A stretch of DNA of 53,601 nucleotides, counting the filler, from Streblomastix strix (taxonomy: Eukaryota), in NCBI GenBank assembly GCA_008636045.1. It is 3 parts of 3 records of this genome, joined end to end, with 100 filler letters (N's around TTAATTAATTAA, not from the genome) between each part and the next. Parts side by side here need not be neighbours in the genome. Positions count along the whole stretch, not along the records: positions 17,917 to 35,711 come from SNRW01000671.1; 2 more parts are not named here. One strand, 5' to 3'. Both the position numbers and the translations under genes were made by a program. Within the stretch, counting starts at the first letter, position 1. Every line of letters begins with the position of its first letter. Of this stretch, positions 1 to 53,601 are shown piece by piece. The notes beneath the pieces were generated by a model that made no database searches, was not told the DNA's origin, and saw nothing but the letters and a program-made list of their open reading frames with translations.

Positions 1-116
1 CCTATTTCTCCAGAAACAAACGCAGTTGCGCACATGCTCGAAATTGGAGAAAATGCAAAAAGCAGTGTTTCTTCTGCAAATAAAAACTTACTCTAGTAAC
101 TCCTAGTTCGTTTCAT
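1..116 (-). CDS. 5' end of a gene running off the window, possibly a WD40-repeat protein
   Basis: ATG at 116 gives MKRTRSYQSKFLFAEETLLFAFSPISSMCATAFVSGEIG (TAG=Q). The 'FAFSP...ATAFVSGEI' segment resembles a first WD40 blade. It is preceded by a candidate 5'-UTR intron at 121-176. Confidence 0.45.
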
Positions 117-1309
117 CTCTCTAAATTAAAATAAATATAGAGTATTAAGATCAAAAAATTTGTAATAAATAATTACAAATAAGATCATTTCTAACTAATA
201 AATAATTATTTGATTCAACATTATTTGAATAAACTTTATCATTTCTATATCTCAATGTTTATTAAATTGGAATTTTAATATTTGATTAAGTATAAATCAG
301 TGTTATTTGCATATTTATAATATTAAAATTCTCCCAAATATTTTGAGGAATGCGCTACATGCATTTTGTTATAATTGACTTTCAATTAAGTTTAGAATAG
401 TTGGATGAATGTTTAATTGTATAAAAAATTGGAGTTTTGTTGTGTTATAGTATAATAATTGTCGATTTAATATAATCTATTACGAATTGTGAGTAAAATT
501 AGAAATTATAATTTATCATTTATAGAGTGTATTTAATGAATATAACTATGATTTCTATTTAAATGAATGATTTAAAAATATTTTTATTCGATTAATATTG
601 ATTGCCTTCGCGAATTCCGTTTTTTGGAAGAATTAATTCTCATAGACCCATTTATTCTTTTAATAGAAGTAATGAATATGAACAAATTAGTATTGAAATA
701 TCTAATTATTTCATGCAAGTAGAGATCAACATTATTTTCACAGTTAATTCCTCAGTAATTAGCAATCCTACATAACCTATTAATATTCAAATGTTTTTCA
801 TCCACATCTAAATCTTTAATATGTATTTATCTTCTTAATATTCAGTCTAAAATATATTTTATGTATGGATTTCAATCAATCTTATATATTTATTTAAATA
901 ATTTCTGTAATATTATGAAAAAATTATTTAGATTGCTAAATAAAGTATCTAATTTAATTAATTTATTTAAACATTTAGAAAAAATATATGAACTTTGAAA
1001 ATTATCACTAATAAAAGAAGTTTATAGTAAAATATTATCATAATAACTATTAGAGATTATAAAGCGCGGTTGAAAGATCCTAGTATTGTGAATATCAGCA
1101 TTTGTGATTTGTGCTGATTTGCTGGTAAAAGCATTTAAAGTTGCAGATTAAAAGTGGCATATTATTAAAAATTAATTTAGATAAATAGTCACAAAATGTT
1201 GAAACAACTCTACGCCATGAATAAATTAAGAAACTATTAAAAATTGGCGTTTAAAATATCATATAATGAAGATAAATAAAAGTGAAAGTGGAGATATTAA
1301 AAATAATTA

Positions 1310-1450
1310 CAATTATCAATAAACAATTAAAAATGAATAAGAATAAGTGTGAAAGTGAAAGTTGAAATATAAAATATAATTACATTTTGCAATAAACATT
1401 TAAAAACGAATAAGAATAAGTGTGAAAGTGAAAGTTGAAATATCAAAAAT
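1310..1450. repeat. Two-copy direct repeat, ~73-bp period
   Basis: AATAAGAATAAGTGTGAAAGTGAAAGTTGAAATAT occurs at ~1337 and ~1409 with similar flanks. Confidence 0.8.
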
Positions 1451-1495
1451 AGTTTAGAAATAGCAAAAATGATTAAAAACTAATGACTAATAGTT

Positions 1496-2200
1496 TCAAG
1501 ATTTAAAGAGTTTATCACCCTAAACAACACGTTATGCAAAACGAATAAAATTCTTCTCGTTTATCCAAATTTACCAATCCATGACTTCAAGAATGACCAA
1601 TTCACTTTCTGCTAGGGTGTGAATATCCATTGAGAACGCGTTAGACCACCAAGAGTTCTTATATGGTTAATCACGAAGAAATTTAAGCACTAAACCACAC
1701 ACACAAACGAGTGCTGTTCCAAGATTGTCCGTATTTACAATAGTTCGACCCTTTTCTTTACTTTTTTGTAATAGAATTTCTAATGTTTGTAGAGCAACAA
1801 GTATTTCACTCAGCGTAAGTTAGGCATTTTAACGGACGTATTGTAAGAATATTTTCACGTTCTCCAGAGTGACAAAATCAGCTGCTCCACTTATGCTTGC
1901 TTGAACAATATCCGTTAAAAATTGTGAAAGTTTCTCTATGTGTTAATCCGAAGGTAAGTTGATTAAATCTAGAACAAGATTTGATTTTTCTTATTATAAG
2001 AGAGAATATTTTGTGCTTTGTGAAGAGCTAGCTTTGTCCATAAGTAAAGAATTCGCGTCTTTTTCTTGTTTTTCGGATTGTGACTCATTTCTATAAATCT
2101 AATCATCTTTATAGCTATGTATTTTACTGCAATTTCTATCCGGTTACGTGCTTTTCTCCATGCAGATGTCCTTGCTTCGAGAGCTTCGAGAAGTACACAT
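1496..2200 (-). CDS. Cyclin, Pho80/PCL (cyclin U/P)-like, 234 aa
   Basis: The frame is open with TAR=Gln from ATG 2200 to TGA 1496. C-terminal cyclin box: 'LSEILVALQTLE...LVCVCGLVLKFLRDQPYKNSWWSNAFSMDIHTLAESELVILEVMDWQIWI'. Confidence 0.8.
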
Positions 2201-2331
2201 TTATTTTCACCATTTCTTCAAAAAAAATTTTTTAAAAAAGTTCAATGAGTGGATTTGTATATTTTTTGAATTATATTCAGTTTATAATTTTTCTTAAAAA
2301 CAACTATATAATAAAAGATATGAGAATTGAT

Positions 2332-5300
2332 TCATTTCAAAAAAATTTTCTTTTTCAGTTCTTTTTTAGATTATATCAACTTCTTCTTTTCGATTTTGAT
2401 ATCCATCTGAAGTTTTATATCAATGAATCTACTAATCATATCAAACTCTCTTAAATTGATAAGAACTGGACCGTTTACTTACTCCCAATTATTAATTTTT
2501 TATCGTTTGTTTGTTGATAGAAATTTAATTAAATCTACATCTCTCAGTCGAATAAATTTATTTAATGTGCATCGTGATGCATATTATAGTATATCTTACT
2601 GGATTGTTGAAGATTAAGATGATGAATGATGATTACGATGAAATGGACAAATCAGTTCAAGAAAGAGAAGACTTCTGCGATACTCTACTTAATAAGCAAA
2701 TTAGAAAGCATATTTGGCATACTATATCAACTCCTCAAGAGATTATAAACTGTATTGAGCAACAATCAATTATAAAATTGATAATTCAACTTCCATTAAT
2801 TCAATATCTTCATACAGTTCAATTAAATAGCAATTATTCTGTTTAGAGGATATATATGAATTTTCAAATAAAGTGGATAGAAAATTGGATTTGATTGTAC
2901 TTGATTCGTTTATGTATTAATCAACTTATATTTATTTATCTTTTTCAAAAGAATTAAAGTTTCTTCCAAATCTATAAGCAAAATTATTATTATTATTCAT
3001 TTAGTTTTTCTTCATGTCAGATGAAACTGTTTATTTCGATGAAGTGGAAGATTATGAATCTAATTATGTGATCAACAAGTGTTAATGTTATTGAATGTTA
3101 TTTTATTCGTTTGATTAATCTACGCATTTATCCTATTCTTGATCATCATATATTATTCTAATTGATTTATTTAAATTATTTTTTTTATATTTATTTGTGA
3201 ATTTTAAATTTCTTCATTCGCATTTTCTGTTTTACTTTATTATTATAAGTCAGATGATGATACCAAATATCCAACCTTATCTAAAAGCTCAATCTATTTA
3301 AATACATCTTATATAAAGCTCTGTTATTAACTTCTTATTGATGTAACAATATCAGGACAAATATTAATTAAAATAGCATCCTTTTCTTTAAGAAAATTCT
3401 GACTATTTTATATATTATTAAGATATTAAATACAATAAGAGCTAAGAACGTTCTTACTTCGTAATTTAAGATTATTATTATTTTTTATCTTTTCACAAAA
3501 ACTAAGAATTAAATTTGCCATTTTTTCATTTAAATTATTTGATGAATTTATGAATTAAGAAAAATTACTTTAATTTCTTTATTTCCATATGATATTAATT
3601 TAATCCCATGAAAAGTTACTAAAGAAATATTAAGCAGCAGATTATTAAAATTATCGAGTTTGGTTTGAATCAAGTTTTATGATCCATTATATTTAATAGA
3701 TTAAGAAATAGATTTTTTTCTTTTAATATTTTAATTATGTTTATTTGATTTGATTTTAATAAGAAATTCGGATATTCCTTTGAGAATAAGTAGATGAGGA
3801 GAAAGTTCAAAACGGCCACAGCGAGGAAGAATTATTGGATGTTCGAATGGAAAGGTCTATGTTTATGATTAATTATATTATTCTGATTAATTATTGAAAA
3901 TAGTATTTATTGTGAATTAAAATAAGTGAAGAAGGCATGAAGAAGCAGATTTCACACACAATTCTATCAATAATCGAGTAACAAGGATAAGGTGAGATTT
4001 ATCAATCTAATTTATGTCTTCAAATATTATTATATCTTAATCGACTAATCTTTAATTTCCATTATATGTTTATGATTTTTCTGCATTCTTTGATTCTTTG
4101 ATTTCATTCATTTCTTCAAAATTAACTTCATTTTTAATTTGTTAAATATTAAATTCTATTCTTTTTGTAATCAATTTAAATAGTGAGAAAAGAAAAACAA
4201 GTGGATCAATACATAATTAAGAAGATTTTATATTATTCTGCAGATAATCTGATGATAATGAAGATATGTTATTTTTGATTGATTGAAGAAGATTTTGATG
4301 TTTATTCTATTCATCTTATTTTTGGTTTTAATAAGATTAATTAATTTAATGTTCATCAAAGAATGAAGTAATGTTAATATAAGGTAATACCCATCCCCAT
4401 CCAAATGAGGTGATCATCCTCAGAGAGAAATAGTTATTAAAAGAATTTGATTTTAATGAATTATTTTGATGAAATAATGAATCTTTATATAATTTTTAAT
4501 CTGAGGTATTTTATTTATTAATTTTGAGAAAGTCAAGAATAAAATTCAAATAAATTTCGCTATCTCTTTAGTTTTGTTAATCTATTTGTTGTATAACATT
4601 TGATTTTTCATTTTCATTTTCAATTTCAATTTATTTATCATGGATTGGTTCTTTAGTAATGTTTGGAAGATTTGGAAATTAAAGTTTTGCAATGTCATTC
4701 AATGGATAAGCTAATTTCAATCCAGATAAGTCAGGAAGTAGTGATTATTAAGGTTAAATTTATGAAACATTAAATTATGACTGATATTAACTAATTTAAT
4801 TATTGTATGGTTATAATGGAAATGAATATACAGGGTTGGGATGAGAAAAATCTGATATTTAATATTTATTATGACTTTGAATTATATTAAGTGGAGTAAA
4901 TAATTGTTTTTATGGCGTTTTAATGATATTTTATTAAATATTTTCTCTTTCTTTTTCTTTAAAAAATTCAGTATTTTCATTGATTTCTGTGATTTGATTA
5001 GATTTTGAGTGTATTTTTATCTTTATTTTCTTATTCTTGTCTTGGCAATTCCAAATATTTTGCCCACATTGTTTATCAGTTAGAAGAAAAAAAGAGTTAA
5101 TTAAAACAATGCAGCATTATTCAACAGAAGATAAAGCTATCATTGATGCTTTGAAAAAGAATTTTTAATTCTTTTCATTGTCTAATTTAATTTATGTTTT
5201 ACCTTTTTATATATTCTTGTTTTATCCCATCTGTGATTCTAAATGTAATAATAATTATTCTTTTAGTTATGGATGAACAAATTCTGATCGTACATCAGAT

Positions 5301-8300
5301 GTACCAGTATATAAAGATATCGTTTAAGCCATCATTCTTTTTGATTCATTGTTTAAATTGAGTGATTCATTGAATTATATATATTGACTCATATTCGGGA
5401 GATAAGTTAATGACTGTGAAGAAAGTGGATGATTATGAATATGATTAAGATGAAATGGTAATTATCCAATAAAATCTTTATTCATTTATTATAAAGTTTA
5501 TTATTATTAATATTTATTGGAAATACTTTTTGAAAATAATAATTTAGATGCCTGTGGAAGCAAGTTTATAAAAATACTATTAATCCAATGATTGTTTGCT
5601 CTTTTTCTTTTTCTTTTGTTTTGTTATTTTGTATCTGATAATGAAAATGAATCACTTTCTGAGCTACTCTCAGTCGACTCATCATAATCAATTACATCTT
5701 ATAATGATTCATCTTATATTTGATCTTAAGTCATAAAATTTGTTTCATCCCTCATAAAATTCATATCCCAATAAAGTTCAATTTAATCAACGCCATATAC
5801 ATTTCCTAATGAATAATCTGATTATTCTTCATTTTAATGAAGAATAGCGAAATTTTATTTCGCTGCAGTATATCCATTAATAAATCCTCTAATTAAAACA
5901 TCAGAATCGTTCTTACTCTATTATTAAAAATTCGTTTCTGAATTTGTTAAATCAAGAGTAAATAATTTAAATATAATAGAAAGAGAAAGAAAAGGCCTAG
6001 AAAGTATATCTTAAACTAATCGTATGATCTGATATAAAGGCTTTTTATTAGTTGGATTATATATGTGGATAATATGAACCAATTGTAATGTTTCCAAAAT
6101 ATGTTGAACAAATTAGTGAGATTCTGAATTTTATACTTCACTAGATAAAAATTTGGGGTTATAAATGAGAGAAGGTTCAAAATAATCTTATTTTTTACCT
6201 CTAACAACAATGTCTCTTCCAATAAATGATGACGTTCTTTCAAGGAAAGAAATTGATTCAGAGAAGCATTAAAATGAATTATTATTAATAAACTGAAAAA
6301 TAATTCTAATTCTGATAGTCTAAATCCAATAAGCAATTTTAAATAAAGAAGGGTGTGATAACTTAAATTAAAAGAAAAGAGGAGTAGATTGACGCGTGAA
6401 CATATTAGAAATAGAATTTTTTAATTCGTTAAAGTTTTCATTCATTTAATTTAGTGATTTATTCTTTTAATTTAATTTACTTAATGTATTGCTTTCAAAA
6501 TTATTTAATTCTTATTCTTAATTATTTTGAGGGGTTGGGGGACGACTAGATTTTAATATCTAAGACGCATTCTTTGCAAATTCTTTCAACGGAATAACTG
6601 ATCTGAATCGATTTGAAAGAGAAGGCAAAGAAAATGATGATGTATGCGAAATTAAATTAGACTAACTTTATTTTTGTTGATCTTTTGAAGAATCAGTCGA
6701 TGATAATGAAATTGTAGTAGTACGAGGAAGATTGACTTCTAATGTTACTGTAGACTCAGTATGTTCATTCAAAGGAATTAATGGTTGCTGTGATTATATA
6801 TATTATTATTATGTTTACAGCCCAATTTAATCTTATTTGTTCTCAATTTCTTTTTCAATTTTTATTATTTTTTCCTTTTCTGCTACCGAATACTCCTAAG
6901 TTAATATTTACCCTTCACTACCATTATATTATTATGATGAATCTTTCTATTGTACGTTTATTTCTTCTTATTTATTCTCTTTATTTTATTCTTTCATGAT
7001 ATCTAATTATTTTAAGTTTTATTTATTAATTACTTCATCATAGATATTTTTTTCTTCTAAATCAATTTAGGAATATATTAAAGAAAAATAATTTTGATTT
7101 AATTTATATGTTAATTATTGAATATTAGAATTATTATTAACAAATAAATTCCTCAAAATATTATTGTTTATGTCATAATTTTCTGAGATGCATTTTATTT
7201 TCTTCATTAATTCATCTTTAATTTCGATATCTGTTATAAGTCTATCGCATTAATCTTCATCTTCTAATCTTTCTTAAATTTAATCATTCATTTTAAATTG
7301 AATTTCTAAAAAAGATTACAAACTATATATAATTTCATTTGAGAAATAAAGAATAGGAATCTTAGAAAGAAAATATGCTGTTAATAGAATATATTATTTA
7401 TATAATTTATTCAAATAAGATGAGTGAGAATTAGATTAAGAGAATTTTGAGGAAGATTTAAATAATTAGTTTATTTATTTTTATTCATGTTTTATCTGTT
7501 TGTTAGTTAGATAGGCAAGATATGCAAAAGAGGCAGCTGTAGAAATATTGAGATGATATCGTCTGGATAAAAAAAGTGATGATGTAAGATAATTATGAAA
7601 AATGAGAAGAATGGAAGAAATTGTATGATTTAAATAATTGATTGTAATTTCCTTAATCTAATTTTAATTTTATAATCTCTAATTTATTTGATTAGTTTAA
7701 TTATGCAAGATATCAGATTATTAAATATCTAATTCACTTTCTTCATCACCTTTATCAAATATTAATTTTTTCAGTCTTTTCTTATTAATTTGAATCTAAG
7801 ATTATTTTGACATCGCTTTTTCATCATTTGAATTATCAGAATCTGTAAATATTTCATTATCTTTTTCTTTTTAATTTAATTATAGTGTAATATTTTAATT
7901 AATCTATTCTTCAATTAATAAAGATTGATTTTTCTTTAATTGAGTTTTGTTAATAAGATTTTATTATTATATTTCAGCTACTTTTGAATTATCTGATTTA
8001 TTATAATTTTTTTATATTTAATCTTCATTTTCTCTCTTTCTTTTCTTCTTCTTCATTATAATTTAATTGTCAAATAAATTATTTTCATTTTCTTCTTCTT
8101 AATCAGATTAAATTAAATTATTTTCTTTTTCATTTTCGTATTCTCTTCCATTAAACATGTTTTAATCATGAAGATCTAAATATTATTCAACTTCATTATC
8201 AGAATTATCTTTTGTTATTTTAACGTTAGTTTTTTCAATTTCATTTGATCCATCATCATCTTCAATATTTAATCTCATTCTCTTAATTCCAGATCTCTGA

Positions 8301-11300
8301 ATATTTAAGTTCTCTTATTTATTTCCATTGTTTTCAGTTTCTGATCTGTTATTTTTATTATTCTTATTTGAATTAAGTTTATCACATGTTAAAAAATTTT
8401 CAGTTTCAAATTAATTTAGCGTATTCAATCCATATTATTCACATAATTAATATAATTTACTGTCTTTCAATTATTTTTTATCTTTCATTTATTCAAAAAT
8501 TAATATGAAATCTTCAATTTATTTTAAATTCTTTGATATACAAGGAAATATATAATTGGGATTATTAATAAAATTAATTGTTAATTAATTTATGTTGCTC
8601 AGAAACTATTTTTCAGGATCATTTTATTCTTTATTCATTTCTGTTTGAATTTCTTATTAATCATCATTTTATTAAAAACCATTTTTACATAATAATATGT
8701 TGTATTCTTTTAATATCTATTAAATTCTTTTGTTTGATTTCATAATATCTTTAATAAAATTAGGAATAGATACTTTTGTTAATTTCCATTTTAATATATT
8801 GATATATGCTTGAGCAACAATAGCATTTGATTCATAAATATCTTTTTCATATAATATTTATTCTTATTTTTATATTGATGAAAATGATGGTTATTATTAT
8901 TCAAATTTAGTTTATTCATTGATGTTATTATTTTTACTTTTTTAATCACTAGTCATATCAAAAGATGAAGGTTATGATTAAGTGGCACATTGAATAATAT
9001 TTTATTTCCTTAATTTCATAAAATGTAGCTGTTCTAAACAATAAAGTCCATTATCCGCCAGTTATTCAAAAGAAAATTATTTGATTTTATTATTTGTTTT
9101 GGTTAATTTGTGAATGTTATTTAACTGTGGCGCAAAGAAATCAATATTGTTGAATAAAGATGATAATTATTATTCATTAATAATTTTTATATCAAGTTCA
9201 TCTATTATCTAAGTAGATGAATTTATAATAAAGTTTTAATTACTTTAATTTCTGGTTAATTATGAGAATTTAGATGTTATTATTGAATGTGATAGTTCTA
9301 ATGATTATTAAATTTAATTATACTCCTGAAAGTTTGAAGATTAAGATGTAGATAAAAAAGTAGTAGGAATTTGTTAAGAAGAAGAAATTTGATTTTATTT
9401 TGGGATAGATTGTTATTGGGGTTATTTTTATAATGATTAATTTATATGTAAAGATTGCGTTATAATCTGTAAAGCCAGCGAATATATACACGAATATTGC
9501 ACTAATTGAGGAGAAAGATAATAAATCGATCAAGAAAATAAATTAATAATGAAGTATTATGCTAATTTTATCCAATTTTTTTCTTCAATAATTGAATTTG
9601 ACGCTTTATATGATTCTTATTATGATTGATTAATTAATAAGGATTTTATTAAAAATTATACAGTTTAACTTGTCAGAGGTTAATACAAATTTAAAATCTA
9701 AAATAATTCATTTTCTAATGATTATTTATTTATTTACTATATAATAATCTGGCTATGTTGGCTATATATCCATAAAAATGTTTGAAGAATAAGATTTGGA
9801 ATTGAAATCTTATTTGATTTTGTAGCAATATGAAAATTTAATGAATTAATTTAATCATTTTATCGTAATAATAATTCACTATTAAAATTTTAATTTTGTT
9901 TTGTTTTCACAATCAATTTGCTATTTTTCTTTTAATTCTTTTGCTTTTTTATATTGTTTTTCATTTCTTTATCTTTAAATCTCTATTCATTATTATCAAA
10001 TTATTAATCACTTAATTCATCACATAATGTCAGATAAGGTAAATATGCAAAAAGAAGATTAAGATGAATAATAGGTGAAAATGAATAACTCTTATAATTA
10101 TCCAATTATATATTTGGTTGAATTTATTTCCATTAATTAAATATGATTTAGTTTGAAGAAGATAACATTTCATTATTATTTTATTAAATATTTTATCCAT
10201 TCATATTTTATTTGAAATAATCAGACATTATTGTCCATCCATCGGGTGTAAGATTTTATTAATTTTCAATTTTATGTTTCTACTATAATTACCTCATTAA
10301 ATAAATAAGAATAGGAATTTGAAATATGTTCTATTCTTTAAGAACATTATTATTAAAATACTTAAATTATAATATATTTTACTTTTGATTTATAAATTGT
10401 GGATATATTGGTTATGAAATGTACTTTGGTGAAGTAATTGTAATTGATCTGTTATTGAAAATTGGAGGTAATGGAGAGAAAGCAATCTTTTTTAACCAAT
10501 ATTCAGATGATAGAGAAAATGGAATATATTTTTGAATTTATGACAAATCAGGTTTTGTTTTGGTTTATCCTTTGCCTTTTTCTTAGTCTTTCTTTTTAAT
10601 CTTTTCCTTTTATATTTCATCGTTTTAAACATTTAATAACTTTTCCATTTCTAATTTTTTCAGTTTCTTCTTTTCTCGATTTTTTTCATTTAAATAATTT
10701 TTTTTCTCTTTCTAAATTATCTTCCTTTTTTCATTAACATAAAAATCTATTTTTTTCTTATTATCATCTTATATTTATTAAATTTACAATTCTGATTATT
10801 ATTTTATTACCGTTTGATCAAATAGTAATGAAGATAATGATTATAAGCTTTATAAATGAATTATTTCAATTCTGTGAAGAAAATGTCTCCAGTCTTTGTG
10901 TTAAATATTTAAGAATTTATTATTTATTTAATTGATACTTTATTGTTCAAAATTATTTGATATTTATTCTTCTTTTTCTTTCTCTTTCTCTTCAATTATA
11001 TCTTTCTCCATCATTTTTTCATTTTCTTTCTATTTTTCAGCATCCGTTGAAGATTGAAATAGTATTTCCAAAGAATCTAAGCTTTCTAACGAGTCACTTT
11101 CCTCATCAACATTAATGTATGAAATATTGAAAAATTCATTACTTTTTGAAAATGATAATTATTATTATTTATAATAAACAGATAGGATATTTTGTAAATT
11201 GATAGAAAATAAATAAAACGATGGAATTTTGTCTTATTTAAGTGATGAATAAAGCACAGAATAAGTATAAATTTATCGGATAATATTAGATTTGTATTGA

Positions 11301-14300
11301 TTATGCTTTATTTTAATATTATCATTATTTTCAAATTTCTATTTTTCTTCGCTTTCTAGTGGTAATAATTAATCAAATATAAGAAGAGTATTCATCATCG
11401 GCAAAATAATTGCTTCAACAGATTCATCAAATATTTCTCCAAAATAAAACGTAATATTATTATTTTATTGTGATTATGATATTTATTTCTATTATATCAA
11501 ACTTTATTAATGATTAAGAAATGAGCAATAAGAAAGATATTCATTAGATGTTTCTAGAAATGAAACGATTTAAGAAGGTTATAAATGAAGAAAAGATTGG
11601 TAATTTATATTTATTTTCGAATTTTTGTCATAAATATTATCTCTATACTCATCATTAGAATCTTATTAATGTTAACAGTTAAATGATTAATTAACAATAT
11701 CATTTAATTTCATCCTTACTCTATCAACCGAATAATATGAAGAAGAATAATTATTTAATTAATCATATATATTTATACTATTAAAATCATTAGGTTTCGC
11801 ATTATTTGCTATTCTATTATTACCATCATCAATTTATTCTTTTTTTATTTACATTTTTTATTTTGAATCTATTTATATTTTATATTAATTTGCATGAATA
11901 CAAAATATAGAAGCAAAACAAGAGAGAATAATGGAAGATATGGGAGAAATTGAATCATCAATAACAAAAACTAATCAAAATAAGCAATTCAATAACCGAG
12001 ATAGGCAGTTTTCGAGAAATGAATTCGAAGAGATAATTTCTTTCAGTTGTTCGTGAGTTTCACAGAAATCAGATTCAATTTTATCAATATTCATTTCGTT
12101 CTTTATTTATTATTCTTATGAGGATTTATATTATTGATACTTAACTAGAATAATTAAAGATCTTGATGAAATTCCAAGAATGATTGATAAGAAGTTTAAT
12201 AATGTAGTTTTTTGTGGATCATCTGTTTTCTAAAATAATTTCTTCAATGATTGAATTGAATCTAATTCAAGCATTTCCAAAAATTCTATAGATAAGAACA
12301 ATGCACACAAAGAAATAGTACAACAATTTAAAAGATCAAATTATTTTGATTAATAATACTAATTCGATGATTAGGATGCTGCAATGAAGTTGAGAGTAAA
12401 AATGGAGAAGAATTTTGAAGGGAATAAGAGTGAAAAATATTATTGAATCATTTCTAAAAGTGGATTAATAGAAAAAAGAAGAGAAAGAGTTATTTAGAGG
12501 TGAGTATATGTTGAAGGGATCAATAAGTATTGAAGTGATTGTTAAGAATGAAATTATGGAATTTATAATTTACATTCATATTATTCTAAGTTTTATTCTG
12601 ATTATTATACAGAAGATGATGAAATGGGATTTTTTATATTTTTATCTATAATAAAATATTCAAATACATCCGAAAGAGAATTTGCAGCTTTCTTTATATG
12701 TTACAAAATAAGAATTACTTTTTCTTCAATAGATTATGTAAATGATGATGACTTGACATACGGTTTAGATTCAAAGTTAATAAGAAAACTTTAGTTTTAA
12801 TTGTCTGTTTAATCAATATTTCTAATATATGACATACTATTAGGTTTAAATAATTATCTACTAAAATTGGTTTAATATTCTTACTAACAAATATTTATCA
12901 TTCTGGTTTATTCTTAATCAATTTCATTTTGAGAACAATAATAATTTTGAGATTAATCAAATGAAGCATTATTTTATACACTATCTATGTTATTCTTTTA
13001 AATCTTTGCATTTTTATTATTATTAGCTGATGCATTTATCTATTCATCAAATGGAATAATATCCATATTTGAAAGTAATAATAATATAGAAGATTTTATT
13101 TTCTCAAGAAAGTGCATTTTTTTCTGAATTTATAAAAAACCAATCATTGAAATTAAATTAAATTGTTTCTTCTGAATATTTTAAGGATATGATTATTTAT
13201 TCTTTATTTCACTAAGATGAGGCAATTCAATAAAAGTATTTGCTTACTGTGATTTTTATTCACTATTATGCAAATCAATAAGTTGATTATATTTCTATAT
13301 ATCAATTAAACAGTTTTAAATTTTGAATTCTGAAATTTGTTGATATTCATCACTCCCTACATATAAAACTAAAATTATCTTGAAAAGTGCAAAATCATTT
13401 CTTAATTTTAGTTCCTACGTTATTAAATATTTCATTTATAAACAAGCTGCTTGTAATGATGATGATTATTAGGACGATTAATCAATTAATGAATATAATT
13501 ATGAATTGTGAAAAATATGCTAAATTGTATATGAAAGCAATTCACTCATTTATGTTAATTGCGTTCTTACCATTGATAATGTCATTCATCTTACATCCGA
13601 TATAATTATTGATTGATTAATAAATTGAAGAAACTGAAAAACTTTTGAATTTTATTGGTTTTAAAGTTAAATAAATTATTTAGAAGAATTATTACTATTC
13701 TTTCCAAAGCATTATTATGAAAGTGAAGCAATCAGTTATTCAATATGAGTTTGTATCCGAGATTATTAGAAATGAAATGAAATATCTTTCTCATAAAATG
13801 AATCAATTAATGAAGAATATGGATCTAAAGGAAGTGGAAATGATTCACCAAGAAGAATATGCAAGAATATCAGTTCATCAGAAATAATCTCAAGAGCCAT
13901 AATTAGTGCAGATATATAAATAAAATTAAGAGAGACATTGAAATATGAATCTTTCTAACTTAAAGAATCAGTTATTTCATTTTATGATTCGTTAAATTTA
14001 GAGTTCTGTTGAAAAAGCTATTATAAACAGCCTTATCGAAGAAGTAGACAAACAGATTGTGCGAAAATTAAGCGAAGTGAGATTGTCCATTAAATTTCAT
14101 TAAAGTTTCTAATTTGTTCAAAATCATTTATATAAAATTGGTTGTGTTTTATTATAATGCAATATTTTGTCATAAAATATATAATATGAGAAAGAATTGT
14201 GATGCAATTAAACGAGTATGAAGAATATTTATCATTAATAATATTATTATTTTATTAACACAAATTTTGGTTTTGTGAGAGTTTATAAAAGAAATCTTAG

Positions 14301-15745
14301 ATTTATTAAATGTCATTAAAGATATATTATTTGTTCAATGAATCTTCATGATAATCAATATGCAATTCTTTTTCTTATTATTCATCTTGTTATTTGAATT
14401 TTTGCTTATAAGTAATAAATTAATCTGGTAAAAAATATTTTATAAGATTTGTAATTGAATGGATATTTGATAATGGAGAAAATTATTAATCGTCATTTTG
14501 TTGCAATTATTGTTCATTTTTTATTAAATCAATATGCTAATTATCTTTTATTATATTTTAAATTCCATTTTTAGACTATTTTTTTAAAAATTTTGTTTAA
14601 TTTTCAGATTTACTTAATGTTTTTTCCGCTAATTTACGAACTCGAGCTTCTTCTTCTCTTTGTAAACGAGCTGCAATCCGGGCAGATGACCTTTTCTAAT
14701 TTTGTGTTGCTTTAGTTTATTTGCTCGGATTTTATTAAGTTTATAATAATTGTTATTAGCTATTGTTTAGTTCTATTTAATGAGAATCATCTTAATTTAT
14801 ATTTATAGTTTAATCTTAATTATTTTAAAATTTAGTTTGATGATCCTAATTTGAATTTAACTATTCATTTATCTAATTCATTGTTTAATCAACTTAATTA
14901 CTTTTATTTTATCCTTCAATTTCAATGTTTTCCTTATTTGCAGTTGATTATTTTTATTCATAAAATTAAATATTTTGTTTATGATTTTATTTGCTTATGA
15001 TTATTTGAATAAATGAAAAAAGATTAAGTGAACATTATTAGTAAATTAAGTTTAAAAGTTCACTCCAACTGCTTATATAAACAATAGTTTTTTCCTATTC
15101 ATTAATTAAATTATTATTTTCTTTTTATCCCACAAAAATTATCATTGTTGGAACAATTAATTATTTCACATCTTCTTTAACTATTGTTTCATGTGCATCT
15201 CTTCGATAATTATAGAATTAATTTGAATCTTATTTAATTTATATTTCATTCAGCTGAGATGGCATCAATGCCATTTGTTGGTACTGTTTAACCACCTAAT
15301 TAATCCGATTAAATGTTTCTTAATCTCCTGTAAAGTGAGCAATTTTAGAAAGCTCATTTAGAGAATCTTATTGAAGAGGACTAATTTCGATGCTACGAAG
15401 AAACGCATTTGATGCTCGTTCCATTTGATTATCGATAAGACAAAGTTACCCTATTTTCTGCCAAATAAATGACATATTTTGTAGATGAGACAATCTTGTA
15501 GCATGTATAAGAGTATTTATCGAAGCTGTAATTTTTCCAAGTTATTGTTGAACTTCAGAAAGGTATAATAATACAGTACCAAAAAATTATTCATTTTGAT
15601 TTGAACTTGGAAGATCAATTATTGAATTCAAAAGGCGTTCAGCCTCCTCTTTATTTTTCTCGGTTTTCGATCTTCTATATGTTTCATAAATATTTTATGT
15701 GTTTTATCTCACATTCACCGAATTAAAGTCTTCATCAAATTACAT
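2332..15745 (-). CDS. Giant (~4470 aa) TPR protein, CABIN1/Hir3-like (HIRA complex scaffold candidate)
   Basis: One frame is open (TAR=Gln) at all spot checks from ATG 15745 to ~3720. Two -1 shifts at A-homopolymers (~3715, ~3180) lead to TGA at 2332. N-terminal TPRs 'LYLSEVQQQLGKITASINTLIHATRL...IWQKIGQLCLIDNQMERASNAFLRSIEISP...LNELSKIAHFTGD' and 'KRSSARI' resemble the CABIN1 N-terminus. Confidence 0.65.
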
Positions 15746-15897
15746 TAGCTGAAAATAAATAAATAAACAAATAAATAAATGTGTGTGAACGGTGAAATTT
15801 ATTTTTTTAATGTTTTTTTGTTATCTCTTTTTTGTTGCTTTTGAAATATTTATTTTGGTTATTTTTATTTATATTGAAATAAAAGCATTGTATATTC

Positions 15898-16774
15898 ATG
15901 TTTAAATCTATTAAGGATGATTTATGCAAATTAATAAGTACATAAATTCCTGGTTCAAGTAATATTCTTGTTGTATGTTCCTCAGAATGTTTGAGTGAAT
16001 TATAATATTAAAAATATGCTAATAATACTGATTTATATTTAATAAAAAATTAAAATTCCAATTTAATAAACAATGAGATATAGAAATGATAAAGTTTGTT
16101 AGAATCATATTGAATCAAATTATTATTTCTTAGCTAGAAATGATATTATTGGTCTTTAATGTTTAATTAATTAGAATTTGATGAATCCATCTGTAGGATT
16201 ACGAAATATAAAAGGACGAGATCGCATTATCAGCACTCTTCGCGAAACAATCTGTGCATCAATCGAAGAACCAAACTTCTTTTCATAGTTTGGTGTATCA
16301 GCACCTCGTTCTGTGATCTTGTATGGACCTCCTGGAACTGGAAAGACTGTATTGGCTAGAGCAGTAGCTTAAGAAACAAGTTCTAAGCTAATAACAATCA
16401 GTGGAAGCGATTTTGGGAAATCTTCAGAAGAACAAGGAATTGAAATATTAAAGAAAACATTTTAATAAGCAAAGAATAATTAACCCTCACTTATTTTTAT
16501 TGATGAAATCGATTCAATATTTCCATCAGTATCAGAATGCAGTGAATTTGGAGGAAGCGGAACAGAAAATGGATTATCATGAAGATTAATTTGGGAGATT
16601 GGAATTCTGATGGATGAATTCAAATCATAAGATAGAGTAGGTATAATTGCAGCTACGAATTGATTAGATATTGTTGATAGATCTCTTAGACGTCGTGGAA
16701 GATTTGACAGAGAAATTGAAGTTGGTGTACCAAGTGAATATGAAAGAAAGAAAAGAATTTTAAATTTTTTCTGA
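15898..16774 (+). pseudogene. Disrupted CDC48/AFG2(SPATA5)-family AAA+ ATPase, single domain
   Basis: Walker A LYGPPGTGKT, Walker B LIFIDEIDS and SRH 'AATN*LDIVDRSLRRRGRFDREIEVGVP' are present. In-frame TGA at 16580 and 16661, a frame break near 16085, and the ORF ends at TGA 16772 after one AAA domain. Confidence 0.8.
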
Positions 16775-16849
16775 AGAAATTAATATATACTGATCTATGT
16801 AATAACTAATGTAAATAATTTTTAATCTTATCTTTTTTAATTATTTTAT

Positions 16850-17816
16850 TTATTAATATATGTATTTATAATATCGATTAAATCAATATTTTTAAGACTA
16901 AATAAAGTTAATTATATTGAATTTGTGTTCTTGAATTTGGATATTTTCTGTTGAATATTTATCTATCAAATGGTCTGAACCTTTCGGTTTTGAAAGATTA
17001 TATTTTAGTCGTTAATAGAATAGAGATTCGATAAAATTTGAATCAATTAATATAAATTAGGAAAAAATGATATGAAAAAAATAATTAGATTTTACAATTT
17101 GATTAAATGTTATAAAATATGATGTTTTTTCAATAATTCTTTCAATAATCTTATTTTTGTCCAAAAATGTTTGCCATAAATTTATATAATTCAAGTTAGC
17201 TATCATCAATTGCCTAATTTTCAAGTTCTTCATTTAAATTTTGTCTAATATTATTTTATTCTTATACTTAGTGTAAAGTATCTTCTATATTAAAATCAAT
17301 ATTATTTTATGAAATAAATGCAGGATTTTGATTTCTCTGTTTGAATTACAAAGTGTTTTATTATACTTATTTTGATGGAGAAATTTTATTTTATTTTTTC
17401 TTATTCGAATTATTAGTTTTTGATGTATTTTTCTTATTTTATTTCTTTGAAATAGATTTTTAATTAACAATATTTTGCTGTTATTCTTGATTTTAATTTT
17501 AATTATTATTTTTCAATCCAAAAGATGAAGATGATGAAGAAGTATTTTTTGAAGATGATATTAATTATATTGGAGAAGAAGATTATTTTATTGGTGATTA
17601 TGATTATTGAAATGGTGAAAAATTACTTCGAAATGGAAAATTTCTGAAAAATACCGATAGTGGAGATTCTTTATTTTCAGAATTATTCTCTTTCTCATTA
17701 AATAAAATATTATCATCAAGTATCTATTTATCTATTTCAATAATTATTTATTTTTCTATGCTTCTTTCTTTGTGGAAAGTAACTTATCTGATAATTTTTT
17801 ATTGCTAATTCCAGAT
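16850..17816 (-). CDS. 3' part of an unknown Gln/Ser-rich gene truncated by the contig end
   Basis: Open frame from 17816: IWNQQQKIIRQVTFHKERSIEKQIIIEID...SPFQQSQSPIKQSSSP. The 3' end is uncertain (TGA or frameshift near 17140). Confidence 0.4.
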
Positions 17817-17916
17817 NNNNNNNNNNNNNNNNNNNNNNNNNNNNNNNNNNNNNNNNNNNNTTAATTAATTAANNNNNNNNNNNNNNNNNNNNNNNNNNNN
17901 NNNNNNNNNNNNNNNN
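17817..17916. other. Artificial contig linker
   Basis: 44 N + TTAATTAATTAA + 44 N = exactly 100 nt. Confidence 0.98.
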
Positions 17917-18235
17917 CCTACAGATCCTTCTCATCTAATAGGAAATGAACAGATACTCTCCCAGCTCTATCTCCCATAGGGGGTGCGGAACTGCTATACG
18001 CCAGGAATTTGATTTCTCGAATTTGAGAGTTCTCCAATCGAATAAATCGTTCCATTCGAAGCCAACGAACAGATAGTTAGGAGCTTATACTGCCAAGCGA
18101 AAACTGCTTTGGACGCAGAGCCGAGTAGTTTGACATTCCACTGTCAACTTTCAGCCCCACCCATATCGACTTAGGCCTCCGTAACTATCCCGTTAGTTGT
18201 GCTAAATGCCAAAAATGATTGTCTTTGGAGAATTG
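17917..18235 (-). repeat. Copy of an interspersed repeat (mobile-element relic) also present at ~37335-37540
   Basis: GTTAGGAGCTTATACTGCCAA-CGAAAACTGCTTT-GACGCAG...TAGTTTGACATTCCACTGTCAAC is shared with 37383-37455. GC content is higher than the flanks. Confidence 0.75.
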
Positions 18236-19258
18236 TAATGATAAGACTAATTATTTTTATTATTATTATTATTTGAAAATTTTATGTATTTATTTCTGAA
18301 ATTTGCAGTATTTTTATTGAAATTTGTAAATTCTCAGTGAAATTGAACATATTTCGATTAAATTTTATTTATAATTATTCGTATTCATTTTATAAGATGA
18401 TTTTAAAAAATTCCTCTGTTAAATTTAACTATGCTTTCGAGAGTTATTTTATAATTTATAAAATTTATTATTTTATATTTATTCGGAAGATATTTAAACA
18501 ATGTATAATTATTAACCTAAAGAAATTTTGAATGGAATTTAAAATATTTCTATATAATTTACGAGTATATGACAATGGAGCTGTAATATTTGAATTTTTT
18601 GAAAATCCTTTCATTATCTTTAGTCTTAATGAGATAAGAAATAGTATATTACTTATTATTGGAGAATATTTTTTCGGAAATTAATTATTAAATCAATTAC
18701 TTCTCCATTTATACAGATTTTTCAAAATTTTATATTTAAGATTAAATGTTCTGCCTCCAATGCCAGCTGCGAAACATGACTAAGTAACTGTGTGAAAATA
18801 TGACAATTACTTAAATTCATCTTTAATAGCAAAAACATGGCTTAATGATATGCTGGACATATATTTTATTGTGCTTTTTCCAATTTTCAAAATGGCCGAC
18901 CCATAGAGCGGACACCCTGTGGTGGGGTCAGTTGCTACGGCCCAAGTGGCATGTATCAAATAAAGAGGTGAAGTAAGGGACTCCAACAGAGATATCCCTA
19001 CATAATATCCTTTAGGTGGTAATTACGAAAAAATTTTTTATATTTTTTTTAACCATTATCCATCATTAGAATTTTTTTGTTGATTTTTTTTAATAAATGA
19101 GCAAAAATTTGTACTTTATATAGAGATTGCGAATTATGTCTAATTCGCAGTTCCGTTTTTTGACAAATCTCTTTTTGAATTAACCGATATTGGCTGTATT
19201 AAAAAAAAACTTTTAACATAAAGATAAATTCTGTTTCATTAATTTTTGTTTCAATGAA

Positions 19259-21240
19259 ATGTCATTCAAATCTAGTGATTATCTTCGATGATTAGCAAAA
19301 ATGCAACATTCTGATTATGTTAGTGGATATTTGTAACTTGGTGAAGTTCTAAAATCATTATCCATTCACCCATAATCATTTTAAATATCAAAACAAAATT
19401 TCTTCGATTCTCCTATAACTGAACTTACATCTAATGGAGTTATATATATTAGAGCACCATTAGGAGCAAGAGGTAAATCTGCATGTTCAATGGTTCAAAG
19501 TTGTTAAGTAAATTGGACAATTACTATACCTAAAAATACCTTTGCGATATAATTAAATAAAACATATAATGACTGAAATACTGCAGGTAAATTAATCGCA
19601 CGAACTAATTTCAATAGTAAGAGGATCCATTAGCCGATTGGACTACAGATATGTCATAAGCTGAATAAGGATATTTTGGTAAAACAGCTTAAGGAATTGA
19701 ATCGTCAGAACATCTATAATTTTGGATTGGATTCTCAACTGCGTGTGGACCATTCTACTAATTTTAACTAATGAAAGATGCAACAGCATTATGGGGATCT
19801 GCAATCAATGCAAGATAATAAGCTGTAATTAGTTGATATTCTCTTAGTGATTTGTGCACTAAAAATAGCGTTAGCGTATTATCTCTTGAAAGTATAATTG
19901 AAGGAAAACATCAATGTGGAGCATTTATTGATATCCCACTTTGTGAAATTGATAGATAAGCAACTATTGAAGATTTAGGAATACCATTTTACTATAAAAT
20001 TCCTTTTGATGTTACGTTCAGTGGAGTACTTGATCTTAACTAACTAAATCTTTTATTTAATTCAATACCTGTTCTCATACGTAATTATGCAACAATACAT
20101 CTATAATTATAGATATAAGATTTCCTGTTAGATTGGAAAGTTGTTTGGCTTATCAAAAATGAAACAGTATAAAATAATCATTTAGCTTATCATATGATTC
20201 AACCTGAGAAACCTGATATTGTATATCTATTATCAGGAGATGATGCAGATGATCTATCGTATAAAAGATATAACGTAAGAATTGTAAATATATAAAATGC
20301 AGCTATTCTTGACAAGATACCACAAAATTCAATTAGTTAGATTGGAACAGCTAAATTTGATACATTAGAGATATAAAACGTATGTTTCAATATTGAAAAT
20401 GAAGAAGCTATAATTGGTATGATTCAATAACAAAAAATAATTAACTTTCCTATATAAGTATTTAATACATAATCATCGAACTTTCCATTTAGTGGATTTG
20501 ATAAAACTAGTGGATCAATGTAAAGCATTATGTCATTCTCTAACATAAAATCACTATTTATGACATTTGCTATGCACTAATATCCAACATGGATTTTCCC
20601 GGTACTATTCACAGGACTTAATCTAGTTATTGATTAGAATAATGTTATCTCATAACCATATAAATCATTAAATTAAGCAACTAATGGATAAATGTTTGAT
20701 TGCTTCGTTGATTAAGATGTTATTAGTGCCCCATCAGATCTATATCATTCACTTACATTCGAGAATTTGAATGTTAATGATAAGAAAAATAACTATTGAT
20801 TGATAGATAATGCCGATTAATATAAAACAGCAAACATATTTTATTTAACAACATTGTATGGTGGAAGTAAAGCTATTAGAACACTTTATCCCAATAAATA
20901 TATGCTTGCATGGAAATTGGCTACTGATGATTAATTTATGCGAGGATATAACTCTTCAAAGATAGGATCAAGAACTAATATATAAGTGATTATATAAAGA
21001 AATTTGACTAAAGGAATTATTTATACAACTAATATAAATTCATCATAGAACTAAAATGATTTCTAATAATTCATTGGAACTAGAGCATATCCTGATCCTA
21101 CTAAAGCATCTATTACTCTAATGATGCATTACTTGTGTGATACGTTTGTTAGAATTATATTTGATGATAGTTCAGTACCATTAGTACTAAATATTGAAGT
21201 TATTGGTGAGCTTGCAGGTGGAGCTATTAAACCTTAATGA
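19259..21240 (+). pseudogene. Putative major capsid protein (~660 aa, double-jelly-roll candidate), disrupted
   Basis: MSFKSSDYLR*LAKMQHSDYVSGYLQLGEVL...QFWIGFSTACGPF...YPNKYMLAWKLATDDQFMRGYNS...MMHYLCDTFVRIIFD...ELAGGAIKPQ*. Beta-strand-like throughout with no low-complexity tracts. In-frame TGA at 19289, 19574, 19834 and 20797, and a frameshift at ~19620. Confidence 0.6.
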
Positions 21241-21292
21241 ATTTACAAAAATAAATTTTTTTTTCATTGGGCATTTATGCCAACTGACAAAG

Positions 21293-21418
21293 TCAGTGAC
21301 ATATCTTTGATTCGCAAGCATATTTGATTGCTGCTTCTAAAATAGTTTTAAATATTGCATGCCAGTTAATGTTCAATTACTCAAGAGAATAGATTATTGT
21401 CTCATTGAATCTTTCCAT
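21293..21418 (-). CDS. Small (41 aa) ORF of the viral cluster
   Basis: MERFNETIIYSLEQLNINWHAIFKTILEAAIKYACESKICH*. It starts 20 bp after the fibre-gene stop, behind TGATTAATTTCAAAATAAACAAAATG. Confidence 0.4.
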
Positions 21419-21438
21419 TTTGTTTATTTTGAAATTAA

Positions 21439-22169
21439 TCAATTTGCAGATTAATTATGAATAGCATATGAATCACAAACTTAAACGCAAAAACCATCAG
21501 GCAAATAAAGCAAGCACATTGTATTTATTATAACATTTCCATTAGAATTAATATAACAATCAATAGGAATTGCACCAGTCCAATCTATTGGATAACCATA
21601 TACCTTTTATGCAAACAGAACAGCATTTAATGGTATGTTAGTTGATGTTCTAGTGAATTTTGGTTTTATAGCATTATCAACGATTGAAAATAAAGTATAT
21701 GCAGATTAATAAAAAGTATTAGGATCTGAATGTGTTATTTACAATGAAATATATACTCTACTATTTTATGTTGTTAATGTACCCTATATGCGTTATTCAT
21801 TCATTCCATAAGCAATTGATGAATAACGTGCATTTTCAATAGGTTCATAATCTAATTAATCTTTTTCAATAGTATCTCCATTAGCTAATAGAATTTAGTT
21901 ACTTGTTCCACCTTATTTAATAATTTTACCAGCTATTATAGGTTATAAAATGTCTTTACTCCACGAATAATCTAGTCAAAATGTAAATTAACAAAATCGA
22001 TAGAATTCTTAAAGAATTAACTTAAATAATTAAAATACTTAATAATCACATTATCAATAACTTACAATAATATATTACGTTCCTTAATTTATTTTTAAAC
22101 CTCTTCTTACTATTTTATTATTTTACTAACCTATTCTTACTAATTAATCTATTCGTCTTCATCAATCAT
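21439..22169 (-). CDS. Tail-fibre/spike-like protein (~243 aa; one frameshift at a T-run ~21950)
   Basis: N-terminal coiled coil, then 'FVNLHFDQIIRGVKTF' and 'IIAGKIIKQGGTSNQILLANG', then a beta-rich C-terminal domain '...GTLTTQNSRVYISLQITH...DCYINSNGNVII...'. Confidence 0.6.
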
Positions 22170-22263
22170 ATCTAAATCGCTTAATTATTATTCAATTTTT
22201 ATTCCAAAAATAATAAACAAAGATTCATAGACTCAAATAGTATAATTGCCATTCGTTCTACAA

Positions 22264-23045
22264 TCAAAAGTCATCTTTTGAAATCTCTGATGTAGGTGCA
22301 TCAGAGAAACGAACAAAGTTCTTGTTAACACAATACTGTTTCTAAATTGAATTATAAAGAACATTTTCAATAACTTATATACTAGCATTTTTAATTATTT
22401 CATCCATTACTCTTATTAGATCTTTCTTTTTATATGATTTACCTATGCATGAATGCGATCTCATTAATGGTTCATCTAATACAATTTCAATATTATTTTC
22501 ATTCTCTTAAGTAATAAATGACCAAAGTTTAATAAAATTATCAGATGAAAGTATAAAATCATCACCTTTTTTCTTGTTGTTACTGTAGCCCATGGCTTAT
22601 CAATGAGGAATTTCATTATTTCAAGATTTGGATGAGAAAGATAAGTGTTTTTAACTACTTCCTCACTGTCAACTTATGCAATTGTTCTATCAATTTGTTT
22701 ATATTTATCTTTATTATATTTGCTCTCATACTTAGTAATTTTTTATTTTGTAAGGATCAATTATTCAGGTGCAACTTGAATAATTTCATTCCCAGTTTAA
22801 ATTATATTTTCTTTTGGTTATAACGTATCATCAATGGTTTCGCAAATGATTTCACTTCGTTCAAGACCTATCTTCGGCGGCAACTCTGTTGCTATCTTAG
22901 GCATTGTCTTAATTCTGCTAATTGCATCATTGATCAATTACAATCTTATTTTATCTTCATCCGTTAATTCTCTATGTTTAATCTCAGACATTTATTTTTT
23001 AGTTTTTGACATGCGAATTGAGTTTCTTTCTATGTCCTTTATCAT
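22264..23045 (-). CDS. Hypothetical protein of the viral cluster (frameshifted at an A-run ~22570)
   Basis: MIKDIERNSIRMSKTKKQMSEIKHRELTDEDKIRL...LIDKPWATVTTRKK/GDDFILSSDNFIKLW...SEISKDDF*. Confidence 0.55.
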
Positions 23046-23068
23046 TTTCTTTATTTAAAAATATTCAA

Positions 23069-23743
23069 ATGGACTTACAACACGCATTAAAGAATTTTAC
23101 TGAAAACGGAACAATTATTGAATATTTTGACAACAGATATGTAATCCAAATTAAAAAAGATATTAAGGTGTTCGAGGAAAGAAAGAAGACACTTAAAAAA
23201 TTATCATAAACATAGTAGAATAAATTATTGTTATAAGCGAAAGGTGGGGTAGCTCCAAATAAAAATGTTTAAAAAGCATCTTAAAAATAAATTGAAGGTG
23301 ATAAAGATTTTATATCTTATGAACCATAAGAAGATTAAAATGAAAGCGATGAAATTTCAATAAGTGAAGTTAGGAAAAAACCATTAAAGAAATAAGTTAG
23401 AAATTACGTTTCCGCCGAAGGTAGCAACAGAGTTGCTGCTGAAGGTAGAAAAAGGGTTGTAAAAACATCAAAAATTTCATAAATTAATAATACTAATGCT
23501 CAACTTGATTTGGAAGAGCTATTTAGGTTGAGAACAGAAAATTCATTTATTAAACAATATCATTTAGATGCTGTTAAGCAAATTGAGAAATATAAATAAA
23601 AAGTTAAACGATATAAGTAACCAAAATAGATTATTGAAAAGGAAGAGCCATAAGAATAATAAGTTTAAGCTCCAAATGAATGTTAAGAGGAATCTGCTTA
23701 GTATGAAGAACATGATAAAGATACTAATTTTGATTTATATTGA
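23069..23743 (+). CDS. Hypothetical 224-aa Lys/Glu/Gln-rich protein of the viral cluster
   Basis: ATG 23069 to TGA 23743 is open with TAR=Gln: MDLQHALKNFTENGTIIEYFDNRYVIQIKK...DKDTNFDLY*. Confidence 0.7.
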
Positions 23744-23769
23744 TTGATTATTTTTGTTCCCTGTTTAAA

Positions 23770-24058
23770 ATGGATTATAAAATAGTATACACAAATGATT
23801 AAGATGAGGTAACATTGACAAGTAATATTCCTAATGATAATTATGAAATGCTTTAGATAGATAGTTGTTAATTATTCTTAACAGATAAACAAATCACTGA
23901 TTGCAAAGTTAATATTAAAATTGTTAACGACAAAAAATAAATACATTAAATAAATTAAATAACTTATTAATGATTATTGTAAGATACATAATACTACAGT
24001 AGCAAGAGAAGCTGAAGAATCTAGATATCTATAATATGAAGTTGATAATGATCTTTGA
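23770..24058 (+). CDS. Small hypothetical protein of the viral cluster (probably one frameshift)
   Basis: MDYKIVYTNDQDEVTLTSNIP...AREAEESRYLQYEVDNDL*. The span (289 nt) is not a multiple of 3. Confidence 0.5.
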
Positions 24059-24083
24059 TCATTATTTTTGGTAACCATTAAAA

Positions 24084-24275
24084 ATGGATTAGACTCGGTA
24101 TAATTATCATAAACAGCAAGAAACATAACTATTAAACGAATATAAACAAAAGACTAAAGAAATTTTAGATTTTGATATAGAACTAAAGTAAAAATAAGAA
24201 CAACATCTATATGCTTTGCTTGACTATACTCGTGGTTCAATATGTATAGCTGACGCTTATCTTAATAAAAAATGA
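24084..24275 (+). CDS. Small 63-aa helical protein of the viral cluster
   Basis: MDQTRYNYHKQQETQLLNEYKQKTKEILDFDIELKQKQEQHLYALLDYTRGSICIADAYLNKK*. Confidence 0.55.
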
Positions 24276-24599
24276 TTTTGATTATTTTTATTAGACAAAA
24301 CACACTTTAATAAACAAATTACCTTTTATCATTACCCCACTTAAATTTACTTTTTATTTATTAAGTAGTAACACTAGATAATCATAAGGATTAACGATAC
24401 AATTAATGATACACATTTACTATCACCGTTTGTTCGAATCGTAAACGAATTTGAATAATCCTTCGTAACTGTGCATTGGATTAATAATATGGATTAATTA
24501 TATGGATTAACGTTTATTTATTCATGATTCACATCTGTGTGGTGAATTAATGTATATATGAACGTTTATTCGATAATTATATGGAAGATTGGCTGTCAT

Positions 24600-25016
24600 A
24601 TGTTAAAAATCATTGATAAATAACTCAAATTGCTACATCTATTCAATTAGCGAAGGCAGATTGATCTGAAAATGAAAGCTTTTTAACATACGGCAAACTT
24701 CTTCTTTGTATACTACTAATCATCAATTCAACCAGCATTAAAAACACTTCAATTCGCTATTGATCAGTGCTATATTCTATTCGAATAATCATGCTCAATA
24801 ACACTCTCCAGTATGATAATGAAGAATCTTTTCTCTAGATTTCTAGATTTCGAAGCGAAGTTTGGAGATTCTAAACATGATTATCATGTAAAGATTCTTC
24901 TTTCAAGATATGCACAAACTGAAGTTGAAGACTAAAAGAAACGATGTGAAGAGATGGGAATTAAATATGAAGAAGAAGAAGAAGATAAGAGCTATGATGA
25001 ATAGGATGAATAATGA
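24600..25016 (+). pseudogene. Isolated C-terminal HAT-repeat fragment resembling rRNA biogenesis protein RRP5
   Basis: 'CYILFEQSCSITLSSMIMKNLFSRFLDFEAKFGDSKHDYHVK..LSRY' matches the pattern of the last RRP5 HAT repeat (LFER..L...KMK.FFK.YL.FE...G....VK). Acidic tail; no upstream S1 domains seen. Confidence 0.55.
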
Positions 25017-25137
25017 TTATGAAATTTGTTTTATTTTATTAATAAATAATAATGAGTGAAAATAAGTTTTTATAACATAAAATACTTTTTAATATTTTTA
25101 TTAGAATAATGATATAAGATACAATTGAGCTCGGCTT

Positions 25138-28100
25138 TCATTTGGGAGGGCATCCACCTTTGCAATAATAATGTCTATCTTGATTATAACAACAATAACT
25201 ATTCTTGCATATGTCCTTTTGACATTTTTCGCATTTCGTAATACAATGATAACAAGGCATTTTCCCACATTGGTTACAATTTTTCTTTGAACTAAAATAG
25301 TGATCATTGCATGATTTCTCATTGCATACAGGGCAAACTTTAACACATTCAGGGCAGAGATGCAAATTGCAGGAATGACATTTGCATTATTTATCTAAGC
25401 ATCCTTCACAGATGATCTTATTACACTTTGGGCATTTTGTCATACAACATGAACAAGTCAATTTGGTGCAAATTATGCAAACTTATCCACTGCTTGTATG
25501 ATCTGAACACCACTTCTATGAACAAGCATTGCATTACTTTGAGCATCCAATACACACTTATTAGTTGCATGTTGCACACATTGCACCACTAGAAAGACAT
25601 TATTTACAAACACTCTCTTTGCATTTGGGACATTTCTTGAAACATTCTTTACATCTCAATTTCTTACATATCTAGCATTCAATCCAATTGTTGTTGCAAT
25701 TATTGCATTATTTCTTCTAACAAATCTGGCATTGTTTGAAACAAGCTTCACAAACCCTTAAACTGCAAGAACATGTTATTCCTTTAGATAAACACCCTTT
25801 GCAAAAGTTCTTATCACATTTCTAGCATTTAATTTGACATTTCAAGCAAATTAACTTTTTGCAGGAATTGCAATTTGATTCATTTCCTAGACAATCTTTG
25901 CATATTATTCCATGTTAACTTTCATTCTATTACAATTCTTTTCTATAAACTTGCTATTCACATTTAGAGCATTTAGTTTCTTTAATTAAGCATCTTTTGC
26001 AAAAGTTCTTATCACATTTCTAACATTTAATTTGGCAATCTCTACATGTCATTTTATCACACTTGTAGCATTTAGATCCAGAATTAACACAGTTCTCGCA
26101 CCATAAATTCGAACATACTTGACATTTCTTAATACATTCTTGGCAGATCTATTTCTAACATCCATCACATTTAATTCCTTTTGATAAACATCCTTTGCAA
26201 ATATCTTTATTACAATTCTGACAGTTTGTTTTGCATTATGTACACATTATCAATTTGCATTTGGAACAACTTACACCAGTGTTAGCATGATCAGAACACA
26301 ACATCTATTAACAATCTTAACATTTCCTTATACAATATTCACAAATCAATTTATCACATCCAGAACATTTAATTCCTTTGCTTAAGCAAACAGTACAAAT
26401 GTCTTTATTGCACATTTGACAATTAGCTTTGCATGTATTGCATGTCATTTTGCTGCATTTATAACATCTAACTCCAGAACTTATACAACCACTGCACCAT
26501 TTGATTCGGCAAGCTTCGCAGTCTTTAATGCATTTCTAACAAATATTTCGTTTGCATCCTTCGCATTATATTCCTTTTTCTAAGCATGTTTTGCATATCA
26601 ATTTATTACATTTATAACATTTTGCACGACAAGCCTTACAAGTCATTTATTTACAATAAGAACAAGATAAGCCATCATCAACACATAATGAACACAAATA
26701 GCATTTACATCTATTACATTATTTACCACATCTTTTGCAAATGTCTTCTTAGCATATCTAACAATGTATTAAGCATTATTTGCAAGGCTACCTCTAACAA
26801 CTTGAACAGGTTGATCCAGATTCCAAACAAACTAAACATTTATTCCTCTTGCATGTTGGACATTGTTTGAAACATGTTGAACAGATTAACTTCTTACAAT
26901 CGGGACATTTAATCCCTTTGGATATGCACTATTTACAATATAAGTGATCGCACAATTCGCATTTCTGTAGGCAATTCTCACAGAATTACTTTAAGCATTT
27001 TAAACATGATGTGTTTGTTCCAATGCATGATGGACATTTAGTCTTCAAACATGTGCTGCATTTCTTAAGACATTCATGGCAATGAAGTTTATTGCAAATT
27101 TCACACTTTTTTAAACATCCATTGCATGATTATTTCAAACAGAATGTGCATTTGGTTTCATCATTCGCACATATTTGACATACTTACTTCTTGCAGTTTG
27201 GACATTCTTTCAAGCAAACTTGGTTGTGTGAAATATTGCAATGTTGACATTTATTGTTCTTATGGCATTAATCGCAAATATACTTTCCACTTTATTCACA
27301 TTTCTTAATACATTGTTTGCAGAATAGTATTCCACATGCATTACATTCAATTGAACAAGCTCTACATCTTTCTTTCTAACATTTCTCACATTTCATTGAT
27401 ACTCGATCTTTCTTGCACAATACACATACAAATGAACTTCCTCCAGAAGAAGGCATTTATTAGAGTTATTATTGGAGAATATTAATAAGATTATTACTTT
27501 CTCTCAGTTCTTACTCAATTAATTTAATTCTTTCTTCCTTTGTTCTAACTTTATCTTCACATCTCTAAAGTCTTTCTTGCATTATATCGCAATTATCACA
27601 ATGTCCACTTTGAATTTAATTCTCTTTGCTTGAAACTTTCGATCTTAATAAAGGAATTAGTTATTGTGCTTATCCTTCAATTGATTATTCTTCTCCTTCT
27701 TCTTCTTCAGCTCCTGAAATCACTTCAAGAATTTATATTATTTCATTTAATTCATTCTTATTCCAAATCAGTCTTTATGCAGTTGCTAATTGTAGTAAGA
27801 TGTCCAAAATAGCAGATTTCACATGATCAGAATTCTACTGCAAAGATGATGAAGATGATGATGAATTATCTTCTTGTTAAAGAATCTAAATTGCTTTATT
27901 CATGAATCCTCCATGTTATACCAGATAAGATTTTAATCCTTTCATTTCAATAATTAAATTGATTAGTGTGCTCTTGCCTGCTTTACAAATAGAGCTGTTT
28001 GGTGATTGAATTGTCTGAATGAGTGTTGAACAGAGGATTTCAATGTGCGCATCTTTTATTGGTTATCCAGATTTCGCATTCAAATTCAGAAGCACACTGA

Positions 28101-28525
28101 GACATAGTGCCTATAAATAGAAGAAGAATTATCTATTAAGAATAAATAATACATACTTATATCTCGGAACTAGTCTACATGCAAAATAATTTTACGATCT
28201 TATCAATCACAAGATCAGCTCCTTAAATAACTTCTTCCAATGCTGGAAAAAATTATTAAAATTATTCATAATTTCAATTTAATAAAACAATTGATCTAAT
28301 ATTTTAGCATACACGTGGATATAAGGAAGAGAAGTTATTGTAATGACTCTTTAAGCTTTTCTCCTTTCAAATGCTCCAAATTCCCAACAATCGAAAGTAT
28401 TTCATTTGGCTATAAAGTTAAAGTTAGAATTTGATATGTGAAAATAGAGGAAATTAGTTTACCTTAACACGAATAGATAAAGTTTCTCGAATTGATGCGT
28501 TTGATCTTTCTTCTTCTTTGTTCAT
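25138..28525 (-). CDS. ~1072-aa protein: helical (ARM-like) N-terminus, coiled coil, ~770-aa CXXC-repeat array
   Basis: Exons 28525-28463, 28409-28313, 28242-28157 and 28110-25138, with GT-AG introns of 53, 70 and 46 nt. They sum to 3219 nt and keep frame. The C-terminal part is continuous CxxC repeats. Confidence 0.8.
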
Positions 28526-30051
28526 TGCTCTACTTTCGAATCAAAAATAATAATTATGATAAAAAAAAATTAGTAATTTTTTTGATTGAGTAGGATCAAT
28601 TAGAATAATTTTAAGAAAATTACAATTATCTATTTCATAATTAACGGTTGTATGATTTAATTGTTGATAATATAGTTAATGCGTTCAAAATTCAAAAAAT
28701 CGCAAAATAAGAACAAATTAATGGAAATCAAAATAGGAAAAAAAAAGAAAAATTAGAATGTAATAATATAAATTATATATTGTTAAATGAAATTGTAAGC
28801 TTTGCAAGTATTTGCTCAATAGTAGTTATAAATAGCGGATTTTATTTAGTATACGATGACAATTTGCGTATCATAAATTAAAACGTTAACAGGCAAAATT
28901 TGGAAGTATTACATTATGTTTATTCAAATTAAAGAATTTAAACAATGAATTATATTTTTCTAATATATATAATATAAAAAATTAAATAAAAATGTTCGAG
29001 ACAAATGAGAAAAATGAAGATTAATCAATTTATTTTTTAGTTGCGTCTAATTGTATATAAATAATCTTATTAATATTATTTTTGGATAAAAAAATTAGTG
29101 AGTAAAAAATAAATTTACGCAATAATGCGAATTGTAAATCGAGGGGGAAAAAATTCGTTTAACTAATAATTCAAAATTTTAGTCAGTTTTTATTTCATAT
29201 ACCTTAGACGCTCAGAAACACTGACAATATAATGCCCATTAAAGAAATCATTTGTAAAATATATCTAATTGCAAAATTTTATATTTTAAAATATAATAAT
29301 TATTTATAGCTAGCATTAAGGAATTTTTTCAATAAAAAAAAATTTGGAAAAAATACTTTTCTGAGAAATCAAATAAAAATTTAATTATTTTCTCAGAAAA
29401 TCATTGAACTACAAAATTAAATATGTTTTCAAAATTTCAAAAAATTTGGTTTTGTATCTCTTAAGATATTTGTAGTTTTTATTCCTATATTTTTAATTTC
29501 ACTTCCAAAAATAATAATCAGTGAGTATGCAATAAAATTTATTTACACTGTTTTTTTATATAAATTTGTTTGAATTCATTTATTCTAAATTTTATCATGA
29601 AAAAATAATACAAATAAAAGCTAGAAATTTTAATTGAGTTTTTTACTAGCATAGTTAAATTATAATTAATTAATTTTTAATTTTATTTTGTTGAAATTAA
29701 ATTATTTATTACATTTTAATAATTATTACTAAATTATTTTTTGATAACTTTAGTTTGATTGATTTTAATGAAATTTAAATTATTAGTTTATTCTTCTCGG
29801 TCGAATGAAGTATATTTTAAACAAGTTTTTATATAAACTCAATTAACAGGACACATAATTTCATACAATTCACATCATTAATATGAAATTATCAATCCAA
29901 CAAAAGATAACAATTTTTCTTTAAAAAAACGTTATTCCGCCACTCCAGCGTATTTTTTACACTTAATAACCTATTTTTTATACTTTCACATATAATTATC
30001 ATATTTATTTCTTCAAATATTATTTTTTTATTAAAAAAGAATCAGAATAAA

Positions 30052-30735
30052 ATGAAATCCGAGTAAGAAATCTAAAAAACAGCAAGAGCCATAGTTTCTT
30101 TCACTGATTCATACTCATAAAACAAGCAAGGAAAGTAAAATGAATAACCAGAATCAAAATCAAAACTATCTCTTACATATATTGTTTCTTCTCTTAAAAA
30201 CCTTTCATAACAAATCCAGATGAACAAGTCATGCAAATAAGTGATTCAGATTCCGAAGTTTCTTCATTCTCTCACTGTACTTTCCAGTTTCAAACTTGAA
30301 ACTCAGTTTAGCAAAAAAATAAACAACCAGAGATGGGAAGTGAGACATTGGAGTAGACTGTGTCTTGCTTGGATTCAACATTATGGTGACGAATATGATC
30401 AAACAGAACTTGCAAATTATGGATATGGAAAAGTGATTTGCATTTTATTCAGCACAGCTGGAGGCATCGGCGAGGAACAGAATGAGGAGATCGGAAATGG
30501 ATTGATGTACATCTACGATTTCCTCAGAGAACTTCATAAAGGGAGAAATAATTAACCATCCTTCCAACCACTTCCATTACTTGCACGAATGACAGAAGAA
30601 TAAATAGAAGAAGAAGGAGCAAATGAAGAAGTTGAGGCCTAAATGATTAATTATGGACATAAATATTGTAATATCAAATATTATGCAAAATACGCAAAAG
30701 CTGTGATTCTGAACCATTTCATTCACAGGCGTTGA
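30052..30735 (+). CDS. 227-aa member of a lineage-expanded hypothetical helical family
   Basis: Intronless ATG 30052 to TGA 30735. Motifs 'FSTAGGIGEEQNEEI' and 'QPSFQPLPLLARMTEEQIEEEGANEEVEAQM' are recalled as typical of an expanded Streblomastix family. Confidence 0.8.
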
Positions 30736-31098
30736 ATATGACCGGTTTGGTACATTCAGTTATATATATATTTTTTCATTATTGAACAACAGTTATTCAT
30801 TTCATGCTTAATTATATATTTTATTTTTTAGTAACTTAATGAAACACTGTGAATGAATTTTTTAAACTTCAAATTATCCATGTGCTTCAATATCTGTACA
30901 TTTGACTAATAAAATAAAAAAATTGCAATAAATTTTGACAAAGTTTAACGTTTTGTAATGCTCTTTATTAATAGGTATATAAAAAAGAAGCCGTGAAATG
31001 AATTGACAGTTATTCCTCATTTGAGATGCGAGAAGAAAAAAAAATTCACTCACAAATCTATTCAGAGTAAAATAACATTAAAACATTCAGCACAATAA

Positions 31099-33494
31099 TC
31101 AGTCACTCAATCTCGGTCGCTTGTTGTTTTGCTTATCCAACATGAATCTAAACAACCGCCTCTGCGTCTTCGCATCAAACTCGTCCAAATCCAACTCGAG
31201 TTCTTCACCAGTTAATCTCTGAATATTATAAGTGGATTATATGGATTTTAAATATTATATATATTATTAATTAACATATTTAATATAATTAATTGATGTT
31301 ATATATAACATTAATTAATATTATTAATTAATATATTTAATATAATTAATTGATGATATATCATATACATCATTAATTAATATATTTAATATATCGTATA
31401 TAATAATCATATTATCCATATATTTCACAATACACACATTCTCAAATCCAGAAACTGTCTTCTTCAAGAACTGGACAATCTTGTCCATTTCTTCTTCGCC
31501 GATCTCCTCAAAATGCGCAGTTACAAATGCATTCTCCTCTTTGGTAAGTGGACTTGTGGAATTAGTTAATGAATGGAATATATAAATATATGAATATGTG
31601 TATAAATGAATATATGAATATATGCATAAATGAATATATGTATAAATGAATGGAATATATGTATAAATGGAATATATGAATATATGTATAAATGGAATAT
31701 ATGAATATATGCATAAATGAATATATGTATAAATGAATGGATACGATAAAAAATTAATAAATAAACAATGAATTTAAAGAAATATGAATAAATAATTGAA
31801 AGCTCAAATCAACATTGCATTTACGCAATTAAATGCTTATAAATTCATATATCGTAAATAACACATATAAATACATATATCATATAAATCATAACATATA
31901 CATCTCAACATACACATCATCATCCGCTTAAGCTATTTCCAGTACACCCAAGTCCTGTTATTATTATTAATCATCGTTTTCATCATCAAGATCATCCTCA
32001 AGGTCATCATCATCATCTTACGGGTACATCTACTTGTTCTGCGAAGGTGTAATGTAATTCATATTATTCATGCTAAGGTTGCCCATTCTTGGGTCCATCT
32101 AATTAATTGAGCTTATCGGTTCTGGTATTTAGTACTATTATTGGTACATTAGCCCATTGGGCGTTCTAATGTTCTATCTCCCTCTAGTAATTTGACGTGG
32201 TGTTTTATTCATAACAGGGTAGTATTCTATTTAGTTAGTAGGATCATATGGTTGTTGCTACTATTGCAACTATTACTATGGGTAGAGATACTGCTGATCA
32301 TACCGACTATCAACCTTCTGCTTCTTCTTCTTCGGATTCCGCGGTCTTTTCTTCGCTTTTTTAGTGTCTTAGTATATAAGAGGTAAAACGTTCATCCCCT
32401 TCTACTACGCCATCTACAGTTACATCTACCTGTCTATTATATACCCCTCCTATGAAGTCTGGGGCGATTTCCTTATTTTTGCAGCTTTCCCAGTTCGTGG
32501 ATTGACAACGGGACCTCCTTTCTCTAACACAACGCCTTCTATGGCTTTAGAAGCTGCAACTGAAGCTGGACGTGGCTTTCTTTTAACCAAAGGCTCAGAT
32601 TGCAAGGTTTGGTTGTGATGTGATTATTGAGATGCTTACTGCTAATATAGTCCTTATTATCCATCAAGCAGTTATTATTATTATTATTACTATTACTGTT
32701 ATAACTACATTTATTACCCAGGGTTTATCTTGCTCGCCGCTAACAGATGCCTCGCTTCTGATATTTTCGCTTCCTCCACTTCTTCATTCGTCCACCATCC
32801 TTTCTCAACGACATGCTCAAGTTTCTCTGCGAAAATCTTCTGCAGGTCATTCGCCATTATTGTGACTAGCGTATCCTTCTTGTTGTATAAGTAGCAGTTA
32901 TCCCACACTAAGTGAACAGCATCAAGCACTTCTGACGCGCTTCGAAACATGGGCTGTTTCACTGATTGGGCCACAATATCAGATGGGCGAAGAATTTGCG
33001 GGTTTTTGGTCTTCTTCGGTGTAGTGAAGGTCGGGATTCGGTCTTTGATGGTCCCCAAATCGATTGGGCGTTTGACTATTGTGAAGTAGTCGGGGATGTT
33101 TAGTTGGATTGGGTCAACTGGGGATGAAAAGGGACCCCCTGCTTTGTGCTGCATTAGGTCGATGATGCATTTGCGGAGGTAGCTGTGGTGTAGATATATG
33201 TGCATGTGTATGTTTATTATATTTAGAGAGTAAGAATTATATATTAGAAATTTATTGAAAAAATATATATATTATAAAAATTATTAGAAAAATTATTTAT
33301 TTGTTTGAAAAATAACAATACTTTAGAGCATCAACAGTTCGACGGTTGAACTATCCACTGTTACTTGAACCAACTTGTCTTGTTGGAGATTCATTATTAT
33401 CATCTGATGAATCAGTTCCTCCTTTGTTTGGTTTAGAATTTTCCATTGAACCAAGCACATCCATGAGCTTGTCATATGCGCCGGTATCAGCCAT
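31099..33494 (-). CDS. BET/GTE-type protein: single bromodomain plus ET (NET) domain
   Basis: Exons 33494-33322, 33182-31914, 31552-31438 and 31218-31099. Bromodomain 'GPFSSPVDPIQLNIPDYFTIVKRPIDLGTIK...LVWDNCYLYN'. C-terminal ET 'PLTKEENAFV...MDKIVQFLK...ELELDLDEFDAKTQRRLFRFM'. Confidence 0.88.
31570..31742. repeat. Intronic minisatellite (GAATATATGTATAAAT-like units)
   Basis: Tandem degenerate units inside intron 2 of the bromodomain gene. Confidence 0.85.
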
Positions 33495-34321
33495 TTTAAC
33501 AAGCTGGAATAAATTAAATTTGAGTTGGAAATAAAGATAAGTGAATGAAATAGATAAATATAATCAGATAATATAAGTAAAAGAGTGCAAATTATGGCAA
33601 TTAAGTTTTTAAAAAAATCAATAAATGTATTAATTAGACAATTTTTAAGATAATTTATTTCAAAATATGATCAAATGCCATATATTAAAAAATAACTATT
33701 AATAAAACAAAAAATAATTTGATTGTAACTGAAAAATATGGTGCGAATGGCGATATTTGTTGAAAAAAATTAAAAATGTTTCTGTGCTCTATACATATTT
33801 TAAATAACTTTACAATATGTCATAAATCATATAAATAAATAATTTCAATAGTACAAAATATATTATAAAATAATAAAATAGACAGATCAGTCATAATGTA
33901 GGCTTTTTTAGTAAATTTCAATTTAATCGGATGATCAAACGTTATATGTATAGATTTTGTGAATAAACTATAATTATATATATAAAGAATACAATTCTTA
34001 TAGTATAAGCTGAAATTAAAATGTAAATGTGCCAAATTAAAAAAAATAAAAGAATCAAGCTGGAATTGAACCTGTGATTTCTTATATAATAACAAAAATA
34101 AAAGCAAAATTAGAAAAATAATCTCGCCAAAATAATTTCGATTCCCCATAAACACAAGCAAGATTAATTTTAATTTCTGAATATTTACTTAGAATCGATT
34201 GTTTTTTTTAATGAAAAAGTGATGTTAAAAATAATAATTTGATAAAAAATAATTGATAGACTTTTTTTCTGTTCTATTTAACATAACGAATATTTAATAA
34301 TAATAAAATAAATAAATAAAC

Positions 34322-35711
34322 TCATTCAGGATTAATGTTAATAATCGTAATTTCGCTGAATCCAGAAGTTCGAGCAGGTGTTCCAGCTGATCCTGTTCCT
34401 GGATTCACATACATATTCCTTGCAAAAGACTCTTTTTACTCCAAAATATACACAATGTCCTTCTAATTATTATTACTCCTATAATTCTATTATTTATTAA
34501 TATTACTCTATTTACGATTATCTGATGTTATTGTCAATAGTCTTGCTGGATGCGAGAAGAAAAGTCTTATGAACAATGGATGGATGGGGAAGACTTGTCC
34601 ATTGTGGGTGTGACCTGCGAGGAATAAGTCACCGCGAAGGAGATCCATGGATGACAACCAGGCTTCTGTAATATATATATTATATATATTATATATATTA
34701 TATTGATTATAGGCATGAATAAATTATTTGTTTGTTAATAAATATGAATAAATTATTAGTTTATTAATAAAAATAATTTAATTTGGATATAATTTTTAAA
34801 TCAAATTCTTATTATTTATTATAATTAATGAACAAACCATCATGCGGTCGGTGATGAAGTATAATTGTATAAGGTGAATCAGAAGACTCATTTTAGAATA
34901 AAGATGTATTTGTTGAATAAAGATTATTAACATCTTCAATGAATTAGTCTTTTGGTCCATCTTCAATTCCAATTATTCTTAAGTTATTTGTATTATTATG
35001 ATTTGAGTCGGATTAATTTATATGGTTATCATTTAAACTGGACGAATCTGAATTGTGAAGTGAAATATTAATAAATTCATTTGTTAATAAACGAACCTGG
35101 CAAAAAATGAAAAATTAGAATAAAAAACAAATTGAAGTTAAATAAATTAAATCATGAATGAATTATTTAAAACAAAAATTAATTAGCATAAATAAATATA
35201 AATTATTCTATATCACACATTAGGGAAATGTTTAATCATCTTCTCTACATTATCTCTGCCAGACATAATATCATGATTACCCTGCAATTATAATAATAAT
35301 TGAAAATAAATTATCAACAAAGATATTAACTATGAATAAATATAAAATAATATCACACCATCACAAAGAATACTCCATGTTTCGCTCGAAGTTTTGATAG
35401 AGGTTGCATTTCAGGATATGCATTATATTACTCATTATTTGAATGTAGTATTTTTCCATTGACTGATTCATCCTATTTAACAATTCCAGTTCTATCAACA
35501 AGGTCTCCAGTAATACAGATTATATCTCCTTTGAGAGTATTCACTTATGATACAACCTTATTAAGGAATGATCGACTTCTAGAGCCAATATGTATATCTG
35601 AAATGTGGATTATTCGCAGTGATTGTTTGATCTTAGTGCTCCTGAATGAATAATAAAATAATAGTAAAAAAAAATAATAATTGTGAAAAATTACATACTT
35701 CAAATAGATAT
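34322..35711 (-). CDS. Calcineurin-like metallophosphoesterase, YkuE/TMPPE type (5' truncated, several introns)
   Basis: Motifs HISDIH, ITGDLVD, GNHD (across intron 35282-35358), LHHRP, LAGHTHNGQ and 'YVNPGTGSAGTPART..SEIT'. TGA at 34322. Confidence 0.88.
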
Positions 35712-35811
35712 NNNNNNNNNNNNNNNNNNNNNNNNNNNNNNNNNNNNNNNNNNNNTTAATTAATTAANNNNNNNNNNNNNNNNNNNNNNNNNNNNNNNNN
35801 NNNNNNNNNNN
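35712..35811. other. Artificial contig linker
   Basis: 44 N + TTAATTAATTAA + 44 N. Confidence 0.98.
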
Positions 35812-36611
35812 CAGATCCATCAGATATTGAATTCTCAGATGTTGATGCAACTATGAAAAAGATAACAAAGAAACAAAGTAAATGTAACTCAGTCACTCTC
35901 AGTTAAGATCTTGAAGATAAAATTTGGTCATTGGAAACAATATTTAATTGTGTTCAATATGACGGTAGCTATTGTTTGTAATTTCAAATAATTTAATTTT
36001 AAATTGGAATTATTATTTTATGTTTATTAACTTTAAAGGTGTTGGTATTGTTCAAGATTCATACGTAATCCCTGTTGGAATGAATGTTTATACAAACCCT
36101 CGTTTGAAAATTATTTATTATATTAAACAATTATTATTTAATTATTTGTATTCATAATATAGATTAAAATCATTTGGCAGTATTTTCTGGAAAGTATCAT
36201 ATTTTATTTTAATTTATTATTTTCTTAATTCTTAATAATCAACATTAATTATACAGATAATGGACGAATGGAGGAATAAGACATAAAATGATAGACACTT
36301 TTGGAAATATTAGATTTACCAATAATCAAATCGTGAAACTTGAATTTGATACAGAAAAAGGAACTCTGATATTCTTTATTGATGGAGTTCAACAACCTGT
36401 TTATATCTCAGGAATTAAAGAGAAAGTTCGTTTCTTTGTATGATTATTAATAATTTGTATTTATAATATCATTATTATTGATCATGTTTATTATTGATAA
36501 CAAAAGATATATATGTATTGGAGTGGTTCTTCATGCACCATTCGATCTCTGAAGAAAATCACTTCTCCAACTTCTAAACATATTCCAAATGAAAAAGCAA
36601 TTAATTGGTGA
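35812..36611 (+). CDS. 3' exons of a SPRY/B30.2-like domain gene (lineage-expanded family)
   Basis: Short exons 'GVGIVQDSYVIP', 'NNQIVKLEFDTEKGTLIFFIDGVQQPVYISGIKEKVRFF' and 'IYMYWSGSSCTIRSLKK...NEKAINW*', separated by short AT-rich introns. Confidence 0.7.
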
Positions 36612-37249
36612 AAGAACTGATCAACTTGAGTAATACACGGATAAATTATTAGTGAATTATAAAATAATTTCTTAATTAATATTCAAATAAAATCATTAAA
36701 AATCAATTTTTCTGAATATCGCACTAAAAAATCATATCAAAATTCACTATTTCGAAATAAAACTTGCATTTTATTCATTATTTATTTTTGTTAACGTAAG
36801 ACATCTTTTTAACATAATATTGAACTTAAATATACTGAAATAAAACATAAATTATCTAAATTATATCAAATATCTATTCTGCCTTCTGATGATTATTCGA
36901 TATACCCTTAACCTCATCACAGTCTGGATGACCATATCAAATACAATCAAAGTCTATGATCTCAATTAATCATATGAATCCCTCATGTCTAATAAAATCA
37001 TCCAGGAAGTATTCACTTAAAAATTTAATTTATAATATTTAATGTCTAAATTTAAGGCTAATTTAAGATTAAATATTATTATCGAAAATTAAAAATTTTT
37101 TTGCTATATATATTTGTAATGGTGTTTTTTTAACGTTTCTTCTTCTATTTGACTAATATTTACGTTTATTTGATGTGTGTATATAAATCTATTCTTTGAT
37201 CGTCAGTGATTTTATTGGAATATGTGTTAATTTTTTTAAAGAAGACCTT

Positions 37250-38560
37250 TTAGAAGAGTCATTGTATAACGTGGAAAGACTATTTTTTAAAAACTAGAAA
37301 TCTTTCTGTCGAGAGTCTGACGTTTCAAACTAAGCTGATCTCCATTAAATTAATTCGTTCCATTTGAATCCAAAAAGGGGGCGTTAGGAGCTTATACTGC
37401 CAAACGAAAACTGCTTTAGACGCAGGGTTGGATAGTTTGACATTCCACTGTCAACATTCAACCCCACGCGTATCAACTTAGGTGTCAGTAACTCTCCTTT
37501 TCGTTGTATTAGGTACGAAGTATGATTGTCCTGGAGAACTTTTGATCTGTTTGGAATAGGTTTCATTTCTTTCTTTACTTCCGGTTTTGAATGAAGTAGT
37601 CTCGTTCCGCTTCCAAAATTTCTGTTCTGATTCTCATTCATGTTATTGGTATTCATCTCTATCCGTAGTTATTATACCTTTGCTTTCTTACCTCTCTTAT
37701 GTCTTCCTCTATTTTTTCTTAACTTAAGTAATTTCAATCTCCTAGGAGTCATCACTTTAACTTTAATTGTCCATTTCCTTATGGATTTCTTATAACTTCT
37801 CTTTCGTTAGTAAGATCTTGGCTTTAGTTGAATTCTTGTTTTTATATTATTTATCCATCTTTATATGTTTCCTTTTTCATCTTGTACGGATTAGGAATCT
37901 TTAGCCTCTTCAGAGTTCTCGCTCTGGCTCTATTTGTTCATTTCATTGTCATCGAGATCTGAAGGACAGACTAAGTCCCCAAATATTGTCTCATGAACTT
38001 CCTATTCAAATCTCAATTGCATCATATCTCTTTCCTCTTGCAACTGGCGGATTTATTTATCTAGGTCATCCTCTTCATAAGGATCGACCTCTCTAATTTG
38101 ATATAGTTTTTGTGGGCTTTAAGGTTATATACGATTTTCAGGTTACATTGGAGGTTATTAATGTTGATGGATTCTATTCTTATCATTTATTATTTGTTAT
38201 TCAAAGAATGAGGGTTAGTTATTATTAGCTAAGTCTGGAGGTGGATAAGTAAAGTTTATCTTAGAACTGAAGTCCTGGTTAAAATTTATTCTCAGCGATG
38301 AGATTGTTGTATTTATTAGAATTGCATCTTGCATGTCATTTGTATAATTTGGTAGTGGTTCTCGTTCGTCAACCTCTAGAGCAATTGCTTATTCTATGAA
38401 ATTAAGGAGATGTGGACTTTAAGGATTTGTACGATCTACTTACGTTGTAGGATTCGAGTCTATTTAATCTTTCCTCAAGTTTCTCGTTTGCTCGATTCTC
38501 TTCTTTTCCAAAGTCCTTACTTCGTTCTCCTTGTCCAAATTATCTATAATGCTAAAATTT
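37250..38560 (-). mobile_element. Interspersed repeat with a degenerate charged ORF (possible retroelement gag-like part)
   Basis: Long, mostly open minus-strand frame rich in E/Q/K/P with at least one frameshift. Its 3' part is homologous to 18025-18232. No RT or integrase motif was seen. Confidence 0.4.
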
Positions 38561-38940
38561 AATCATTTATGTCAAAAAAATTTAAATACCTAATTAATTT
38601 TTTTATTTAGCGATGAGAATAAAATATAAATAAATTTTAAAAATTCTGATAATCATTTGAATTGTTAATTAAGCATTTCAACATTTATTTATTGGTTATA
38701 GGATATAATATTTGGAATTGATTCAATTATAGAAGAATATAATAGTCATTGATTCATGTTTGCGATCTCTTAACAATACCACAAGTTATTTTGACAATTA
38801 AAAATAACGATAAAAAATATATTATAAAATGAAATAATAAATTAAATAAGCTATTAAATAACGATTTACGATGTGCAATGAACAGTCACTGATACTGCGT
38901 TAACAAAGGCTCAGATGACTCAAATATTTAAAAATAGCAT

Positions 38941-38943
<3 letters not shown>

Positions 38944-39004
<61 letters not shown>
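38944..39004. repeat. (TA)n microsatellite, ~30 units
   Basis: Perfect AT dinucleotide run. Confidence 0.97.
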
Positions 39005-39007
<3 letters not shown>

Positions 39008-40734
39008 ACATAAATATGAAATTAATTTTTGCTATTTCTTAAAAAAAATATTTTTATCATAAATTAAAAAAAATTAAAATAATTTAAAATATTTAATAAA
39101 ATTGACAAGCTAAATTTAAATTTAACGTTTATATCATTAATTTCCAATTTATTTTATTATAAATGAATTGTATAAAAGAATTAAATATAGAAAGATTAAG
39201 TCTTCTTTTAATTAAAGCAAAAAATCAACTAAAAGAAATTTCTCTTAAGTTTTAATAAAAATATTCTAACATTTCACTAAAATTAATTTCAATAATATCT
39301 TTACTTCATTTTAAATAAGTTAGAAGAGGGAAAAATTGTGAAATAAACGATTTTGGAAGAAAATTTAAAGAAATATAAAAAAAAATTCATCTAAAAGTAT
39401 TTTTTCATTCACCAAACAATAATTTATGTTGCAAAAAATTGTTGATATATTAGTTATTTAAATTAATTCATGCTATATAACTAGAATATATGCAAAATTT
39501 TAATACTATATGTAAATTTTTTTCATCAAATCAATTTTAGAAATGAAAGTCTGGTACGTATTTGGCTTTGTCTGAAGAATATAAACTTTAAATATAATTT
39601 AATTTAAAAAATTTAATTTTTAAAATATAAATCGCAAATAAGCTAAATATTCAGTATTACTCTCCTAGCATAAATACAAATATTCAATTAAGAATTATTC
39701 TTTTATATAGAAATTAAGGATACTATTTTGAGAAAAAGCCAGCGAGGTGATGATAGAGACGTTATTATTAAACAGCAAATGTCAGTAATTTGAAAATTTT
39801 TAAACTTATTTTTAAAAAATAATAATTTATCTTTTTTTAAATAAAATAATGATTAAAAATTTAAACTATTAAAAATTTCAATATGAATTTCAATAAATAA
39901 TTAAGGAATTCAAGAATTATTTATTTTTTTTAAAAAAAAAGATACTTATATTAAATAATTCAATAAAAAATTACTAATTTTAAAATAAGTTAAATAGGAT
40001 AAATTTGATATTTATAAAATTTTGAATTAGTTTAAAAGAATGAATAATTCAATTCGTTCTAATAAATACAAATTTTATTTAACAATTTAAAATTTAATGA
40101 AAAATTATAGATTATAAGATAAAAACGTATTAAAAAGAGATAGTTCGTAGAAGCTGATCAACTACTTGTGATAAAATAAAACAAAGAAGAGATATTTTAA
40201 ATATAAAATTTATGTATATATAATTTAGTTTGAATAATAATGAAGAGCATTAATACTTAATTTTCTTTGGAAAATTTCAACAACTATTATTAGAAGGTTC
40301 TTTGCCAGCAAGGATGAATCATTGTTTGCCCTCTTTTACAAAGAAATTTAAAAAGGAATTCTTTTTCTAACTAGTAATCAATTCAAAGAATCATTTAAGG
40401 AGTAATAATATTATTTGCAGTAAAATATTAGAAATATACAAATATCATTAATTTTTAAAATTAATTAATCAAAATAATAATAATAATCGAGTCTTTAGCG
40501 AAAGTTAAGAGAAACAGATTTGTTAAATAATTCATAGAAGAAAAAATGAAAAGAAAATTATGGAGCTGGATTGCAAAAGCTAATTGAAAAAAGAAAATAT
40601 GCACGAAATATTTCACCATTTCATGAAAAAGAAAAAAAATATAATGCTTTATTAATTAGAAAAAAATTTTCAAAATCTATTTTTAAATAAAATTTATAAT
40701 TAGGAAAAATTTTTATAATAATTATAACTTTTTT

Positions 40735-42477
40735 CAAAAAAATAATTTGAAGAATTTTAAAATGATGAAATTCTATTTACTGATGATGAAATAAAATAAA
40801 AATTGGAAGAATATGGTTCAATGGTAAGAGATACATTTGTTTTCTGTTTCTTCCTGGAATCTTAACAATAATAATTGCATTAAATAGTCTTTCAACCACA
40901 GTTGTTGAAAAAGGAATTATTAAACCAATTTAGTTATACTTCTCTTAAAATTATGTTTATTAAATTTAAGTTAATTTAATATAATCCGATATGTATTTGA
41001 AGCATTAAATTTATTATTTAAAATCTTCTAATATAGTTCTTACAATTTATCATTAATCAAGAACAGCTTTTGGTTATTAAATATTGAATATTTGTAAGAA
41101 TTATTTAATTATTATTTGATTCTATTCATTTCTACATTCCTCCCTCATGTCATCATTTTTAGGAATTTATCCTAGTGTGAATATATCTAAAGCGGCAATA
41201 ATATCTTCAATCTCAAATAATCGTTCAATTATTGTCAAAATCTTATCAATAAACAAATTTAATATTCTAACATATTGGTCAATATCATAATAATTAATTT
41301 ATCTATTGGACGTTAGAGCTTTTATCCATTGATTGGCTAATTTTTTTAAAAATACTTGAACTTTTTTGATTTTTTTTAAGTAATCTTTGCATATATTCTG
41401 ATTTGTTCGCATTCTTGAGAAATCAAAGTCTTTTTTTTATAATTTCTTTGAAATTACTAAACGACACTTTAAAAAACAGGAAAAAGAACATATAAATGAA
41501 TTATTAATCTCTTATTGCCAACAATATACTTAAATTCATGCATAACCGAATCGGTTCGTTCAAGATCATCGAGTATTATGTTGAAGTTAGGGATTTCAAG
41601 ATTTGTTGCTTCCATACTCTCTCTAAATGAAAACTATCGAGTTAAAACGGTTCTTTTTTGTTTGATTTTATCGCCTTCAGAATTTTCGTAAATTTTTTGA
41701 AGAATTGAAGATCATTTTGTAGCAATTTAGATTTAGTTATGAAGATCTTGCAAATGACCTAGTGTTCTATAAAGTGGCAATAGGACATCCGTTTATATAA
41801 CTTCATTTTTTATTGTTCGTAATTTATGATTACTGCAAATCATTACTTGAATTTTTATTATCTTTATATATTTGATATTAATTAACATTTTATTGATTCT
41901 ACCTTAAAATCATACAGCACCAACTGTTACAAGTGCTATCTATTTCTACAGATCAAATTGAAATTCTGCAAAGATTTACATGAATTTATCAAGCAATTTC
42001 GTTGCTCTTGTATTAAATGGACTTGGAATTTATTATTAATCCAAAATTTTCAATTTGAGAAACATATTAAATATCGTCCAACAATGCACAGAATATTCTG
42101 ATTCAATAGTTTCATTAATTGTTTTTTTGCATGAAATATCATGCAGTATATGAAATAAATTCTGTATTTGACATTAAACTAACATGAATAAATTACAATA
42201 TTTCATTATTTTCAGATTTGCGATCTATAAATATCAATAATTTTAAAATAAATTATTTGAAATTTCGTTTACAATTATCCAATGAATTGCAATTATTATT
42301 TTGCTTAAAATTTTTATCGTGTTTTTTATTAATTTAATCAATCAATCTTCCAATTTTTAATTCATTTTTCCCTTTCAACTCTAAACTAACTAAATGAGAT
42401 TCAGAAGTAAGATGATTTTTAGATCGAATTTATGATTTGGAGAAATTGATGTGTGAATATGATGGTAAAAATGCCAT
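40735..42477 (-). mobile_element. Degenerate hAT-family transposase
   Basis: Ordered relic motifs: 'KQIALVTVGA' (cf. TDGA), 'VMICSNHKL' (CxxH), 'VLTRQFS' (TRW.S) and C-terminal dimerisation 'IIPFSTTVVERLFNAIIIVKIPGRNR'. Multiple stops and frameshifts. Confidence 0.7.
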
Positions 42478-43888
42478 GATTTTTTCTATTAATATTTCTA
42501 ACAAAAGCTGCTAATTACTTTTTCATTAATTATCCTAAAAAACTCTTTTTTAAAATTTTTTATGAAATAAATCAACAAAATTTTTTGGAATATATTTAAT
42601 ATATTTCTAATTTTTGCATTTTTTAGGTTTTACAAGAATTTTCAATGATCTTGAATTTGATTATCTATTGATAAATTGATCAAATCCTTTTTTCATCTTA
42701 AAAGAATCGTTACTAGATGTTTCTTAATTTTCATTCTAATCCATTTTTTTGTCATTATTTTTAAGATCAAATTTAAAATGTTCCATTTGTATATTACTTT
42801 TCTCTCTCTTTCTTTTTCTTTGAATGTAAATTTATTTTAAGGTTAATTTGATTCATTTGCTGAGATTAATTATTTAATTAATTTATTTTCTAATTTAATT
42901 AAAAAAATGGCTGTAATTAATTTTGAAATTGAATTTATGGATAATAATTCAACTATTATCTTAATTATTATTGTAATTAATTCTAACTCATTTGATTATT
43001 CATTTATTTAAAAGGAAATATAGGATAATTGTTGGTTTTATTGTTGAAAATATTATTATTCCTACAACAATACTATACTAATCTATTAATTTTTTATTGA
43101 TTATTATGATAATTAATTTTGTGAATTAATTTTCTAATTAATTTTATATTAAAGGTGTTGTTTTTCAATGCTAAATAACAATAAAGAAGTTAATGATTTA
43201 ATAATAAGATTTGAAGTTAGTTACTAGTTGTTATTAGTATTATATTAGCTAAGTTAAGACATACTAATATTTTCTTTATCATCTTTACCAAAGTTTTTTT
43301 TATATCTTTTGATTTAAATATGTTGACTATTTTAAGTTTCAAATTAATAAAAGTCAATATTTAATAATTCTTTACCAGAATTTGACATATTTATAATTGA
43401 GTCATATGCAAAATCTATTTTATTATTATTTATGATTAAATTCTGTTAAATATTATATGTTTTAATTATTCCATTTGATCTTCTTATATTATTTATATTT
43501 ATGTCTACTTTTTATAATAAAAATATTGTAAAATATTAGTTCTAATTTAAAAATTTATGAATAAATATATATTTACTGTTTTATTATTAATTTTATTACA
43601 TTAATTTTTTTAAAAACTCTTGCAATTATTGAATCTTTTAGTCAAATAATTGCTAATAATGGTAAATTAAATTTAACTATTAATTTTATTAATTTTATTG
43701 TTAATAATTATATAATTTAATCTATTATATTGGAATGTACATTCACAAGTAACCCTGTATTTTTTTTAATCTAAAAAAATATGAAATAATTTTAGTACTA
43801 ATTTCCGTAATTGTATTTTTTGAAATTCTGCAGCTTTGTTGAAATGATTTAAAAATATAATTTCTATTTTTCGAACTGAAGAAGACAA

Positions 43889-44702
43889 TATGGATGGTTC
43901 CGCCCAAAACCAACTAATAATCTTTTTTATATAAATATCTTTTAAATAATTTTAGAAATAATTTTCGTAAATAAAAAAATCATAATTATTCATTTCTAAA
44001 AAAGTGTAAAAAATATAATTCTGACAATTTTTCTGCAGAAATGTGACTAAAAATCATTATTAATACAAATTTTAATTTTTTAAATGGTTTAGATTTAAAA
44101 ATTGCAATTTTTTTTTATTTTTTAGCAGCTGTTAGAGCAAATATCGGCGATTTTTGGCATTTTTCATTTTTTGCGTTGAATATTGAGTGATACTTTTTAT
44201 TTTTGGTAATTTGGAGTAATAAATATTATTTTTTAAATGATTATATGTTTAATTTTATTTTATACTTTAAGCAATACTCGCAATTCGCAAAAAAATTAAA
44301 AAACGTTTTTTTACAATGTACAACTATTAAATTGTGTCTTTATATTATTAAATAACTATAAAAAATAATGTATAAAAATAATTAACATATAAACTACAAA
44401 TTCAATCGAAACAACTGCAAAAAATGAAAAAAATAAAAAAATCAATTTTCTACCCTCTAAGCCGCGGAAACAGTAATATTTTATAATAAATATATTTTGA
44501 AAAATAAATAAATAAGTTTGGATACGTATTGGTGATAAATACAACCAGATTCATAAAAATAACTCGGAAATATTTTTTTCGCACTTTTTTATAAATGTGC
44601 ATAAATATGTTTTTTACATTTATCAAAATTAATTCTAAAATTATTTTAAATAATTTTATATTAAAAAAACATTAATTTTGCTTGAAAGCGGAACCACCCA
44701 TA
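43889..44702. mobile_element. Non-autonomous DNA transposon (MITE/foldback) with long degenerate TIRs
   Basis: TATGGATGGTTCCGC (43889-43903) versus GCGGAACCACCCATA (44688-44702): a 14/15 inverted match. Imperfect inverted similarity extends ~150 bp inward, with TA at both ends. Confidence 0.7.
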
Positions 44703-46174
44703 CAACCTTTTAAATTTTAATAAAATTATTTTAATATATATTTTAGGAGCATCATGAAAGAATTTGAGCCATTTCAGCTGCAAATGTCTGAAAAAATGAT
44801 TATTTTTAAATTTTTCATTTTTTTTTCTTTTTCTTTATTTTCAATTTCTCTCATATTTGTTTAATTTTCGATTTTAAAAAAGTTCTTTTTTAAATTCTGA
44901 TAATTTCTTCTTCAACTGTATTATCATGATTATACGGTTGAGTTTTGCTACTCTGTTTGAGCTGCAAGTTCCGAAATCTTATTTGCAACCATCTCAGACA
45001 AATCTAACTTTTATTGTTCTTAGTCTTTTAATATCCAAAATTATTCACCTTTTATCCAGAGTTTTTCTTTAGTTTCTATTAAATAAATTTTATTAAGAAT
45101 TTAGATTCTAATCCTGATTCAGGTCTCAAATTTTTCTTAATAATCTGTAATATTTCTTTTTTAATATCCATAATCTTGGCAATTTGAATATCTATTATAA
45201 TTTCCTAATTAAGTTTAAATTAGTATTGAATTGGCCTGGTATTTTTAAAGAAAATTTTAAATGAGATTTAACCAATTTAAGGTAATTTATTAGTTGTTGT
45301 CACGAATTGTGTTCACAAATCTAGTGCAAATATTTGGATTGTGTAACTTTAAGCATTCTAACTAGAGACTTTGAGTAGCGCAATAGGGTTTATTTTGCTT
45401 CTTCCTCTTCTCCTTCAGAATCCGTCCAAGAACGTCTTCACTATAAATCACTTATTTTTAGATATTTTTTCTTTAATCATTTCTGAAGCGTTTACATGTG
45501 TAGTCTGTGCTTTATTGTCTGGATTACTGTCAGTCTTTCTAAATTAATGTCCAACAATCTTGGATTGATTCTTAAATTTTATAAGTTTTCAGAATAGTAT
45601 TTTTTTTATGAAATTTTATTTTATGAAATATAATAAAACTAAATTTCATGAAAAGATTAGATTGATAATTTCATTTTAAAATAAAAATTTATTCTTTTCA
45701 ATTTCTAAGAATTAATGAAAAAATTAATAAAAAAATTAAAAATTAAAATTTCAAATTGGTTATGATCATTTGTATTCAATATTATTGATTTTGGTTCGGA
45801 ATAATTTACAATTTCATCTGCGTTTTGTTAACCGGTTTGAGCTACTCTACTTTTTTAATCCACAAAATTGAACAATAAAATTTTATTTCTATTCAAATAT
45901 GTTAATGAACTCTACATTAGAACTTATATAAATATAAACATTTTTCAAATCAAGAATTCTGCCTAATTAACACTCATTTTTCTATTTGCAATTATAAAAT
46001 ATATTTGTAAAAACTTAAAATGCATTTTTAACTATTATCCAAAATATAATTAACAAGAAATCGAATTTATTTTTCCAAACTAAAAAAACCATTTTCAACA
46101 CCTACCAAAGTTTTAAAAATTAATGTAACTATATTTTTTTGATTAGATTATATATGATCTCTTTATTTAGATAT

Positions 46175-52913
<6,739 letters not shown>

Positions 52914-53350
52914 ATAAACAATCTAACGGAGTATGCTTTTAAATTATTCGACAAACTTGTAGTTTTTTTTGTGCTCGGGTATTGGTGAATTACTTAACTG
53001 TTTGTGATATGGTACATCGCTGAAATTATAAATTAAAATACATTATAAATTATAAATATAAACCTGCTAGTATCAACAATGAACAATTTTTCTAATAACT
53101 AACGTTATTTCTTTGAATAAGTTGTATAAAATTGGATAATTTATTAACAATTTAATATAAACATTAATTTATGATTTTAAATATTGTTGCTATCTTTCTA
53201 TAACCGTAAAAACGAAATTTAAATTTATGCAAACAAATCTCATCAAATCACTCATTTTTAAACAATCTTTTATGAATTTGTTAATATTTGCAAATGTTGA
53301 TATTTTATTTATTTATTTTATTTATTTAATTTAATAACTGACTCAGAACG

Positions 53351-53582
53351 ATGACATATTATTGGTTCAAAGCTTTGTACCTCGATATAAACATGCTCAG
53401 CATGGATATCAATCCAACGCAGATTTAGGCGCTGAATGACCTCTGCACTCTTCGCGAATTTTATTACATCTACATTCAACCCAATCGCAGAGAGCTGCTT
53501 ATCTCCCATTTAGCTATGGTTCTGATGCTAACCGATGTGGAAGCTGAATTTCTCGCCGACTTCCTTTACTCAGGCAATTTTG
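53351..53582 (+). CDS. First coding exon of an unknown gene running off the window
   Basis: MTYYWFKALYLDINMLSMDINPTQIQALNDLCTLREFYYIYIQPNRRELLISHLAMVLMLTDVEAEFLADFLYSGNF(G), followed by a GTAAGC donor. Confidence 0.55.
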
Positions 53583-53601
53583 GTAAGCATATATCAATTA
53601 T

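What the first reader, a model, noticed from the sequence alone, without database searches (positions are those of the whole stretch)
19259..24275. Endogenous DNA virus module (capsid-like gene, fibre gene and small ORFs) written in the host's TAR=Gln code
Seen: seven intronless, densely packed ORFs, unlike the intron-bearing, low-complexity host genes around them. They are readable only with TAA/TAG=Gln, so they are largely invisible to standard ORF calling. Established: Polintons/Mavericks and Polinton-like viruses integrate in protist genomes, including metamonads, and carry MCP, minor capsid, A32 ATPase, protease and pPolB/integrase. Inference: this is the virion-morphogenesis part of a divergent oxymonad virus that had adopted the host's recoded alphabet. 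Such an element would be host-restricted by its genetic code.
Basis: partly seen in the sequence, partly recalled or inferred. Interest (0 to 1): 0.88.

Follow-up and report, generated by a model that had tools for sequence, protein, structure and literature searches.

The report
Broken recoded virus in termite-gut protist
A 5.6-kb broken piece of a DNA virus, with a predicted capsid gene and a likely spike gene, sits in the genome of a termite-gut protist and uses the host's unusual genetic code; recoded viruses in this host are already published, but this looks like a second, uncatalogued lineage whose metagenomic relatives use the standard code.

Summary
Real, but not as described. The stretch is a truncated, decayed copy of a multi-copy endogenous virus of Streblomastix strix.
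- Capsid gene (19259-21240): four in-frame TGA stops and a frameshift. An intact homolog folds (pLDDT 87) as a double-jelly-roll major capsid protein (Foldseek E 3e-11; Z 21).
- Fibre-like gene: also frameshifted; a homolog is predicted trimeric (0.81 vs control 0.00).
- Copies: 224 capsid, 95 fibre and 29 other homologs; all listed ones are S. strix; 12 capsid-fibre pairs have neighbouring tags on contigs of equal length.
- Code: 101 of 118 Gln codons are TAA/TAG.
- No ATPase, polymerase, integrase or terminal repeat found in this copy.
The main hook, code-6 viruses in S. strix, was published by Bellas et al. 2023. This capsid matches neither their DUF4106/Metamonada group nor their tabulated representatives. 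Its nearest outside relatives (21-29%) are standard-code metagenomic contigs with a P-loop ATPase and, in one, a primase-helicase. The window is three joined contigs.

The parts
19200..24830 (.). Approximate extent of the multi-copy viral segment (truncated copy; no terminal repeats or target-site duplication found)
   Evidence: Summed contig depth in run X1 is 14-30 in bins 18167-19154, 1,395-51,851 in 19155-24588, 380 in 24589-24835 and about 50 beyond (summed depth is not a copy number). Only short AT-rich inverted repeats among the 25 longest shown.
19259..21240 (+). Major capsid protein pseudogene, predicted double jelly-roll, about 650 codons; 4 in-frame TGA stops, 1 frameshift near 19590-19620
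   Evidence: tblastn of P0006: 81% over 19259-19624, 76% over 19591-21246. Homolog P0013 (65-67% identical) modelled at pLDDT 87.0, pTM 0.91; capsid matches.
21293..21418 (-). Small 41-codon ORF recurring in gene models of other copies; may not be a gene
   Evidence: Tails of P0137, P0138, P0155, P0206 match it at 67-85%; translation.
21439..22169 (-). Fibre/spike-like gene (charged N-terminus, short shaft, head domain), frameshifted near 21950
   Evidence: 95 homologs, all S. strix. P0137 matches both frames. Homolog P0130 46-237 predicted homotrimer, 0.81 vs best control 0.00. Atlas tail-fibre leads only 0.80-0.82; no significant Pfam, PHROGs or PDB match.
22264..23045 (-). Unknown viral gene in two frames (157 and 99 codons), probably one gene broken near 22567
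   Evidence: Other copies' gene models match 23045-22731 and 22479-22300. A minority of contigs in three runs carry one more base at 22567 (482 of 4252 depth in X1), which fits the frame offset. No Pfam or PHROGs match.
23069..23743 (+). Open 224-aa charged protein with C-terminal coiled-coil-like stretch; possibly shared with the standard-code relatives
   Evidence: 29 homologs, all S. strix. Family profile hits L006:15308-15949 at E 2.3e-4 in a small database; hhalign probability only 14.5%, E 0.0019.
23770..24058 (+). Small gene, 67 codons then a frame change near 23930-23970
   Evidence: shares a 31-nt start region with the next ORF (repeat D1).
24084..24275 (+). Small 63-codon ORF; some copies skip 24058-24317
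   Evidence: P0379 matches 24159-24272 at 63%; joint 24057-24318 in contigs of X1 and X2.
24558..25016 (+). 152-codon ORF at the right edge, partly inside the repeated segment; origin unresolved
   Evidence: no Pfam or PHROGs match.
17817..17916 (.). Artificial spacer between contigs; genes at 1-17816 are not linked to the element
   Evidence: N44-TTAATTAATTAA-N44, repeated at 35712-35811; piece lengths fall in order 17,816, 17,795, 17,790.

Best explanation
This is a truncated, decaying chromosomal copy of the structural-gene region of a likely Polinton-like DNA virus of the oxymonad Streblomastix strix, whose genes use TAA/TAG for glutamine and whose capsid gene is predicted to encode a double-jelly-roll protein. 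Shown: the breaks, the codon use, the many related copies and their linked gene order. Predicted: capsid fold and trimeric fibre, both from intact homologs. Inferred: the parent was a virus of about 20 kb that packaged DNA with a P-loop ATPase, replicated with a primase-helicase, entered the host chromosome repeatedly over a long time, and took on the host's code because host ribosomes translate its genes. Inferred: this copy lost its ends and its other genes and can no longer make capsid, while some other copies may be intact.
For: Fold: pLDDT 87 model of P0013. Foldseek PDB best rows are PBCV-1, EhV-201, iridovirus, mavirus and Sputnik capsids, E 3e-11 to 5e-10. VIA Z 21.2, rmsd 4.1, 352 aligned to PBCV-1; the top 15 rows (Z 21.2-8.1) are all viral capsid or scaffold proteins. 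Copies: 224 capsid hits, the 120 listed all S. strix, 43-91% identity. 12 capsid-fibre pairs share contig length with tags within 4; 13 of 95 fibre tags lie within 4 of a capsid tag against 1.8 in random draws. At least 5 of 29 homologs of the 224-aa gene neighbour a capsid or fibre hit (picked by eye). Host linkage: a bromodomain gene lies on the same contig. Code: 28 of 41 TAR codons in the capsid sit where Gln is the commonest residue in S. strix homologs, 17 at 80% or more Gln. Decay: 26 of 222 conserved columns differ (11.7%) against a family median of 3.5%. Relatives: 5 of 7 metagenome pattern hits encode the capsid; the four complete ones have no in-frame TAR and stop at TAA. They carry Walker-A ATPases (L002, L006, L007) and in L006 a DUF5906/primase protein (E 7e-9, 1e-22). 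A small amphipathic-looking protein and an HNH are shared with S. strix gene models (E 3e-8, 1e-4). S. strix capsids form one side of a branch, SH-aLRT 100, quick tree.
Against: No ATPase, penton, polymerase, integrase, protease or terminal repeat was found in the window copy. I could not read longer S. strix copies as DNA (no genome held), so their replication and integration genes are unseen. Bellas et al. report that stops in such elements can be assembly artefacts, and no listed contig bridged any of the four TGA codons (8 of 841 pieces shown). The trimer job used three copies, outside its calibration, and a pass may come from memory of solved fibres. The hosts of the standard-code contigs are unknown.
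Confidence: 0.85

Rival explanations
1. The copy is intact in the cell and the stops and frameshifts are artefacts of assembling many near-identical copies from short reads.
For: Bellas et al. corrected such stops in other protists. At 19576 all contigs laid from three runs show the other letter.
Against: Run X1 holds contigs identical to this copy at depth 11-18, like the unique flanks (8-14), including 20023-20191, which covers a private change at a conserved Trp column. Missense changes are spread over conserved columns at three times the family median. Contigs drop rare variants.
Confidence: 0.08
2. The family is only a divergent part of the published Metamonada (T. vaginalis Maverick, DUF4106) capsid group, already counted among the 820 S. 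strix hits of Bellas et al.
For: Second-best Atlas feature hit is a mostly parabasalian 583-aa cluster, score 0.97. By eye the two capsids share an order of motifs. The S. strix rows of Table S5 were cut from the file I could read.
Against: 0 of 40 and 0 of 11 aligned members match DUF4106, which is in the library (no positive control run). Four motifs of this family and one of its relatives occur nowhere in the held supplements, while a control motif of their S. strix representative does. Five motifs of that representative occur in none of 367 proteins fetched. All 820 hits fall in one column of their Table S4.
Confidence: 0.2
3. The element is a virophage or a true Maverick/Polinton (protein-primed polymerase, retroviral integrase, protease) rather than a Polinton-like virus.
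For: Mavirus and Sputnik capsids match (E 2e-10 to 5e-10, Z 15.4 and 13.9). High copy number implies efficient integration.
Against: No Pfam virophage capsid match in 40 members. No polymerase B, integrase or protease among 37 ORFs scanned from L003, L005, L006 and L007, which are held only in part or are fragments; L006 has a primase-helicase.
Confidence: 0.2
4. The capsid gene family was domesticated and spreads as a non-viral host repeat.
For: No replication or packaging gene in this copy.
Against: The capsid travels with a fibre-like gene and small ORFs in dense order, many gene models are fragments, and the relatives lie on virus-sized contigs.
Confidence: 0.04

Closest known systems
Metamonada group of endogenous viruses (MCP cluster 40, DUF4106; T. 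vaginalis Mavericks and 820 S. strix hits; Bellas et al. 2023, PMC10120064)
   Same: Same host, same use of the host's TAA/TAG=Gln table, double-jelly-roll capsid, many integrated copies.
   Different: Capsid about 645 aa against 562 aa for their representative; no DUF4106 match; family motifs absent from their Tables S2-S3.
Polinton-like viruses (Yutin et al. 2015, PMC4642659, abstract read)
   Same: Double-jelly-roll capsid; relatives with P-loop ATPase on 20-23 kb contigs; no protease or retroviral integrase seen.
   Different: Minor capsid protein not identified; no integrase seen; ATPase not yet shown beside an S. strix copy; capsid matches no Pfam family.
Virophages (mavirus, Sputnik) and Maverick/Polinton elements
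   Same: Capsid fold; endogenous habit (recalled for mavirus).
   Different: Sequence identity 8-10% in structural alignments; no protease, pPolB or RVE integrase found in what was held.

Membership tests
Polinton-like viruses | Double-jelly-roll major capsid protein | tested here: met
   Model of intact homolog P0013, pLDDT 87; Foldseek E 3e-11; Z 21.2, rmsd 4.1, 352 aligned. The window gene itself is broken.
Polinton-like viruses | Packaging ATPase | tested here: inconclusive
   No Walker-A motif in six frames of 18300-25100. Walker-A ATPases lie near the capsid in L002, L006, L007. Longer S. strix copies not readable.
Polinton-like viruses | Minor capsid (penton) protein | tested here: inconclusive
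   No sequence match for any window ORF; the other ORFs were not folded.
Polinton-like viruses | Genome of Polinton/virophage size | tested here: inconclusive
   Window copy 5.6 kb, truncated; relatives lie on contigs up to 20-23 kb.
Polinton-like viruses | Terminal inverted repeats and integrase in integrated copies | tested here: inconclusive
   None found around this truncated copy; no integrase among 37 ORFs of partly held relatives.
Metamonada group (DUF4106, MCP cluster 40) | Capsid matches DUF4106 / clusters with T. vaginalis MCP | tested here: not met
   0 of 40 and 0 of 11 members match PF13388 (family present). No positive control with a cluster-40 S. strix protein was run.
Metamonada group (DUF4106, MCP cluster 40) | S. 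strix members use the host's translation table | tested here: met
   101 of 118 Gln codons are TAR.
Maverick/Polinton | Protein-primed polymerase B, RVE integrase, adenain-type protease | tested here: inconclusive
   None in the window or in the held parts of relatives; whole-record search not possible.
Virophages | Virophage-type capsid, penton, ATPase and cysteine protease | tested here: inconclusive
   Fold matches mavirus (Z 15.4) and Sputnik (Z 13.9) less well than PBCV-1 (Z 21.2); no Pfam virophage capsid match in 40 members; no protease seen.

The most novel reading that the evidence does not exclude
An undescribed family of double-jelly-roll viruses of anaerobic protists, replicating with a primase-helicase, of which one branch colonised S. 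strix and switched to TAA/TAG=Gln independently of the published Metamonada viruses. Some copies are still intact (21 of 120 listed capsid gene models are near-complete) and still make virions that only code-6 hosts can translate.
Probability: 0.4. Interest if true: 0.65.

Novelty: new member of a known kind. Interest (0 to 1): 0.45.

Why it matters
If the lineage is separate from the Metamonada group, the published viral load of S. strix (820 capsid hits) is an undercount. One host would then hold two virus lineages that each adopted its code. With standard-code sister genomes at hand, one can study how a eukaryotic DNA virus changes genetic code and whether this locks it to its host. The capsid profile also finds metagenomic viruses that Pfam and PHROGs miss. 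This particular copy is a relic and matters only as a pointer to the family.

Tried and rejected
No host genome was held, so copies were traced through public protein records and tag adjacency. The first fold (40 close sequences, pLDDT 44) gave no Foldseek match and best Z 3.2. Sequence searches of PDB, Pfam, PHROGs and phage genomes found nothing for the capsid. Seven IMG/VR scans gave no relative (the 6 loci failed the profile). One exact S. strix-type pattern found nothing in metagenome contigs; 2 of 7 hits of the second were chance. No RNA holder listed. No Rfam match at gathering score; two chance-level matches by E-value. No fibre homolog in the standard-code loci. The tree is the quick method and has long branches among the outside relatives. 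Ten paper searches found only Bellas 2023 on S. strix endogenous viruses; subscription papers are not covered. The egovirus preprint does not mention S. strix. Earlier scan notes held nothing relevant. Rejected: cellular fold; single-copy gene; TAR codons made by decay alone (decay of about 12% at conserved residues cannot turn 86% of Gln codons to TAR; inference); linkage to genes left of 17817.
Full report
What is in the sequence. The window is three contigs joined by 100-base spacers; the finding lies on the middle one, 17917-35711. That contig also carries a bromodomain gene and a cysteine-rich gene, so the segment is linked to host DNA on its right. Reading frames cover 93% of 19259-24275 and are open only under table 6. 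They are not seven intact ORFs. The large plus-strand gene, 19259-21240, has TGA at 19289, 19574, 19834 and 20797 and changes frame near 19590-19620. The minus-strand gene 22169-21439 changes frame near 21950. 23045-22264 lies in two frames, and 23770-24058 changes frame too. Of the larger genes only the 224-codon ORF is open throughout.

Copies. The large gene, read with X at its stops, has 224 homologs; the 120 listed are all Streblomastix strix proteins at 43-91% identity, some named 'major capsid protein' by UniRef. The 21442-21975 piece has 95 homologs and the 224-aa ORF has 29, all S. strix. Twelve capsid-fibre pairs share a contig length and have locus tags within four of each other; 13 of 95 fibre tags lie that near a capsid tag, against 1.8 expected. 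Summed contig depth in a termite-gut run rises from 14-30 in the left flank to thousands from about 19200 to 24590 and falls to about 50 after 24835. This marks the repeated segment but is no copy number, and that run may be the source of the window. No terminal repeats were found.

Capsid. A first model on 40 close sequences failed. A profile search of 1.84 billion representatives gave 215 hits and ten long distant ones at 21-29% identity. With 93 sequences the intact homolog P0013 folded at pLDDT 87.0, pTM 0.91. It matches double-jelly-roll capsids throughout: PBCV-1 E 3e-11, mavirus 2e-10, Sputnik 3.5e-10; Z 21.2 (rmsd 4.1, 352 aligned) for PBCV-1, with the top 15 rows all viral capsid or scaffold proteins. 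BFVD and the Atlas agree. Identity to all of them is about 10% or less, so the fold does not fix the class.

Fibre. No library names it; Atlas leads to tail-fibre families are under 0.9. Residues 46-237 of homolog P0130 were predicted as a homotrimer: score 0.81, best of 3 controls 0.00; the mark was reached by 21 of 30 solved pairs and 0 of 23 single chains; runs agree in at least 78% of contacts; partner pLDDT at least 68. Three copies lie outside the calibration and the pass may come from memory of solved fibres. 'Fibre' is therefore likely, not shown.

Code and decay. 101 of 118 Gln codons in the element are TAA/TAG, against 67-68% in two host genes on the contig. In the capsid, 28 of 41 sit where Gln is the commonest residue among S. 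strix homologs. The copy differs at 26 of 222 conserved columns (11.7%; family median 3.5%; 9 of 70 homologs at 1% or less; the columns were defined on the same set). So the code was in use before this copy decayed (inference). 21 of 120 listed capsid gene models are near-complete, though gene models can hide stops behind called introns. Contigs identical to this copy exist at flank-like depth, but none shown bridges a TGA.

Relatives. Five metagenome contigs encode the capsid. The four complete genes use CAA/CAG only and end in TAA. L002, L006 and L007 carry Walker-A ATPases; L006 carries a 942-aa DUF5906/primase protein, an HNH and a 1400-aa protein with a tail-like motif. A small protein near their capsid matches the start of S. 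strix model P0003 (E 3e-8), and the HNH matches P0196. The 224-aa family matches L006:15308-15949 weakly. No polymerase B, integrase or protease was seen in 37 ORFs scanned, but the contigs are held in part or are fragments. The 25 S. strix capsids form one side of a long branch against 12 outside sequences (quick tree).

How it most likely works. The parent was probably a virus of about 20 kb with this capsid, a trimeric attachment fibre, an ATPase and a primase-helicase. It entered the S. strix genome many times and drifted to TAA/TAG for Gln because host ribosomes read them so. A standard-code cell would stop within 55 codons in every gene here, so host restriction is plausible but untested. 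This copy lost its ends and is inert as far as capsid goes.

What is known. Bellas et al. 2023 (PMC10120064; passages read; supplements searched, first part read in 103) state that S. strix endogenous viruses use the host's table and count 820 capsid hits, all in one cluster, seeded by the T. vaginalis DUF4106 capsid. This family appears different: no DUF4106 match in 40 and 11 members (no positive control), and its motifs are absent from the held supplements while a control motif is present. Their Table S5 was cut before the S. strix rows, so inclusion is not excluded. Yutin et al. 2015 (abstract) define Polinton-like viruses by major and minor capsid and ATPase; only the first is met here. 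One passage of the Yaravirus preprint places a primase/polymerase near Streblomastix sequences, a lead not followed. Ten paper searches found no description of this lineage.

Verdict. A real but broken endogenous virus fragment; a new member, probably a new capsid lineage, of a known kind. Interest 0.45.

Noticed in passing
window 17817-17916 and 35712-35811: Artificial spacers with stops in all frames: the window is three unrelated contigs, which affects any neighbourhood claim made on it.
   Followed up: yes
window 17920-18223 and 37383-37530: A 148-nt repeat (82%) shared by two contigs, with raised depth in X1; no Pfam or Rfam match; possibly a transposon remnant.
   Followed up: partly
window 25138-27945: 935-aa cysteine-rich protein of CxxC repeats with a 198-nt period; no Pfam match.
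   Followed up: no
window 46386-52913: IRE1-like kinase with ribonuclease 2-5A domain.
   Followed up: no
L006:16966-17229, L007:3824-4054, L002:2083-2286; P0003 1-51: Small protein with an amphipathic-looking N-terminus near the capsid in relatives and in an S. strix gene model; recalls membrane-lytic virion peptides (from memory, untested); absent from the window copy.
   Followed up: partly
L003 right end (13060-13100): The contig ends in tandem copies of an 11-nt unit, perhaps a genome terminus or a host repeat.
   Followed up: no
L007:5380-7290: Three adjacent paralogous genes of about 200 aa beside the ATPase; no family match.
   Followed up: no
window 19816, 20110, 20932: Changes to TAA/TAG at conserved Glu, Trp and Ser columns: nonsense in the standard code, only missense here.
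   Followed up: partly
fibre family P0141-P0186: Two forms: a short one as in the window and a longer one with an extra domain of about 95 aa between shaft and head.
   Followed up: no

Follow-up and report, generated by a model that had tools for sequence, protein, structure and literature searches.

A predicted double-jelly-roll capsid pseudogene, probably of a repeatedly integrated polinton-like virus, in the oxymonad Streblomastix strix

In a 53,601-nt stretch of the genome of the oxymonad Streblomastix strix (the window, filler included) we identified what is very probably the broken gene of a double-jelly-roll (DJR) major capsid protein (MCP) of a polinton-like DNA virus, one that has likely been integrated many times in this genome, the copy at hand having likely decayed since. 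Read with genetic code table 6, in which TAA and TAG stand for glutamine, positions 19259-21240 form a single frame of ~660 codons that is interrupted by four TGA codons and lacks one base near 19618 (Table 1). This code is needed, the capsid path containing 42 in-frame TAA/TAG in 659 codons and these two triplets accounting for 42 of its 50 glutamine codons. With table 11 the longest frame in the window is at most 185 codons, while table 6 opens host frames of 2,127 and 2,177 codons; the larger of these holds 179 TAA/TAG and no internal TGA, and host frames terminate at TGA.

In-frame TGA occurs in 4 of the 659 codons of the capsid path, compared to ~12.6 expected from composition, and sister sequences match at E = 0, both of which support the initial annotation in treating the region as a real gene of ~660 codons and not a chance frame. 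All four TGA coordinates it had listed (19289, 19574, 19834 and 20797) are correct, the first two lying in the frame of the ATG at 19259 and the others in the next frame. The -1 shift it had put near 19620 is placed at ~19618-19620 by a gap-free alignment to the sister P0335 together with contigs carrying the extra base; forms with one extra base behind 19618 are present among the contigs of all four runs.

Table 1. Features of the capsid pseudogene and of the repeated viral fragment that contains it (positions along the window, table 6)
Feature	Position	Strand	Description
Multi-copy viral fragment	~19150..24830	.	~5.6 kb; core ~19.15-23.85 kb, rarer part to ~24.83 kb; bounded by contig depth
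5' piece, MCP pseudogene	19259..19620	+	ATG 19259; ~120 codons (table 6); TGA 19289 and 19574
-1 frameshift	19616..19622	+	one base fewer than sister copies; sister protein continues gap-free; not an intron
3' piece, MCP pseudogene	19618..21240	+	540 codons; TGA 19834 and 20797; terminal TGA 21238-21240
Fibre-like 178-codon open frame	21439..21975	-	fibre label without database support
143-codon coiled-coil-like open frame	21801..22232	-	weak PHROG matches only
Uncharacterised gene	22264..23087	-	split near 22570, apparently by a frameshift; no family match (Pfam, PHROGs)
Uncharacterised 224-codon gene of the same element	23069..23743	+	29 homologues, all S. strix

A search with the 3' piece returned 220 homologues at E <= 0.001. 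The best 120 of the 220 all belong to S. strix, with 43-91% identity, and 12 of these 120 bear the automatic UniRef name 'Major capsid protein'. Intact sisters had been suspected elsewhere in the genome, and full-length open sisters do exist: 17 of the 120 listed, all gene-caller products, are covered over their full length in one alignment with no gap over 15 residues. The closest full-length sister, P0335 (654 aa, on a 38.6 kb contig), aligns gap-free to both pieces: the 5' piece (aa 1-121) matches residues 1-121 at 86% identity, the 3' piece (aa 1-534) residues 121-654 at 81%. Further open sisters are P0027 and P0079, on contigs of 41 kb and 33 kb. Another subfamily comprises five 652-aa copies with a mutual identity of 85-97%, which argues for several waves of spread, not necessarily current ones. 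A quick tree, built from 48 of 277 proteins and carrying a long-branch warning, unites all 37 strix-type rows in a single clade (support 100) on a long branch of length 1.97. Within this clade the window copy clusters with P0003, P0004, P0006 and P0007 (support 99), its end branch measuring 0.16 versus 0.048 for P0003. Pfam gave no significant match for any of 40 capsid sisters, and two capsid profiles found no match among PDB sequences; at the sequence level there is no significant match to any known capsid family in Pfam, PHROGs or PDB sequences.

The fold was predicted on a natural sister, P0018, whose identity to both pieces of the pseudogene is 65-66%; as natural full-length sisters can be folded, a consensus repair of the open reading frame was unnecessary. 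When the alignment contained strix rows alone (76), model quality was low (pLDDT 51.9), although the top matches were already DJR proteins (Sputnik and iridovirus capsid proteins). After the addition of 20 distant rows (56-row alignment) the P0018 model reached a pLDDT of 81.5 and a pTM of 0.87 and displays two tandem beta jelly rolls, the arrangement that defines the DJR MCPs of Bamfordvirae. All 18 rows shown by Foldseek against the PDB are DJR capsid proteins, with EhV-201 as the best (E 3.3e-11) and PBCV-1, mavirus, SGIV, faustovirus and Sputnik among the others; the top rows in BFVD are adomavirus LO7, virophage, MELD and NCLDV capsid proteins (best E 2.8e-13). With VIA, the MCPs of PBCV-1 (Z 16.2, rmsd 3.9, 346 residues) and faustovirus (Z 16.2, rmsd 4.6, 368 residues) lead, followed by ASFV p72, iridovirus, poxvirus D13, mavirus, Sputnik, PRD1 and adenovirus hexon. 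The scores are tied between groups, so the fold does not assign a family. Compared to the solved DJR proteins (PBCV-1 Vp54, faustovirus, ASFV p72, mavirus, Sputnik), the model is alike in its two jelly rolls over residues 15-624 (Z 12-16, rmsd 3.9-5.8), whereas it is only 6-10% identical to them and has ~250 residues in insertions. In agreement with the fold, the nearest Atlas clusters of the capsid protein by features are Preaxostyla, Parabasalia and Capsid_N/NCLDV capsid. The family is therefore predicted by modelling to be a DJR major capsid protein, in line with the earlier proposal of a divergent MCP of this type and with its remark on beta-rich composition; neither another fold nor cellular best matches, either of which would have spoken against that proposal, came to light.

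Beyond S. strix, the best 150 of 167 representatives include ten proteins of 462-696 aa with 23-29% identity, several of which sit on metagenomic contigs of 10-22 kb. We worked with the standard-code metagenomic relatives P0164, P0185, P0221-P0223, P0235, P0243, P0262 and P0275-P0277 and with the loci L001-L003, P0221, P0222 and P0262 being carried on contigs of 20-22 kb; of two scans for metagenome loci the first gave none and the second these three, and four locus scans of a viral contig collection gave none. The standard-code viruses share with the S. strix copies a homologous full-length capsid protein (23-29% identity to the window 3' piece, with motifs along the whole length), but differ in their standard code, their open frames and an A32-like ATPase adjoining the capsid gene, while the S. 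strix copies stand apart as a clade of their own on a long branch of the quick tree. The L002 capsid protein is 23% identical to the window copy over 545 aa (E 8e-35). In both L001 and L002 a 299-aa P-loop protein is encoded behind the capsid gene, 0.7 kb away in L002; the Atlas clusters closest to this protein carry Pox_A32 and occur most often in Parabasalia. Locus L002 (13.5 kb) has two further frames, one of 577 aa that weakly matches a tail protein (E 5e-5) and one of 701 aa that is penton-like by eye only, with no Pfam or PHROG match; in this partial locus no PolB or retroviral-type integrase frame or motif was found. Three copies of a 73-nt repeat lie at its contig start (64-363) and might represent a viral terminus or origin, and three tandem genes of 201-222 aa, alike at their ends and belonging to no Pfam family, occupy 5380-7293.

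The capsid pseudogene is part of a longer repeated fragment. Summed contig depth in run X1, which served only to bound the repeated part, was 40-42 at 18411-18904, 6,476-78,009 at 19152-23844 and 2,793-7,443 at 23845-24832, then 197 and 53 beyond. Host genes on the contig, the step in depth at the edges and the 220 sisters agree with the integrated, multi-copy nature of polinton-like viruses (Polisuviricotina). Downstream of the capsid, the 178-codon frame, which we take to be fibre-like by its motif, has no significant match in Pfam, PHROGs, PDB sequences or phages, and the overlapping 143-codon frame is possibly the frameshifted front part of the same gene. For the split gene behind it, sister contigs have one more base near 22566-22567. 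Two of the 29 homologues of the 224-codon gene are separated by only 1 and 2 locus tags from one of the capsid sisters listed, on a contig of equal length; a likeness of this gene to a similarly placed frame in L002 was considered and dropped, no similarity being found (E 0.74). Across the fragment and its surroundings (17917-25300) we detected no ATPase, PolB, integrase, recombinase or Walker A motif, nor anything matching the L002 ATPase, and no penton frame was seen in the window. No terminal repeats were found, and no inverted pair links the two borders of the repeat; this says nothing about the family at large, as the viral fragment here appears to be a truncated relic. Runs X1 and X4 contain a head-to-tail joint between 25051 and 19033, such as a 6-kb circle or tandem unit might give, but the joint depth of 1,262, set against bins of 154.7 and 197, leaves room for only ~20-30 matching bases per side in AT-rich sequence, so the joint is likely due to chance. 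Partly within the repeated region, a broken plus-strand frame at 24480-25016 resembles HAT-repeat proteins (weak cwf3 match, E 0.062); it is presumably Rrp5-like and perhaps a captured host fragment.

The window joins three unrelated contigs of ~17.8 kb each through linkers N44-TTAATTAATTAA-N44 at 17817-17916 and 35712-35811, and the capsid pseudogene lies on the middle one (17917-35711). The same contig carries a bromodomain gene (E 4.8e-14) and, at 25138-28206 on the minus strand, a 1,022-codon Cys-rich frame with CxxC repeats of 66-codon period that belongs to no Pfam family. A 148-nt repeat (82%) is common to two contigs (18076-18223 and 37383-37530), with raised depth at 17917-18163, indicating a further dispersed repeat family beside the viral fragment. 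The first contig has a 205-nt inverted pair (83%) near both its ends, at 163-367 and 15961-16165, 15.6 kb apart. The 2,177-codon frame lies on the plus strand at 46380-52913, apparently reading through short introns, and resembles an IRE1-type kinase/RNase.

What the four TGAs and the shift represent can be approached through the sister copies. Opposite TGA 19289 sisters carry R in 19 of 24 cases and K in 5; TGA 19574 faces W in 14 of 16 close sisters, in a column that is variable across all 64; TGA 19834 faces G in 19 of 24 close sisters, with S commonest across all 105; and at TGA 20797 G stands in 24 of 25 close sisters and in 69 of 106 across all. In P0335 the four positions are occupied by R, W, G and G, which answers a question raised by the initial annotation: differing residues have been replaced. 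One codon opposite three different residues argues that the four TGAs, as far as the alignment tells, are nonsense changes and not recoding. Translation of TGA as an amino acid, the shift being mended either through splicing of a tiny GT-AG intron or on the ribosome through frameshifting, is exceedingly improbable. A 17-nt GT...AG stretch does span the shift and its removal would restore the frame, and W is found at one TGA site in close sisters; yet the residue pattern in the sisters largely refutes recoding, the 2,177-codon host frame has no internal TGA and TGA serves as terminator, and the 17-nt excision would remove residues that the sisters keep (KEDP). A karyorelict-type code (TGA = Trp) combined with a 17-nt intron was rejected on the same residues. 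It is also unlikely, albeit less so than recoding, that the cell carries a whole or almost whole gene, stops and shift being artefacts from assembling many similar copies. Many stops in endogenous viruses have been attributed to assembly, and in another protist polishing eliminated them, according to PMC10120064. At 19576 and 20797 every contig listed has the sister base and none the window's; among these contigs the stops at 19574 and 20797 lack backing, and the four stops are unconfirmed and provisional. The best run contains only 31% of the sampled words. Against an artefact stands a 169-bp stretch (20023-20191) to which a contig of run X1 is identical letter for letter, at a depth of 13.8, similar to the 8.5-35.6 of the pieces in the unique flanks; since run X1 may be the source sample, this exact match tests the assembly and not the population. 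Nine of the window copy's changes at conserved columns fall within this stretch. Furthermore, a chimera of intact copies would not yield TGAs that are absent from every sister protein, neighbouring genes are broken too, and contigs leave out rare variants. At strongly conserved columns (>=80% of sisters) the window copy is altered in 30 of 324, P0003 in 2 of 282 and P0009 in 1 of 219; of the 17 sisters scored, three open ones reached 9-12% (P0007 9.4%, P0045 9.0%, P0096 11.8%), as deviant as the window copy, partly through subfamily bias. The earlier description of this copy as a fossil is thus sustained for the conserved-column changes of the 169-bp stretch by an exact contig piece, but not for the four stops.

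A further reading concerns the family as a whole: its jelly-roll protein might have been domesticated by the host, or be carried by transposons alone, and might have ceased to build virions. The window fragment, with neither ATPase nor penton nor polymerase, would agree with this, as would the fact that the family is known from genes alone and not from virions. We consider it improbable, slightly more so than an assembly artefact: hundreds of dispersed, diverging copies and many fragments fit repeated insertion and decay, and relatives occur on metagenomic contigs of 10-22 kb, with an A32-like ATPase beside the relative in both L001 and L002.

Endogenous capsid genes of S. strix have been described before. 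Bellas et al. 2023 (PMC10120064), the only paper on them that our literature survey found, reports 820 MCP hits in this species, all in cluster MMPC_40 of the Metamonada group, located by PSI-BLAST from Trichomonas MCPs, and notes the use of the host code. Our comparison with MMPC_40 consisted of exact motifs, locus tags and by-eye motif order against part of the published set. The window family resembles that cluster in its host, in the TAA/TAG = Gln code, in a DJR fold seen only by structure and in having Sputnik among its matches; by eye, the first jelly roll has the same motif order as the S. strix, Trichomonas and Entamoeba examples of PMC10120064. The Parabasalia cluster among its Atlas neighbours is a further likeness to the Metamonada MCP group. 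It differs in length, at ~650 aa versus 562 aa for the published S. strix exemplar. None of eight short family motifs occurs in the examined part of the PMC10120064 supplement, none of four published S. strix MCP locus tags is among the best 120 sisters, and no MMPC_40-like sequence could be recognised in the best 150 of the 167 representatives. Within the published portion compared, the window family looks distinct from the 562-aa exemplar. The sister P0011 (EZS28_010470) is 8 locus tags away from that exemplar (EZS28_010462). We give even chances to the proposal that S. strix carries a second, uncounted endogenous polinton-like lineage with a ~650-aa capsid, whose standard-code relatives of 10-22 kb bear an A32 ATPase. 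Metamonad polinton-like viruses are left ungrouped since their capsid genes are so divergent, and more genomes are needed (10.64898/2026.06.19.733378); the portions consulted of this and related preprints make no mention of Streblomastix.

Taken together, we propose that the virus integrated many times into the S. strix genome and that this copy would then have decayed neutrally. With the first TGA at codon 11, this copy is unable to yield capsid protein, and at ~5.6 kb, with no ATPase, polymerase, integrase or ends, it would not be self-mobile. DJR viruses are known to build trimeric capsomers, package their genome by an A32 ATPase and integrate. By analogy, trimers of the intact product would serve as the capsomers of an icosahedral shell, which may have been filled by an A32-type ATPase such as the one found beside the standard-code relative in L002. 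The virus seems to have been using the host code already when decay of this copy set in: TAA or TAG stands at 18 of 21 conserved Gln sites of the capsid gene copy, far beyond what ~10% decay could make. Three conserved non-Gln sites have mutated to TAA/TAG in the window copy and are hence read as Gln, so that this code partly hides decay and an open frame in S. strix is weak proof of an intact virus. In itself the window copy is unremarkable, one fossil out of hundreds; both this kind of element and its presence in S. strix were known already. The capsid family is of modest importance, through its confident fold, its open sisters and its standard-code relatives with an ATPase. If the second lineage is real, it and its relatives would help to place the ungrouped metamonad polinton-like viruses and would provide a record of a virus lineage switching to the genetic code of its host.

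Follow-up and report, generated by a model that had tools for sequence, protein, structure and literature searches.

Fibres of phage type are already known on Polinton-like viruses (PLVs) of protists (Bulzu et al. 2025, PMC12220804; 10.1101/2022.07.28.501842, on the Ltf protein of Gezel-14T), where one has been found in particles, and similar genes are labelled in PMC8502044. The fibre-head fold is also present in virophage and Marseilleviridae virions (10.1101/2023.01.23.525297). Endogenous viruses of the termite-gut protist Streblomastix strix have been placed in a Metamonada group that uses genetic code table 6 (Bellas et al. 2023, PMC10120064), a report in whose accessible parts no fibres appear and whose main text never uses the words 'fiber', 'fibre' or 'tail'. 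Within the limits of our literature search, no description of the fibre family discussed below was found in the accessible text of PMC10120064, nor any mention of S. strix fibres in that of PMC12220804 or 10.1101/2022.07.28.501842.

We consider it quite probable that the S. strix locus analysed here is a frameshifted member of a multicopy gene family whose product once served an endogenous Polinton-like virus of Streblomastix as its trimeric attachment fibre. The locus has in common with the Metamonada-group viruses its host, its table-6 code and its multicopy capsid-like genes, and with the PLV fibres a modular phage-type gene, a capsid-encoding protist element and a proposed role in attachment. 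Unlike the PLV fibres, the S. strix fibre is short, carries a shaft module that is in neither Pfam nor PHROGs, and is written in the table-6 code; Pfam detects in it neither an S74 chaperone nor a collagen, LamG or PTR domain. The S. strix fibre is likely a further case of a published phenomenon.

A frameshifted, probable fibre gene and its neighbours

The window, by which we mean the whole stretch of 53,601 nucleotides that was analysed, is a composite of several contigs with N spacers between them. The fibre gene lies on the piece at 17917-35711, which also holds eukaryote-type genes. Under table 11 the window yields only short ORFs, whereas reading by table 6 (TAA/TAG = Gln) reveals long ones. 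In the two pieces of the fibre gene, every Gln codon is TAA or TAG (23/23); hence, the gene is not bacterial.

On the minus strand, the gene is divided between two frames. Frame A begins at an ATG at 22169 and encodes a Gln/Glu/Lys-rich, helical or coiled-coil-like N-terminus, the same as in paralogue P0016, followed by shaft motif 1 (V.L...Q.I.G.KTF type, 21948..21992); this 5' piece spans 21948..22169, after which the frame runs into unrelated sequence. Frame B encodes shaft motif 2 (K.GGT..Q.L.A.G type, 21877..21924) and a 135-aa tip, predicted to be a fibre-head beta-barrel (21439..21846, stop codon included), and ends at a TGA at 21439-21441. No single ORF spans both motifs; between them lies a four-base A run (21947..21950) that marks the frameshift. 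The first-pass annotation was right about the position of both motifs, which are found there on the minus strand under table 6, but the two do not belong to one intact gene at this locus. In paralogues P0005, P0016 and P0079 the same junction is read through in one frame, which makes a frame-restoring intron superfluous, and related contigs have one extra base at the junction in three of four runs (12, 4 and 3 contigs). No piece among those listed bridges the window's own junction, and for the missing base itself decay and assembly error are not separable. The window tip also has six substitutions at conserved columns that are absent from every paralogue, among them a Gln in place of a Trp that 47 of 48 share. 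Given these private substitutions and the broken state of the neighbouring gene, the sequence indicates that this copy has most likely decayed. It yields no full protein.

The N-terminal coiled coil claimed earlier is plausible only, judging from its heptads, of which the best register places hydrophobic residues at 10 of 14 a/d positions against 2-8 in other registers. We saw no signal peptide by eye. Sequence searches of the gene and its paralogues against Pfam, and against PDB and PHROGs as the first reading had suggested, gave no significant match.

Directly downstream of the fibre gene, tblastn identified a small conserved ORF of about 41 aa (21293..21418, minus strand), whose peptide also comes after the fibre in many of the predicted paralogues. 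A broken capsid-like gene (19259..21240, plus strand), convergent with the fibre gene, has at least four in-frame TGA codons and one frameshift. It has 240 relatives; all of the 120 listed are from S. strix (120/120), and UniRef calls four of those 120 'Major capsid protein'. Among 95 fibre genes, seven have a locus tag adjoining one of these 120 relatives, where 0.41 would be expected. The family matched nothing in Pfam or PDB, and six of its locus tags were not found in the searched part of the PMC10120064 supplement. From automatic names and context, we conclude that the neighbour is likely a capsid gene. Upstream of the fibre gene are two further multicopy genes of the same element (22264..23045, minus strand; tblastn), the first of them broken and neither with a family match, and then intronless-looking ORFs and fragments (23069..25016, plus strand) that are probably the rest of the element fragment; a fetched protein matches only the start of the first. 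We saw no polymerase or replicase, integrase, ATPase or terminal repeats in the window's fragment of about 6 kb. The element, which is integrated, multicopy (95 fibre and 240 capsid-like relatives) and written in the host code with TAA/TAG as Gln, is likely a roughly 6-kb remnant of an endogenous virus.

A standard-code metagenomic contig (L173:1558-5120) encodes a 31% relative of the capsid-like gene, followed by a small ORF and a P-loop ATPase. By their motifs, the small amphipathic ORF may be protein-VI-like and the P-loop gene A32-like; Pfam, which gave weak P-loop matches only, does not bear this out, and the S. strix protein P0098 weakly matches the P-loop gene (E 1e-4). This contig possibly represents a relative of the virus that is free or has a different host.

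The window has several other features. A short non-coding stretch of higher GC content that could form hairpins (18880-19030) lies immediately upstream of the capsid-like gene and could be the end of the element or a small RNA. Related repeats at 17917-18300 and 37383-37530, on two contigs, are 82% identical over 148 nt and look like degraded coding sequence; they are probably a transposon remnant, in the first case beside the viral fragment. A 935-aa host ORF (25138-27945, minus strand) has Cys-rich repeats of about 66 aa at 198-nt spacing and no Pfam match. A very long ORF (46386-52913, plus strand), which has kinase motifs, a putative membrane-spanning segment and an end like that of an RNase, may resemble IRE1. 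Finally, a 205-nt inverted pair, 83% complementary, lies at 163-367 and 15961-16165, 15.6 kb apart.

The shaft module within and beyond S. strix

A search with the 3' piece gave 95 matches among 107 candidates, all of them named Streblomastix strix (95/95). Family members are about 245-290 aa long and share a layout of variable N-terminus, two-motif module, optional insert of about 105 aa and 135-aa tip. Among 99 sequences, the junction takes the long form, with the insert, in 36 and the short form in 42. Shaft, insert and tip types appear by eye in mixed combinations, and shaft identity is only moderately correlated with tip identity (Spearman 0.40, 210 pairs); predicted splicing and chimeric assembly may contribute to the mixing. 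No Pfam match to the Peptidase_S74 C-terminal domain was found in the window pieces or in seven paralogues, and the gene ends at the head. An extended search with the shaft region gave three matches, all from S. strix. Longer fibre-like families with the same module are also present in this species (P0096, P0097, P0098, P0238, P0239, P0245, P0255 and P0324), some with repeated R.DH.H motifs; these families have no match in the window. S. strix holds a whole repertoire of phage-type fibres.

When the paralogues were compared with 50,697 phage records by tblastn, matches were weak and confined to the module: an unannotated gut phage (E 0.04-0.05) and the crAss-like phage cr112_1 (E 0.8), the remaining rows being unrelated noise. 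Profile comparison aligned the module with cr112_1 gp39 (YP_010111417.1) over 51 ungapped aa at 41% identity (probability 90), and with the gut-phage protein, whose C-terminus matches a PHROG tail-fibre family, over 56 aa at 36%. Both gp39 and the gp53-like tail-fibre proteins of Flavobacterium contain the two motifs ungapped and with identical spacing, but these proteins are 390-1550 aa long, have other tips and share about 45-50 aa with the S. strix fibres. In an unannotated gut phage record (L001, MT836261.1), the tail-region genes are open only with TAG read as Gln.

We searched more widely by pattern. The motif-2 pattern occurs in at least 121 stretches in IMG/VR, and a strict motif 1 lies directly upstream in 0 of 127 matches; hence, motif 2 mostly travels alone. 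Among 48 scanned ORFs that carry the motif, 13 contain an S74 chaperone at cutoff, and at 40 of 80 carrier loci a neighbouring gene is of the tail, head, connector or lysis type, by a hand count covering 145 of 157 neighbour ORFs with PHROGs, which are blind to eukaryotic-virus neighbours. The two-motif pattern was found at 12 IMG/VR loci, 11 of them fibre-like by eye, and at 33 loci in genomes. Of the latter, 31 have a translated motif, and 29 of these are titled Bacteroidota, a leaning that agrees with the Bacteroidota connection proposed initially; all but one of the 29 are from Flavobacteriales or Chitinophagales (28/29), the exception being from Bacteroidales (Bacteroides). Three loci (L128, L138 and L160) were treated as chance pattern matches. 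Fourteen genome loci, L142 and 13 similar ones, represent one Flavobacterium protein type, encoded by a conserved gene in which a gp53-like fibre tip comes behind the module (in 2/2 proteins scanned). At L142 it is followed by a small gene that, by its motif, may resemble a tail-fibre assembly chaperone, and no other phage genes were evident by eye in 10 kb. About 13 of the genome-locus proteins have, by eye, a signal-peptide-like start and the look of cell-surface proteins. Many bacterial-genome carriers of the module are not phage genes.

Since the pattern was derived from the query, we tested the 34 columns outside it. Their mean BLOSUM62 score was 0.80, against -0.58 +/- 0.22 in permutations, none of which reached it (0/100,000). 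An HMM built only from 38 non-Streblomastix segments gave 25 bits to the frame-B piece, as much as 57 bits to intact paralogues and 8.8 bits to motif 1 of the window copy alone; the best unrelated window ORF scored 5.8 bits. We conclude, at the level of sequence, that the module of about 45 aa is truly homologous to a repeat in fibre-like proteins of tailed phages. The first-pass annotation had recognized the motifs as such, and gp39, the S74 carriers and the tail-gene neighbours bear this out.

A profile search free of the pattern's bias covered 1.84 billion proteins and found 130 matches. Of the 30 that we looked up, 11 belong to S. strix, including several of other fibre families, and the other 19 are without a species label; S74 is present in 7 of 51 presumed outside matches. 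The tip scored in only 29 of 104 new matches, all of them close to named S. strix proteins (29/29). The sole outside match over the tip region, P0296, was set aside because it had no score on the tip HMM. Thus, outside matches cover the module and tip matches are all S. strix-like, making the shaft widely shared and the tip an orphan by sequence. In IMG/VR, the long-form alignment found no relatives among 105 pattern matches.

By profile and by pattern alike, the module was detected in 1 of 400 Bacteroidota sampled, seed excluded, and in 0 of 400 from the phylum of the Limnobacter locus, too rare for an enrichment test. A tree of the module (103 rows, 45 columns, no clade test) places the window's family on one supported branch and a second S. 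strix group on another, and resolves no donor lineage. Acquisition from the protist's own gut symbionts or their phages, as first proposed, finds no support in the tree, which names no donor, or in the Bacteroidota matches, which are nearly all from Flavobacteriales and Chitinophagales. The module connects tailed phages, crAss-like ones among them, with proteins of Bacteroidota and with a protist virus.

Predicted fold and variation of the tip

We modelled the tip from 64 sequences. The model (pLDDT 78.8, pTM 0.75) is all beta, with eight strands in 135 aa, close to the beta-rich tip of about 130 aa described at first. A full-length monomer model of P0009 (pLDDT 36) was discarded. Foldseek with the tip model returned no match at E<=0.001 (best 0.003) but ranked phage heads first. 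In a second, Foldseek-independent fold search of 48,161 chains, the top 15 were viral heads, needles or spikes, led by the bIL170 head (2fsd; Z 10.3, rmsd 2.3, 104 residues) and PSA gp15 (6r5w; Z 10.3, rmsd 2.8, 103 residues), and followed by the Pa223 needle, p2, NMV_189, TP901-1, Zav_19, and the heads of reovirus and adenovirus. Unrelated chains began at rank 16 (Z 5.8), and another such run gave a similar outcome. The two matches at Z 10.3 share just 8-9% identity with the tip. The model has the beta-barrel topology of the bIL170, PSA gp15, p2 and TP901-1 heads (Z 7.3-7.8 for the last two), from which the S. strix tip differs in its low identity (8-16%), in having no sequence-level match and in belonging to a eukaryotic element. 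Viruses of eukaryotes supply the same fold class in Zamilon Zav_19 (7qrj, Z 7.0), noumeavirus NMV_189 (7qrr, Z 7.7), reovirus sigmaC/sigma1 (Z 6.7) and adenovirus knobs (Z <=6), but these score below the phage heads and have different stalks. We conclude that the tip is predicted to fold as a viral receptor-binding or fibre-head beta-barrel, in line with the receptor-binding spike suggested earlier. A shared fold by itself is no proof of function; the modelled fold agrees with the independent evidence from the shaft.

It had been suggested that the tip may be hypervariable, with a conserved shaft and swappable tips among paralogues. Instead, 37 full paralogous tips align with the window tip at 47-85% identity (median 75) with few gaps, and among 21 proteins with both parts, mean pairwise identity is higher for the tip (74%) than for the shaft (69%). 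Given this, and since variation is highest in short patches near residues 18-20, 45-47, 69, 83 and 113-114, the tip is not hypervariable. From strand order and the topology of such heads, most of these patches would lie at the distal end of the modelled barrel.

Proposed function of the fibre

If the family did encode the attachment fibre of an endogenous PLV, three chains would join through the N-terminal coiled coil and an interlaced shaft module, a homotrimer suggested by the matched structures. The N-terminus would anchor the fibre to the capsid, and the head would recognize a receptor at the cell surface, for which a glycan of the protist is the likeliest candidate; the small variable patches and the optional insert of about 105 aa may tune specificity and length. 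The module would have entered the virus lineage from the phage and Bacteroidota gene pool, either directly or via other eukaryotic viruses.

An unlikely alternative, in our estimate, is that the fibre binds the Bacteroidales ectosymbionts coating the protist, so that the virus docks on bacteria first. The closest folds are indeed phage heads (Z 10.3, against at most 7.7 for eukaryotic-virus knobs), the shaft module has its affinities mainly in Bacteroidota and crAss-like phages, Streblomastix bears filamentous Bacteroidales (PMC2717939), and entry by way of bacteria has been proposed for the virophage DSLV2 (PMC12724248). However, the best-matching heads come from phages of Gram-positive hosts and are only 8-16% identical, the same fold also serves eukaryotic viruses, and none of the phages searched has a relative of the tip. 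In its fullest form, to which we also attach a low probability, this scenario would have an oxymonad virus build its spike from Bacteroidota-phage parts, bind the Bacteroidales coat and enter via the symbionts, its hundreds of endogenous copies recording the tuning of four tip patches to changing symbiont surfaces.

We give a slim chance to a purely structural decoration or spike of the capsid that binds no receptor, or to one whose receptor is on a helper giant virus. Among the top fold matches is the Pa223 tail needle, and NMV_189, which has the head fold (Z 7.7), sits directly on capsomers; patchy variation on a conserved scaffold, together with mixed shaft, insert and tip types, is better suited to binding. 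The module's presence in secreted-looking Bacteroidota proteins, and the single-cell metagenome that PMC10120064 gives as the S. strix source, would fit a host-domesticated adhesin for holding symbionts or mis-binned bacterial or prophage DNA. We consider this very improbable, with the TAA/TAG Gln codons largely refuting a bacterial origin, and with no signal peptide seen by eye, copies that adjoin a capsid-like gene and a broken copy in the window.

The attachment-fibre reading offers a function for about a hundred 'hypothetical' proteins of S. strix and for several sister families, and the comparison defines a 45-aa fibre module absent from Pfam and PHROGs. The head, small, well modelled and available in many natural variants, is suited to a binding test on a protist that is wrapped in bacteria.
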